A stretch of DNA of 64,000 bases from Macrostomum lignano. Lineage: Eukaryota. The DNA lies in contig NIVC01001510.1 of the NCBI GenBank assembly GCA_002269645.1, forward strand, positions 62,001 through 126,000, in the 5' to 3' direction. The notes beneath the pieces were generated by a model. It saw only the letters and a list, made by a program, of their open reading frames with translations. It was not told where the DNA came from and made no database searches. How positions within the stretch are numbered: the first letter of the stretch is position 1; each line of letters opens with the position of its first letter. Both the position numbers and the translations under genes were made by a program. Positions 1 through 64,000 of this stretch are shown one piece after another.

Positions 1-192
1 GATCTGAGACCTACTGGCTGACATGCTGACTGCAAAGCTGCTTGCTGTACAGGTGATCTTCTGCGTAGTTACCGGTGAGAGAAGACAATTGTCTAAACTT
101 TCTCACCTTAGGTTGACTGTTGCTCAAAAACATTCAAGAAACCATGTAGAAACGTTTAAAGCTCGAACACTCGCATAAAAGTAACTTTATGA

Positions 193-500
193 GGCCGTAG
201 CCTAGTTGTCTAGCACGGCACTCTGATGTGCCAGCGGCCCAGGCTCGATTCCAAGTGCAGTCACATTAATTTGGGGCTAAATTGGAATGTCGGCTTGGGT
301 CTGCTTGTGCAATGAACGCAATGGCACAGTGATGTGTACATGCTCAGTGCTTAGCCTAATTATAAATAAAGTTAGGGCCGCTGTGCACTCCTGTGTCAGT
401 GTGTGCCTGTGCGTATGACTGCGTACGTATCCGCGCGCTTGTGTGTCTGCTCAGGGGATTCGGCAGAATGGGGCAGTAATGCCTCTCGCCGGTTGTGTGA
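193..500 (+). mobile_element. Probable tRNA-derived SINE (degenerate); 3' extent uncertain
   Basis: A-box-like TAGCCTAGTTGTCTAG and B-box-like GGCTCGATTCC at 193-255 with no clean cloverleaf. The downstream part (400-500) resembles 46965-47040, which suggests an interspersed repeat. Confidence 0.4.
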
Positions 501-981
501 CAATGTCGCTTAAAGTGCGCCAGGGTGCACACAGCCTCCTGCCTCCAACTGAAAATACAATTGTAACCTTCAAAAGTTCAATGACTGCGAGATAGGCGAG
601 CTAAAAGCTTGTTAACACCGCCATCAAGTGAGCCATCAAACAAAGCCGCTGATGCAAACGACGGAGTTATATTTGCAGGCTGCGTGTGTGACATCGAGCA
701 AGTTGGCCTCAATTGATGGCGGTGCGCCCTACTGTGAACGAGTCTTAAGCTGGTCACGAATAAACTCAGCGAAATGTTAAAGTTTCCACTCAGAAACCAC
801 TGGTCAACTTTTCTCAGATCTCAGCCCCAAGTGACGCAATTCACACCGCACCCGCTGTTCTCGTCTCAACTGTTTTCGGGTGGAAACTTTGACACGTTGC
901 CGAGTTCTCAAAATTTACTGCACACGTACATGTATTGCACATATTGTATCAGCGAATTAATGTCAAAACTGTAACGCACAG

Positions 982-3001
982 TCAACGCAGACTTCCTGCG
1001 CCTGGAGGCTAATGTGAGCATTCCCGGCGCGATGCAGCTACTCCTGAGCTACAACAGCACCGTCAATATTGCTCCTGCGACCATCGACCAGCTGACTGAG
1101 GCGCTGCTTCCGGCTGACCAGGGCGGCAAAAGCCAAGCCGCAGGCTGGCTGAGCCTATCGCGTCTGCTCACGGTCGGCCCCTATAATGTGTCACAAGTAG
1201 GTACATATTCAGCCTCTGATTTTAGCTCGCAGCTTACTCATAATTCTTCTAATGATTATGTGTTCATCAGCTGAAATTAATTTAACGGATAGGTTATAAG
1301 TGACACGTTGGAAACGACAACTAGTACGACGACCACCACTACCACAACGACTCAGACGACGACCACCATCACCACCACGACTCCAACCACCACCACCACA
1401 ACGACTCCAACGACGACGACGACCACAACGACTCCAACGACAACCACCACCACCACAACTCCAACGACGACGACCACAACGACTCCAACGACAACCACCA
1501 CCACCACAACTCCAACGACGACGACCATCACCACGACTCCAACGACGACGACCACCACGACTCCTACGCCGACCATGACCACGACTCCAACGACCACCAG
1601 GACTCCAACGACAACCACCACAACCACGACTCCAACGACGACCACGACCACAACGACTCCAACGACAACCACCACCACGACTCCAACGACAACCACCACA
1701 ACCACGACTCCAACGACAACCACCACAACCACGACTCCAACGACAACCACCACCACGACTCCAACGACAACCACCACAACCACGACTCCAACGACAACCA
1801 CCACAACCACGACTCCAACGACAACCACCACCACCACGACTCCAACGACAACCACAACCACGGCTCCAACGACAACCACCACAACCACGACTCCAATGAC
1901 AACCACCACAACCACGACTCCAACGACGACCAACACAACCACGACTCCAACAACCACCACCACGACTCCAACGACAGCCACCACAACCACGACTCCAACG
2001 ACACCACCACAACCAAGACTCCAACGACAACCACAACCACGGCTCCAACGACAACCACCACAACCACGACTCCAATGACAACCACCACAACCACGACTCC
2101 AACGACGACCAACACAACCACGACTCCAACGACAACCACCACCACGACTCCAACGACAACCACCACAACCACGACTCCAACGACAACCACCACAACCACG
2201 ACTCCAACGACAACCACAACCACGGCTCCAACGACGACCAACACAATCACGACTCCAACGACGACCAACACAACCACGACTCCAACGACTATGACAACGA
2301 CTCGAACTACGACCACGACGACTCCAACGACGACCACCAGGACTCCAACGACGACCACCACGGCTCCAACGACGACCACCACGACTCCAACGACGACCAC
2401 CACGACTCCAACGACGACCACCACGACTCCAACGACTACGACTCCAAAGACTACGACTCAACCGACTACCACAACGACCTCAACTCTAACTACTACTATT
2501 ACAACTCCAGCGACTACGACTCAAACGACTACAACTGAAACGACTACGACTCCAGCGACTACCACAACGACTGCGGCTCCAGCGACTACCACTACTACAA
2601 CCAAAGCAACCGCGTCTACTAGGGCTTCAACAGAAGTGACAATAAAAACAACATTCGCAACGACCTTATTGAGTACCACTCAAACCCCTGAGTCTACTCG
2701 CAGCACTAAGCATACAGTATCCTTAGGCACAAGCATGAGCAGCCTGCAGATTGGCCTGGTGGCCGCATGCTCCGCTCTATTAGCCATATTTTTACTCTCA
2801 TTCACCCTGACGGTGCACCTGGCGGCCAGATGGTCGGTCGGCTGCCTGAAGCCCGATCCGGCCGCTGATGACGATGGACCGCGGACCGCGCCGACTCACC
2901 AAGAAGTCGGCGCAGACAACGGAGGACTCCAGCTGCGCCAATGGGCGATGGAAATCGGCGTGGAAATTGTCGACGATGACGGCATTCTGCTGAACGGGTA
3001 G
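982..3001 (+). CDS. Mucin-like type I membrane protein (Thr/Pro repeat, one TM helix, short cytoplasmic tail); 5' end unresolved
   Basis: Exon ~982-1196 (VNADFLRLEANVSIPG...NVSQ), then a phase-0 intron 1197-1292 (caa|GTAGGT...gatAG|gtt), then exon 1293-3001. That exon carries ~27-nt repeats encoding TTPTTTTTT, a hydrophobic segment LQIGLVAACSALLAIFLLSFTLTVHLAA and stop TAG at 2999-3001. A 1-nt deletion near 2003 shifts the frame between ORFs 1308-2078 and 2075-3001. Confidence 0.8.
1320..2600 (+). repeat. Coding tandem repeat, ~24-27 nt unit (acgactccaacgacaaccaccacaacc)
   Basis: Directly visible; encodes the PTS/mucin domain. Confidence 0.95.
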
Positions 3002-3989
3002 TGTTGGCGTGGAGAGGGCGATGCATGAGACTGGATTGCTGAATTCACAATCTCTAGGAATGATACACAACACGCCAGTTAAAACCTCTTTTTGCATGTT
3101 AAATTGACAGTTTATGTTGCTCCAAACTATCCTGACATCTCTGCCAAAATCTTAACGTCTTTGACACATCTTTTTTGAGCTGCGTATTGAGTATCGCATG
3201 CCGTGGAATGTGGTGGTCCTTGGCAATATAGTGGAATTAATGCAAGTTAAGCAAGAAGGCGAAGTTTAATTTAACTTTCTTTTGTCAATGCAGATTGCAT
3301 TTTATGCATAACAACATACTTTGTGAAAGTGGAACATGAAAATTGTGACAATATTATAGTGCTCAGGATGCGTGCTCAGGCACACCAAGTGAGTACAGCT
3401 CTGACTTTCTCAAATTGTCAGGCATGCATTGTTACTCATACACACCCAGCGCATGGACTTTCAACAAAGCCGTAATTGACTTCATCTATTTACCTTCTCA
3501 GAGTTACAATAATAATATTAATAAACAAAGCCTGTGCGTGATGCAGTACGTGTTTTGTGTATTGTATTGAAGCACGAAGGCTCTTAGAAACACTGAACAA
3601 GCGCGCGGCGATCTGATGGGTGGCTTAGCAAGCCAGAGAAACAATAGGCAAGACTATGGGTTGGGGCTCCCTCATCTGTGGCAAATGAAAGCAAAGCTGC
3701 TGGCACAGTGCACGGGAAAGGAATGAAAGAAACTGAAAGACAGTCAACAGTGTTGGAGTCTCCTTCCCAACACACGCAACGGCCTCCTAGAGCAGCAAGT
3801 TTCTCCTAGAAAAGCAGAAAGCCAACCCAAAGTAGGCAAGCGTAGCTATTGATTTTTCTTCCTCCCCCCTCCACAACGGGGCAGCCTCAGCTTCCGTACC
3901 GGTGAGCCAAGCTATTTAAGTTTAGCACTGAAGACTGCAGAAAAGCGGATTGGCATGCCTGTGTAAAAAACACGAGCGTAGCTGTCAAG

Positions 3990-4862
3990 ATGCTGAAGCA
4001 GCAGCAGCAGCAGCAGCAGCAGGCGGCACAGCAGCAGGTGTTGGACAAGAATCCGCGCCAGTACCAGGTGGCCGCGGAGCGACGCAACCGCTTTGAAGAG
4101 GAAGCCCTTCAGCGTCGGCTCGACTTCCTGCAATGGCGCGAGACCAACCTGCTGGCCAAGCATACTACGCGCTACAACGACCTCCGCCGCAGCCTGGCTC
4201 TCTTCAAGGTGACCTCAGGCAGCAGCGGCCACTCCGAGCCGTGCCCGGGCCAGCCGGCAGGGTATCCACGCCTGCAGCTCGGTCTGGCCTACCACGAGAG
4301 AGCGGCCGTGGCAGCAGCCGCCGCAGGAGCTCCCGGCGGCCGCTATAAGACTCCGAATCTGGTGCGCGAAGGTCGCGAAGCCATCAAGTGGGATCTGCAG
4401 CGACTCCGACCGGTTGAGGCCGTCAGTCCGGCGGACAAGGAGCTGTTCTCGCTGGACAATATGACCCGCTGGCGCGGCCGCGAGGAGGGCTGGGGCCGCC
4501 AGCTGAAGTACGTCCGCCTGCCGGTGCTGGAATCGCTGCCCAACGGGTTTCACCAAAGCGTTCGCCGCGCCGAGTTCACCGTGGCCAAGGCACGCGGCTG
4601 TTCGGGCCGGCTGGCGCACCATCTGGAGTCGCTGCCGGAGCTGCAGCGCCAGCGGGACATCCGGAGAGCCAGGCGGCGCAACCCGGAGCGCAAGTTTATC
4701 GAGGAGTCGGCCGTGGCCGCTCCGGTGCGAAATCGGAAAGCGCCCGCCAAAGGTGGCAGCGACGATATCGTTGAGGAGGATGAAGAGGAAGAAGATGAAG
4801 ATGAAGAAGTCAGCGAAGAGGAATCTGCTGGAAGGCAGCGTCGAGGCAATAAAACGCATTGA
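3990..4862 (+). CDS. Intronless 290-aa protein of unknown function (N-terminal polyQ, short coiled coil, acidic C-terminus)
   Basis: ATG-to-TGA ORF with GC3-rich codons like the other exons in the window, flanked by AT-rich DNA. No family recognised. Confidence 0.75.
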   Translation: MLKQQQQQQQQAAQQQVLDKNPRQYQVAAERRNRFEEEALQRRLDFLQWRETNLLAKHTTRYNDLRRSLALFKVTSGSSGHSEPCPGQPAGYPRLQLGLAYHERAAVAAAAAGAPGGRYKTPNLVREGREAIKWDLQRLRPVEAVSPADKELFSLDNMTRWRGREEGWGRQLKYVRLPVLESLPNGFHQSVRRAEFTVAKARGCSGRLAHHLESLPELQRQRDIRRARRRNPERKFIEESAVAAPVRNRKAPAKGGSDDIVEEDEEEEDEDEEVSEEESAGRQRRGNKTH

Positions 4863-5794
4863 GAATCAAACACTTTTTGCCTGACTTGTATCAAAAGTGG
4901 ATGTGTTTAGCAAACATAAATGTAATCGTACATGTACTATGAGTTGAGTAGCAGCTGGAGATTTATTAAATATACAGTCCATTTACAGTATAGCTTGTGT
5001 CATCGAGCTGGAGCCCGGTAAAAAACGGAGTATTTGTCGCATCGCTTAGTGCTTTAATAACGTAGTATAGTATAGACGCCGTTGCAGAAATGTTTCGATG
5101 GGGCGCACCCATACAGAACTTGCTTAAAAAGATGACACCGACAATTGAACCAAATCTTATGTCTTGGATCCACAGTACTGACGGAGGCGCGCACCCTTTC
5201 CGTCCCTTCTAAATCCGCCCCTGACGTTGACGTAGTGTGTGCATCTTTCGAGAGAATCATATTTTGATTGCGGAGAATATATGCAAATTTTATATGGTGA
5301 TTTTCATTTCTGACTCAAATTTATTTTGTGCATTTTAGCCAAAAACAAAATTAGCTTAATCCAAAATTAGTGCAATCAATTGCGTAAAAGGATGGTGTAA
5401 CAGTTCTTTTAGCTCTGCCTATCTAAATCTACTAATGCCACTAAGTTGTTACAGACCTTTTGGTTCCTAGTTACTTTTCCACCGGTATTCACTAAATTGT
5501 CTATTTTAAATAGCATTGTTTGCCCCTAAACTGTTATTCTTCTTGGAAATGTTCTGATTCACGTGGTTTCTTAGAAAAACTTGTGATAGCGCGTTAGTGC
5601 CCGAGCGGTAAGACACTATCTAATTCCCTAATTTAGTCCGAAAGTCTAACGTTTTCCGAGGATCAAGGGTGTCCAACGGTAGCTACTTTATTCCCCTAAT
5701 GCCTAATTTCTTGCGCCTAATGTCTATTGTTAGCCCGCACGGCTTTCTTAGGGTCTGTACGACCTCCAAATTCTCTATTCCAATTCCAGATCTC

Positions 5795-5980
5795 TACGAC
5801 CTCAAGTCTCCCTATTCAGAGTCCTAGTTGGGTCTCCACGACCTCTGGTTTCCCTATCTAGAATCCTAGATTCGGGTCTCCACGACCTCTAATTTCCCTA
5901 TCTAGAATCCTAGTTTTGGGTCCCCACGACCTCTAATTTCCCTATCTAGAATCCTAGTTTTGGGTCTCCACGACCTCTAG
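5795..5980. repeat. ~44-nt tandem repeat (gggtctccacgacctctaatttccctatctagaatcctagtttt), ~4 copies
   Basis: Directly visible. Confidence 0.85.
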
Positions 5981-6486
5981 TTATTCATGAACGCAAAGAA
6001 ATAACGAGAGAAGTCTTAGCCAAACTTCAAGTCTCTTTACTAAGAGCTCCTCAGCTAGGTAAGAATTTTGTTAGGAGCCAGAAGTTATTATTTTTCGAGT
6101 CAAACAGCTTCCTTTTATACAGAAATTTATGAGGGAGGGAGGCAGCATTTATAAAACAATTAATAGAGTTATAACAAAAAAATTGAATTATTGTGGGATT
6201 TAAACAAATGGGGAGAAACTACCTGATTGGTTGCAATAAAATGTTCGGGTTTAGCTACTGTTAGTAATATAGATAGTTCATACAACCCTGCCTCAATGGG
6301 TAAAAATGGTTTTAAATCCAGCTATTAAATCTATATACTAAATCTCTAGGGTTTGTATGCTTGAATGAATATGCTTGCTTGTCCATAACGCTCTAGATAT
6401 TGCAATTATATACCATATATGATCAGCGTTCAAGTTTGAATCTCTTCTCTGTCCGGCCGTCACGTTATCTCGTAATCAAAGCAATA

Positions 6487-7925
6487 CCTCGTAATTCGTA
6501 CTCGTTTGTATTAATCGTCTTTAGTTGTTAGTCGTCACTTTTCGTCCAAAAATATCGTAAAAAATTCTGGCGCGCTTTCAAATACTTTATCTTTTACAAT
6601 AAAAAAGAAACTGGAAAGTATAGACCTAAAAGCACTAACTGAAGATAAACTTTCCCAAAGCTTTAAAAACGAGAAATACCTAGTGAAAAAGCACCTCAAG
6701 ATACGACACAGAGAAAAGAACTTAGCCAAAAACTAGAGAATCAGCAGCATATTAAACTCTACAAAAACGCGCCTACCTCTACAAAAAAATCTGCAGGCCC
6801 GACCTTTCAGATTACTTTCCATACACATTTAGAAACAAAAAATTCTTAACAACCCTCCTAAAACTGAAATGCGAGATTACACCCAACTTTTTTTCTCAAG
6901 AACCATGTAAAATGTGTGTAGCGCGAAATGGTTCTGACATCCTACACTACTTGACCGAATGCCCACAAACTGAAGAGATCAGGAAAAAATACTTCTGTCA
7001 ATACCTCTTAAATGGCAATCAAAAACACAAGATAGGATATGCTACAAATGAAAAAAGAGTCAGAAAAGAACTCACTGGTTGTAGCTAAAATATATGAAGT
7101 CATGAATAGCTAGAACAGTTAAACAAACTGAATCAGATACATTAGCAGTGTAACAAATCCGCTTTTCAGTTATTTATTAATTTACTGTATTTTTCAATTC
7201 CCTATTTAAATCGTCGTTATTCGTTAGACGTAAAGTTCGTGCGAAGTATGTTTATGTTCGTTTTTCACGCTTTGAAATATCACGCGCTTTCAAAAATCTA
7301 CATCTTTTTACAAAAATCGCCTATTATTGTAGAGCTATCCTTAATTATACTCGATATTTGTTATATTTGTTAATATCTAACTACCTTTTCTGAATCGAAT
7401 TCTAGAAGAATCGTTTTGCTTAAAGTCATATATATACATGTACGACATTGATTTTTTATTTTTCCCTGCTTAGAATCTTGTTATTCTGGCGTTAGTCGTT
7501 AATCGGCTGAAAAACCGTTTCAAAAAAAACTCTAGACGCTCTTTCAAAGACCTTTACTTTTACAAATATCGTAACTCGCATCGTAACTCGTGTAAAAATT
7601 TAACCTTTTGAACAAATACATCGGATCATACTGGCAAAACAGGCTCCTTAAGCCTGAGCCAAATTTACTACTACTACTGCTAATGTCAAGTTTTTTGTCA
7701 ACGGCATAAAATAGTTATTTTTTTTCTTTTCTTTTGGATTTTTCGTTCGAACTACATTCGCAACTTATCGTAATCAAAGTAATCTCGCAATTAAAGCTAT
7801 ACCTCGTAATTCGTACTCATTTTTGTATTAATATTTATACTCGTTGTCAGTTGTTAGTCGTCACTTTTCGTCCAAAAACACCGTAAAAATTCTGGCGCGC
7901 TTTCAAATACTTTATCTTTTACAAT
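6487..7925. repeat. Dispersed ~120-bp direct repeat (6487-6600 and 7802-7925) plus shorter degenerate copies near 7284 and 7537
   Basis: ctcgtaattcgtactc...gttagtcgtcacttttcgtccaaaaa...aaattctggcgcgctttcaaatactttatcttttacaat occurs twice, and the core gcgctttcaaa..cttttacaa recurs. Confidence 0.8.
6756..7088 (+). mobile_element. 3' fragment of a non-LTR retrotransposon (LINE) ORF2 with the C-terminal CCHC zinc knuckle
   Basis: Manual translation gives an open frame: ...YKKICRPDLSDYFPYTFRNKKFLTTLLKLKCEITPNFFSQEPCKMCVARNGSDILHYLTECPQTEEIRKKYF... The CxxC-x9-H-x4-C motif after an L-x-x-L-K-C segment is typical of LINE ORF2 C-termini. Stops upstream indicate a truncated copy. Confidence 0.7.
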
Positions 7926-10459
7926 TCGTCAAATCGTCGTCAAATCGTCTTTATAAACTTCTATTTCGAAAATTTTTCCAAATACATAGCTCTATAATAT
8001 ATTGGCCAAACAGGCTAATTGCTTGAGCTAAATTCTTACTACTACCACTACTGTCACGTGCGCGGGCGCCTCAGCTTGCATAACAAACAAGAGGCTTCAT
8101 ATCAATACGTTGCCTCTTGTTTTTACAACTATTTTCGTAGTTAAATATTAAAAATATTAGAAATCGATTTTTACTGTTTTTTGTTGCTTTGAAAAATTAA
8201 TTTGACCACATGGGCATGGCCCATAAGCATTGTCCGAGCCTATAAACCGATTTTCAGTTTCAGTTTAAAATAAAATTAGAGGTAGGCCTAGACAGAGTGA
8301 TTCAAATGCTTAGGCTAGGCTTAGTTCTAGGACTAATAAGCGTCGGTTCAGCGGCTGCATTAGTGATAATAATTTAGAAACTTTAACTTAAGCTTAAAAC
8401 TATCCATTTTCTATTTGCTAATTACATGCACTGCATTACAATGTTATTTTTTATAAGCCTACTATTTTTAGGTGTAGGCCTAGCCTAAGTCTATAGGGGG
8501 CCAGAAGGCTATAGTATAGGGCGAAATCCAAAAACGTGGGATAAAGTGGTAAAACAAATCTGCGGACTTTGAATAGAAGGTAATGTATCCGAAAAAGCAT
8601 TTTAAAGGACAGGTAAGTCTTTAAAAAAAGTTCAGGACACAAACTTTCATTTTTATACCATTTTCATTTTCATTTTTATATAAGGTTTATTTGTGCTTTT
8701 ATTATACTTTCTTGATTCTTTGGTAGATTTTCAATAATTCTTAGCCATTTACTTGTTTTTTACTTGCAAAAAATGAAATCTGAAGAAATATGTCCCACAT
8801 TTTTGGATTTCGCCATAGACCTAGTATAGTATAGTATAGTATAAATGACTCTAAAGGCTTATAGATAGTTAAGCCTATGGTAAATTTCTAAAACCTTCCA
8901 AGTAAAAATGACTTGCCCATTGGTTCTTTATTCATTCTATTCTTTATAAAATTTGAACCTATAACAGTATAAGCTATGGCTAGGGCCTATGAAGTTACAA
9001 GTCTCATGCTTTCATATTTTCAGACTAAAAGAAAGACATGTCTAGCCTAAGACTAAAAGGAAAACATGTCTATTTATATACTAAGCAATAGGTTAGGCCT
9101 ATACCTATGCGCCTATGCCTTAGGATATCATTTTGGCAGATTATAGGGCCTAATATAGGCCCTAGCATGAGCCTAATCATTTTGCTAGGCTCTAACACTT
9201 GTTTTGAATTTGATAATAAGTAAAATTTATTTTAGTAACAAGAAAAGACCCTTTTGTAAAAGCTATTTTAGGCCCTAGTTCAAATAAAAAATTAAATTGT
9301 CAATTTTAAATGATACCAATTTCAAAGAAAAGGTTTGCTTTGCTAAAATGGTCAAGTATATATATTATTTTATAGTATAGCAGTTTGCAATCTTTTTGTA
9401 GGGGCCTATCTAAATCTTATCTATATATTAAAAATTCTTTATGCTTTTCTTTTTTTGCCTTTCATGATAAAGATCTTTGACTTTTGACAATGTCTAAGTT
9501 TCCCATATTAAATTATTTTGGCACCAAATTTAAAAAAAACAAACCAAAACAAGTTTACTAAAGTATGCATTAGTAAAATTATAGCTTTTAGACTTTGATA
9601 AAATTATGTTTAAAGTTTAAGTTTATTAATGAAGTTTACTATAAGGTAAACTAAACTAAAGTTTATAACTTTGTTAAGTTTGTAAACTAAAGTTTACAAA
9701 TGGTACCAGTGATAGACTTTTTAAGTCCCATCTGAACAAGTTCTTTTGCTGCCAATGCCGACTATCCCAAGAAAAGTGCTTCTTTTTTGCAATGTCAAAA
9801 TAATTTAACTTAAGAAACTAGGACATTGCCCAATTTTTAGATTTGTATATTCTAGAATAAATTCAAAATGATCTGCATATTATTTTTTGTTGGCACTAAG
9901 ATTAAAAAATGCATCTAATGTCTAAGTTCTAGATAAAAACCTTAGCTTAGGTTTCTTTTTGCTGGCACTAGGATATATTTATTTAAGGTATACATGTACA
10001 ATTCTTAGCCAAGTTAGCCTAATTGCCTAGCTATCAAAGGGGCTAGCCAAGGTGAGTTGCAAAAATACCTACCAAAAATCTAGATAGTACTAGTTAGATG
10101 ACAAGGCATTTAGCCTTAAAAATACAGTAAAAAGTCATAGTTATTTTTGCTATTTGAACTTTGATTAAGCAGTTAAGCTATTGGTAGTTGAAATCAATAG
10201 TTGTTATTGGGCTATTAGAATTGACAACTAGATATCCTCTAAGTCAAAGCTATCCTATGATTTGAAACAGCTCATTTCAATGAAAAGATGATAAGTTATA
10301 CCAATATTGACATTTGTCACATTGATGTGCAAACTGACATGCAGTCATAGTATATGTGCATATAAGGTAGTCTGATGATACTATATTTATATAAATTGTA
10401 GATAGTAATAGCAACATCTCTACCTATAAAAATCAAAACTTCTCTACATATAAAAATCA

Positions 10460-11050
10460 AAACTCTGTGTGTGTGTCTGTGTGTGTGTCTGTGTGTGGAC
10501 AATTTTGATCGCTATGGACTCCCAAACTGCTCAACCAAATTACACCAAACTTTACACCCACCCTAAACTTACTACGGAGAATGTCTTAGGCTACCTTTTA
10601 ATTTCCTAGACTCAAGTCTTCCTACCTAAAAGTACAAAAAACTGCTCAAAATGCGCGATTTTTTCACTAAATCCTCCATAGCGCCGCTCCACTTCTACCG
10701 ATTCTCTTCAAATTTGACACAGACAATTTTCAACTATTTTGACACAATCGTGTAAAATTTCAAATCTCAAAGTTAATTCTGAGCGGTGCTGTGCACTTTT
10801 AAAGTTAGGCTGTTTTTTTCAGCGTAGCAACCACCCCAACCTCCGCCCGCCTGCCTCTCTTTCCCGATCTGGACCCAGATGTGTAAAAGGGTTTCAAAAT
10901 TGACTAACTTTCAGCTGCCATAAGTTTGCTCCACGTAAAGCGATTGACTTCAAACTTGACACAATTCTTCATTGACTCATTCTCTGTCTAAATGTAAAGT
11001 TTCAACTCTGTAACTCAACCGAAAAAGAAACTGTAAGCATGTGAAGTTTG
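10460..11050. mobile_element. Possible non-autonomous Helitron/Helentron-like (DINE-1/HINE-type) element
   Basis: A (TG)/(TGTC) microsatellite is followed by repeated ccgatt..caaatttgacaca / caaacttgacaca / caaactttacac motifs, an arrangement recalled from HINE/DINE-1-type elements. No transposase. Inference only. Confidence 0.35.
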
Positions 11051-11684
11051 TCTGCTTTTTCTGTTGTTTGTGGCGCTCAACTCACTCATTCCCCCAATCC
11101 CCCAGTCCAGACGAAGGGTCAGGCGATAGGGCTCAATGTACATAGCGAATGTACAGTGTTTTGGAATAACTTTTTAATAGCCTTCTCTGTACCCCCGCAA
11201 GTGGAGAGGCGTAGAGAGGAGAGAGTTTAGCGAGAGATTCAATTTCAAACCACTGTCCTCTGAATAGACAAGTCTGCAGCAGTTAAACAAGGATGGCAAA
11301 TCAAGGGGTTTGTAAAAAATATCGAAAAATTAATGAATAACTGATTACAATGCAATCCTACTAAATTAGTTACACTTGCACCATGAAAATTTTAACATTA
11401 AGATTCGCATAAGGTACTTTAAAATTTAAATGGCCTCCTAAGAAATGCGTATTTCCATGGTTGTTTGTTAGACTGCTGCAGACTGGTGGTGGAGCTGGAG
11501 ATATACAAATTTCTCTCAGGGCTGCTAATTGGCCAGAAAGATGACGTGATTAAAGCATGAGAAATGATAACAACCACGATAGTACTACGTCCTACAAACT
11601 GGCTTTCGAAGCAGGGATCGGCAGATTTTTATCTCAAAGGCCAGATAAAGAATCCAGCTCATGGCTACGGGCCAGATGAGAGTG

Positions 11685-13175
11685 AAAAGGAAAAGGAATA
11701 GACTATTTGAAAGGGAGGAGGGGCGAGAGGGGATAAAAGAAAAGATAGAAGATAACAGGAGAGACGTACGAGGAGGTTGAGGAGAGAGCAGAGAATATGG
11801 GACGAAGAAGCGAGAGGAGGGGAGAGAGAAGGGAGAGGAAATAGTAGAGGTGAGAAGATGGAGAGAGAAGAGGGGAGAGATAAGACAGAGGATCGATGAG
11901 AGAGGAGAGTAGAGAAGAGTGAGATGAGAGAACAAAGAGGAGATGAGAGTATCGAGAGGGGGATTAGAAAGGATAGAGGGGAGGAGATAAGAGGGGGAGA
12001 GACGAGTGAGAAGAGAGAAGATAGATATGAGAGAGAGAGTTTAGAAAGAAGAGAGGACAAAGGAGAGATGATAGAGTAAAGGGAAGAGGAGGAGAGAGGA
12101 AAGAGATGAGATTGTAGAGATAAGTGAGATGAAAGGAAATATGAGAGATGAAGGAAGAGAGAGCAGAGTGCGGAGAGACGAGAAAAGAGAATAGAGGGGA
12201 GAGAGTATAGAAGAGGGAAGAGAAGAGAGGAGTAAGCTAGAAAGAGAGGAGTCAGAAGAGGGGAAAGAGAAGAGTACACAGTAGAGAGGAGAGTAGAGAT
12301 GACAGAAGAGAGAGGGGAATGAGAGAGCAAAGATGAGAGTGAACAGACGATATAAGAGAGGAGAGAGGAGAGTGAGAGAGAAGAGAGAAGACAAGAGAGG
12401 GAGAGAGTATAGAAGAGAGAAGAGAAGAGACGAGAAGAAAGAAGAAAGGATCGAGTCCTCCTGAGTCAAAAAGGGAAAAGAGATGAGTACAAGGGGAGAG
12501 GTGAGAGAACATATGAGAGTAAAGATGACTGATAAGAGAGGGGAGATGAGAGAGCAGAAACGAGAGTGAACAGATGAGAGATGGGAGAGTAGAGAGAAAA
12601 GAGGAGAGATAAGAAATAAGGGATGAGAGGTGTAGACAAGGGAGAGATGAGAAGTGAGTGAGGAGAGAGGAGGGGAAGGGAGAGAATCGAGAGGACAGGG
12701 GAAATTGGTGAAAAGGACGAGGGAGGAGAGGAAAGAGGGGAGAGAAGAGAGAGAAGAGAGATAGGATAGGAGAGAGCAGAGAGATGAGAGGAGAGAGTGG
12801 ACAGAGGAGAGGAAAGAGTTGAGAGAAGAGAGGAAAAAGGAGAGAGTAGAGATAAGGAAAGTGTTGAGAGAAGGTAGAGTAAGGAGTGAGAAGAGAGGTG
12901 AGGGAAGAGAGAGCAGAGAGCAGAGGGAAGACAGAGTAGAGAGCAGAGAGAAATGAGAAAAGATAAAACAGGAGAAAGGAGATATGAGAGACCAGAGACC
13001 AGAGCGAAGAGAGAGAAAAGAATAGAGGGGAGAGGGAAGAGACGAGAGAAGAGACGAGAGAGGAGAGAAGAAAGAAAAGATAAGAGGGGAGAGAGAGAAG
13101 AGACGAGAGAGAAGATAGGAAACAGAAAAGAAGATGGAAGTTTCAAAGGATGCAAAGGACATAGGGAGAGGCAGA
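11685..13175. repeat. ~1.5-kb purine-rich (GA) strand-asymmetric low-complexity tract
   Basis: The + strand is almost entirely A/G. The long minus-strand L/S-rich ORFs here are by-products. Confidence 0.9.
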
Positions 13176-13934
13176 GGTATGTAGAGGCCAGAGTTTGCCT
13201 GACATTCTGCGCAGCACCCCAGCCAACAATATCAATGTTTGCCTCAAATCCTAATTTTACATGATCCTAACTCTATCCTAACTATTAACAAGGGAACAAA
13301 TTTTTGTTTGAGTTTTACCTCAGATTTTAGAATACATGCAAAAATAATTCCGGGGAATGGAGTTCCCCGGGTTCAAAATCCGCGGGTTTCAACAGCTTGT
13401 TGAGATCTATAATAATAGGTAGAAGCTGCAGCTACTTTTAAATATTCTGTTGGCACATTGTGACTGTGTTACTAATATAATTAACTTATTGCAAATTTAC
13501 CTAACAACTTTATGATTGTAATATATCTGTACTTTACAGTTTTGTAAAGGAAAGAGTTCAGTGGGATGCCCTATAGAATGTGGCAATTGGTAGTTCTAAA
13601 TGCCTCGCAATAGCTACCCAAAGCATTTATCAATTGCTAATAATCAGAATGCCTCAACAAGTGATATCACTTTTGCATGTTTGTTATTCCTGTGTTAAAA
13701 TAGTATGCTAAAACTTTAAATGTTAAATGTTAAAATAATCATTAGAGACTTGTGCTAATGAAGGCTACTTTATATAAATGATACTTTAGGCTTTATACTT
13801 TATACATTATAGCTACTTTAGTTATATAAAATAAACTATTTGCAAGAACCTGTGTCCGCTTCCAGTTATGGCTCATTCAATTCTCATGAATCCATGTTTC
13901 AGGCACGTTATTATCCAAGAATTCGCTGTTAAAA

Positions 13935-15451
13935 ATGAGCTCAACAAGTTGCGATAACCCAGTACCAAGGACCATGCCGGACACCAGCCATCTGTCTCCG
14001 GCCGTTAAGAGCGGACTCATCGAGCTGGGATTACTCTCCGAAGATCCCAACGCGCCGCCGGCTACTTGGGAGAAAAGCGTTGAAGTGACCCAGAAGATCA
14101 TTGACAGTCTTCACAACCGGGCTGCCTACATACGAGTTTTACTTGGCGAGCCAGGGTACGCGCGCCCGCCAGTCAGGCAGCTGCCGGAAAATCCGACAGA
14201 AGTGAGTTTCCTAGAATTAGTCGATTGGCGGAATAGTTGACTATAGGTACCTGTATGTCTTCTCCATCTCTTTGGCTGATAGGATTCTGAGGATGTCACA
14301 GCCTCTCCATCTGGCTGGTGGGATTCAGAGGATGTCACAGCCTCTCCATCTGGCTGGTGGGATTCAGAGGATGTCACAGCCTCTCCATCTGGCTGGTGGG
14401 ATTCAGAGGATGTCACAGCCTCTCCATCTGGCTGGTGGGATTCAGAGGATGTCACAGCCTCTCCATCTGGCTGGTGGGATTCAGAGGATGTCACAGCCTC
14501 TCCATCTGGCTGGTGGGATTCAGAGGATGTCACAGCCTCTCCATCTGGCTGGTGGGATTCAGAGGATGTCACAGCCTCTCCATCTGGCTGGTGGGATTCA
14601 GAGGATGTCACAGCCTCTCCATCTGGCTGGGTGGGATTCAGAGGATGTCACAGCCTCTCCATCTGGCTGGGTGGGATTCAGAGGATGTCACAGCCTCTCC
14701 ATCTGGCTGGTGGGATTCAGAGGATGACACAGCCTCTCCATCTGGCTGGTGGGATATGAGGATGTCACAGCCTCTCCATCTGGCTGGTGGGATTCAGAGT
14801 ATGTCACAGCCTCTCCATCTGGCTGGTGGGATTCTGAGGATGTCACAGCCTCCCATCTGGCTGGTGAGATTCAGCTCCCAGCTCGTACTCTAAAATGATT
14901 TCTTTCTTATATTGTGCTTTGAATCTACCATTGCTGAGCATTGCCCAGTACACTACTGAATTTTTCCCCTAAAGAGCGACAGAGCCAGGCGCCTAATGCA
15001 GCTGGTAGATGACGCCAGAGCCGTCAAATTGGAGAACATACGCCTGGATACAAAGTTCGCTTGGCGCCAGTGCCGGCTGGCTGCCGAGAAATTGGCGGCC
15101 GAAAAGCTGCGCTACATATCAGTGCACGCCATGGCCGCGGCGGAAAACAGTAGGCGAAATAGGCTGAGAGCCAAGCTGGATGCCGCCAACCTCAAAGGGG
15201 AGCAGTTGCAGCAGGAATACGAGGAATTGAAACGCAAGATCAAACTGTACGAGGCTGCCGAGCGTGATGGTCGGATGCCGAGGCAGCTTGAACAGCCGAA
15301 GGCGGATGAACCCAAGGAAGAAGAGCCCACAGAGGAAGAGCGAGTGAAGCCGACTGACGAACCTGGAGATTCGCTGGAGCAGCAAGACAAGAATCAGCAA
15401 AAGAAGAAAAAGAAGCGCTCCCGTCGTCAGAACAATCACAAAAACAAGTGA
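13935..15451 (+). CDS. Two-exon, 247-aa coiled-coil protein with basic C-terminus, unknown function
   Basis: Exon 13935-14201 (gaa|GTGAGT) and exon 14975-15451 (cctaaAG|agc), phase 0-0, join into one frame: ...PENPTE-SDRARRLMQLVDD...KKKKKRSRRQNNHKNK*. Confidence 0.75.
14275..14875. repeat. Intronic 39-nt minisatellite (gattcagaggatgtcacagcctctccatctggctggtgg), ~15 copies
   Basis: Directly visible. Confidence 0.95.
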
Positions 15452-18400
15452 GGTTCAATCCGGCTTTATTATCACTTTGGACAGACTGTCAGGTAGTTTC
15501 GATTTAACTGATTGATGGAAATTTCATAATTTGGATTGAGTGATTTTTTCAGCTTGAAGCTTTGGCTCTCTTTTTAGTTACTTTTGTTATCGGTTACCAC
15601 ATTTTTCTTTACTGTTTTTTCAACTACCAAGTTTAAAAGTTGTGGTCCTTGAAGTCCACAAGCCTCCCTTCCAGAAGTTTTCTTACTTCAATGACTATTT
15701 ATCCATGCAGTTTATCGCCTTTGCTAATCAATATTTCCTCGCTAGTTGCAGTTATCTAGGGAGCTTCGAGTATTTCTCAGTGTTCTGTTTCCATAGCAAC
15801 TAACTAACACTTGGCATCGGTTACGATGGGTCTCATGTATCGAGTCTTAATTTCCTGTTTAGGTTGTATTTATGTATTAATAATCAACTGCCTTTAGAAC
15901 TGCAGCCCCAGGTTTATGCATTTGGCGTGCACCTGCTTTTATGCTCCTCTTTATCAAGCTCCCTACATTCAATGCACCTTTGTGTTTTTGTTACGTTTTG
16001 TACTGGTTTGTACTTTATTTGTTTTTTCCAATCAAATTGTTATTGACCGTTTTGGTCTCAAAAGTCCATATTGGTAAAAAAACAGTTACTTGAGCGGATC
16101 TTGCTCAAAAATATATCTCCTCAGCTCAGTTTTTAAAATCTTTTTTTGGATGAAAATGATGTGTCATGTTTTGATTTTGTTACTTTTATTGTTTTAGCGG
16201 CCACTCTGGGGATCTATTTGGTACAATATTCAGGCGCATATCGGAGAGATAAGGGTGTCAACTTAAAATGGAACCTGAAGTACAGCTGCGGAGCAAACCG
16301 ACTAGAAATTCGCAGGTTGCTCTCTTAATCTGGAACTGGAGCTTCACCAACTCTTCCTTCGCTAATGTATTAGATTGGCAAACTCAGATACCTCAACAGT
16401 TGTCTGAACTACAGCATGTTCACAAAATGGTGGACTATGTGCATGCGAGTATACTCGTAGACTACTAATGATAAAAACCGATGGGATTGTTTTAAAGTGT
16501 TCTTTAGAATATGCGCTCGTAGTTTAAGACACTGCCAATCGTTCAATCCGTTTCTACTATCGTCTATGGTCTAAACACCGTATGGCGTATATAGTCTATG
16601 GCACAGGCAGAGCATTGAATTTAGGACAGCTAGCTAGCAGTTAAATTCGGACAATTCATGCCCCCGTGCAAATGGAGCTGGAGAGCTCACCAGACGAAAT
16701 CAATCTACAGGATTTTCGCTCCATGGCACTGCAGAGTGCAGTCTGGTTTGCTCGCACACTGCGCTTCCTGCCGGTTGCTTGGCCGTGAAAGCATCTGATT
16801 GAGCACACATGTGGTCTGAACAGTTTAGTCATAATTACAGTTTGCATAAGTGCATCCAAAATGCTAACTCACTTTTATTGTTCGCTTTCTGCGTTATAAA
16901 ATACGCAATTGTGAGTTTGAGTTTAAACTCTGAGTTCAACTGATCGACGTCTTAAATTCAATTCTCTCCCCAATACACGGTGTTGGTCATATTGTTGGCC
17001 GTGTCTTAAATTGAATGCTTAACTTCCTAAAATGAAAATTGCTATAGTACGAGCATATATTAGGGGTATTATTGTTATTTCGCCGTAGACATTTTTTCTT
17101 CAACAAATCTGGGAGAGAATGTTGAAGAGCTGGCAGAGCCCCCGCTGGGGTGTGCGCGAAGGCCTCGGATTCTAACCAATAGACAAAATTTCATATATAT
17201 ATATCTGGCTTGGGTAATGAGAGTGAACATGCATAACTAGTAAACCGGTTTGACTCTGAAGACAATGACTTTAAACTGTAGTGGTATCGTGGAAGGAGAG
17301 ATAGCTGGAGCAAACACCGATTAATTGGAGTTCGCGACTCGTCAATCTGTTGGACCGAACAAGGAATCGGCTATGCCGTAATTTAACGGACTTTTAACTG
17401 TTCACTCAAGAATCATCTCAATGTAACGGAGATTACTGAAATGGACGAGACATCTGCAGATTGTTAATTTAGAGAAGGCCTCCGCTGTAAAGTCAACAAC
17501 AACAACAAAATAGGTTGTCATTGTCAGCCAGTCAAGCGAGTCATGAGAGGCAAATGATCACGTCACAAGAGAGTCAAAAAAGACCAGACTGTTAGCACGT
17601 TAGTAGGACAGCGTGACATTTGAATTGATTAAAGTGGCTCAGTACTGAAAATTGTGTTTTAATGCTCCGCCGTTGTTTGCAAGTGAAACTGTTTGTTGAA
17701 CTGCCCGCAGATTTGACTCTAATGAACTTTTTTTTAATTAGACTTGTGTTCGATGCAAGCGGGCTTAAAATATCCGGATATGTCTATGGCCATTTTATGG
17801 GAGAAGGGGCAAAAAGGTCATGGCACAAAAATGGTGTCTTTCACCAAAATCAAATTAAAAACGGTTTTGTAGTCTATGTTCAAATTCTTCATTGAACCAG
17901 AAGTCAGAAACCCACGTAGCAGATTCAACTTGTTTCGTTTAAATGCTCTTTTGTCTATGGCCAAATGTTTGATGAAGCTAAAAGCACAAAGAGAGATATG
18001 TTCAGATGAGCAACAGATATGCTATAAACTGTTTACATATGAAATTGTCCGTGGCGAAACCTACGTTTTGTCAGCTAGCTTTAAAACCAAGCTACATGTA
18101 TGCCTCAATACACGCGTGCTTCACTTTATCTGGTTCAAACTCAATCTCTTTCAATCTTGGGCATTTCTATAGTCAACTAGCCCGACAACTTCGGGTTCCA
18201 TTCTGGCGCTTAAGTTGAAACCCTCCTACTATATTGCTTTTTGATTAGAGAACTAGCTGTCTTAGTGGATATACTAGAAATGCCACTTTGAGAGCAGCTG
18301 AAAACTCAGCTCTCTCTCTACCCGTTTGAAAGACCCTATACCGTAGAAAGGCGGTTCGCATTATACGCACACCTACACACATGAGCCAACGCACAGTGGT

Positions 18401-18711
18401 GCGCTACTTGAGTTATTTCCATCCACTTTTAAAGCTCAAAGTACGGTACGGTTGCACACCGCGCTCCTATTGCTTGGACTCTGGGTAGATGCAAGAGAGT
18501 AAAAGAGATTGCTGTCCAGAAATGGAGAGATGAAAAAGACTGGCGGCAATAGTGTGCGCAGCGACCCATTCTACCTTAGCAACAGCTGAGCTGCGGGACC
18601 GCCATGTGACTCATAAATCAGCTGTAATAATAGAGTCTCGGCCGCGATCTGAACTTGAAGTTTGATCTGAACTTGAAGTTTGATCTGAACTTGAGCGACA
18701 TGCTCAGCTAA

Positions 18712-21700
18712 ATGGGCTGCAATTCTAGTCGACCCGACAGCGGCGGCGGCGTAGCCGGAGTCCGCATACTGGACAATGACACTGTCGCTGTGGACGCCTT
18801 CGGCAACGCTGGAGGGGACGGCGATGACGAGTAGTAAGTCTTTGGCGAGAATTCATCATCGCAAAGGGAAATGTCTATGGTTGAATCCTAGCAGCTGCAA
18901 CTAAAGCTGCTGCTAAAGTTATGAGCAATCAAAGTGTAAAAATAAATGCAACGATTCAACGAATATCGGATGACCGGATAAGCTCGAGTTATTGAAATGA
19001 AAGTGGACCTGCTTGGACCTGCTTGTTCTCTTGGACGGCGTGTTAAGAATTCAGTTTTTAAGCCATTTGATGATGGAGAAAAAGGTGTTTTTGACACTAC
19101 CACACTAGAGGTAGGTAGTTAACACTAAACTAGGTAGTTAACACTACACTCGCTCACACAGGGTGTACAGCGGACCTGACTGTCTAATCTTCCGTCATGT
19201 ACACTCTCTGCTTTTGGGGTTGGCCCTCCTGTCGTGTAAATCGGCCAGCTTTTAGTGCACAAGCCCCAAATGAAAAGTGACCGCTCACCGAATCGAACCA
19301 GCTACGTCGTAAGCGTGAGAATCAGACGCGTTTACCGCTGACCGACTCCCTCCGAGGTGGAAGACAAGGTTCTGAGGTACATGCAGCATGTGCCTACATG
19401 TATTCAACCACTGTCTATGCAATGCCAATTAAGACAGCAGCATTTAGTCTAGCCTTATTTTCAACGAATTTCGTATTTATTGCGAATAACTGCAGTCTGA
19501 GTTTGCGATGAGGCGTCGCAGGTCTGTCAGTTTCAACCATACGAGCTACAATCAGAGAAAACTCAGAACCTTAAACTTGCGCTTAACTTGATGTCCACTA
19601 AAACGCTATAGAGAGACGTCCGGGAGAAAGTATCATTATTTAGTGAGGGAGTACAGGCCTATCAATGCAGTGCTTTAGTATCTGTGACCCTTTCGGTCCC
19701 CTCCAAAAATCTCTCTTGCAGCCCGACAGGCCCGGAGGACTACGAGTTCGGCGCGGGCGAAATCCCGCTAGACCGGTTCGCTTTGTCACCTGACCAGGAG
19801 GACTACGTGACGCCGCAGTACCTGCAGTCCATGCAGCGAGTCTACCAGGCCGAAGCGGCCAAGCAGGGCAGATTCGCACTGATAGAGAACGAGGAGGAGC
19901 GCCGGCCGCCACTGACGGACAAGGCGACGCTGGTGGCGCCCGAGCTGCTGGCCAGGGCCGACGCGATAGCCGACGCAACGCCGCTGGAGGTTGCCGGAGC
20001 CGGGTTTGACGTCCTGGTTGGCCACCTGTGCGACCAGGTGAAGATGGGAATCAGCCTGGCACTGGATTATACAAAATCCACTCCTAACTCTGGATTTCAA
20101 TAGATGAGTCACTGTCACCATGTGGTCCCTCTTCACAACTTAACACACTCTCCACTTTGACTTCAGGCCCTAGATAAGTAACTCACTTTTCCATTACTCT
20201 TTCGACAGCAAGATTGGTCACTCTTCACTCTCTGGTCACTCTTCACTCTCTGGTCACTGTTCACTCTCTAGTCACTCTTCACTCTCTAGTTACTCTTCCC
20301 TCTCTGGTCACTCTTCACTCTCTGGTCACTTTTCACTCTGTTGTCACTCTTCACTCTTTAGTTACTCTTCCCTCTCTGGTCACTCTTCACTCTCTGGTCA
20401 CTTTTCACTCTGTTGTCACTCTTTACTCTCTGGTCATTCTTCACTCTCTGGTCACTCTTCACTCTCTGATCACTCTTTACTCTCTGATCACTCTTTACTC
20501 TCTGGTCACTCTTCACTCTCTGGTCACTCTTCCCTCTCTGGTCACTCTTCACTTTCTGGTCACTCTTCACTCTCTGATCACTCATTACTCTCTGGTCACT
20601 ATTCACTCTCTGGTCACTCTTCACTCTCTGGTCACTCTTCACTCTCTGGTCACTCTTCACTCTCTGGTCACTCGTCACTCTCTGGTCACTCTTCACTCTC
20701 TGGTCACTCTTCACTCTCTGGTCACTCTTCACTCTCTGGTCACTCTTCAATTCTCAAGAAGTATTATAATAACTCTTTAGATCCTATGCGGATTAACAGA
20801 GCACACGATGACTAGGGTGTGGCACTCACTATGGGCATCCTAAAGATCCCAATGGCCACATCACAGCACTTTGCGGAGATAGCTATATACTCGTATACGA
20901 GTAACACGAGCTGAAACTCAAAAGACGCAGTAACTATATGGTAACTATATAGCAACTATATAGCAATGATGATGCCACATCGCCTCCTCCCCAGGTGAGC
21001 ACCGAACTAGAAGCAGTCCGAGTCCTGTTCCGTTGGATGGCGGTGACCGCCGGCAATCGTCGAGTTGATGCGCTGCTTGAAGGCGCCGAGACCACGCAGG
21101 AGGATCCGCTGCACTACATCCGCTGCATCAGGGAGGGCCGCGGCATCAACTACGTGCTGCTGCTGCACCGTCTGCTGCGGCATGCGGGCATCGCTGCAGA
21201 GGTCCGCCTTTTTTTACTATAGGGAGGAGAGAGAAACATATTTTTCTTTCCCTCTTTCTTTCAACACCGTCACCCAATCTGCTGTAGCCTCCACACCGTC
21301 ACCCAATCTGCTGTAGCCTTCTACACCGTCACCCAATCTGCTGTAGCCTTCCACACCGTCACCCTGTAGCCTCCAACACCGTCACCCAATCTGCTGTAGC
21401 CTCCAACACCGTCACCCAATCTGCTGTAGCCTCCACCGTCACCCAATCTGCTGTAGCCTCCACACCGTCACCCAATCTGCTGTAGCCTTCCACACCGTCA
21501 CCCTGTAGCCTCCAACACCGTCACCCAATCTGCTGTAGCCTCCAACACCGTCACCCAATCTGCTGTAGCCTCCAACACCGTCACCCAATCTGCTGTAGCC
21601 TTCAACACTGTCACCCAATCTGCTGTAGCCTTCAACACCGTCACCCAATCTGCTGTAGCCTCCAACACCGTCACCCAATCTGCTGTAGCCTTCAACACCG

Positions 21701-24700
21701 TCACCCAATCTGCTGTAGCCTTCAACACCGTCACCCAATCTGCTGTAGCCTCCAACACCGTCACCCAATCTGCTGTAGCCTCCAACACCGTCACCCAATC
21801 TGCTGTAGCCTCCAACACCGTCACCCAATCTGCTGTAGCCTCCAACACCGTCACCCAATCTGCTGTAGCTTCCAACTCCGTCAATCCTCACCAACGCTAT
21901 CAAATGCTATACATGTACCTCAGAATGTTAAACAGCTGTCTCAATACATGCATTGAGCTTTATATACCTGCAGGTCGTCGGCGGGGTCACCAAGGGCGCT
22001 CAGTATCGAATCGGGCACCACGTCAACGAGGATAACGCGTCCCTATGGCTGGCGGTGCTCGTTGAAGGCCAGTGGCGTCTCATTGACCCAATCTGGGCCT
22101 GTCAGGTGCTGCAGGTGAGTCGCTTTAACAAGCTTGTTTTCATAAGAACTGTGGGCGTTTCGGTACTAAACTGCATTGGAGATGTAGGAACCGTCCAGGT
22201 TTTGCAAAGTTGCAAGTGAATTGAAAAAGAGATTCTTCATAGGGCTTTAACTGTTTTACATGCAAATTTCTTTAACGAGGAAGCGCAGCTTTCGAGGTCT
22301 CGAAGTGCTCATTGTCAGGCCTTACTAAGTAGTTGTAGTCTGCAGGAAGCCTTTGCTTTGGAAGCCGCAAGGTGACGTCATTCTCATTCCGTTGACACCT
22401 GAGTGCGCACGCGCATACTTTGACCGTTATGGGGTTGCAACATCCACTAACCCCCAATTAATGTGACTGATATCGAATCCACTGGGCACTTTGGCTCATG
22501 ACTCTCATCACTCCAGGGCTACGACAGCGGAGAATGGAGCCGACTAGACGAAGCTGCCGCAGCCGCCGCAGCCTCCGACGCCGCGGCTGGCACCTCGGCA
22601 GCAGCAGCCGGGGAGGTCGGGTTCGCCATCAGCGAGTTCTACTTCCTGACTGACCCGCACTACGCGGTGCTGGAGCATTTCCCCTATGATCCCCGCTGGC
22701 AGCTGCTGCCCCGGCCAATCAGCCTTGAAGAATTCGAAGAGATGCCGCAGTGCGAGCCAGAGGAAATGGAGCGGCTCGGCCTGGAGATTGTCAGCCATCC
22801 GAAGTGCGTCTTCGAGATCCGCGACAGCGGCCTGTCGCAGCAGGAGCGCCGGCTGGGGCTGCACATCAAGAAGGGCCAGGACAACACGCTGGAGTTCCAG
22901 GAGGAGCCGCGCGAAGCCTTCGCCATCTACTCCGCCCGACTGTACATCCACGCCTCGGCGCTGAACTCGGAGGCCACCGGCAGCGAGATTCAATACAAAT
23001 CGCAGAAATGGCAGCTGGCGCACTTTTGCATCACGGGGCACAGCGTGAAGAAGCGAGAACTGTTCATCACCGTGATTCCACCAGTGGCTGGCAAGTTTCT
23101 ACTGAAACTATTCGGCGCCAGGTGCGCGGACAGCTGCCTGCGTCACGTGATCTCCTACGTGTTTCACTGCCGGCGCCCGGCCGAGGTGGCGCCCGTGCCG
23201 GCAGGCAACCTCACCGAGTGGGGACCGGGCGGCCAGACAGCCGAGGCGGGGCTGGACCCGCTGACCCACCCGGATCCCCTGGTGGAGACGGTGCGAGGCG
23301 AGGCGAGACTGCGCTTTGCGACTGAGAGTAACCACCTGCAGTACTCGGTGAGCTGGGCTGGCCTGCTGGGAGGCTCACTGCTCTCGTATAATGGTTGGTA
23401 AAACTGTAAGAAGTCCTTGACTCTAAGAAGTCCTTGAAGTACTACTCTAAAAAGTCATTGAAGGACCACTCAAAGAAGTCCTTGAAATACCACTAAGAAA
23501 ACCTTGAAAGACTTCTTTAAGAAGTCCTTGAAGCACCACCTGACTAAGCTCATGCTCTCGCCCATCCCATCAATCGACTATCCAGATTGAGCTCCGCAGC
23601 ACAGACAATGGCATCCGATTCCTTGAACTGTACAGCATTCACTGGATGGAGAACGGCGAGGCCGTGTTCCATCTGCGCGCGCCAAAGGAAGGCCTGTACG
23701 CAGCCTGCATCTCCTGTCGGCTGCCCAGCGGCCGGGTGGTGCCGGTCTGCGACTACCTCATCGACAGCCAGGCGCCCTGCCAGGATCCCGACTTCCTCTA
23801 CCCCCGGCTTAAAGAGCCGCTAGGCGTCAATTCGGACGCCTGTCGGAGTCTGGACACCGAGCCGCTGGCGCCTCATCAGTTTGGGTATTTGGAGTGCGCA
23901 ACTCGGACACTGCGCGTTGTCTGGCGCATGGGCCGGCCGCTACTCTACTGCGTCACAATGCGCCTGCAGGACCATCGGGGCCATCACGACTACACTGACC
24001 TCATCCTGGTGGAGACCAGCGTCGCCGAGGCCAGGGCCAGCGTCTCCATCAAGTTTCCCCAATACGGATATTATCACTTGGCCATCGGGGCCGCGCCAGA
24101 CTCGGGGAGCGAAAGCGCCAGGTGGGTAACTTGGTAGTAGAAATGTGAGATTGTGTAAAACTAATTTAGAAATAAGCCCGACCCGGTGTTTTGCAATTTT
24201 AGCTCAGATTTTAGTGACAAATTTCGGATCAGTAAGGAGATAAAAGAGCGAGAGAGATTGGGATGGAGATACATGGTGATGCTGAGAGGGAGGCGCTTTT
24301 ATCGCTGAGCTGCTCTGCCCCTTGAGAAATTTGAGAGAAATGCAGAGGAACATGGAAGGTGATGGAGAGGAGGCGAGAGAAACTGCTATTTAATGCAAGT
24401 CAACGCTGTCAAAAAACCTTAGGGAGGTCCGACACCTGTGCAATTACGTCATCAAATTCAACGGCGAGCCGTACGTTGACGCTACGCCGTTCCCTCGGCC
24501 AACGCCGCTTTGGCAGCGCGGCTTCCGGCTGATGTCGCCAGACAGCAGCCAGCTGGAGGCCGGCCGGTACGTGCAGATTGTGGTCAAAGCCGATCGGCGA
24601 GTGAAGTTCGGCCAGCTGCAGCTGCGGGTCGAGCGGCCCCAGCTGCTGATGTTCTACCTGCAGCGGGATGCGGACAATCCAGTCTACTGGAAGTCCACCA

Positions 24701-27700
24701 TCGATGCCGGGCCGCCTGGCGGAGTCTGGACTCTGTCCGCCCTGCCCGACCCGGACGATGTGGCCGGATCCGTGGCCGGACCGCTCATGCAGTTTCAGGT
24801 ACAAAAAAGGTTCAGGTAGCGAATAGGTCGCTGGAACCTGATCACCTGGCTTGGGTTTGCTATTTGAAGTCTCTCTTGCACTCTCATTTGGACTCTCTCC
24901 CTCCATTTGGATTCCCTCCCTTCTTTTGAAGTTTCTCTCCCTTCATTTGGATTCGCTCCCTTCATTTGGATTCGCTCCCTTCTTTTGAAGTTTCTCTCCC
25001 TTCATTTGGATTCGCTCCCTTCATTTGGATTCGCTCCCTTCTTTTGAAGTTTCTCTCCCTTCATTTGGATTCGCTTCCTTCATTTGGATTCGCTCCCTTC
25101 TTTTGAAGTTTCTCTCCCTTCATTTGGATTCGCTCCCTTCATTTGGATTCGCTCCCTTCATTTGGATTCGCTCCCTTCTTTTGAAGTTTCTCTCCCTTCA
25201 TTTGGATTCGCTTCCTTCATTTGGATTCGCTCCCTTCTTTTGCAGTTTCTCTCCCTTCATTTGGATTCGCTCCCTTCATTTGAAGTTTCTCTTTCTTCAT
25301 TTGGAGTTTCTCTTCCTTTATTTGGAGTTTCTCTTCCTTTATTTGAGTTACTTTCTCTTCATTTGGAGTTTCTCTTCCTTTACGAGTATTTGAGTTTCTC
25401 TCTTTTCATTTGGAGTTTCTCTTCCTTTACGAGTATTTGAGTTTCTCTCTTTTCATTTGGAGTTTCTTTTCCTTTACGAGTATTTGAGTTTCTCTCTTTT
25501 CATTTGGAGTTTCTTTTCCTTTACGAGTATTTGAGTTTCTCTCTTTTCATTTGGAGTTTCTCTCCCTTCATTTGAATATTTGGAGTTTTCTCCCTCCATT
25601 TTGATTCGCTCAATTTATTTGGTTCTCTCCTTTCATTTGGATTCGCTGCCTTCATTTAGACTCTCTCTTCTCTGCTTCAACGTCTCCAAACCCATTCGCC
25701 GCCGCTCGCAGGTCCTTGACGCCAAGGCGGAGGCGGACGCGCAGAAGCGCAGGGACGAATGGCAGGAGCTGCTAGAGTATTGCCGCAAACAGAACGCAGC
25801 CTACGAGGAGCGCCTGGTCCAGCTTGAGCAGATGGTGCGCGAACAGGCCCGGACTCTGGACGAGGTACTCGCCGAAGAGAGAATTCGCGTCTTAAGAGAG
25901 GCCGAGGATGGAGACGACGAAGCGATGGACCTTGATGAAGCGACTCTGGCTGATATTGAAGAACAGGTAAGATGCATTGAACTATCATAAACATGAACGA
26001 AAATGAGTCTCTGGCCTTGTAGCTCATTTATTATATTCGTATTAGCCAAAGCCTTAGGCCAGCTTGGGCAATTAAAAAATATTTACTTTCTTTCCTCTGG
26101 ATGTACGTTTGTTATCTTGCACTCTACCCCTTGACTGTACATTAAAGTTTTCTCTCTCTCCCCGACCGCTCGACGTGTACATTATTTATAGCCTCATTGC
26201 TAAACCTCGCAAGCCAAATTTGAGATAAACAAATTAAAGCGGGAAGGATTTTACTGTCTATCCCTCTCTAGATGTACATTCGTTACCTTCCGCTCTACCC
26301 CTTGACTGTACAATGAAGTCTTTCTTTACCTGGGCCTCGACCTCTGGCATGAATTAGTTCATTTTTTTGCCTCGTAGCTGAAATCAAGACTGGCAGGAAT
26401 TTAGCCCTCTGGATTTACATTCGTTATCTTTCATTCTACCCTTAACTGTACATTGGAGCTTTCTCCCCACCCAGACATAGTTCATAGCCTCGTGCGTGCG
26501 TCTTGCCAAACCTTGCAAGCCAAAGTCGAGATAAAGCAGGGGTACAGGAATCCTTTTTAACGTACGTCGGCTGTTTTCTCTAATCCTTGAAATATGTACA
26601 TTCATTCAAGGCCAAGATCCAGCTCGGCAAGGCAGGCAGCTCCGCCGATCCCGAGGAGCGCGCTAAGCGCGAACAGATCGCTCGAGACGCCGCTGTCCGC
26701 GTGGCAAAGTCGCGCCTTCGCGCCGCCATCCGGCAAGAAGATCTGGAAGGCATCGGGCGCGGACTGGACCGACTTCGCGAACTGGAGATTCAGGACGAAA
26801 AGCTGGTGGAACTGGCAGAGAGAACTGTGCGAATCACCGGCATAAAGAAGGGTGAGTTGGCTCTGTAACCTTTGTGAACTCGGAAATCTAGCATGACCCA
26901 ACCGAAATCTAGCATGACCCAACCGAAATCAAGCAAGACCCAACTGAAATCTAGCATGACCCAACTGAAATCTAGCATGACCCAACCGAAATCAAGCATG
27001 ACTCCAACTGAAATCAAGCATGACCCAGCCGAAATCAAGCATGACTCCAACTGAAATCTAGCATGACCCAATTGAAATCTAGCATGACTCCAACTAAAAT
27101 CAAGCATGACCCAACTGAAATCAAGCATGACTCCAACTGAAATCAAGCATGACCCAACCGAAATCAAGCATGACTCCAACTGAAATCAAGCATGACCCAA
27201 CTGAAATCAAGCATGACTCCAACTGAAATCAAGCATGACCCAACCGAAATCAAGCATGACTCCAACTGAAATCAAGCATGACTCCAACTGAAATCAAGCA
27301 AGACCCAACCGAAATCAAGCAAGACCCAACTGAAATCAAGCATGACTCCAACTGAAATCAAGCATGACTCCAACTGAAATCTAGCATGACTCCAACTGAA
27401 ATCAAGCATGACTCCAACTGAAATCAAGCATGACCCAAGCGAAATCAAGCATGACTCCAACTGAAATCAAGCATGACTCCAACTGAAATCAAGCAAGACC
27501 CAACCGAAATCAAGCAAGACCCAACTGAAATCAAGCATGACTCCAACTGAAATCTAGCATGACTCCAACTGAAATCAAGCATGACTCCAACTGAAATCTA
27601 GCATGACTCCAACTGAAATCAAGCATGACTCCAACTGAAATCAAGCATGACCCAACTGAAATCTAGCATGACTCCAACTGAAATCAAGCATGACCCAACT

Positions 27701-30149
27701 GAAATCTAGCATGACCCAACCGAAATCAAGCATGACCCAACCGAAATCTAGCATGACTCCAACTGAAATCAAGCATGACTCCAACTGAAATCTAGCATGA
27801 CTCCAACTGAAATCAAGCATGACTCCAACTGAAATCAAGCATGACCCAAGCGAAATCAAGCATGACTCCAACTGAAAACTAGCATGACCCAACTGAAATC
27901 TAGCATGACTCCAACTGAAATCAAGCATGACCCAACTGAAATCTAGCATGACCCAACCGAAATCAAGCATGACCCAACCGAAATCAAGCATGACCCAGCC
28001 GAAATCAAGCATGACTCCAACTGAAATCAAGCATGACCCAACCGAAATCAAGCATGACCCTGACCCAGTAACTCATGGTTCTAGATGTTTCCCAAGACAA
28101 TCAATTTTCAAGCCAATACGGAGGCGAACCTCGGTAAAAGTGCACTCAAATCGCGTCGCCATTTGATTATTCGCCCCCATTTTTCCAACCGCAGACCTGG
28201 CCTCGGCATCGGCTCAATCACTGAGCCAGCGGGCCGCTGGGCCGCTCCGGGCCGCCCTGGATCGGGCCAGAAAGACCGGCCTGCTGAAGGAGTCGCACCC
28301 CCTGCTGAGCGAAGCCGCCGCCGCCCTGGTCCGAGTGGACCGAATGGAGCGGCTCTACAAGCGGGTGCTCAGCCTGGATGGCAAGGCCGTGGCCGAACTG
28401 CGGGCCTACGTCAATCCCAAGCAGGCCATCGTTGACACGGTGCGGGCCACCCTGCTTCTGCTCGGCGAATACGAGAAGCGAACCAACGTGAGAGTGGCAG
28501 CTTTAATAGGCAGTTCCTTCAATAGACTGATTTATTCATGGGTTGTAGCCTAATGGTTAGAGGTCGTGGGTTCGATTCCCGATCTCACTGAAACAATTTG
28601 TGTCCTTGAGCAAGAAGCTTAACTCTGCATTGCTTCAGTTCACCCAGCTGTGAAATGGGTGTCAGCATTAGCTGGGGTAATTGAGGGTGTGTGGCGACCC
28701 CCCAGTCATTGGACTGAACAGTCGTACGCAGCCTTCAGATGCGCCGCGCAATAGCTGCGGCTGAGCTGTCGGTTTCACATCTGCCCTAATTGGAGCAGGT
28801 GTAGCCGCATGTGCCACTCATGCCAGCAGAATTCCTTTCGTGAACCTCAAATTATTGTGAAATCAAACCCCATCTATCCTATCCGCAAAAGTTTAACACT
28901 TTTCGCACAAAAGCAGAGATGAAAAATAAATCAATATGAATCAAACTTTTGATGCTCCCAAACCAGAGCTGGCAGAAGTGCCTCCGCTACCTGAATCCCA
29001 CTGGCAAGACGAGCATGCAGCAGCGCATCGCCCAGTTCAGCCCAGCCTCCGGCCTGCACCCCAGCATCGCCGCCAGGGCGAAAGTGATGCTGGCGCCCTA
29101 CAGCGAGGAGGAAGTCATCCAGAGTAGCGCTGCCGCTGCCGCCTTTTTCTCCTGGGTGAGCGGGTCAAGCTGTCTGTGGGTCAAGCTGTCTGTGGGTCAA
29201 GCTGTCCTGTGGGTCAAGCTGTCCTGTGGGTCAAGCTGTCCTGTGGGTCAAGCTGCTGTGGGTCAAGCTGCCTGTAGGTCAAGCTCTCTGTGGGTCAAGC
29301 TGTCTGTGGGTCAAGCTGTCCTGTGGGTCAAGCTGCCTGTGGGTCAAGCTGTCTGTGGGTCAAGCTGTCTGTGGGTCAAGCTGCCTGTGGGTCAAGCTGT
29401 CCTGTGGGTCAAGCTGTCTGTGGGTCAAGCTGTCTGTGGGTCAAGCTGCCTGTGGGTCAAGCTGTCCTGTGGGTCAAGCTGTCTGTAGGTCAAGCTGTCT
29501 GTGGGTCAAGCTGTCTGTGGGTCAAGCTGTCTGTGGGTCAAGCTGCCTGTGGGTCAAGCTGCCTGTGGGTCAAGCTGCCTGTGAGTCAAGCTGTCTATGG
29601 GTCAAGCTGCCTGTGGGTCAAGCTGTCTGTGGGTCAAGCTGTCTGTGGGTCAAGCTGTCCTGTTAGTCAAGCTGTCTGTAGGTCAAGATGTCTGTGGGTC
29701 AAGCTGCCTGTGGGTCAAGCTGTCTGTAGATCAAGCTGTCTGTGGTTCAAACTGTCTGTGGGTCAAGCTGTCTGTAGGTCAAGCTGTCTGTGGGTCAAGC
29801 TGCCTGTGGGTCAAGCTGTCTGTGGGTCAAGCTGCCTATGGGTCAAGCTGCCTGTGGGTCAAGCTGTCCTGTGGGTCAAGCTGTCCTGTGGGTCAAGCTG
29901 CCTGTGGGTCAAGCTGTCCTGTGGGTCAAGCTGTCTCTGGGTCAAGCTGGCCTGATGGACGCTAATAAATGACGAAATCAGAAAAACCGCTTTTCACTAC
30001 AGAGTCTGGGCACGGTGATCGAATCCGAAGAGAGCAGCAATCCACGCGACTTTCAGCCGGCCAACATCGAGCGACAGCGGAAACTGCTGGGCGTCTCCAA
30101 GGAGGAGCACAGCAGGCTGCTCTGGGAGGGCAGCGGCGGAAGGAAGTGA
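18712..30149 (+). CDS. Hillarin/KY/LTD-1-like transglutaminase-fold protein, ~1217 aa, 12 exons; MGCxxS N-terminus, pseudo-TGase core, KY-type beta repeats, coiled coil, C-terminal dynein-MTBD-like domain
   Basis: Exons 18712-18833, 19722-20037, 20995-21201, 21974-22114, 22517-23347, 23586-24121, 24423-24798, 25712-25966, 26611-26851, 28195-28487, 28967-29155, 30003-30149. All junctions are GT..AG and phase-compatible (3654 nt). Family-type motifs: ELEAVRVLFRWM, LWLAVLVEGQWRLIDPIW, EFYFLTDP..EHFPYDPRWQLLPRPISLEEFE, GKFLLKLFG, YLIDS, YGYYHLAI. Confidence 0.88.
20213..20750. repeat. Intronic 18-nt minisatellite (tggtcactcttcactctc)
   Basis: Directly visible, in intron 2 of the TGase-like gene. 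Confidence 0.95.
21262..21885. repeat. Intronic 30-nt minisatellite (caccgtcacccaatctgctgtagcctccaa)
   Basis: Directly visible, intron 3. Confidence 0.95.
24880..25660. repeat. Intronic composite pyrimidine-rich minisatellite (ttcatttggattcgctccc / tttgaagtttctctccc variants)
   Basis: Directly visible, intron 7. The unit changes gradually along the array. Confidence 0.9.
26095..26520. repeat. Three degenerate ~150-170-bp tandem copies (tgtacattcgttatct..ctctaccccttgactgtacatt..)
   Basis: Copies start near 26101, 26273 and 26413, in intron 8. Confidence 0.7.
26883..28060. repeat. Intronic 21-nt minisatellite (gaaatcaagcatgactccaact-type)
   Basis: Directly visible, intron 9. Confidence 0.95.
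28541..28715 (+). mobile_element. tRNA-derived SINE with CORE/Meta-like central domain (internally shortened head)
   Basis: GGTTGTAGCCTAATGGTTAG (A box) and GGGTTCGATTCC (B box), then gtgtccttgagcaag...ttgcttcagttcacccagctgtgaaatgggt. A homologous copy lies at 44082-44232 on the minus strand. Confidence 0.8.
29161..29950. repeat. Intronic 16-17-nt minisatellite (gggtcaagctgtctgt)
   Basis: Directly visible. It starts 5 nt after the donor of intron 11. Confidence 0.95.
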
Positions 30150-30221
30150 CGATTTGGGCTTGTTCATCCATGGACTCTCTCATTGATCCGGACTCTCTCA
30201 CTCATTGATCTGGACTCTCTC

Positions 30222-30366
<145 letters not shown>

Positions 30367-31052
30367 TTGGACTTTTATTCTTGTAGATGTGCAACACCGT
30401 GCTCACAGAATCGCTACCTGCTGTTGAATCTGACACTACTGCACTAGTGCAGCAAACTGCCTGCGAATTTTGATTTGTTGAATTTCTCCGTCAGCAAAAC
30501 GCACGAATGCAATTTGAAACAGATGATAATAAACTTTTTAATAATAAGATTGTACTGTACTAAATGTTCCGCGAAATACTTAAATGAACAGTTTGAAAAT
30601 GACTAAGACACAGAGAGGTCACGGCAGTACTAGTAAAGCAAAGTTATTGCCTGTTTCCTTTGGGCTTCCTTTTATTTGTGTTCCTTTTTCTGCTTTTTTG
30701 CTGACGACTCTTTTATTAGCAAAAGGGGGTGGGGCAGGTGGTGTCGGAGAACTATACTCAGGTCCATTAAAGCTTAGGGCTTGTTAGCGCCAAAAGGTAA
30801 GTACAGGTAAGTGGTGAGGCGCCAACACCAAGTTTAAACTGATTTCCGCTGACGTGTTTGCAAAAAAATCTCTGAACCAAGTAGAAACAAAGTTCCGGAA
30901 AAACAAAAAAGAATATTGTGCGAAAAAAGTAATGCTCAAAAAATGTAAACAATGACTCAACTTTTTAGCACCTGCGTTTTTGTTAGGCTGATAAAAGCGA
31001 AAACCTTTGTCCCTCCAGCAAATCTCTTCATTTGTAGAGCCTGTGCGAAGCC

Positions 31053-32900
31053 TCACTTGGCTGACTTCTTCACCTCTAGCTCGTCTATTGTCCAGAGGTC
31101 GATGAAATTCTTCCTGGCCTTCTTCTTCACCTTGGTGGCGTCCTTCTGCTTTTTAACCATGAACTCTTTGGCGTCCCTGAAGTAGCTGGGCGGATAGGCC
31201 CGCCAGCCCCTGGACGAGCCGTGCGTGCCGCCCTCGTCGTCGGAGGTGAGGCGCTGGTCCACCCGCTCGGCCGGGATGGTCTGCTGCTCCTGGTTCATGG
31301 TCTGCATGCTGAGGCGCAGCCTGGCCTCCAGGTACTCGTTCTTCCACTTGCAGTACTCCAGCGTGGTGACGCCGGCTTTGTCGTCCAGATCGATTCGATA
31401 CTTCATCATCTGCTGGATGGCCTTGGCAAAGCGGCCGCGCTCCCACAGCCGGGGCAGCTTGTTCTTGAACAGCTCGGTGGCGGCTGGCTGCTGCTTGTCG
31501 TACTTGCTGCCAGAGGTCTGCAGGAACGGCGGGAAACTCTTGTCGGCGACAGTGGACGACATCAGCAGAGTTGGGATGTTCCTCAGCATGTGCTGCAGAT
31601 CGTTCGGCTGGATGAACGGACCGTCGATAAGGTGCGACATGTAGTAGGAGATGTTTACAGCGGGCTCCTTGGAGAAGACGTACAACAGGCTGGTGTCTGT
31701 CAGGATGTCCATGATGAGGTGGATGATGCTGTGCTTCAGCGATTCGACATTTCTGTCGGCGGCCAGCACCAGGAAGTAGTGCAGCAAGGCGAGAATGTTG
31801 TCGTAATCGTAGATAGACGTCTTGTGGCCGTTCTGCTCAACGTAGTCAGACGAATTGATTTCGGTGGAGTTCACTATGGGCGACAGGTTGATGAAGCGCT
31901 CCTCCAGGCTGCTGAGAATCACCAATCGAAATTCTGGATTGAGCGATTTTGACGTCTGCGACACAAAGTAGCGCTCCTTCTGGAAGACGCGAACAAACGG
32001 TATGATCTGGGGCATGATTCTCAACGGGTCCTTGTGCAGGAAGAGTTTGCACAGCATGCGGCGCGGGTAGGACCGATACACAATCACCGCCCGTTCGTCC
32101 TGATCTGGCGAAGCCCACGGAGCGTTATAATAGCGACAGTTAATGGGCTGGTAGAACACTTTGTCGCCCAGGTAGAAATTGACGTGAGCAGCCTTGTTGA
32201 GCATGTTAACTAGCATAGAGATTTTCGTGTAGGGCCGTTCGTCTAGCAGCGACCAGGCGTATTCCATCCAGTCGCTGAATTTCCTAGAGAAATTGTAGTT
32301 CCGCCGGAAATAGTAGATGCAGAACTGGCTGCGCGGCGCCCAAGAGCCGAAACGGAACAGCGACGGGATGGCGAAATAGGCCTCCCTACGCATCATGATC
32401 GTGGGGATGTTGAAAGTGATGAGGTCGCCAAACGAGTGGTCGTGAACGTAGGTGGCGTACTGCGGAATGGACACCTCGCTCATGGCCTCGTAGCTGGCCG
32501 CGTTGTCGATTTTGCCAACCCGAATCGGCGCCAGGACGCGAACGATTGTCTCGCATTTGAAGTAGAGCGCCACCGAGAAGATGTTGAGAAACAGGTAGGC
32601 CTTCTCGTTGAACATCGGCCGGTCCATGGGCGACTTTGGATTGTAGAGCGACGGCTTGTCCAAGATTTGAAAGTACATGTACTTGAAGAAGATGTTCATC
32701 CGCTCTCGGGTCTTCAGAATGTTCACCAAAGGCGTGGCGTCGCCCGAGCGCACGCGGTTGATGATCCACAGCGTGTTGGGGTGCAGGGCGGGGAAGTACG
32801 GCCGGATGGCGGTGTACGCGTACTCGCCTGCCGAGGCGCCGACGCCTTCGATCTGCAGCCGGTAGACCTTCGGCACCTGCGGCTTCTGTATCGACTGCAT
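31053..32900 (-). CDS. Intronless 615-aa protein of unknown function (possible very degenerate ankyrin-like segments)
   Basis: 1848-nt ORF with strong GC3 bias and a non-repetitive, protein-like sequence. A pyrimidine-rich acceptor (ttactttctcAG) lies 8 nt upstream of the ATG. No family recognised with confidence. Confidence 0.88.
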   Translation of the reverse strand: MQSIQKPQVPKVYRLQIEGVGASAGEYAYTAIRPYFPALHPNTLWIINRVRSGDATPLVNILKTRERMNIFFKYMYFQILDKPSLYNPKSPMDRPMFNEKAYLFLNIFSVALYFKCETIVRVLAPIRVGKIDNAASYEAMSEVSIPQYATYVHDHSFGDLITFNIPTIMMRREAYFAIPSLFRFGSWAPRSQFCIYYFRRNYNFSRKFSDWMEYAWSLLDERPYTKISMLVNMLNKAAHVNFYLGDKVFYQPINCRYYNAPWASPDQDERAVIVYRSYPRRMLCKLFLHKDPLRIMPQIIPFVRVFQKERYFVSQTSKSLNPEFRLVILSSLEERFINLSPIVNSTEINSSDYVEQNGHKTSIYDYDNILALLHYFLVLAADRNVESLKHSIIHLIMDILTDTSLLYVFSKEPAVNISYYMSHLIDGPFIQPNDLQHMLRNIPTLLMSSTVADKSFPPFLQTSGSKYDKQQPAATELFKNKLPRLWERGRFAKAIQQMMKYRIDLDDKAGVTTLEYCKWKNEYLEARLRLSMQTMNQEQQTIPAERVDQRLTSDDEGGTHGSSRGWRAYPPSYFRDAKEFMVKKQKDATKVKKKARKNFIDLWTIDELEVKKSAK

Positions 32901-33969
32901 GACGACAACTGAGAAAGTAAAGCTGGCCGCTCACTCTGCTGGGCCTCCACTGCTGTGCTTGGCTGGTGCAAGTTCTGGCTTCGGCTGTTTGCCGCTAAAC
33001 TTAGTTAAAGTCTAATACTTTTCAGACTTTTATTAACAAGTTAGCTATAATGCTTTTTTAGCAGTGCGCTCCTGGCTCTTTAGTACTGAACTATTCGATT
33101 CCAAGTTGGGCCATAGACGGCTGGCCGAGCACGTCTCAACGGAATGACCCTGAGGCATCGATTCCGATATGCAAAACTCCCCGCCCCTGGGGACCGGGGC
33201 GCCTAATTCGGGCGGGATTTGGCTTGTCTGGGATGGCAATAGAGAGAGAGAAAAGTTAATCAAATTAGCCATCTTGTCCAGCACCGGAGTCGGGAGTGTA
33301 ATGCTCATCCCCCCAACTCTGCTGTAGTTGCTGGGAGGACTCAAATCGGTGGAAAAATTTCAGGATCCACAGAAAGTCTGCATTGAATTTGCATTCTGCG
33401 ACTCCCTGAGGGTCTGGGGGTTGGGGGGAGGGGGGTTCGAACCCAAAGCCCTCGGGCGAATGCCCAGTTCGGCAATTAATTCGCGAATGCGAACTGCAGT
33501 CTCAGGCTCGAATCATTTTTCCGAGGTGTACTTTCGAACAAAAAAGACGCGTTAATTAGTTGGGTATTTATTTGCATGGGAAACATTCGATATTCGAAAC
33601 GAATATTTCGCAACAAAGAGTACTGTTAAAAAGGCCTTTGTTTCATTGTATTAAGCCTATTGAGGTAGTCGGGTAAACCAATTGATATGCACTTGCAATT
33701 CTGACGCTATTCGATATGCCGCTTCAGTTTAATATTGAAATAAATTTATAACAAATTTAAATATATAGTCGTAATCATGCGAGCACTACATGTAGCAGTT
33801 CTCGCTAAAAGAATAAACATGATTCATCCAGTTCGCGGAAAACAGTTGTCAGCTGATACATAAAAACCGCATTAGAAAGAAGCTTTAATAAAACGAGGAG
33901 GACTTGAGTGCTGCAATGAGTAAAACTTTTATTCATTTAATCCATGCTTTTACAGACCAAAAAGGGCCA

Positions 33970-34320
33970 AGGTGACAGGGAGTGTGACAGGCTTAAGATG
34001 GCAGTGTGACAGGCTTAGGAGAGCAGCGTGACAGATTCAACATGGCAGTGTGACAGGCTTAGGAGAGCAGCGTGACAGATTCAACATGGCAGTGTGACAG
34101 GCTCAAGATGCCAGTGTGACAGGCTCAAGATGCCAGTGTGACAGGCTCAAGATGCCAGTGTGACAGGCTCAAGATGGCAGTGTGACAGGTTTAAGATGCC
34201 AGTGTGACAGGCTAAAGATGGCAGCGTGACAGATTCAAGATGGCAGTGTGACAGGCTAAGATGCCTGTGTGACAGGCTCAAAATGGGCGTGTGACAGGCT
34301 CAAGATGGGCGTGTGACAGG
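33970..34320. repeat. 22-nt minisatellite (gtgtgacaggctcaagatgcca)
   Basis: Directly visible. Confidence 0.9.
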
Positions 34321-34449
34321 TCCAATAAGGGACCTGTAAAGGGTCCCAAGACGCTTCTAAAATGAAAGTGACAGGCCCAAACTAGCCAATCAGGGTGGTG
34401 CTTCGGGATTTACCGAATCTGTGCGCATTGCGAGCAGCTCAAGTCGCTC

Positions 34450-34938
34450 TCAGTAACCTGGCCGCTTCACCATGGCCAGGTGTGTCACCTGCCTCTGCCG
34501 ACCCCGCCCAGACTCCAGCCAGCCGGTCAGGCTGTAGCCCCGGTGAAAGTCCGCGTCCGACACGCTCGAGGTGAGGCGCAACAGGAAATTGCCGCTGCTG
34601 CCTGCCAGAAACTGCTGCTGCTGCTGCTGCTTGACTTTCTGCTTCAGCCGGCCGGCAATGGACACGCAGCCGCCGTCATCCGAGTGGGCCACCGTAGCCC
34701 AGCCTGCTCGGCGTTTGAGGCCGCCGCTGACCTCCGTGACCCGGCAGAGCCGCCTGGTGAACCAGGGAAAGCGGAGCAGCCAGTAGGCGTTGAGCCCGAG
34801 GCAGCCACCGCCCTCCTCAGGGTGCAGCAGCACCTTCACTGGCTGGCGGTCCTGGCCGCTGCTGCTGCCCCCGCCGCTTGGCTGCAGCAGCTTGACGCAA
34901 CGGCGGCCGACTTGTTCGTAGTAGAACAGCTGCACCAT
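34450..34938 (-). CDS. 162-aa protein of unknown function (MVQLFYYEQVGRRCVKLL...SDADFHRGYSLTGWLE...THLAMVKRPGY)
   Basis: ATG at 34938 is preceded by an acceptor (gttgcAG) 13 nt upstream. Codons are GC-rich and the sequence alternates hydrophobic residues like a beta-rich fold. The longer 209-aa ORF start is probably intronic. A possible 5' UTR exon lies at ~35661-35746. Confidence 0.72.
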   Translation of the reverse strand: MVQLFYYEQVGRRCVKLLQPSGGGSSSGQDRQPVKVLLHPEEGGGCLGLNAYWLLRFPWFTRRLCRVTEVSGGLKRRAGWATVAHSDDGGCVSIAGRLKQKVKQQQQQQFLAGSSGNFLLRLTSSVSDADFHRGYSLTGWLESGRGRQRQVTHLAMVKRPGY

Positions 34939-35189
34939 GTTGCTGGCGGGCCTGCAACTTGGTGCAGTGAGGTTTGACTGGCTGCCTGATGCTGTGGATG
35001 AACATGATGCCAAGGCCGACTGACAGGGAGACCGACAGACATACGGGCTAACGATAGTCACTGCTATCACTGCTATCACTGAACGTCACTAAGACAACCA
35101 AGCTGATACATAAGACACTAAAACAAACACAATGCACTAAACAGACACGAGTAGACGCCAAGAAACGAGTAAAAAGAGACACTTAGACA

Positions 35190-35560
35190 CTTGAATACTA
35201 AGACACATCGACACAAGACACCAATACAAACGCTCAGACACACAGACAGGCACCAATACAAACGCTCAGACACACAGACAGGCACCAATACAAACGCTCA
35301 GACACACAGACAGGCACCAATACAAACGCTCAGACACACAGACAGGCACCAATACAAACGCTCAGACACACAGACAGGCACCAATACAAACGCTCAGACA
35401 CACAGACAGGCACCAATACAAACGCTCAGACACACAGACAGGCACCAATACAAACGCGCAGACGCATAGACAGGCACCAATACAAACGCGCAGAAACATA
35501 GACAGGCACCAATACAAACGCGCAGACACATAGACAGGCACTAATACAAACGCACAGACA
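35190..35560. repeat. 32-nt minisatellite (cacagacaggcaccaatacaaacgctcagaca)
   Basis: Directly visible. Confidence 0.93.
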
Positions 35561-36514
35561 CAGACAAGCAAAGTCAGAGTGCAGATGACAGCCAAAGAGG
35601 GATCAGAGCGGCTCAGAGTCATGCAGCAGTATTCCCAGGCCACGGGACAGGGCCTCACCGTATTGAAGAATCAGCCAAACAGACAGGGTGGCAGCTGGCA
35701 GCGGAAAGACGAGCGACTCGGCAGTCAGAAAATGAAGATCAGAGCTGATTTCCTCTATATAGCCAGCTGGCTAGTGGCAGAGCGGCGCGTCGCGGCGGAA
35801 TCTCCCGGATCTGGAGGCTTCCCGCCAGTTTTCTGGCCGCTTCTCTCTTCCAATCCTAGCCGAACCCCATGCACCCCTCCCCCGACATCCAAGCCCCGTA
35901 GCCGTCCACTGTCATCCCGATGGCATCCCTTAATCCATCAGCTGAGACTGCCGGCTCAAGCAGGGTCCATCCAATCGCGATCGGGCCAGTATAGCCCGTG
36001 CTCTCTCTCAGCCGCTTTCTCACTTCCTCCGCCTTCTCTCTGCCCGTAGGAAGAAGGCCACACAGCCAGCTGCTGCTAAAGGTGCGAAACTGATGGATTG
36101 ATGAGCTGTCAGGCTGCAGCTGATCTTAACCGGTAGGTATAGGGGATGAAGGCTAAATAATAGTCCACAAAGTCTAAATATACCGTATACTTAACCAGAT
36201 TCAGGGCCAGCACTTGGATCGTTTTGCAATGGCCTGTTTGCTTCCTCCTTTTTTCCTAGCCATAGCTGTTACGGAGGGTCTGAAGATGAAAAAATGGGCC
36301 TAATTTTCTCGTTACAAGGTGGTCAACCGCAGGGACATCAGGGCGATGACCATGGCTCTCTCAGACCTCAGCTGTTTTGCCAGGCATCGCTACCTTTAGG
36401 GGAATCCGCAGTGAGGAATGCCCATTCTGCCTCCTTGCGGAGCACTTCATCTGTGAATGCCCCGCCTTTACTCAAGACAGGCTCAACTACTTCGGCCCAA
36501 ACCCGGAACTCTCC

Positions 36515-36945
36515 TAAATTGGGACTGATCACCGACCGAGTCACCCAAACTTGGGACTGATGACTGAGTCACCCAAACTTGGGACTGATCACCGAGTCAT
36601 CTCAAATTGGGACTGATCACCGAGTCATCTCAAATTGGGACTGATCACCGAGTCATCTCAAATAGGGACTGATCACCGACCGAGTCATCCCAAATTGGGA
36701 CTGATCACCGAGTCATCTCAAATTGGGACTGATCACCGAGTCATCTCAAATTGGGACTGATCACCGAGTCATCTCAAATTGGGACTGATCACCGAGTCAT
36801 CCCAAATTGGGACTGATCACCGAGTCATCTTAAATTGGGACTGATCACCAAGTCATCCCAAATTGAGACTGATCACAGAGTCATCTCAAATTGGGACTGA
36901 TCACCGAGTCATCTCAAATTGGGACTGATCACCGAGTCACCCAAG
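36515..36945. repeat. 28-nt minisatellite (ttgggactgatcaccgagtcatctcaaa)
   Basis: Directly visible. Confidence 0.93.
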
Positions 36946-38024
36946 CTTGGGAAAGATCGCAGAGTCACTGCGCCGCAATCTGAAACGAACTTATTAAAAA
37001 TGAGAATGAGTTGTCCAGAGACCACGGCTGACTCATCCTTCAAACAGGATCATCCCACACACGCTGACGCCCTCAGCTCCTACCCCGCCCCTATCGCACT
37101 GTAGCCGGCCTGATTAAACTGCCCAATTGATCGAGACAGATTTCCTGTCACAGCAGCCTACAGCTCTCGCTATCTCGGGGTTGGCAATGGCGCCACTAGC
37201 TATGGGTCTTAGAGTGTAGGGCTCCGCAAGGCGAAGCAAGCAAGGATTTAGAAGGGGAAGGCTTAAAAGAATGCGACCAGTTCGCGTCGGGGGATATAGG
37301 GGAGGAGTAGAAGAGGGTAAAAAAGTTAATCCCCAAATGCTTCGGGGAACTGCAGTGGGGTGAACTCAGTTCGACCGTCATCGTTCGCCCTGGATCTGTC
37401 CCTAGGGGGACTGGGCCCGGACTCTGGTCTCCATGTAATTAGCTCTGCCAGCTAGTTCTGCCCTACTCTTGCGTACGTATACTCACCCTAGCCTCAGCTA
37501 TTGCATCAGCTCCATGCATTACTTATAGTATTATAAGCATTGCTATCTGGCTAGCTATCTCTCTATAAAAGAATGCGCCAAGTTGCACACGGGACCCCCC
37601 CCCCCTGCTGACCTCTTGCTTCGCTTAGCGTGAATAGACAGAGTGAGAGAGAGAGAGGAGATAGAGAGAGCGGACTGTCTGCCTCATGGGAGGCGTTATA
37701 GTGTAGTCACAGCCTTCAGCTCTAAGAACTGTTCTACACACTAACGATCAGAACCGCTAGGTTTGGTTTAATCGTACTTTTGAGTAAAAATCCATTTAAT
37801 TCAGAGGTGAAGTCAATTTTATCTTTGTATTAAAATGTTTTACTACTCAAAAAAGGAAGAAGCTCTCGTTTTAAGTAGCCTATATAGGCGCCTATACCTA
37901 ATAGCCAAGTGAGCTAGATAATTTACCTAACACTCTACTTATGGTAACACATTTAGTCTATGTGAAGTTGGGTAGCTTTAAAACTACATGGATCAGTTTT
38001 GATGGCTACCGACGTTGTAGAGTG

Positions 38025-38812
38025 GCTGGGATCAGTGCAGAGAGGCTGGGATCAGTGCAGAGAGGCTGGGATCAGTACAGAGATGCTGGGATCAGTGCAG
38101 AGAGGCTGGGATCAGTGCAGAGAGGCTGGGATCAGTGCAGAGATGCTGGGATCAGTGCAGAGAGGCTGGGATCAGTGCAGAGGCTGGGATCAGTGCAGAG
38201 ATGCTGGGATCAGTGCAGAAAGGCTGGGATCAGTGCAGAGATGCTGGGATCAGTGCAGAGAGGCTGGGATCAGTGCAGAGAGGCTGGGATCAATGCAGAG
38301 AGGCTGGGATCAATGCAGAGAGGCTGGGATCAGTGCAGAGAGGCTGGGATCAATGCAGAGAGGCTGGGATCAGTGCAGAGAGGCTGGGATCAGTGCAGAG
38401 AGGCTGGGATCAGTGCAGAGAGGCTGGGATCAGTGCAGAGAGGCTGGGATCAGTGCAGAGAGGCTGGGATCAGTGCAGAGAGGCTGGGATCAGTGCAGAG
38501 AGGCTGGGATCAATGCAGAGATGCTGAGATCAGTGCAGAGATGCTGGGATCAGTGCAGAGAGGCTGGGATCAGTGCAGAGAGGCTGGGATCAGTGCAGAG
38601 AGGCTGGGATCAGTGCAGAGAGGCTGGGATCAGTGCAGAGAGGCTGGGATCAGTGCAGAGAGGCTGGGATCAGTGCAGAGAGGCTGGGATCAGTGCAGAG
38701 ATGCTGGGATCAGTGCAGAGAGGCTGGGATCAATGCAGAGAGGCTGGGATCAGTGCAGAGAGGCTGGGATCAGTGCAGAGAGGCTGGGATCAATGCAGAG
38801 ATGCTGGGATCA
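38025..38812. repeat. 20-nt minisatellite (aggctgggatcagtgcagag)
   Basis: Directly visible. It explains the 277/291-aa spurious ORFs. Confidence 0.95.
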
Positions 38813-39954
38813 CTGAAATAAACAGAGATTAATCTGGCGCCATCCCGCAATGCAGTTGAAACAGTTCCATAGTAGTGACAATTTATAAAGCCACGCGCAC
38901 TGCCATACTGTTTTATTGGTTAGTCTGACTGAGAAACTGTTTATTATAACAAAGCTGGTCCAATCGTTGCGCAATAAACAGAGCCACCAAGAATGTCTCA
39001 ATGAGACTGCAGAGTGCAAAACAGGGCGATAGAGAACCAATTTTGATTAGCTATACATATAAATTTGTAAGTGCATTTGATAGGGGATAATAATCCCAAG
39101 CAAGCCTATACGTGTGAATAAAGCAATCTGAATAAGTAATCAGAGAGCAAGGTGAATCACACCTCTCATTGCTAATTAGCATAAAAATGTATAGTTATTG
39201 AACTACATTGATAAGCTGGTCAAGCACAACACAGGGCTACAGGGCTGCGCAATAAACAGTGTAATTTTTATTTATTTTCGTCATCAATATTTATTTACAG
39301 ATATAAAGCGGAACAGTAAGCAGAAATTAATAAACACTAATAATTGTACAGCAAATCATAAATCAACAATAAAAACTTTTCATAATCTACTAATAGATTG
39401 AAAACTTCACGGGTGCCGCTCCTCTCGGGTAATTATTATATTATTACATTAATTACCTATAATTGCTTGTTGCTAGGGGGGATGAGGAGGCAGTGGATGC
39501 GAAGCGAAAGACAAAAAGCACACGGGGGGGCACGTGCTCCGGGATTTTGGGAGCAACTATCTGATAGATAATAGCAGCAAAACTGATTGACAGGCGGACT
39601 AGGAGAATACGGCAATATTGAATACTCGCATACACAGAGGCTAAGAAGCTACAGCATGCGCTATGCAGACACATGCGACGAGAAGCGAACGACAAACACA
39701 AGCAACAGGACTAGCGAGGGCAGACTAATAATACAACACAACAATGCGTGTGCAGAAATTAAAAAGCAAAACTTCACAGAGAGACGAGACTACAGGGAGA
39801 GCCTGCGCAACAAAGATATCCAAAGGTTGATTAAGGTCAAGGCTAGGCGCGTGGCGCCAGGCGCTGCCAGGCTACAAATCAAACAGCTGTGCGCACACGG
39901 TGATCCGAATAAGGGTCCATTTATGAGTCAAGGATGTGGGTTGAGGTCAATTAA

Positions 39955-40670
39955 GGACACGGTTTATAGTCAGCCAAGGACACGGTTTAGGGTCAGTCAA
40001 GGACACGGTTTAGGGTCATTTAAGGACACGGTTTAGGGTCAGTCAAGGACATGGTTTAGGGTCAGTCAACGAGTCTAGGGTCAGTCAACGTGTTTAGGGT
40101 CAGTCAAGAACACGGTTTAGGGTCAGTCAACGTGTTTAGGGTCAGTCAAGGACGCGGTTTAGGGTCAGTCAACGTGTTTAGGGTCAGTCAAGAACACGGT
40201 TTAGGGTCAGTCAACGTGTTTAGGGTCAGTCAAGGACACGTTTTAGGGTCAGTCAAGGACACTGTTTAGGGTCATTTAAAAACACGGTTTAGGGTCAGTC
40301 AAGGACACGGTTTAGGGTCATTTAAGGACACGGTTTAGGGTCAGTCAAGGACACGGTTTAGGGTCATTTAAAAACACGGTTTAGGGTCAGTCAAGGACAC
40401 TGTTTAGGGTCAGTCAAGGACACGGTTTAGGGTCAGTCAAGGACATGGTTTAGGGTCAGTAAAGGACACTGTTTAGGGTAAGTCAAGGACACTGTTTAGG
40501 GTTAGTCAAGGACACTGTTTAGGGTTAGTCAAGGACACAGTTTAGGGTCAGTCAAGGACACAGTTTAGGGTCAGTCAAGGACACGGTTTAGGGTCAGTAA
40601 AGGACACGGTTTAGGGTCAGTCAAGGACACGGTTTAGGGTCAGTCAAGGACACTGTTTAGGGTCAATCGA
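39955..40670. repeat. ~23-nt minisatellite containing TTTAGGG in each unit (ggacacggtttagggtcagtcaa)
   Basis: Directly visible, roughly 30 units. Confidence 0.93.
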
Positions 40671-40857
40671 GGACACGGCTTGGAGTAGGGACACAGCAGT
40701 CGAATTACTCCTAAAAATGGCTAAAACTCACAGCTGGCAACTATTTGAAGCGATAATTCGAATATTTAAGTTAAAAAATCACCAACCTAATCCGTTCTTA
40801 TTCAAAAATTCGTAATGCTTCCTTCCCTAGCTCGCCCAACGCTGTAAACTCCCAAAA

Positions 40858-43800
40858 TCAGCCGGATCCATGATGCCGGTGCACCAGCGGGTAGCACACT
40901 TCGGCCGCCTCCACCAGGGCCAATCGCTGATGCCCGGTGGCGCCATCAGCGGCGGCGCCGGCGGAGGCGTCAGACGAGGCGGAGTCGTGCCGGCAGGCCA
41001 ACGGGCCGCACTGCACGGAGCTGTCATTGGAGTGGTGATACTGCACATCCGGCGGCTCGATCGTCACCTGAGAGGCGAAGAGCGAAGCACTCTAATTTAA
41101 CCAGTCATAGGCGGGTGCCTCTCTCTCTCTCTCTCCGCTCTGCACTAAGGCAATACGCCGCTTAATTAAATATGCAGCCCTACTCTGTTTTACAATAATT
41201 CGGGGGGTGGGGGGACCGGCGTAGAAAAACCCGATCCAAACGTGTTTTTTCATTTCCTCGCGAAAAATTAAAGCGCTCGAGTTTCTCTCTTAGCACCGGC
41301 GTCATTAGGTAGATTGAAATTTCAGAATTCTACCCGACATTCTACCTTGTACTTTGAGCTATTCCGCCCAATCACTACACCGGTCTTTCTGTTGAACAGC
41401 CCGCCCTGTAACAGTCGGTACTTCAGGTCCTTTCTGTAGCAGGCACATTGCTGCAACACACTTAAGTTCACTGTGCTCTTCTGCAACAGTCTGATTTGTG
41501 TGCAACAGTCTCATTCGTGTGCAACAGTCTCATTTGTGTGCAACAGTCTGATTTGTGTGCAACAGTCTGATGTGCAACAGTCTCATCCAAGTGCAACAGT
41601 CTCATCCAAGTGCAACAGTCTCATCCAAGTGCAACAGTCTCATCCAAGTGCAACAGTCTCATCCAAGTGCAACAGTCTCATCCAAGTGCAACAGTCTCAT
41701 CCAAGTGCAACAGTCTCATCCGCGTACCAGTCAAGCCAGTCTCATGACACTCGCATTTAAACACTGTGCTTTTTAAAAAATCAACTGATTCTTTCGCAGC
41801 AGATCAGCAGAACCGCATCCAGTAGTTTTCTATATCCTGTTTTCATTTCTCTGTCAGCCCACCTGGTTTTCTCTCTGCTATTATTCTCTATCTATCTAGT
41901 CTCTAATCTTCGCGCCAATCTGCACAGCCGCGACTCTTCAGGTTGCACAATCAGCGATCTATTTGCGCATGCCCCCCTCCCGACGATGGCGTGCTTCAGC
42001 GCGAGGCCTTATTATAAAGCAGTCACCCCCTATTTAATATGACTAATTGGTAGCGCCAGCTGCTCAGAATCCACCCATCCGGCGACTCGAAATCTGCGGC
42101 TCAATTTCTGCTCAGTTAACCAGCCGGAGCTCCGACAGATCCAGCACAGCTGCCTGCCTTAGAATAATCCCAAGCCCGCCGCATCATCATCAGCCAGCCG
42201 CATATAATAGGATTTTTTCGGTGAGTAGCAAGCCGAATGAACTCAGCATAGTGTACTCGAACCCTTCCCGCCACGCTAACTAGCTCTTTTACCTTACTCA
42301 GTGCAGGCTGGGCGTGGATAGCTCGATCACGGAATACTAGATGGAGAAAATCTGGTGCTGATTAAGGCTAAATACAGAAAGTCAGGGAGACTTTGTCATG
42401 CGTACGCATCCGTGAGCAACAGTCTCATCCGTGAGCAACAGTCTGATCCATGAGCAACAGTCTGATTTATGAGCAACAGTCTGATCCATGAGCGACAGTC
42501 TGATTCATGAGCAACAGTCTGATCCATGAGCAACAGTCTGATCCATGAGCAACAGTCTGATTCATGAGCAACAGTCTGATCCATGAGCAACAGTCTGATC
42601 CATGAGCAACAGTCTGATCCATGAGCAACAGTCTGATCCATGAGCAACAGTCTGATCCATGAGCAACAGTCTGATCCATGAGCAACAGTCTGATCCATGA
42701 GCAACAGTCTGATTCATGAGCAACAGTCTGATCCATGAGCAACAGTCTGATCCATGAGCAACAGTCTGATCCATGAGCAACAGTCTGATCCATGAGCAAC
42801 AGTCTGATCCATGAGCAACAGTCTGATCCATGAGCAACAGTCTGATTCATGAGCAACAGTCTGATCCATGAGCAAGTCTGATCCATGAGCAACAGTCTGA
42901 TCCATGAGCAACAGTCTGATTCATGAGCAACAGTCTGATCCATGAGCAACAGTCTGATCCATGAGCAACAGTCTGATCCATAGCAACATTCTGATCCATG
43001 AGCAACAGTCTGATTCATGAGCACAGTCTGATCCATGAGCACAGTCTGATCCATGAGCGACAGTCTGATTCATGAGCAACATTCTGATCCATGAGCAACA
43101 GTCTGATCCAAAGCAACAGTCTGATCCATGAGCAACAGTCTGATCCATGAGCAACAGTCTGATCCATGAGCAACAGTCTGATCCATAGCAACAGTCTGAT
43201 CCGTGTGCAAAAAAACTGAAGAAACTTTGAGACCATGCTAACAACAACAGCTCATTGAAAGTAACTTTCTTATTGATTGATTTGTTCACAATTTGATTCG
43301 CCAGAAATAGCCCTATAAAAAAGATAACAAAGAATTAAGTAAGGCCTAAATATTCACAAGAATCAGCCAATCCAGATGGTTCGTCATTAAATTTTCATAG
43401 ACAGCAGCCGGATTTATTAAAATTAGAGGGGTGGTTTTTCGCTTCGTCACCTTCCCCATCATTCCAGATGGCTTGTTTTAGAGGTCCACGGAGACAGAGG
43501 GAGAGAGAGGGAGAGAGGAGGAAAACGGGCGAAGGCGCTCATCACGCACAGCAAGCGAGCCGAGCTGCATCTGAAAAAATATATATCTTTGCCATAGGTA
43601 TAATTTCCATGCCTGAGCCGCCCCCAGATTCCATACTTCAGTGTCTGCATTTCTCGTTTGCTCAATGCTTCCTCATCGCTGCTCAATCAGAATTGAAAAA
43701 GAGTTCCTCTCCCCTAGCAACTAACCCGGACAGCCGAAAGCAGAGTCTGCAGCATTTCAATCCCGGCTAGGGAGGTAAATTGAAAAAAATCCTGTGGGTT

Positions 43801-46800
43801 GAGGGAAATCCCATGCCTAAAATTGCAATTTCAATTTGCAGCACAGCTCAGGAGCTTTGGGCGTGGCTAGTTGGTCGGAGGCTGAATAAACTAACCAACC
43901 CAACAGCCGCTAAAAACTACTTGACTTCAGGTCAAAAGCAATTTATCCGAATCACATGTATGATTAAAAGCTACTTTCGATACATGTCGGGACAGGTTAC
44001 TGGTAGCTCAAAGTGCAAAACCGAATAAACCGTCTGTAATGCTCCTTTCTATAAAAAGAAATAATAATTGTGCACACCTGCGCTAATGCTGGCACCCATT
44101 TTACAGCTGGGTGAACTGAAGCAATGCGGAGCTAAGTTCGGCTCAAGGATACAAATTGTTCCGAATGGGCCGAGAATCGAACCCCCGACCTCCCAGTCAT
44201 GAGTTCGACGCTCTGACCACTAAGCTACAACCCTCTTATGCATCTTTTCGATACATATAGGGATAAGGCCTAAGCAGCTTAAAGCGTATAACCAAAATAG
44301 GTTCTTACTGTAAAAGTATTTTTCGATACATATCGGGAGAGTCGCATAATATCATGAAGCATACATTTAGCGCTAAAATAAGCCCCTCACTGGAATGCAA
44401 CTTTCGATACATATCGGGATGCAAAACTGCAAAACTGACCTGCACGCCACCCTCGTCCGAGTGGCTGTTAGAAGGCGAAGCTTCAGCCGAGTCCCTGCCG
44501 CCGCCGCCGCCCTGAATCAGGAGCGTCGGCACTTGGACGCTGCCCGCAACGGACGCGGCAGCGGAGGCCGACACGCCGCTGGGCACGGCGGCGCCGGCCG
44601 GGTTGGCAGCCGCGTGAGAGTGGTGCGAGTGCTCAGCCAGCAGGTGGGCATCGAGCAGCGAGGCCTGGGAGCCGCGGTGAATGTGCAGGCCGCAGGCCTT
44701 CAGAATGTCCAGCTTGCACAGCGGACAGGAGCGCTGGTCCAGCAGCCACGGATCGATGCAGGATTTGTGATAGAAATGCCTGGGTGGGTTGGGGGTGGAG
44801 TATTGTTAGGGTTCTTGTCGCTTCCGCATATAGATCGGCCTTTCAAAATCTCATTGCCAACAGATCTCAAAATCTCATTACCAACAGATCCCAAAATCTC
44901 ATTGCCAACAGATCTCAAAATCTCATTGCCAACAGATCTCAAAATCTCATTGCCAACAGATCTCAAAATCTCATTGCCAACAGATCTCAAAATCTCATTG
45001 CCAACAGATCTCAAAATCTCATTGCCAACAGATCTCAAAATCTCATTGCCAACAGATCTCAAAATCTCATTGCCAACAGATCTCAAAATCTCATTGCCAA
45101 CAGATCTCAAAATCTCATTGCCAACAGATCTCAAAATCTCATTGCCAACAGATCTCAAAATCTCATTGCCAACAGATCTCAAAATCTCATTGCCAACAGA
45201 TCTCAAAATCTCATTGCCAACAGATCTCAAAATCTCATTGCCAACAGATCTCAAAATCTCAAAGACAATCCAGCTCACCTGCAGGGCAGGATTCGAACCG
45301 ACTCGCCGCACCTGTAGGGCTCAATGCAAACGGCGCACTGATCCCCAATCCAGTCGAAATCCTGGCAAAGCGAAGCATTTTTGGAGGTGCGAGGTATTTT
45401 TAAAAACAAAATTCAAGTCTTTAAAGGTAGCGCGCAGGGATCCCCGATTAAGGCTCAGAACATCAAGGAATTCCAACAATTTGTCGACTTTCCCGTCAAA
45501 AGAAAATTCCCCATAATTCCTAGTAGTCCGATTGAAAAAATTCGAACCTCGCACCGCACTATCTGTTTAGCTCTGTTTGAGCAGATCCGCGTAATTAAAA
45601 GCCGGAATAGCGGCTCAGCAGCCGCAGCCTCTCTCTGCCCCGCCTTTCAGCTGCTGTTGCGCACGAATGAAGGATTACAGTACGAGTATAAGGACAGAAC
45701 AAGAAGGAAGAAGTCCGCCTCTCCTCTCAGAGTCCCAGAAATGCGAGCCGCTGCAGATTCACATAGGCCTTCTCTCTCTCCATCTACTCCTAGCTCTCTC
45801 ATAAAGATAAGCCTCTAGTTAATTAAAGCATAGAAAGGCGTTAGTTGCAGAATAATGCGCCCGTGCCTGTCCCTGCTCATCCAAGCTCACTCTGCCACTC
45901 TCGTCAAGCTTAAGCCCTTCAGCTGCCCGACCTTTTCAGTTGGCAAAAAAGTCCGCCGATGAGATGAAAGACAACAGGAGATGAAGCCGAATTTCCTGTA
46001 CCTGAGCGCAAGCAGAAAATCTCCAAGTCTTTCTGCTTTTTTTCTTCTTCTAGACGAAAATATGATGAAAAAATCAATGAAAATTGGGGTGGCTTAGAAG
46101 ATTACGGACTAACGGACGGTTTATCTTTAGCAGGACTTATTAACCCGTGTTCCAAAATAATTTCTTTCGTGTGCTCTTTTAGAAGCCAAAGAACTGAAGC
46201 TGCTTTTGCTCGATTTTAATTAAAAGAAACATAAATAATGAGGCCGTTTGAACAGGAGAAATTAAAGCCTATAAAAATCTCCAGGCTCTTAATAAGATTT
46301 ATTTATCGATCTATCTATCGTATACCTTCAAAAGAGTTTGTTTGCGCTACAAAGTTACTCAATCAACTTTGAGACTAGCACCCTTGTTTTCTCTGTAAAA
46401 AGCGCTCTACGCTACATATTGGCAAGACTGTCAATATTGAAGATACTTATATGCTACGGGCTGCTGCATAAAATCACTCAGAAAATATTGCCTTATAATT
46501 TTTTAGCGCTACATATCGGCAAGTAAGCAAAATGAAAAATATTGATAGCATTAAGCTACAAAACTCACCTTGTCGCCAGTCTTGAGCACCTTGACGGGGA
46601 TTTTTGTCAGCGCCTTCTTCGCCGCGGTACCCAGCCGACGCTGAAATTCGGGGAGGAGGGAGAGTGCGAGCCGGGGGTCAATGGGGGGGGGGTCGACGCT
46701 GAAATGCCAGAAACAACAATTTATAAGAAAAAAGGGAAGCTATGTACTCAATCGTATTGATATATCTTTTCCTCTTGAGGCAGAATAAACTATTATCCAG

Positions 46801-48513
46801 TTGAGCGAAATACACATGCACAATGTACCGTAGTAATATACGGTCATTGACTTGAAACAGCCTGGAATTCCAATCTGTGGACGGTGAGGAGCAGTTATGG
46901 GAATCATTGGCATCCCATGGAATACCTGCCTGAGAACCGAAAATTTAATGAATGATAACCCTGTGTAAGTGTGCGCCTGTGTACATATCCGTGTGGGTGT
47001 TCAGGGGCCAGCGGATCGGCCTCTTCGCTGGTTGCGAGTCAGCTGTTGCAGTGACTTGTGGCAGTCCCCAAAGCCCTGCGAACTGACTGACTGACTGACT
47101 GGCTGACTGACTGACTGGCTGACTGACTGACTGACTGACTGGCTGACTGACTGACTGACTGACTGACTGACTGACTGACTGGCTGTCTGACTGACTGACT
47201 GACTGGCTGACTGACTGGCTGGCTGACGACTGACTGGCTGACTGACTGACTGACTGACTGACTGACTGGCTGACTGACTGACTGGCTGACTGACTGACTG
47301 ACTGACTGGCTGACTGGCTGGCTGACTGACTAACTGACTGACTGAGTGACTGACTGACTGGCTGACTGACTGACTGACTGGCTGACTGACTGACTGGCTG
47401 GCTGACTGACTGGCTGACTGACTGACTGACTGAGTGACTGACTGACTGGCTGACTGACTGACTGACTGAGTGACTGGCTAACTAACTAACTAATTTTGAG
47501 ATGACCCTATCCGAGCACAGTGCAAACAATAGGAATTTGCATCGCAGAAGCCGTGCTTAGAGGACAGAACAACGCCTATCCGCAGCCTAGCAACTAACCG
47601 ACAGCCGCTCCTTGGCGTGCAGATAGCGGAACCGTTGCACATAATAGAAGATCAGCCAGGACAGGCTGATCACCATCAGCAGGATGAAGGACACGGACAC
47701 GAACAGCACGGAGGTCTTATTGATGAGGCCATCCGGCGCTACAGATCTGAACGAATAGCCAATTTTGCAGCTCCGATTGGATCTCTGCAGCTCGTCGAGC
47801 AGGCGGGCGGCCAGGTCGGCCGGCTCGTACAGGACAACCGGAAGCTGCGGGCGGCGCGGCGGCGGCGGTGGCGGCGGGTGCGCCTGGCTGATGATGGCGC
47901 CTGCCGGGGTGGCCGCCGGCCGAGCAGCGGTTGAGGAGGCAGCGGCATCCTCTTCGTAGGACCTGGCGCTGCCGGCCGGCGCGTTAAACACCAACAGCAG
48001 GCCGAGGTCGGGCAGCAGGCGGCGGACGGCTTGGATAGAAGCAACCAGGCCGCAGGCTTTCACATCGGCGAGGGCAACTGTCGGCTCGGCGGCGGCAGCG
48101 GCTGAGGATGCAACAGTCGGCGAGATCAGACGGGCCCGCGTGCAGGGCGGCGACACGGCCACGGCCAGCAGGGCGGCGGCATCGCTAGACAGGATGTGCG
48201 TCTCCGCCTGCTTCCTGCGCAGCCAGCTGAGCCGGTCCGAGCCCGCCGGCTGCACTGCCGGCGACGAGGTGCGCGGCGGCGGATCGACGTCAAAGACGTG
48301 CGGCTTCGCCAGGGCTTCGCAGTCGAATGACAGCCGGAACTCGTCCTGCAGCTGCCGGGTGCGCTGGTAGTGCGCCGACATGAACTCCGGCCTCTGGGAG
48401 ACGTCGCCACGGCCCGAATGCGAGTCGGCGCCAGATGGTGCGGTCAGGACTGCGAGCAGCAGATGGAGAAGTAGCAGTGGCCGCCAAATGTTGGAGCAAC
48501 TTGACGAGTGCAT
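40858..48513 (-). CDS. gol: Goliath/RNF130/RNF150-family PA-TM-RING-H2 E3 ubiquitin ligase, ~539 aa, 5 exons
   Basis: Exons (minus) 48513-47599, 46640-46569, 45361-45279, 44779-44440, 41067-40858, all phase-compatible. Signal peptide; the family signature [34 protein letters not shown]; AKKALTKIP; RING-H2 [42 protein letters not shown]. The symbol is family-level. Confidence 0.92.
41478..41720. repeat. Intronic 19-20-nt minisatellite (gtgcaacagtctcatccaa)
   Basis: Directly visible. Confidence 0.9.
42410..43205. repeat. Intronic 19-20-nt minisatellite (gagcaacagtctgatccat)
   Basis: Directly visible. It shares its core with the 41478-41720 array. Confidence 0.95.
44082..44232 (-). mobile_element. 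tRNA-derived SINE with CORE/Meta-like domain (same family as 28541-28715)
   Basis: The reverse complement reads GGTTGTAGCTTAGTGGTCAGAGCG...GGGGGTTCGATTCTCGG...tgtatccttgagc...ttgcttcagttcacccagctgtaaaatgggtgccagca. Confidence 0.82.
44845..45260. repeat. Intronic 24-nt minisatellite (caaaatctcattgccaacagatct), nearly perfect
   Basis: Directly visible. It fills the intron that splits the RING domain. Confidence 0.96.
47085..47490. repeat. (GACT)n/(GGCT) tetranucleotide microsatellite
   Basis: Directly visible, intron 1 of the goliath-like gene. Confidence 0.95.
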
Positions 48514-50705
48514 GGCTTGCTGACTGGCTGGCTGGATAAGAATTTCGATGGGTCAGGGCTGCACCTGGCAGTTTGGACTTAGACAGGGCTGAGGGGAGGA
48601 AGAGTGAAGAGAACTAATCAGTTTTATAATTTTTTTATACAAAAAACTTAATTATTGTCTCACATCCAGTCAGCTTATATGCCTTTTTATTTCAATTAAT
48701 GTTTAAAAGTTAAACTACACAATGCTTGACTCATTTTAGAGCAATTACTAAAAATTTAAATAAATTACTTACATAAAAATAAATCAGTAAAACATTATCC
48801 TAATTACTCTTTAATATCTTAGTAATAAGTTTGGTCATCAAGAAAGATATTATCCTTTTTGAAGTATAATTTTAGGGGTGAAAAAAGCATGTTTGTAATA
48901 TTTATTCAAAAAATAAAATGCCCTAGGCCTAGCCTCTTTAGGAAATTTTGTAAACAAAAAAAATTACCTAATATATATCTTTTAACTAATAAACTATATG
49001 TATAGATATTTTTAAAGCTATTTCTTAAACAAGCCTTCGATCTAAATTTATTTTAAATAAAATAGAAAAAATAATTTTCATTTATTTAGGCATAGCATAA
49101 AAATATAAATTAGGCCTAATATATATGCCCTATGGTGGGCCCAAGATTTTTAAAGTAGTAGAAAGGAGGCAGATTGGCCCAACTTTTTGGGTTGGCCTAA
49201 AAAGATCAAAATTAGAATACCCCCCTTATATGCAAGTTCAACCATGGAAAAGAGGGGGTATTGCCTTTTCTGTCTCTTCCCATATAATCATAATTGCTTA
49301 ATACAATAGTATTAGAATCAGATACTGATGATAATATTACATTTTTAAAAAGTAAAAAATCATATTTACTTACATATTGCTTTAAGCATATAAATGGCAA
49401 ATATATGCTTTGTAAAAAAGCTATTTAATTTAGTCTCTATTCTTTTATTCAACACTTTTTGCTTAAAGTATGCCTAGCTCTAGAGATTTAATATATTTTA
49501 CAATATATAGAGACAATAATATAGAAATTAAATCTACTAATAAAATTTGTATACATTTAATAATTAATCTCTTATACTAAAGCTATCTTAAATCTATTCT
49601 TTGCTAAGCCTAGCCTAAAATTGCTTCTTATTATCATTAATAAATTAATCAACCTTAAAATGAAAACTTTTATTCTATATAGCATGGCTTTGAATTTTAT
49701 AAGCTAAAAATAAAATTAGTTCTAAATTAGTCCTAAAAATATTTGGGCCTAAATGGCTAAATATAGCCATAAGCCTAAATATAAGTTTATAAAAAACATC
49801 AAAGCTGATTAATCATTGTAAACAATGATTTAGTAATAGATACATTTTTTACAAAGTCTAATAATGAAACTAAATAAATATAAAACCTAAAGAAAAATAA
49901 AGGAAGTTAAATGTATATAAATGACAAAATAGTAAGGTATAGTATTATAACATACTGATACTACATATATACAGACAAGAGTTAGAGGTATTGTGGCCTT
50001 GTGGGGAAAAATAATCAAATACTACAAAAGTAGCCAGTACTGAAAAAGTAGTTACTAAGATATTAAGTTGCATAGGGTAAAATACCAAATACATTTAATG
50101 GAGTACTCTACATGTGATGTATGCCTCTGCCCTCTGTTATAAAATCGTTAAACACAAACAACTCAAATATACTGGATAGGTCTAAAGCGATTAAGGTATG
50201 AAAAGAGAAAAGGATTGCTGAAAATTAAGATTCCTGCAGTGTAGGTAATGAAATAAGGAGGGACAGAGTAAGGAATAGAATGGTGCTGGCCAGGGCATAA
50301 TGCCTAATCAGTAGTAATCTAATGTAATGTAGCGGATAGATGGCCGCGGGAGAAAAACAGTCTATTTGTTCGAAGTCAAATGTGCTTGCTTAATTTAAAG
50401 CAACCTAACAAAATATACGGCATTGCCGCAATACGTACGTAATAAATAAAAGTACTCCTAAAGCAAGCCTTAAAGCGTTGCTGTACAATAGAGGAAAATC
50501 TACTTTAGCTGCTTTATTTATAATTATTTGGTCGTATACAGCATAAAAAGATTTGTATGCAAATTATGCAAAGATTCGTTGAAATTCGTTTTAATTTCAA
50601 CGAATTAAAATCTATAGAGATGGACAATGTTTCGAAAATATAGCGTGCTTTAAAATAAAAAAAACAAAACTATGGTTTTTCATTTGAGAAACGATTTTAC
50701 GAGCT

Positions 50706-50909
50706 AAACGAGAGCGACTATCATTAGTCTTCGGTCTTAAACAAATTCTGATCACGGTGCCGGCCTCTTCAATGGCAGTCAGCAACAGGCAACAAAAGAT
50801 GCCGGGTGATTGCCGGACTGAACGTGCTGCGATCATGAACGAGCCGACTGCTGCCGCACTGGCTTACGGTCTGTTTAAGACCAAAGACTAATGATAGTCG
50901 CTTTCGTTT
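50706..50909. repeat. 38-bp inverted repeat pair (50706-50743 and 50872-50909, 2 mismatches) enclosing the HSP70 fragment
   Basis: The left arm is aaacgagagcgactatcattagtcttcggtcttaaaca. The reverse complement of the right arm is aaacgaaagcgactatcattagtctttggtcttaaaca. Confidence 0.92.
50751..50873 (+). pseudogene. HSP70: HSP70 gene fragment (ATPase domain) with three 1-nt deletions, flanked by 38-bp inverted repeats
   Basis: atc acg gtg ccg gcc t(-)c ttc aat ggc agt cag caa cag gca aca aaa gat gcc ggg (-)tg att gcc gga ctg aac gtg ctg cg(-) atc atg aac gag ccg act gct gcc gca ctg gct tac ggt ctg translates to [42 protein letters not shown]. This matches the canonical HSP70 segment [42 protein letters not shown]. 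Confidence 0.92.
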
Positions 50910-51729
50910 TTTAACAGGGATGATTGACACTGAAAATGTTTGCGCGCTCACTAATTAATCTATTTGACCATGTAATCCCTCTTTCACCAAAAAGAAAAGA
51001 CAAAAGAGCAAATACGAACTGGTAATTGGTAGTATAAAAGGATAAGATGAGAAACACTAATATACTTTTTTAAGTTTAAAAATTTATATTTTTTAAAGAA
51101 AGAGAAAGTACATGTACATAAACTACTCGGAATATGCTTGAACAACAAACGAAAAAGCATAAAGACAGGCTTGGTTACACAAAGTCAAGCCGATAAAGTG
51201 ATTTATGTCAATGCACATGCGGTAGTATTTTTTATTAGATTCTTCTGACAGATGCTGACCTGTTAGCTTACCTAAAATGCGCTGCAATTATTATAAGCCT
51301 ATTAAAATTAGTCTAGGCATAACAATTAATAAACAAAAACACAGAAATAGCAAAATAGCCTGACAAACTTTGAGCACGTGCGAAAAAATCAAAACAAAAA
51401 ATAACAGAAAATGCAACCTTTATTAATGCAGAAGAAGTTTTAAGCTCTGCAAGCGAGAGATCAGTATTAGCCATACGGATGAAACGCATTTTAAAAGACT
51501 AAATAGTAAAACATGCGATTGATAAAATAATCTTTATTATCTGCGTACTTATTACTCGTAGTATTTCCTACATATGATTCATAGAATAGACAAAAGGAAG
51601 ACTAACAAATTAATTTTATATAAATACGTAATTAGCACTCATTCTGCATCTGCAGTCATAAAACTTTTTTTGATTTTCGTATTCGGATATTTGCAAACAT
51701 TCGGAATTGTTATATAGCGTCTCTAAACG

Positions 51730-54700
51730 CTACTCCTGGCTGGACTCGGCCAAGTCAGACTCGGCAGCTTCGAGCAGCTCGGACAGCGAGTCGCGCAGGC
51801 CCTCCGGACTGCAGGCGCTGTTGCTAGGGGAGCCAGCGATGCGGATTAGGCGGCTAAGCCGGATCAGCTGATCTACAGATGCCGGCGAATATGAGGCCGC
51901 GTTCGGGTGGCAGATGCAGCGGAAGGGCCGCTGCCAGGACTCCAGGCAGAGGGCGCGGGCCTGCGGACACGGGTTGGTTGGTGCGCGGCTGTTCGGCAAG
52001 AGTTCGAATTTTACTCGTATGTTTCAGGGCTTATGCACTTCGCCTCTTATGCGATTCTCGAGGGGAGACGGGCGTCAAAGGCGATTCTCAAGGGGGAGAC
52101 GGGCATCAAGGCGATTCTCAAGGGGGAGACGGGCGTCAAAGGCGATTATCAAGGGGGAGACGGGCGTCAAAGGCGATTTTCAAGGGGGAGACGGGCGTCA
52201 AAGGCGATTCTCAAGGCACTGTGAGTGTCAAAGGCGATTCTCAAGGCACTGTGAGTGTCAGAGGCGATTCTCAAGGCACTGTGAGTGTCAGAGGCGATTC
52301 TCAAGGCACTGTGAGTGTCAGAGGCGATTCTCAAGGTGGCATGCATGTCAAACTAAGTATTCGTACAAAAGATAAGGAGCAAATGAGACAAGTAGGCAAG
52401 CCAGAGAGCGCCAGGTAATAAAAAAGCAGACAGACGCAGACAGCTCAGCTCACGTGCTCGGGGAAGCGGCGGCCGTGCCAAGGCAGCAGATTGTGACAGG
52501 GGAACTGAAACGGCGGCAGGCAGCAGATGTCGTCCATTCGGCACAGGGTGAAATAGGCCGGCCCGGCCGGGCAGCAGAGATTGGCCAGGTCGGCTGCGGA
52601 CAGGGAGCGCAGAGCGGCCAGGGCTCTGGCGCAGTCGCGCGGCCGATCAAAGCGCAGAACGCAATAGCCGAGATTGTTAGCGCCATTGGCCAAACTGGCT
52701 GGCGCAGTTGGAGCGAAAACGCTGCGAATCTGCAAGTTGAGGGAGAGAGCATGCGGGGAGCACGGCAATCGACTGGTTAGAGTTTAGGAATTGGGGTTAA
52801 AGATGGGGTTTAGGATAAGGTTTAGGATGGGGTTTAGGTAAGGTTTAGGATGGGGTTTAGGTAAGGTTTAGGATGGGGTTTAGGTAAGGTTTAGGATGGG
52901 GTTTAGGTAAGGTTTAGGATGGGGTTAGGGTAAGGTTTAGGATGGGGTTTAGGTAAGGTTTAGGATGGGGTTTAGGTAAGGTTAAAGATGGGGTTTAGGA
53001 TAAGGTTTAGGATGGGGTTTAGGTAAGGTTTAGGATGGGGTTTAGGTAAGGTTTAGGATGGCGTTTAGGTAAGGTTTAGGATCGGGTTTAGGTAAGGTTT
53101 AGGATGGCGTTTAGGTAAGGTTTAGGATGGGGTTTAGGAACTGGGGTGGAACTGGGGTTTAAGATGGGGTTTAGGATGAGGTTTAGGATGGGGTTTAGGA
53201 TGGTTTTAAGATGTGGTTTAAGATGGGGTTTGTGATAACGTTTAGGATGGTTCAGGTAGGGTTTAGGATGGGGTTCAGGAACTGGGGTTTAAGATGGGGT
53301 TTAGGATAGAGTTTAGGATAAAGTTTAGGATGGGGTTTCGGATGGGATTTAGGTAGGGTTTAGAAATTGGGTTTGAAGAATTAGGGTTACTTATTGCTTA
53401 ACTACAATAGTGGAGCCATCCAAGGGATGTCAATGGGGTCAGCTGCTCTCCTCTAGAGAAAACTGGGGGGGGGTCATGCGGCAATAAAACAAAACGAAAA
53501 CAAAAGCAGAAAGCATCTCACCAGCGGGAACCGATCCAGAAATCTGGCTGCCACCTCGGCAGTGGCCAATTGGCGGTGCAGATTCCAGGCCAGGATGAAC
53601 TGGCAGCGAGTCGCGCAACCGTCTGGCACGGGGCAGAACGGCGCCAGAGTTGGCCGCAGGTCGGCCAGTCGAGTCGGTTTGCCGCACCATTGGCGAAGGC
53701 GCAGCTCAGACTGGCCGGGCAGCTCCTTGGAAAGGCGGCTGGCGGCGGACTCGGCCACCTTGGCAGACATGGAGACTGGCAGGCGCAGGACGGCCAGCTG
53801 GCAGTTCAAAGAGGCGTGCCCGGCAATGTACAGGTTGTCGGCCACTCGGCTAGGGAAAGCGCGTCGAATAGCCACGGCTAATTCCGTCCGGTCGGCTTCA
53901 GTAGGCAAGCCGGTCAGCTGCCAGCAGCGGAGCGGACGGCTCGGCGGCAGCAGGCGCCACTGCTCCGCGGACCGGTCGAATGTAGTGGCGTCTTCCTCCG
54001 TGCGAGAGCAACTCGAAGTTCTGCTGCTGCTGCTGTTGTTGTTGGCATCGTCAACTTCGCCATTGTTCAGCGCCAGCAGCAGGGCGGCGTTGCCGTGCCG
54101 GTTGACCGGGTGCAGCCGCGATGTCGCCGCAGCCCATGCCGATGTTTTTGCACTCGATGCCGAAGAGAGCCAGGCGGCCGTGACGTGAATTGGCACCAGC
54201 TCTTCGCTTTCCAACATCAGATCCGACAGCAGCCTGCGAATGTTACAGGCCGGTTGGGTAAGTTAGTAATTGGAGGGTTAGAGAAGATAGATAGTCGAAA
54301 TCTTCATCAAATACAGCTATATAGATCTCTATGGGGGTACAAGAGAGACGGTCATGCGGGGGTAGAAGAGACGGTCATGCGGGAGGGGGGGGTAGAAGAG
54401 ACGATCATGCAGGGGGGGGGTAAAAGAGACGGTCATGCGAGGGGTAGGAGAGTCGGTCATGCAGGGGGGGGTAGAAGAGACGGTCATGCGGGAGGGGGGT
54501 AGAAGAGACGGTCATGCAGGGGGGGGGTAGAAGAGACGGTCATGCAGGGGGTAGAAGAGACGGTCATGCAGGGGGGGTAGAAGAGACGGTCATGCAGGGG
54601 GGGGTAGAAGAGACGGTCATGCAGGGGGGGGGGGTAGAAGAGACGGTCATGCAGGGGGGGAGGTAGAAGAGACGGTCAAGCAGGGGGGTAGAAGAGACGG

Positions 54701-57700
54701 TCATGCAGGGGGGGTAGAAGAGACGGTCAAGCAGGGGGGTAGAAGAGACGGTCATGCAGGGGGGGGGGGTAGAAGAGACGGTCATGCAGGGGGGGGGGTA
54801 GAAGAGACGGTCATGCAGGGGGGGGGTAGAAGAGACGGTCATGCAGGGGGGGGGGGTAGAAGAGACGGTCATGCAGGGGGGTAGAAGAGACGGTCAAGCA
54901 GGGGGGTAGAAGAGACGGTCATGCAGGGGAGGTAGAAGAGACGGTCATGCAGGGGGGGGGTAGAAGAGACGGTCATGCAGGGGGGGGGGTAGAAGAGACG
55001 GTCATGCAGGGGGTAGAAGAGACGGTCATGCAGGGGGGGGGTAGAAGAGACGGTCATGCAGGGGGGGGGTAGAAGAGACGGTCATGCGGGGGTAGAAGAG
55101 ACGGTCATGCAGGGGGGGGTAGAAGAGAGGGTTCATACGGCGGTCTCTTACCTGACCGTCTGGATGGGGTCGCCGTCAGCCGGCAGTCGCATTCGCAGCG
55201 TGAAGGCCAGCCAGTCGAACATGCCGCCGGCGGGTGCGGACGGCATGGCGTCCGGATGGCAGGGGCAGGTAAACGGAGCCGGCGAATAGGGCGGCGAGTC
55301 CAGTAGGAAGTCGAGCGGATTTTCGCTGTTCTGATTGGCGTTGATCAGCCAAGGCAGAAGATTGTGGCAGGGAAAGGTGAACATTGGCGGCACGTGGCAG
55401 GTTTCCTGGCGAGGGGGGGGGGGCGAAGAGGGTTGCTTTTGCTAACGATACTACGAGTAGATTAGGCTTACATGTATTATAAAGTCCAAGCCAGTGTGGT
55501 TTCCAGGAATATTATCACTTTAGTGGTGTGGAGCAATATTTTCACTTCAAAAATAGTGATCCACCTAGCAACCGCTACGAGTCAATTACCGAACAAGTAA
55601 CCGTTTCCGGTCAGTGCCAATGACCTACCTAGCAACCGTTTCCGGTCAGTGCCAATGACCTACCTAGCAACCGTTTCCGGTCAGTGCCAATGACCTACCT
55701 AGCAACCGTTTCCGGTCAGTGCCAATGACCTACCTAGCAACCGTTTCCGGTCAGTGCCAATGACCTACCTAGCAACTGTTTCCGGTCAGTGCCAATGACC
55801 TACCTAGCAACCGTTTTCGGTCAGTGCCAATGACCTACCTAGCAACTATTTCCGGTCAATTCTAATGACCCACCTAGCAACCGCTTCCGGTCAATTCTAA
55901 TGACCCACCTAGCAACCGTTTCCGGTCAGTGCCAATGACCTACCTAGCAGCCGTTTCCGGTCAGTGCCAATGACCTACCTAGCAACCGTTTCCGGTCAAT
56001 TCTAATGACCTACCTAGCAACCGTTTCCGGTCAGTGCCAATGACCTACCTAGCAACCGTTTCCGGTCAATTCTAATGATCCACCTAGCAACCGTTTCCGG
56101 TCAATTCTAATGATCCACCTAGCAATCGTTTCCGGTCAATTCTAATGATCCACCTAGCAACCGTTTCCGGTCAATTCTAATGACCAAATTTCCATTAAGC
56201 CTCACCAGCAAAGCGGCATAGCTAACTCGGATGAGTCCGGAGCAGAAAATGGCCATCAGCTGCTGCTGGGTGGCCGATCTCATCCGCTCCATAGCGTGAG
56301 CGCAATCGGCCGGCCGATTAAATCTGGCCACAGCGAAGCCGCAGTTGCGCAGCTGGCCGCTGCTGGCGGGGACTGGCCGGGGACAGTAGAAGCTGCGCGC
56401 CATAGGCAGGAATCGGCGCATTCTGTGCACTATTAAATTGGCGCTTAGATCGCTGGGCAGGTTCCAGATTAGTAGAAACACCTGCGGATTGATTGATTGA
56501 TTTTTAAATTTTATTTATGAATTTACAACACTATAAAATTTCTCATATAGTTACTAGACTAGGAAATTAGACTAGTTTAAAAATATCCCCTCCATATCCC
56601 AACAGCGTAGTTAATACATATAACTTCATATAGCTGCTTAATATCTATCCCAAAGACCAATTCCTCTGTATCATATCTACAACATAACTCAACAATATCC
56701 TGTCTGCACAATTCCACAATAGCTCATCCAAAGAATTCCACAGTATCCTATTTACATACTTTTACAATATAGATTCAACCTGCAACTCAAAAATTCAGTA
56801 AACTCTCTCCTAACCCAAACTTTAACCCACACCTTAACCCAAACCCAAATCAAAACCCTAACCTTAACCCAAACTCTAACCTAAACCCTAAACTCTAACC
56901 TAAACCCAAACTCTAACCCAAACCCAAACCCAAACCTTAACCCAAACCCAAACCTTAACCCAAACCCAAACCCAAACCCAAACCCGAATCCAAACCCAAA
57001 CCTTAACCCAAACCCAAACCTTAACCCAAACCCAAACCCAAACCCAAACCCAAACCCGAACCCAAACCCAAACCTTAACCCAAACCCAAACCCTAACCCA
57101 AACCCAAACCCGAACCCAAACCCAAACCTTAACCCAAACCCAAACCCAAACCCTAACCCAAACCTTAACCCAAACCCAAACCCAAACCCTAACCCAAACC
57201 CAAACCCTAACCCAAACCCGAACCCAAACCCAAACCCACCGGATCGGCAGCCGTCTCCTTTTGCAACAAGACAAAACTGTCGCCAAAGCTATCCGGCATG
57301 CGATTGGCCAGACTACTGGCACCGACACTGTCGGGCAGGACAACACTGGCAGTCACTGGCCGCCGCTCGGAATCCTGCAGGCCCTGCCGTTGGAACATGC
57401 GAACCAGATCGTCAGCCGCTGATTCTATGGAACTGGCCGGCACATCGGGTTTAAAAGTGCATTGTACAGCTTTGCCGCAGTCCGCTGGCCCGGGCGGATA
57501 GAATGAATAGCCGGTGAGAGCCAGGCCGGCCAGCTGGTGCATAGTGAGGTCCGTTAGCTGCACGGGATCGGCGCTACGTCTCAGGCCGGTGATGCGCAGA
57601 TAGGCCTGCTGTATGGAAATGATTGAAACAATTCGTGCTTATGGGTGCTTGACTTTTTAGAGGTTGGAGGCGATTTTCGGAAAGAAGAGTAGAGTAGAGC

Positions 57701-59996
57701 CACAAGGAAGAGATGAAAGCTACGGGAGGGAAGAGACAAAACCTCTCAGGGAAGGAAAAAATGAAACTCAAAGAAGGGGAGAGATGAAACCCCAAGGAGC
57801 GGAGAGATGAAACCCCAAGGTAGGGAGAGATGAAACCCCAAGGAGCGGAGAGATGAAACCCCAAGCAGGGGAGAGATGAAACCCCAAGGATGGGAAGATG
57901 AAACCCCAAGGAGCGGAGAGATGAAACCCCAAGGAGCGGAGAGATGAAACCCCAAGGAGCGGAGAGATGAAACCCCAAGGAGGGGAGAGATGAAACCCCA
58001 AGGATGGGGAGATGAAACCCCAAGGAGGGGAGAGATGAAACGCACAAGGAAGGAGAGGAGATGAAACCCCAAGGAGGGGAGAGATGAAACCCCAAGGAGG
58101 GGAGAGATGAAACCCCAAGAGGCGTAGAGATGAAACCCCAAGGAGCGGAGAGATGAAACCCCAAGGAAAGGAGAGATGAAACCCCAAGGATGGGGAGATG
58201 AAACCCCAAGGAGGGGAGAGATGAAACCCCAAGGAGCGGAGAGATGAAACCCCAAGGAGCGGAGAGATGAAACCCCAAGGAGGGGAGAGATGAAACCCCA
58301 AGGAGGGGAGAGATGAAACCCCAAGGAGCGGAGAGATGAAACCCCAAGGAGCGGAGAGATGAAACCCCAAGGAGGGGAGAGATGAAACCCCAAGGAGGGG
58401 AGAGATGAAACCCCAAGGAGGGGAGAGATGAAACCCCAAGGAGGGGAGAGATGAAACCCCAAGGATGGGGAGATGAAACCCCAAGGATGGGGAGATGAAA
58501 CCCCAAGGAGGGGAGAGATGAAACCCCAAGGAGGGGAGAGATGAAACCCCAAGGAGCGGAGAGATGAAACCCCAAGGAGGGGAGAGATGAAACCCCAAGG
58601 AGCGGAGAGATGAAACCCCAAGGAGGGGAGAGATGAAACCCCAAGGATGGGGAGATGAAACCCCAAGGATGGGGAGATGAAACCCCAAGGAGGGGAGAGA
58701 TGAAACCCCAAGGAGCGGAGAGATGAAACCCCAAGGAGCGGAGAGATGAAACCCCAAGGAGGGGAGAGATGAAACCCCAAGGAGCGGAGAGATGAAACCC
58801 CAAGGAGCGGAGAGATGAAACCCCAAAGAGGGGAGATGAAACCCCAAGGAAGGGGGAGATGAAACCCCAAGGAGCGGAGAGATGAAACCCCAAGGAGCGG
58901 AGAGATGAAACCCCAAGGAGCGGAGAGATGAAACCCCAAGGAGGGGAGAGATGAAACCCCAAGGAGGGGAGAGATGAAACCCCAAGGAGGGGAGAGATGA
59001 AACCCCAAGGAGGGGAGAGATGAAACCCCAAGGAGGGGAGAGATGAAACGCACAAGGAAGGAGAAGAGATGAAACACCAAGGATTAAGGAAGGGAGAGAT
59101 GTAACCCTTAGGAGGGGATGAGACCCAAGGAGGGGAGATGAAACCTTCGGGATGCTTCCGGAGGTTACCTTTCCCGGCTGCACCTGCCATAGAGGTTGAT
59201 TAGCATCTATCGATAGGCGAGGCCGCTTGCTCTCTGACTCGGCCTCGCCGACAGGTTCTGGCGCAAAAGCTTCGTCATTGGCGTCGCCAATGTTGTCGTC
59301 AATAGGGCGCCGCCGTCGCTGCCCATTCAGCCGACTGTCTAATCGAAGCGCGGCCGACACCGGCACTGGCCACAGGTTGTGAGTTCGAGCCCCGGCATTG
59401 GCTAGCCGGCTAGTCAGCTTAGCCCGATCGGTGCCCGGCTTCAGCAGAGCCAGCGCGGTGGCCGGCGCTTCAACAGCAGCTTCGTCGCTCATGGCGTCCG
59501 CTGGCGCGTCGGTTAACTGCGTAGGCGCCGGCAGTGGCGCAAAATCAACAAGCTGATCGGCTGGCCAACAGTCTTCGCCTAGTCGCATAGCGTCCGGATC
59601 GTTCCATTCGGCCAGCATCAGGCTGACATCCGACAGGGCTTCGGCCGGCTGCTGCTGATTGTCACCAATGCTGAAATAGAGCGGACAGGCGCCCGGTCCG
59701 AGCTGGTGTAGCACAGCCGGCCACTGGTCTGTTGGCACGGCATCGAATAGCAGTACCGTGCGATCGCCCAGGCTGGCCGAGTACCTCACGTACTGCCTAT
59801 GATTGGCATCGGAGGCAACTGCCTTGCTACTCTTGGCATCCGGGATATCGGGAGGAAGCAGCACGAAATCAGATAGGAGTAGCAGCTGTTCAGAGTCGCT
59901 ACTGCTATTGCTGTTGGAGTCCACAGTTGGAGCAGGCTGGGCTTGAGTGCTATCCGACTCATCCGCCTTCTTATTGTTATTGCTGTCGGCCAGCAT
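51730..59996 (-). CDS. ~981-aa, 7-exon protein with two tandem [RRM-like, RRM-like, Cys/His motif] modules; unknown function
   Basis: Exons (minus) 59996-59169, 57608-57240, 56481-56206, 55405-55152, 54233-53522, 52729-52454, 51960-51730, all GT..AG and phase-compatible (2946 nt). RNP2/RNP1-like pairs: FLLIWNLP...[10 protein letters not shown] and FILAWNL...[10 protein letters not shown]. Each is followed by [17 protein letters not shown]...PFxCxCHP. Confidence 0.85.
52060..52335. repeat. Intronic 30-31-nt minisatellite with two unit types (aaggcgattctcaagg + gggagacgggcgtca or cactgtgagtgtcag)
   Basis: Directly visible. Confidence 0.9.
52790..53390. repeat. Intronic telomere-like degenerate repeat (ggtttaggatgg / ggtttaggtaa), G-rich on + strand
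   Basis: Directly visible. Confidence 0.9.
54340..55130. repeat. Intronic minisatellite tagaagagacggtcatgca + variable G-run (5-11 G)
   Basis: Directly visible. Confidence 0.95.
55600..56185. repeat. Intronic 35-nt minisatellite (agcaaccgtttccggtcagtgccaatgacctacct)
   Basis: Directly visible; no spacers. Confidence 0.95.
56810..57238. repeat. Intronic telomere-like hexamer tract (aaccca/aaccct/aacctt), C-rich on + strand
   Basis: Directly visible. It begins at the splice donor (GTGGGT TTGGGT... on the minus strand). Confidence 0.92.
57770..59150. repeat. Intronic 22-23-nt minisatellite (ggagagatgaaaccccaaggagc)
   Basis: Directly visible. It explains the 538-aa and 444-aa ORFs and the false C-terminal extension of the 742-aa ORF. 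Confidence 0.96.
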
Positions 59997-60234
59997 TAGG
60001 GTCCGATTGATATTTTGTTATATTAAATCTCTGTATTCGAAAGTTTGTCAGCGAAGGAGGGCCACTGTCTGTCGCTATGCGATCTTTGAGCTGGAATAGA
60101 CGGTCAGCATGATATCAAGCACCCAGCTCAACTCGAAACTTGTATCGTCAAAGGTCATACACACGGCTAGGCTATTGCAATTTTATGCCTCTGAGAAATT
60201 TCCAGCTCAAAATTTTGTTTCGTGTAGCTTCAAC

Positions 60235-60770
60235 AATGTGCAGATTATATTGTATGGGGAATCTACATTATAATGTTCAGATTATATCGTATGGGGAATC
60301 TACATTATAATGTGCAGATTCCGTGTGGAGTCTATACGAGCGTAATGTGCAGTTTCTATAATGTGCAGATTCTATCGTGTACAGATTCCACAATGTACAG
60401 ATTCTATAATGTTCGGATTCCAAGATATAATGTGCAGGTTCTACACAACGACAACTGAATTATACGATACTCGAGTGTTGCGTCCTACCACTTAAGTTGT
60501 CCTTGGTTCTACAATGTGAGATTATATTTTATATAATATTCAGATTCTACAATGTGCAGATTCTATAATATTCAGATGCTAAAATTTGCAGACTATATAA
60601 TATTCGGATTCTACAATGATCACATTCTATAATGGTCAGATTCCAAGATACAATGTGCAGATTCTATAATGGTCAGATTCCAAGATACAATGTGCAGATT
60701 CTATAATGGTCAGATTCCAAGATACAATGTGCAGATTCTATAATGGTCAGATTCCAAGATACAATGTGCA
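60235..60770. repeat. Degenerate tandem repeat (cagattctataatg / cagattccaagatacaatgtg)
   Basis: Directly visible. Confidence 0.8.
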
Positions 60771-61740
60771 GATTATTATATATTGTACTTGTAAAGATTC
60801 TACGATGCTGAGATTGTATCTATTATATATTTTAGTTGGCGCAGAATGTAGAAGTATATTGTGTATAGTCTCTATAGCTGATGCAAGACTTAAGCTAACC
60901 GAGTTAAGAGCTTCAAAGCCCTGCTGCTAACTAGCAAAGTCTTTTTTTGTTAGTCTTTCACATACGAAAACTTAAAAACACATTAAAATAAAAAAGAACG
61001 CTATATGAAAACAATGAACTCGAACACATTGCTAGCATAATATTACGAAAATTCCAACTATATATAACGCAAACATTCATTTAACAACAGTTGCCTGCAT
61101 GTATTGTGAACGCAAAGATGACAGCGTTACAATATCTGATAAAGCAAAATATGATGTTACTACAATTACAATACGCAATGCATAATCATACAATACAAAA
61201 ATATGATGCAACAAATACACTAGCCAGCGCATTTCGACTCGTACGAGTATTTAAAGCTTGCACAATATGTTGAAAGATTAAAGTGAACTTAGCGCTAAAC
61301 TTTCGTAAAGAAAACTTTCATTAATTCACATTGTCCTCCTCGCTATTATTACTTGTGTTTACTAAGCAAATTGAAAGCTAGCGGATAGTTAAACAATCAA
61401 AATAATGAATAGTTTACGAGTAAGAGCAATATGGAGTATAACAATATGCGTTAAACATTCAGTGCTTCAGTAGTATATAATTTGAAACGGAATTCGTATG
61501 AATGTTTACTGATTGGCAAAAATATCGCCTTTGGCAACTCTATTCTCGTCGAATCGGACGCGCACATTTCTATCTCTACCAGTAGGAAGTTCCCTGGCTA
61601 TTTTTAGTCTGAAACACAGATACTAAAATAACTAGATGGGCCACTCAGACATATATACTTAGTAAAACAGCTGTCTACTTTCAGTTAAGTAGCAAATAAG
61701 AATACATGAGCTATTTTATAAAAATAAAGGCAGCTAAGAT

Positions 61741-62450
61741 GACTTTGATAAGTTAAGAAGCCCAACCTTGCAGGCGTAAACAACTATCTAATTGGTTCAG
61801 CAATAATGTACGTTGGCCAGTCCACTGAAATGTACATAGCAGCTTTAGGCTGGAATATTGAAAGGCAATAAAAATTAGGGCGGGGCACATAGATAAAGTA
61901 TACATAGATTCCACCCCTGCCCCCGCGGAGTGTCTAAATTGTGACCATCACTTTATTCACTGCGCTCCTATTGGCTGGGCCACGCTATGCACATTGAGTC
62001 CACGTGTGTACATTCCCCCAACTCCGGAACACTTGCGTGTCGACTTCATTCTTGCTAAACTGTTGAAACTGGTAAGACATCCTTTCGTTCCGCGCATTAA
62101 AGTTATAAAGCTTTCTTGTGTGGAAGGGGTGAGGGAATGAAATCGAAGGGGTTGAAAGGAAGGCTTTCGCGCCAGCCAATGAGAGCACGGTGAGTTTTAT
62201 GGTGGTCAAAGTTTGGACACGAGCGTGTGTACATTCTGGGCAGGGGTGGAATCTATGTATACTTTATCTATGGCGGGGCAGGGGGGGGGGCTTTGATAAG
62301 TTTAGAAGCCCAAGCTTGCAGGTGTAAACAACTTGCTAATTGGATCAGAAATAATGTACATTTAACATTTGCCAGTCCACTGAAATGTGCATAGCAGCTT
62401 TAGGCCGGAATTCCGAGAAAGGCAATAACAATTGAGGCGGGGCGAGGCGG
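61741..62450. repeat. ~150-bp diverged direct repeat (61741-61887 and 62291-62450) flanking the MITE
   Basis: ctttgataagtt.agaagcccaa.cttgcagg.gtaaacaact...gccagtccactgaaatgt.catagcagctttaggc...aaaggcaataa occurs twice. Confidence 0.8.
61888..62272. mobile_element. 385-bp MITE with perfect 35-bp TIRs and 8-bp TSD (hAT-like)
   Basis: Left TIR catagataaagtatacatagattccacccctgccc (61888-61922); right TIR is its exact reverse complement (62238-62272). The TSD gcggggca lies at 61880-61887 and 62273-62280. An 8-bp TSD is characteristic of the hAT (and P) superfamilies. Confidence 0.9.
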
Positions 62451-63058
62451 GGGTAGTGTGGAAAGGCGCGGTTGGAGGGTTGAAGCCTGGGGGTAAGGGC
62501 CAATAAATTAGCCTTTGGCTTACTACTACTGAACTGAAAGTAGCTTACGCGCAAATGTGCTGAGTGGCTCATCAAGTTATTCTAGAATCTGTGATCTGAG
62601 ATTATTTAACAAGCCAACCAAGGCACCGCTTTAAGAAGATATTCAACCATTCCTTCAAGAAATTAAGTTTCCCAGTTCAATAAAATATCAGAAATGCCAA
62701 GCGCTATAGTCGCCTATGTGACTACGAGTTCTCTTGTCCATTGTAGGTCCAACAGGCTTTCAATAACTACGTACAATACGTAAAACATTTTTACATAGTG
62801 ATATTTCTACACGATTCGCTGGTGTTCTGGAATTTTACATTTAGGGCGCAGGAAAAAAATTGCTTCAGAGGGAATTCTTCTCTTGGTAGTAGTTAAAAGC
62901 TATGAAAAAACGGTTTAGTTCAAGCAGATATTTGTGAAACAATATCGAGTTGACAAGTCTTGCATTCTTTTTTAGCGGTTGTATTTACCGTTTTATCATC
63001 TTACTCGTACCAGTTTATTAGAAGCGCGTTTAAAAAACGAATGAAAATAGAAATGCCG

Positions 63059-64000
63059 TCAACGAAACATGACCGAATCCAGATAGGAGCGCAGATTAGC
63101 GCGCACAGTGTCAACCGGGTAGGCGGCCCTGGCCTGCTGCACTAGTTCGGCGAACTGCACAAATTTTTGGCTATCCGGCGCCAGCTCCTCGCATACCGGG
63201 TGACAGGGACAGGCGAATGGCGATCTGTCAATGACGCACCGTTCAGTGCTCGGTTCAACTGAGGCTACCCAGGAAATCAGATTATGACAGGGGAAACTGA
63301 ACGGCGGCACGTGGCAAATCTCGCGCATCTGGGCTGGTATAGCGCGTAATTTAGTTTGCCAGGCTTTATTGCCACGAAGTTGTCGATTTTCTCGAGCAAA
63401 TGTTCGAACCTTGTCTCTGGCGCCTAGACAGCGGCCGAAAGCATCCTCGGCATCGCATTGAAAGCGGATGACGCAATAGCCGCAGTTAAGCTCGGGCTGC
63501 AACGGGTCGCGTGGCACGTGGACGCTGCGCAGCCGAGGAATCATTTCGCGTAGGGAGCCGATCAGCTGGGATAGTGGCAGTTGAGTCGGCAGATTCCAAA
63601 TTAATAAGAAAGGCGCCTGTTGTCTGGTAGGCCAGAACAGAAACCTGTCTGGCAGGCTTGAAGCAAACTCGTGACACGTGACTGTACTGTATTCGCGTAG
63701 GCACAACGAACCGACAACGGAATCATGAGCCGACTTGTCTGTTGGTTGAGCGCTAGTCTCTGCTTGAGTAGTCGCAGAGGCAGGTAGCTTTTCGGCTTCA
63801 ATCGCCGCCTCTACGCTTGGATTATGGGGCTTATTAGTTGAACCGGACTCAACCGTTCGAACAACAGTGTCTAGAAGAGCTTCGGCTACCTCTCGAACTA
63901 TGATGTCGACTGAAGCCGACTCATTAGTGTCAGACGGTGTTTCACTAGTAGTCTCGATTTTTCCCTCAACACCTTCGATAGCTTTGTCAGTAGCTGCTAC
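63059..64000 (-). CDS. Partial (5'-truncated by the window) paralog with one [RRM-like, Cys/His motif] module, intronless over 942 nt
   Basis: The frame is open from 64000 to the stop at 63059-63061: ...[50 protein letters not shown]...EICHVPPFSFPCHNLISW...RSPFACPCHP... Confidence 0.85.
   Translation of the reverse strand, partial: VAATDKAIEGVEGKIETTSETPSDTNESASVDIIVREVAEALLDTVVRTVESGSTNKPHNPSVEAAIEAEKLPASATTQAETSAQPTDKSAHDSVVGSLCLREYSTVTCHEFASSLPDRFLFWPTRQQAPFLLIWNLPTQLPLSQLIGSLREMIPRLRSVHVPRDPLQPELNCGYCVIRFQCDAEDAFGRCLGARDKVRTFARENRQLRGNKAWQTKLRAIPAQMREICHVPPFSFPCHNLISWVASVEPSTERCVIDRSPFACPCHPVCEELAPDSQKFVQFAELVQQARAAYPVDTVRANLRSYLDSVMFR

What the first reader, a model, noticed from the sequence alone, without database searches (positions are those of the whole stretch)
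18712..30149. Lipid-anchored transglutaminase-like scaffold ending in a stand-alone dynein-type microtubule-binding domain
Seen in sequence: the spliced C-terminus (exons 28195-28487, 28967-29155, 30003-30149) reads VLSLDGKAVAELRAYVNPKQAIVDTVRATLLLLGEYEKRTNSWQKCLRYLNPTGKTSMQQRIAQFSPASGLHPSIAARAKVMLAPYSEEEVIQSSAAAAAFFSWSLGTV and is preceded by long helical/coiled-coil exons. Established: the dynein heavy-chain stalk-tip MTBD has the pattern (V/L)xS(I/L)xxxx(L/I)xE(V/L)RSxxNPPxAV...LLLGE...DW...I.xF...Y..E.V...S.A...W (recalled), which matches position by position. No AAA domains are present. Inference: with an MGC membrane anchor at the other end, the protein could tether membranes to microtubules (cilia, axon, muscle or cleavage furrow), reusing the dynein MTBD outside a motor.
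Basis: partly seen in the sequence, partly recalled or inferred. Interest (0 to 1): 0.75.

Follow-up and report, generated by a model that had tools for sequence, protein, structure and literature searches.

The report
Dynein microtubule-binding domain on non-motor protein
A flatworm gene encodes a probably lipid-anchored, catalytically dead transglutaminase-like scaffold whose last ~115 residues are a true relative of dynein's microtubule-binding tip with no motor or stalk; the same architecture recurs in molluscs, annelids, a brachiopod and amphioxus and I found no published description of it.

Summary
My 12-exon, all GT-AG model (1217 aa) is identical to an annotated Macrostomum lignano protein named only hypothetical / transglutaminase-like.

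The window's own C-terminal sequence gives no Pfam or PDB hit. It does find 300 relatives. A profile of 67 of them hits only dynein heavy chains in the PDB, at their microtubule-binding domain (MTBD), with E down to 7.7e-14.

An AlphaFold model (pLDDT 95) superposes on solved dynein MTBDs at TM 0.64-0.82. The next, non-dynein folds score TM 0.32 or less.

The H1 glutamate that pairs with alpha-tubulin R403 in dynein is invariant in the family.

There is no AAA+ ring and no returning stalk helix. The domain sits at the end of a helical rod, 37 residues from the C-terminus.

Upstream are an MGCNSS start (myristoylation/palmitoylation consensus), a transglutaminase-like core lacking the catalytic Cys and His, and three KY-type Ig-like domains.

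The fusion is conserved: 37 of 48 long relatives are KY/hillarin-like.

The membrane-to-microtubule tether is the most likely function, but it is inferred and untested.

The parts
18712..30149 (+). Whole gene: 12 coding exons, 1217 aa. Exons are 18712-18833, 19722-20037, 20995-21201, 21974-22114, 22517-23347, 23586-24121, 24423-24798, 25712-25966, 26611-26851, 28195-28487, 28967-29155 and 30003-30149.
   Evidence: All introns are GT-AG and the frame is continuous. The translation is identical to M. lignano PAA56306.1/PAA67065.1.
18712..18732 (+). Start codon and MGCNSSR: N-myristoylation consensus (Gly2, Ser6) with Cys3 as a candidate palmitoylation site.
   Evidence: Read directly from the sequence. 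An in-frame TAA lies immediately upstream of the ATG. 23 of 150 relatives also begin with MG and fit the pattern G-{EDRKHPFYW}-x-x-[STAGCN]-{P}; many begin MGCGSS. Lipidation itself is inferred.
20035..22090 (+). Transglutaminase-like core, residues 146-254 (end of exon 2, exons 3-4). By motif alignment the catalytic Cys and His positions are Gly196 and Ser238, and Asp253 is kept, so this is a pseudo-enzyme.
   Evidence: Pfam PF01841, E 1.1e-5, 26.1 bits against a cut-off of 23. Column composition across 48 relatives shows no Cys or His at these positions.
22724..24798 (+). Three KY-type immunoglobulin-like domains, at about residues 332-488, 506-610 and roughly 640-843 (exons 5-7).
   Evidence: Pfam PF23265 Ig-like_KY, E 7.8e-26, 3 stretches. 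The limits of the third domain are approximate.
25712..28367 (+). All-helical rod, residues 844-1066 (exons 8-9 and the first part of exon 10). Its last helix continues into MTBD helix H1, which is the position of CC1 in dynein.
   Evidence: AlphaFold model of the last 374 aa, pLDDT 92.8, with seven helices before the MTBD. The rod does not superpose on the dynein stalk.
28368..30035 (+). Dynein-type microtubule-binding domain, residues 1067-1180 (end of exon 10, exon 11, start of exon 12).
   Evidence: Family profile against the PDB: the top 60 hits are all dynein heavy chains at the MTBD, best E 7.7e-14. AlphaFold pLDDT 95.4. Foldseek: the top 31 hits are all dynein MTBDs, TM 0.64-0.82. BLASTP E 8e-5. 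29 of 67 relatives hit Pfam PF12777.
28395..28397 (+). Codon for Glu1076, invariant in the family. It aligns with dynein H1 Glu (mouse E3304), the only acidic residue in mouse H1. On that basis I equate it with Dictyostelium E3390, the reported partner of alpha-tubulin R403.
   Evidence: hmmalign column: 67 of 67 are Glu. The role of the dynein residue comes from Uchimura et al. 2015, PMC4298687.
30036..30146 (+). C-terminal tail, residues 1181-1217, with the motif PANIERQRKLLG and two short helices. It stands where dynein has the long returning CC2 helix.
   Evidence: pLDDT above 90 up to about residue 1213. Related tails in P0003, P0011, P0008 and P0004.

Best explanation
The gene encodes a 1217-residue non-motor protein of the KY/hillarin kind.

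Shown:
- It has a transglutaminase-like core that has lost the catalytic Cys and His, so it is a binding module and not an enzyme.
- Three KY-type Ig-like domains follow, then a helical rod of about 220 residues.
- At the very C-terminus is a domain homologous in sequence and fold to the microtubule-binding domain at the tip of the dynein stalk.
- There is no AAA+ ring and no returning coiled-coil helix. The ATP-driven registry shift that switches dynein's microtubule affinity therefore cannot operate here.

Inferred:
- The MGCNSS N-terminus is myristoylated on Gly2 and palmitoylated on Cys3, which would place the N-terminus on the cytoplasmic face of a membrane.
- The basic C-terminal domain (pI 9.8) binds the microtubule lattice at the tubulin intradimer groove as dynein does, using the invariant H1 Glu/Arg pair plus a family-specific basic loop (TGK...R).
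- The protein is therefore a passive, fixed-affinity tether or spacer between a membrane and microtubules. The dead transglutaminase and Ig-like domains would recruit other partners.
- The domain was most likely captured from a dynein heavy-chain gene in an early animal, because the same fusion is found in flatworm, molluscs, annelids, a brachiopod and amphioxus.

The confidence of 0.6 is for the whole statement. The architecture and the homology to the dynein MTBD are near certain (about 0.95). The membrane-to-microtubule tether function is about 0.5.
For: Gene model; identical to a database protein.

Homology to the dynein MTBD:
- Family profile of 67 sequences against the PDB: all 60 listed hits are dynein heavy chains, aligned at the MTBD, E 7.7e-14 to 8e-5.
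- 29 of 67 relatives hit Pfam PF12777, best E 6e-7.
- Pairwise BLASTP with the mouse MTBD, E 8e-5.
- A dynein-only profile hits residues 1065-1171 at E 8e-4, with no hit among 2000 shuffles.

Fold: AlphaFold pLDDT 95.4, pTM 0.89. The top 31 Foldseek hits are all dynein MTBDs (TM 0.64-0.82, rmsd 1.5-5.5 A; 1.5-3.9 A for the top ten); the next folds have TM 0.32 or less and probability 0.1 or less.

No motor and no stalk: Pfam on the full protein finds only Ig-like_KY and Transglut_core. The domain ends 37 residues before the stop, and within about 40 residues of the C-terminus in most relatives. The upstream rod does not superpose on the dynein stalk.

Interface:
- Glu1076 is invariant and aligns with the dynein H1 Glu that pairs with alpha-tubulin R403.
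- Arg1078, aligned with mouse R3306, is basic in 82% of the family.
- Net charge is +6 and pI 9.8, against +4 and 9.2 for the mouse MTBD.

Conservation of the fusion: 37 of 48 long relatives carry Ig-like_KY and 22 carry Transglut_core. Species are listed.

Lipid-anchor consensus: shared by 23 relatives.

Context from papers: leech hillarin sits at the axon hillock and Drosophila hillarin at the cleavage furrow (PMC3081291; PMC3718969). Inactive transglutaminase-like domains act as peptide-binding modules (PMC3495828).
Against: - No experiment bears on microtubule binding or lipidation.
- The window's own domain gives no Pfam hit at E up to 1 and no dynein hit by single-sequence PDB search.
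- The dynein H6 arginine (mouse R3382), by residue spacing the likely equivalent of the Dictyostelium R3469 that Uchimura et al. pair with alpha-tubulin E416, is Gln in the window and mostly Asp in the family consensus. The H1 lysines K3298/K3299 are Asp/Gly here.
- In dynein, strong binding needs a particular CC1/CC2 registry. What replaces that here is unknown, and I could not inspect the model coordinates.
- The transglutaminase active-site assignment rests on a motif alignment, not on a structure.
Confidence: 0.6

Rival explanations
1. The fold is dynein-derived but the ligand has changed. The domain would bind something other than the microtubule lattice, for example septin filaments (a hillarin partner in flies), free tubulin or tubulin tails, or another protein. 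The protein would then be a cortical scaffold that does not touch microtubules directly.
For: Several dynein tubulin-contact positions are not conserved: the H6 Arg is Gln or Asp, and the H1 Lys-Lys is Asp-Gly. The family has its own conserved features that dynein lacks, namely the TGK loop, an RR pair at the start of H4, and a tail motif. D-hillarin is reported to interact with the septin Pnut (cited in PMC3718969, and PMC3081291).
Against: The one invariant surface-type residue of H1 is exactly the Glu that contacts alpha-tubulin R403 in dynein, and the neighbouring Arg is kept. The domain remains strongly basic like an MTBD. The fold is preserved at TM about 0.8 over the whole domain. The fly septin interaction was described for a protein that, as far as I know, lacks this domain; I did not test that here.
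Confidence: 0.22
2. Ciliary variant of the tether: the protein links the ciliary or peri-ciliary membrane to axonemal doublets or rootlet microtubules in multiciliated epidermis, rather than acting at the general cell cortex or in neurons.
For: The best PDB matches of the family profile include axonemal inner-arm dyneins: a Chlamydomonas flagellar dynein-size AAA+ chain of 4191 aa (8glv_Fm), DNAH6 and DNAH2. The H1 motif LDxxxIxEI(R/K)S(F/Y)xxPP resembles theirs. The named relatives come from animals with abundant motile epithelial cilia (flatworm, molluscs, annelids, brachiopod, amphioxus). None of the 30 names I looked up was an arthropod, nematode or vertebrate. A weak, non-significant hit of the transglutaminase core is to FAP246 of the Chlamydomonas central apparatus (E 1.4).
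Against: Yeast and mouse cytoplasmic dynein MTBDs score almost as well. I named only 30 of 300 relatives, so the taxon pattern is anecdotal. There are no expression or localisation data. Leech hillarin is neuronal.
Confidence: 0.15
3. Artefact or relic: the C-terminal exons belong to a separate gene or a decaying fragment, and the fusion is a gene-prediction chimera.
For: Introns of 0.5-1.3 kb filled with minisatellites separate the last exons. One database isoform (P0152) skips 14 residues of the last MTBD helix.
Against: Splice phases are consistent across all 11 introns. The same N-to-C architecture recurs in independently annotated genomes from four phyla. The helical rod and MTBD fold as one confident unit. 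Core residues are intact, with the invariant E, W and W all present.
Confidence: 0.03

Closest known systems
Microtubule-binding domain of dynein heavy chains (Pfam PF12777 'MT' region; PDB 3ERR, 6RZB, 6KIO, 3WUQ)
   Same: The same small helical fold, with TM 0.64-0.82 to solved MTBDs. Profile-level sequence homology, E 7.7e-14. Shared core signature L-x-E-(I/V)-(R/K)...NP/PP...LLLGE...W...F...S-x-A...W. The H1 Glu/Arg pair is conserved. The overall charge is basic. The preceding helix runs into H1 as CC1 does.
   Different: There is no AAA+ ring, linker or tail. There is no antiparallel stalk: CC2 is replaced by a 37-residue tail, so the affinity cannot be switched by helix sliding. Extra residues lie between H2/H3 and H3/H4 (the conserved TGK loop). 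The H6 Arg and the H1 Lys-Lys contacts are not conserved. The window copy falls below Pfam detection.
KY (kyphoscoliosis peptidase) / hillarin / LTD-1 family of transglutaminase-like proteins with KY-type Ig-like ('W180') domains
   Same: A Transglut_core followed by the FYFLTDP...WQLL segment and repeated Ig-like_KY domains. Relatives are named 'KY', 'Kyphoscoliosis peptidase' and 'hillarin-like' by their sources. A leech (Helobdella) protein of 1194 aa has the same MGCGSS...MTBD layout.
   Different: From my own knowledge and not tested here: fly D-hillarin and worm LTD-1 carry N-terminal LIM domains, and vertebrate KY is short; none is described with a C-terminal MTBD. Here the N-terminus is a lipidation motif. 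The catalytic Cys and His are absent throughout the MTBD-bearing set.
Cyk3 and other catalytically dead transglutaminase-like scaffolds (Rad4, CC2D2A, CEP76)
   Same: A transglutaminase-like domain without the catalytic Cys, thought to act by binding and not by catalysis, in cytoskeletal, cytokinetic or ciliary settings (PMC3718969; PMC3495828).
   Different: Different domain partners (SH3 in Cyk3, C2 in CC2D2A). None has a dynein MTBD.
Non-motor membrane-to-microtubule linkers (for example CLIMP-63 and spectraplakins), by analogy only
   Same: The proposed job: one end on a membrane or the cortex, the other on the microtubule lattice.
   Different: No homology. Those proteins use unrelated microtubule-binding modules. 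This comparison rests on my own knowledge and not on a test.

Membership tests
Dynein-type MTBD (domain level) | Compact helical bundle H1-H6 that superposes on solved dynein MTBDs | tested here: met
   AlphaFold pLDDT 95.4. The top 31 Foldseek hits are all dynein MTBDs, TM 0.64-0.82. The next, non-dynein folds have TM 0.32 or less.
Dynein-type MTBD (domain level) | Significant sequence-profile relationship to dynein MTBDs | tested here: met
   Family profile against the PDB, E 7.7e-14, with all 60 listed hits being dyneins. The reverse dynein profile gives E 8e-4. BLASTP gives E 8e-5.
Dynein-type MTBD (domain level) | Match of the window's own sequence to Pfam PF12777 (MT) | tested here: not met
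   No Pfam family at E up to 1 for the 209-aa C-terminus or at E up to 0.1 for the 133-aa domain. 29 of 67 relatives do match, best E 6e-7.
Dynein-type MTBD (domain level) | Conserved H1 glutamate that pairs with alpha-tubulin R403 | tested here: met
   Glu1076 aligns with mouse E3304 and is Glu in 67 of 67 family members. The role of the residue comes from PMC4298687.
Dynein-type MTBD (domain level) | Conserved H6 arginine (mouse R3382) and the H1 Lys-Lys tubulin contacts | tested here: not met
   Gln1158 in the window, and mostly Asp at that column in the family with Arg one position earlier. K3298/K3299 align with Asp/Gly.
Dynein-type MTBD (domain level) | Binds microtubules | not testable with these tools
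   This needs co-sedimentation, TIRF or cryo-EM.
Dynein heavy chain (protein level) | Six AAA+ modules, a linker, and an antiparallel CC1/CC2 stalk carrying the MTBD | tested here: not met
   Pfam finds only Ig-like_KY and Transglut_core in the 1217 aa. Only 37 residues follow the domain. The rod does not superpose on the stalk. The protein is not a dynein.
KY / hillarin-like transglutaminase-like proteins | Transglutaminase-like core domain | tested here: met
   PF01841, 26.1 bits against a cut-off of 23, residues 146-254.
KY / hillarin-like transglutaminase-like proteins | KY-type Ig-like (W180-type) domains after the core | tested here: met
   PF23265, 91.2 bits against a cut-off of 27, three stretches.
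KY / hillarin-like transglutaminase-like proteins | Intact Cys-His-Asp catalytic triad (needed for an active peptidase or transglutaminase) | tested here: not met
   By motif alignment the positions are Gly196, Ser238 and Asp253. None of the 48 relatives has Cys or His at those columns. The weak FAP246 alignment places its His opposite Ser238. This rests on motifs and has not been checked on a structure.
KY / hillarin-like transglutaminase-like proteins | N-terminal LIM domains (as in D-hillarin and LTD-1) | tested here: not met
   No LIM match in the Pfam scan. The N-terminus is MGCNSS.
Dually acylated (myristoyl + palmitoyl) membrane-anchored proteins | Met-Gly start fitting G-{EDRKHPFYW}-x-x-[STAGCN]-{P}, with Cys at position 3 | tested here: met
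   MGCNSSR. The pattern is shared by 23 relatives. Actual acylation cannot be tested here.

The most novel reading that the evidence does not exclude
A widespread class of non-motor microtubule-associated proteins has gone unrecognised. These proteins use a dynein MTBD that was captured from a heavy-chain gene and freed from the stalk and ATPase. In the KY/hillarin-like branch the domain is coupled to a lipid anchor, giving a static membrane-to-microtubule tether conserved from flatworms to amphioxus. This would explain why hillarin concentrates at the axon hillock, where microtubule bundles begin. It would also give a natural 'locked' MTBD for studying dynein-tubulin recognition without registry switching.
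Probability: 0.45. Interest if true: 0.8.

Novelty: new variant of a known kind. Interest (0 to 1): 0.66.

Why it matters
To my knowledge the dynein MTBD has been treated as a part peculiar to dynein heavy chains, and its affinity as something set by the stalk and the ATPase.

Finding it as a portable module changes that picture. It occurs at the end of non-motor proteins, in at least 300 clusters of sequences at 50% identity. Most long members are KY/hillarin-like scaffolds, and a few are CLCA+VWA, CARD or EF-hand fusions.

This gives a candidate new family of microtubule-associated proteins. It also gives a concrete, testable mechanism for the poorly understood hillarin/KY-like proteins of invertebrates: membrane anchor, binding scaffold, rod, microtubule foot.

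Finally, it offers a natural experiment on which MTBD residues matter once registry control is removed. The H1 Glu/Arg pair stays, the H6 Arg goes, and a new basic loop appears.

The gene is in public databases only as a hypothetical or transglutaminase-like protein.

Tried and rejected
- Direct Pfam scan of the C-terminal 209 aa: no family at all.
- Direct phmmer of the same sequence against the PDB: only chance-level hits (Pumilio, AtsK), no dynein.
- The search for homologous proteins with the C-terminus and with the transglutaminase/Ig region: zero hits. The likely reason is that poly-Ala words swamped the word index. With the family profile it returned only 9 short unnamed metagenome fragments.
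- The exhaustive HMMER search was what opened the family.
- Literature searches for hillarin, KY or LTD-1 together with dynein or MTBD found no description of this domain. Zhang and Aravind 2012, on ciliary transglutaminase-like domains, does not mention hillarin, KY or an MTBD.
- I asked whether the upstream helices mimic the dynein stalk. The 374-aa model matches dyneins only over the MTBD part (TM about 0.3, rmsd 20-45 A over longer alignments), so I rejected that idea. I had no access to the model coordinates, so I could not see what the C-terminal tail packs against.
- I looked for a second copy of the domain in the window and found none.
- Single-sequence PDB search with the transglutaminase core gave only a non-significant hit to FAP246.
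- I considered a gene-model chimera and rejected it on the conserved architecture.
Full report

Yes. Translating the three stated exons gives the quoted peptide. Exon 28195-28487 is entered in phase 1: the previous exon ends ...AAG G|GTGAGT, and the G joins AC to make Asp.

I extended the model upstream by open frames and splice signals. Twelve exons from the ATG at 18712 to the TGA at 30147-30149, all with GT-AG introns, give a continuous 1217-codon frame. An in-frame TAA sits directly before the ATG.

An exhaustive HMMER search then returned a database protein of exactly 1217 aa. My translation is identical to Macrostomum lignano PAA56306.1/PAA67065.1 and differs at two residues from PAA59878.1. 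The window is therefore flatworm DNA and the gene model is independently supported. Sources name the protein only 'hypothetical protein' or 'Transglutaminase-like domain-containing protein'.

**2. What the N-terminal three quarters are.**

Pfam finds a transglutaminase-like core (residues 146-254, 26.1 bits against a cut-off of 23) and three stretches of the KY-type Ig-like domain PF23265 (91 bits). It finds nothing else, in particular no AAA module.

I aligned the classical transglutaminase-like motifs (G-x-C...R-x-x-G-I and H-x-W...D) by hand. This puts Gly196 at the Cys position and Ser238 at the His position, while Asp253 is kept. The same columns hold no Cys or His in any of 48 relatives. 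This is a motif-based inference.

It matches the known class of dead transglutaminase-like binding modules such as Cyk3 and Rad4 (PMC3718969; PMC3495828).

The N-terminus MGCNSSR fits the N-myristoylation pattern and has Cys3. Twenty-three of the 150 listed relatives start in the same way, many as MGCGSS. Lipidation is inferred, not shown.

**3. What the C-terminus is.**

On its own the window's sequence is too diverged for the libraries. It gives no Pfam hit at E up to 1 and no dynein hit by phmmer against the PDB.

A directed BLASTP against the mouse cytoplasmic dynein MTBD does align the whole domain: 26% identity over 110 columns, E 8e-5. I had first confirmed that sequence as PDB 3J1T.

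The exhaustive search with the last 209 residues found 300 proteins at E up to 1e-3 and 83 at E up to 1e-10. None is of dynein size.

I aligned the domain from 67 of them (A1) and searched the PDB with the profile. All 60 listed hits are dynein heavy chains, and the four alignments printed cover the end of CC1 and the MTBD. They include:

| Hit | E-value |
|---|---|
| Chlamydomonas flagellar chain 8glv_Fm (deposited as 'AAA+ ATPase domain-containing protein', 4191 aa) | 7.7e-14 |
| DNAH6 | 3.7e-13 |
| yeast Dyn1 | 6.6e-13 |
| mouse DYNC1H1 | 1.2e-11 |

.

Twenty-nine of the 67 relatives hit Pfam PF12777 individually, best E 6e-7. In the reverse direction, a profile of four dynein MTBDs finds residues 1065-1171 of the window protein at E 8e-4, with no hit among 2000 shuffles.

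AlphaFold with A1 gives pLDDT 95.4 and pTM 0.89. Foldseek against the PDB returns dynein MTBDs as the top 31 hits (TM 0.64-0.82; rmsd 1.5-3.9 A for the top ten). The next folds have TM 0.32 or less and probability 0.1 or less. Homology to the dynein MTBD is established.

**4. How it differs from the dynein MTBD.**

- *No returning stalk.* The domain ends 37 residues before the stop codon. In most relatives it lies within about 40 residues of the C-terminus. There is no long returning helix (CC2), hence no antiparallel stalk.
- *A different support.* A model of the last 374 residues (pLDDT 92.8) shows a rod of seven helices leading into H1, and two short, confident helices in the tail. Foldseek matches it to dyneins only over the MTBD part.
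- *A partly kept interface.* Column by column, the family-invariant residues are Glu1076, Trp1108 and Trp1169, aligned with mouse E3304, W3333 and W3393. Arg1078, aligned with R3306, is basic in 82% of members. The H1 glutamate is reported as the only acidic MTBD residue at the interface, pairing with alpha-tubulin R403 (Uchimura et al. 2015, PMC4298687).
- *Lost contacts.* The H6 arginine (mouse R3382) is Gln here and not conserved in the family. The H1 Lys-Lys, of which K3299 lies near beta-tubulin D427 (Lacey et al. 2019, PMC6629372), is Asp-Gly.
- *New features.* The family has a near-invariant G(K)TGK loop between H3 and H4 and an RR pair at the start of H4 (Gln-Arg in the window).
- *Charge.* The domain is basic, pI 9.8 and net +6, against 9.2 and +4 for the mouse MTBD.

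**5. The fusion is conserved.**

Of 48 long relatives carrying the domain, 37 have Ig-like_KY and 22 have Transglut_core. Two are CLCA+VWA proteins, two carry CARD and one carries EF-hands.

Named sources cover several groups:
- Molluscs: Pinctada, Lottia, Patella, Nucella, Mizuhopecten, Pecten and Argopecten ('hillarin-like'), Sinanodonta, Gigantopelta.
- Annelids: Helobdella, Owenia, Dimorphilus.
- A brachiopod: Lingula.
- Amphioxus ('KY').

Many shorter relatives are just a helical region plus the domain, including a 250-aa M. lignano paralogue, P0003, at 41% identity. One relative is an intronless gene on a Tara Oceans scaffold. None of the names I saw mentions dynein or microtubules.

**6. 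Mechanism.**

Shown: the domain order is lipidation motif, dead transglutaminase-like core, three Ig-like domains, helical rod, dynein-type MTBD. No ATPase or stalk is present.

Inferred: the N-terminus is acylated and sits on a membrane, the C-terminal domain binds the microtubule lattice with a fixed affinity, and the middle recruits partners. The protein would be a passive membrane-to-microtubule tether.

Reported localisations of hillarins fit such a role: the axon hillock in leech and the cleavage furrow in fly. Those reports do not test it, and I did not verify that those particular proteins carry the domain.

Rivals:
- A changed ligand (0.22).
- A specifically ciliary tether (0.15, a variant of the main idea).
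- A prediction artefact (0.03).

**7. Novelty.**

The gene is deposited but uncharacterised. I found no paper or source name describing a dynein MTBD in KY/hillarin-like proteins or in any non-dynein protein. I could not consult InterPro or Gene3D, which may already flag it.

I rate it a new variant of a known kind: a known domain in a new, motor-less context that defines a probable new family of microtubule-associated proteins.

Interest is 0.66. The homology is solid and would surprise a cytoskeleton specialist. The function is untested.

Noticed in passing
window 20215-20749, 21262-21883, 24862-25568, 26883-28060, 29162-29949, 30215-30362: Five of the gene's eleven introns consist largely of long minisatellite arrays: an 18-bp unit x30, 30-bp x21, 47-137-bp units, 22/43-bp x55 and 16-bp x49, all about 90% matching. 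A (CT)74 tract lies just past the stop codon. These arrays create long spurious open frames on both strands.
   Followed up: partly
window 18700-18711: A four-codon upstream reading frame, ATG CTC AGC TAA, ends exactly at the main ATG and is in frame with it.
   Followed up: no
window 31056-32930 (- strand): A 625-codon uninterrupted open frame lies convergent with the gene's 3' end. It has ordinary composition and no Pfam match. It may be an uncharacterised single-exon gene or a mobile-element ORF.
   Followed up: partly
window 44308-44805 (- strand): An open frame whose first ~30 residues match the C-terminal part of RING-finger models (zf-RING_2, E 1e-5, 26.1 bits, just under the 27.3-bit cut-off). 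It is probably an exon of a RING E3 ligase gene.
   Followed up: no
window 1293-2998: Long open frames made almost entirely of Thr/Pro or His/Asp/Asn/Ser repeats on the + strand. Repetitive DNA, not examined further.
   Followed up: no
window 29114-29155 (residues 1156-1169): A database isoform (P0152, UniRef A0A1I8HX99, 1203 aa) lacks these 14 residues. This is consistent with an alternative GT donor at 29114. It would remove most of the last MTBD helix, including the invariant Trp1169, so it is either a mis-prediction or a domain-disabling splice form.
   Followed up: partly
relatives P0062 (437 aa) and P0114 (281 aa): Proteins with three and two tandem copies of the MTBD-like domain and little else. 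For P0062, the only one looked up, the source is a JGI metagenome contig of 1.6 kb.
   Followed up: no
relative P0002 (Pinctada imbricata, 1437 aa): This protein carries three MTBD-like copies (582-731, 980-1136, 1286-1429), and its sequence shows the N-terminal and transglutaminase-like stretches recurring between them. It looks like a tandem gene array merged into one model.
   Followed up: no
relatives P0110 (Branchiostoma, 'calcium-activated chloride channel regulator 1-like', 1480 aa); two CARD-matching relatives: The same C-terminal domain is also appended to CLCA+VWA proteins. Two long relatives also match CARD, and amphioxus P0015 and P0022 show a similar extra module before the helical rod, though I did not confirm they are the CARD hits. 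The domain therefore behaves as a mobile module.
   Followed up: partly
window residues 209-261 of the protein (genome about 21183-22111): The transglutaminase core's only PDB hit is FAP246 of the Chlamydomonas ciliary central apparatus (7N6G), at E 1.4, which is not significant. FAP246 keeps the His where the window protein has Ser238.
   Followed up: no

Follow-up and report, generated by a model that had tools for sequence, protein, structure and literature searches.

The RRM is a very common protein scaffold, and it is usual for RRM families to be lineage-specific and highly divergent. In canonical RRMs (RRM_1, PF00076; U2AF65 RRM2, 5w0h; HuR RRM1, 4fxv; eIF4H, 2dng), the elements run beta1-alpha1-beta2-beta3-alpha2-beta4, with RNP2 on beta1 and RNP1 on beta3. 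In several described proteins a short Cys/His element adjoins the RRM, namely in RBM5 (RRM1-RanBP2 ZnF, 7pcv), ZCRB1 and RBM4 (CCHC knuckle), CPEB (ZZ), and U2AF35 (CCCH-UHM-CCCH). Non-LTR retrotransposon ORF1p can also combine an RRM with zinc knuckles. Macrostomum lignano is a model for stem-cell and germline work, and a stretch of 64,000 nucleotides of its genome (contig NIVC01001510.1, positions 62,001 to 126,000 of the forward strand; hereafter the window) contains two adjacent genes that together carry three copies of a module with features of both groups. The module has the same predicted order of elements as canonical RRMs, with RNP2-like LLIWNL on beta1 and RNP1-like G-Y/F-x-V-x-R-F on beta3, and a short Cys/His element adjoins its RRM-like part. 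However, the module has aliphatic residues at two of the three positions that are aromatic in canonical RRMs, and the latter have neither its invariant alpha2 Cys nor its conserved extension of ~90 residues. The reading that we favor, and consider somewhat better than an even chance, is that of a divergent RRM with a zinc-binding Cys/His extension, defining a small RNA-related family in M. lignano.

Two Adjacent Genes and Their Three Modules

The original prediction, made from the sequence of the window, described three copies of an RRM-like plus Cys/His module in two adjacent genes (here genes A and B; table 1). All three were found where it had placed them, as paralogous modules of ~190 amino acids on the minus strand. 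Its motifs and the spacers x24, x19, and x16 agreed with the spliced sequence, the sole error among the quoted motifs being DPIQTVRRLL, which reads DPIQTVRLL. Within-window tblastn gave E values of 3e-21, 1e-18, and 1e-12 between copies (identity 30–40%) and found no fourth copy elsewhere in the window. Over the part of gene A that contains copy 2, UniRef A0A1I8HYM5 (P0001) is near-identical to it.

The five introns inside the initial splice model are all bounded by AG...GT and preserve the reading frame (5/5). The proposed exon joins agreed with BOX15_Mlig000637g3, a transcript-derived GenBank model that is 97% identical to gene A and is its counterpart, either a duplicate or a homeologue. 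Five of the six joins were reproduced exactly; at the sixth (exon 1/2), the acceptor of BOX15_Mlig000637g3 lies 3 nt upstream (57608), which adds one Gln. Transcript-derived gene models of M. lignano were built from RNA-seq (PMC5730564). Gene B lies upstream of gene A and starts beyond the window; read from the near-identical contig NIVC01002217, the full gene is intronless and encodes 1292 amino acids. In that contig, exon 6 of the gene A counterpart shows an apparent 1-nt deletion. The transcript-based annotation keeps the two genes separate, as had been predicted. UniProt model P0002 fuses them. In the parts of the papers and supplements that were available, no expression, localization, or phenotype data were found under the gene identifiers.

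Table 1. Positions of genes, repeat units, and candidate metal ligands in the window.
Feature	Position	Strand	Description
Gene A	51730..59996	-	980 aa, seven exons, two modules
Gene A, exons 1-4	59996-59169, 57605-57240, 56481-56206, 55405-55152	-	Splice model
Gene A, exons 5-7	54233-53522, 52729-52454, 51960-51730	-	Splice model; stop 51732-51730
Gene B, 3' end	63059..64000	-	Single open frame running off the window end; stop at 63059
Pre-module unit 1	57240..57605	-	AYLRITGL...VTASVV plus linker; possible degenerate RRM
Pre-module unit 2	53687..53929	-	RCWQLTGLP...NCQLAVLRL...LRLRQW
Module copy 1	55152..56481	-	Exons 56481-56206 and 55405-55152, then about 50 nt of exon 5
Copy 1, candidate ligand codons	C 56304, H 55366, C 55267, C 55261, H 55258	-	
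Module copy 2	51730..53611	-	53611-53522, 52729-52454, 51960-51730
Copy 2, candidate ligand codons	C 52633, H 52495, C 51918, C 51912, H 51909	-	
Module copy 3	63062..63637	-	Within gene B open frame (residues ~1100-1292 of the protein); ends SVMFR
Copy 3, candidate ligand codons	C70 63430, H118 63286, C143 63211, C145 63205, H146 63202	-	
Copy 3, predicted layout (residues)			RRM core 9-103; hairpin 107-116; helix 117-125; CxCH 143-146; helices 156-191

A Predicted RRM Fold in the N-Terminal Half

AF2 on an alignment of ten modules, all paralogues from one species, gave a model with pLDDT 73.6 and pTM 0.70; this alignment was used instead of the three window copies alone, whose model was unusable (pLDDT 45.5). 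The core elements (b1 9-14, a1 22-32, b2 36-40, b3 54-59, a2 66-87, b4 98-103; pLDDT 74–88) follow the order beta-alpha-beta-beta-alpha-beta. Almost all of the best 50 Foldseek matches in the PDB were RRMs (probability ~1.0; target TM 0.5–0.73), among them U2AF65 RRM2, RNPS1, eIF4H, and HuR. Among viral predicted structures, only giant-virus RRMs were matched, with weak scores. According to the canonical element order and these matches, the first ~100 residues of the module are modeled as a highly divergent RRM fold, in keeping with the RRM-like character originally proposed. In profile searches no Pfam RRM model was matched above threshold: the best RRM_1 scores, reached in some members only, were 11.5–12.3 bits (E = 0.16–0.28; cut-off 20.7), and Pfam RRM families other than RRM_1 did not match the module. 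Against PDB sequences, the module profile had weak matches, mostly to RRMs, and these aligned RNP2 and RNP1 in register, which speaks for the suggestion that IWNLP and NxG[FY]xVxxF fit the two RNP patterns.

In the model, FLLIWNL forms beta1/RNP2 and G-[YF]-x-V-x-R-F forms beta3/RNP1. RNP1 position 3 is Tyr or Phe in nine of the ten modules, and a near-invariant Arg lies on the same sheet face. In essentially every module, RNP1 position 5 and RNP2 position 2 hold aliphatic residues, and five modules have Trp at RNP2 position 4, where a small or basic residue is normal. With aliphatic residues in place of the aromatics at RNP2 position 2 and RNP1 position 5, RNA binding via the canonical sheet surface is uncertain. 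These features bear on the strongest competing explanation, to which we would give roughly one chance in five: that the module is a pseudo-RRM for protein–protein contacts, UHM-like or self-occluded, with the extension and its helices covering the beta-sheet and any metal site being structural, so that the proteins are scaffolds and not direct RNA binders. In favor of this reading, both of these RNP positions are non-aromatic in 10/10 modules, five modules have the Trp at RNP2 position 4, and two confidently predicted C-terminal helices (pLDDT 84–91) must pack somewhere. However, nothing indicates a docking site for the helices, the RNP1 position 3 aromatic and the Arg on its face are retained, and the modules are accompanied by a putative U1-like finger and by RS-rich regions, which are typical of RNA-processing factors.

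The Cys/His Extension

In the AF2 model, the extension of ~90 residues opens with a hairpin and a short helix; the CxCH loop and the two C-terminal helices follow. The short helix starts at the invariant His of P-x-H-N-L-L-x-W, and a variable loop then leads to P-F-x-C-x-C-H-P. Over the ten modules, five Cys/His positions are invariant: C70 at the start of RRM helix alpha2, H118 of "HN", and C143, C145, and H146. They make up five of only eight invariant columns (hypergeometric p ~1e-4). The original prediction had counted six invariant Cys/His positions and a seventh that alternates as H/C/H. This is true of the three window copies, which share an eighth invariant Cys that it had not counted ("DC" after RNP1, in the RRM-like part), but it does not extend to the ten modules, where the Cys of "ETC" occurs in 7/10, that of "PCH" in 6/10, and the H/C position is not conserved. 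Judging from this alignment, two of the Cys taken as invariant are subfamily-specific.

The C-terminal halves of the ten modules matched no zinc finger in Pfam at E <= 10 and nothing among PDB sequences beyond Spondin-1 (E = 0.27), as expected from the claim that this part belongs to no known family. CCHC knuckle, RanBP2, CCCH, ZZ, SWIM, and THAP fingers were also considered, but none gave a profile match and the H...CxCH spacing fits none of them. The conservation pattern nevertheless suggests that the Cys/His tail probably binds zinc. One Zn2+ would be held by four of the five invariant residues (the alpha2 Cys, the HN His, and C-x-C-H), and such a site would fasten the extension to the RRM.

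It is improbable, though only slightly more so than the protein-contact reading, that the conserved Cys and His residues are not metal ligands and instead serve core packing, redox chemistry, or disulfides, or are the remnant of another fold, for example a deaminase-like H-x-E...P-C-x-x-C half-site. Model confidence is lowest in the Cys/His loop (pLDDT 47–62), the spacer from His to CxCH varies from 14 to 33 residues, and known zinc-finger profiles do not match; all of this would suit a site without metal. On the other hand, five Cys/His among eight invariant columns are hard to explain without ligation, and disulfides are unlikely because RS regions are present and a signal peptide is absent. 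The predicted order of a His-led helix, a strand, and a Cys pair before a helix is loosely similar to a deaminase. Nevertheless, a cytidine-deaminase-like site was rejected, since H-N-[LF] has Leu or Phe in place of the catalytic Glu and the module has CxC, not CxxC; neither the Pfam and PDB-sequence searches nor the top Foldseek matches yielded a deaminase.

Distribution and Conservation of the Family

A profile built from the copies was searched against 1.84 billion representative proteins, and its genuine relatives were all from M. lignano, comprising seven genes with ten modules. Two bacterial proteins (P0008 and P0009) also came up, each through numerous weak matches to a Thr/Cys-rich repeat domain, and were rejected as spurious. 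A word-indexed protein search with the three-copy profile returned P0001 only, and with the ten-module profile it missed even the family members; the index is evidently lossy for these proteins, and missing matches in it have no bearing on distribution. The gene family is apparently small and restricted to M. lignano. At the level of sequence, the membership of the ten modules and their conservation pattern are firmly established, with identities of 18–33% among the ten modules (18–40% among copies overall). The family had been called unrecognized, and this was correct for the Cys/His part but not for the proteins as such: several were already in UniProt or GenBank, labeled as uncharacterized or auto-named "RRM domain-containing protein". 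The suggestion that it is expanding by tandem duplication applies to the present locus, but at 4/4 other paralogue loci examined there was no second copy within 10 kb.

Substitutions were counted between the window and its duplicate, which is 97–98.5% identical to it. The three modules differed by 0 non-synonymous (final residue excepted) and 4 synonymous substitutions, compared with 11 non-synonymous and 10 synonymous outside the modules. The few substitutions may reflect constraint on the modules, but the contrast is not significant.

An origin of the modules from a transposable-element protein such as non-LTR retrotransposon ORF1p, with the family as dispersed element copies, is very improbable. 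LINE-1 ORF1p was the best PDB sequence match of the module profile (E = 0.15), and in two UniProt models the family protein continues into Gag/protease or RNase H segments. But the LINE-1 match is not significant and lies in the coiled coil outside the RRM, and the fusions result from wrongly joined gene models. There are few copies, which at 18–40% identity are too divergent to form near-identical swarms, and they occupy ordinary gene neighborhoods with differing neighbors and no adjacent RT/EN ORF. Spliceosomal introns are present in some, and long N-terminal regions of host-like character in all.

Protein Architecture and Possible Function

The repeat unit of the family consists of a poorly conserved pre-module followed by the well-conserved module, and each protein has one or two such units. 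Degenerate RRM-like units had been predicted ahead of modules 1 and 2. They are a conserved family feature, since pre-module unit 1 can be aligned with its counterparts in six paralogues and its linker carries a conserved F-V-x-[LV] motif immediately before the module. Their RRM nature, however, is weakly indicated: the pre-module unit had only weak RRM matches in the PDB, and with E = 0.011 and a probability of 3.9% in hhalign, homology to the module RRM is not established.

From N- to C-terminus, the better-resolved members have a putative U1/matrin-like C2H2 finger, an RRM-like region, low-complexity PQ-/RS-rich stretches, and the repeats. The N-terminal RRM-like stretch is conserved, and it matched the MIP6 RRM at E = 0.05. 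At the N-terminus of gene B, outside the window, the spacing C-x2-C-x12-H-x5-H is present in YCELCSVGMMTREGYEVHVLGKRHQ; this candidate finger scored 16.9 bits with zf-met (cut-off 21.2) and 15.8 with zf-C2H2_jaz (cut-off 22.6), over the full model length in both cases. P0004 likewise had weak full-length zf-met and zf-C2H2_jaz matches at its N-terminus. RS-rich regions occur in family proteins, gene B included.

The module may also bind RNA or an RNP partner. The family proteins may act in nuclear RNA processing or regulation, a role we infer because of the U1-like finger and the RS-rich regions. A more specific proposal, which we put forward tentatively and with well under even confidence, is that this is an undescribed "zinc-stapled" RRM, in which a metal site formed by the alpha2 Cys and H...CxCH would lock a hairpin-helix appendage, and that the proteins are Macrostomum-specific RNA-processing regulators that originated and diversified within the lineage. 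Such an extension would be one more elaboration of the RRM scaffold, and researchers working on M. lignano would gain a small set of lineage-restricted candidate RNA regulators. Because divergent lineage-specific RRM families are common, the value of the result lies mainly in annotation, and it touches no long-standing open question. Seven M. lignano genes that were "hypothetical" or inconsistently auto-named can now be grouped and given a domain map.

Comparison with Known Systems

A fragment of gene A (P0003) is auto-named "RRM_2 domain-containing protein" in UniRef, which would imply a Mei2-type RRM (PF04059), and the N-x-G-Y RNP1 of the modules recalls Mei2 RRM3. This assignment was rejected, as neither P0003 nor any other tested member matched PF04059 at E <= 10 in current Pfam. 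The proposed affinity to the A1CF/RBM46/RBM47/DND1/hnRNP-R group is not supported. Some modules share the N-x-G-[FY] start of RNP1 with these proteins, and hnRNP Q (6kor) aligned in register with the module profile (E = 0.17). But the Asn is found in only 5/10 modules, several RRMs matched at E = 0.15–2, and hnRNP Q was no better than the unrelated MIP6, PPIL4, PABP1, and SRSF2. There is also no sign of the dsRBD-like or acidic domains that those proteins have.

Matrin-3, RBM20, and ZNF638 have similar parts, namely a U1-like C2H2 finger (weak matches), an RS segment, and RRMs with degenerate RNPs. We take this resemblance to be architectural: homology was not detected at the sequence level, their domains are ordered differently, and those proteins have no CxCH extension. 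As for the proteins in which a zinc element adjoins an RRM, RBM5 RRM1-ZnF appeared at rank 45 of the Foldseek matches, through its RRM. To our knowledge, the motif of the module, H-x(19-38)-C-x-C-H with a further Cys inside the RRM, is unlike the RanBP2, CCHC, CCCH, and ZZ patterns of these proteins.

Two Adjacent Genes and Their Transcript Support

Three copies of a ~190-aa module, composed of a divergent RRM-like half and a C-terminal Cys/His extension, were found on the minus strand of 51730-64000, as described in the original prediction. Its motifs and the spacers x24, x19, and x16 were exact, the sole slip being DPIQTVRLL, which was miswritten as ...RRLL. The copies were 30-40% identical (within-window tblastn, E 1e-12 to 3e-21), and the same search found no further module-like sequence elsewhere in the window. 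Gene A, with copies 1 and 2, was spliced from seven exons into a 980-aa protein; exons 3-7 had AG/GT at every boundary and an unbroken frame. Contig NIVC01002217 (L003) aligned collinearly with the window, at 97-98.5% identity, and, judged by this collinearity, is a duplicate or homeologous copy of the locus. Because the upstream gene there is a separate, intronless gene of 1292 aa, whose 3' end is the copy-3 ORF of the window (gene B), the reading as two adjacent genes was correct.

All relatives found in the databases were proteins of the flatworm Macrostomum lignano, which is therefore the source of the window. GenBank models of M. lignano derive from genome-guided RNA-seq assembly (PMC5730564). 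A search with the spliced protein found one such model on L003, BOX15_Mlig000637g3 (P0022, 933 aa), which was 97% identical to gene A and agreed exactly with five of the six joins between exons. The exception is the join of exons 1 and 2, where P0022 takes the tandem CAG acceptor 3 nt upstream, giving one extra Gln; this exon 2 acceptor is a tandem CAG/CAG (NAGNAG), used at 57605 by the UniProt model and at 57608 by the GenBank model. The UniProt fragment P0003 has different donors, earlier in exon 1 and earlier in exon 2, the latter skipping the conserved F-V-x-L linker. In exon 6 of P0022, a 1-nt deletion (TGTGCCGA to TGTG-CGA, L003 ~17527-17528, equivalent to window ~52541) frameshifts the second module of the deposited protein. 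The flanking exon sequence is otherwise identical, which would fit either a fault of the assembly or a lesion of very recent origin. Between the window and L003, the modules showed 0 nonsynonymous (last residue excepted) and 4 synonymous changes, compared with 11 and 10 outside them; these counts, too small for significance, are suggestive of constraint on the modules.

Features of the window and of the module (module positions in copy-3 numbering, F1 = codon 63637)
Feature	Position	Strand	Remark
Gene B, 3' part with copy 3	64000 (window edge) to stop 63059	minus	single open frame
Gene A, exons 1-2	59996-59169 (ATG 59996), 57605-57240	minus	added to the exon chain
Gene A, exons 3-7, copies 1 and 2	56481-56206, 55405-55152, 54233-53522, 52729-52454, 51960-51730	minus	AG/GT boundaries
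Gene A, intron arrays	57761-59083, 56812-57238, 55599-56185, 54344-55132, 52795-53363, 52051-52336		periods 23, 12/18, 35, 28, 23, 30/31 bp
RING-finger protein gene (zf-RING_2)	~41400-48500	minus	next downstream of gene A
Minisatellite examples, window 1-51000	14273-14874, 26883-28060, 29162-29949, 38019-38812, 42408-43210		
(ACTG)n array	47082-47491		
Module, predicted RRM core	strands 9-14, 36-40, 54-59, 98-103; helices 22-32, 66-87		pLDDT 74-88
Module, predicted hairpin	107-110, 113-116		
Module, predicted short helix	117-125		H118 opens the helix
Module, low-confidence loop	between helix 117-125 and CxCH		
Module, CxCH	143-146		pLDDT ~60
Module, two long helices	156-172, 175-191		pLDDT 84-91

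A Divergent RRM-Like Domain

The RRM-like reading was supported as a predicted fold. AlphaFold was uninformative with the three-copy alignment (pLDDT 45.5); with ten modules aligned it gave pLDDT 73.6 and pTM 0.70, and the strands and helices of the predicted core followed the RRM order. Foldseek against the PDB retrieved almost only RRMs, including U2AF65 RRM2, RNPS1, eIF4H, HuR, Rna15, and Fox-1 (E ~1e-3, probability ~1.0, target TM 0.5-0.73, over only ~95 residues). By sequence, the domain is very divergent: no Pfam model exceeded threshold for any family member, and the family profile had only weak matches among PDB sequences (E 0.15-2), all but the top one being RRMs. Where these RRM matches were given residue by residue, RNP2 and RNP1 were in register. 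RNP1 position 3 was aromatic in 9 of 10 modules, and RNP1 position 5 and RNP2 position 2 were aliphatic. The suggested affinity to A1CF/hnRNP-R was not supported.

The Cys/His Extension

The ten modules were 18-33% identical to copy 3 and shared only eight invariant columns (F59, C70, P116, H118, W123, C143, C145, and H146), five of them Cys or His (p ~1e-4). Of the Cys/His positions first thought invariant, C-x-C-H and H118 hold family-wide, separated by 14-33 residues, but the "ETC" Cys (7/10) and "PCH" Cys (6/10) are subfamily features, and the H/C alternating position was not conserved across the ten modules. Within the RRM, C70 is found where helix alpha2 begins. Because an RRM has the end of beta4 and the beginning of alpha2 at one edge, a candidate site joining C70 to the extension is geometrically plausible from the topology. 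The extension is plausibly a zinc site, with a ligand set other than that proposed. As had been supposed, it is undescribed in the libraries searched: the C-terminal half alone had no match in PDB sequences or Pfam. A loose likeness to the deaminase H-x-E...P-C-x-x-C site breaks down at the Glu and at the spacing of the Cys pair.

Family Distribution and Architecture

A HMMER profile of the three window copies was searched against 1.84 billion representative proteins (E <= 1e-3). Eight of the ten matches were M. lignano proteins; the two others, bacterial surface-repeat proteins with many ~9-bit repeats, were regarded as spurious. This three-sequence profile detected no relatives outside M. 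lignano among the representatives, a set whose 50% identity clusters could hide close orthologues of congeners. Counted as paralogues, the family members amount to seven genes, of which gene A, P0004 (1072 aa), and P0007 (1024 aa) carry two modules each, and gene B, P0005/P0013 (788 aa), P0006, and P0010 (673 aa) carry one. For every gene, the genome contains two or three nearly identical copies, which is expected in M. lignano, a neopolyploid. Automatic source names were inconsistent ("hypothetical protein," "RRM," "RRM_2," "FZ," or "FIST domain-containing"). The UniProt entry P0002 (2098 aa) is not one protein; it mis-joins genes B and A to a Gag/protease segment, with part of exon 3 read in the wrong frame. 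P0018 (2109 aa) is likewise chimeric, and between them Gag/protease or RNase H retroelement segments are joined to family members. The names "FZ," "FIST," and "RNase H domain-containing" on family members are artefacts of chimeric models.

In P0004 and in the complete gene B taken from L003, the domains followed one order: a C-x2-C-x12-H-x5-H finger (weak, full-length zf-met/zf-C2H2_jaz matches), absent from gene A; an N-terminal region aligning family-wide, whose second half matched the MIP6 RRM (E = 0.05); PQ- and RS-rich segments; and a unit of pre-module and module, of which gene B has one and P0004 two. The pre-module units (YLRITGL..., WQLTGLP...), originally noted as more degenerate RRM-like units, were conserved family-wide, but their RRM nature was hinted at only weakly (RBMS1, E = 0.8; TUT1, E = 1.5, in PDB; 3.9% hhalign probability against the module). 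As domain content, the RS regions, the set of RRM-like domains, and the finger of U1-like type would point to a role in nuclear RNA processing or regulation.

Duplication, Introns, and Minisatellites

Expansion by tandem duplication holds for genes B and A, which are tandem and co-oriented in the window and in L003, but no second family copy was found within 10 kb of the P0004, P0007, P0010, and P0013 loci. Introns are absent from gene B, P0004, and P0007; those of gene A, P0010, and P0013 are at nonhomologous positions. This pattern suggests independent intron gains, or intron loss through retroposition in the members that lack them. In all six gene A introns (51961-59168), most of the length was taken up by a minisatellite (5-58 copies), a different one in each. 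The intron 2 array, consensus AACCCAAACCCTAACCCA, is a degenerate, interstitial TTAGGG/TTTGGG telomere-like repeat on the gene strand. Distinct minisatellites of 16-59 bp period, each 0.3-1.2 kb long, were likewise dense across positions 1-51000, the rest of the window; the intronic arrays of gene A therefore reflect a genome-wide habit. The RING-finger gene, placed by collinearity with L003 21610-28228, also has arrays inside its span.

These uncharacterised genes carry a well-known domain in a variant restricted to one lineage; the result is of use for annotation and offers a reasonable subject for biochemistry, with no major surprise.
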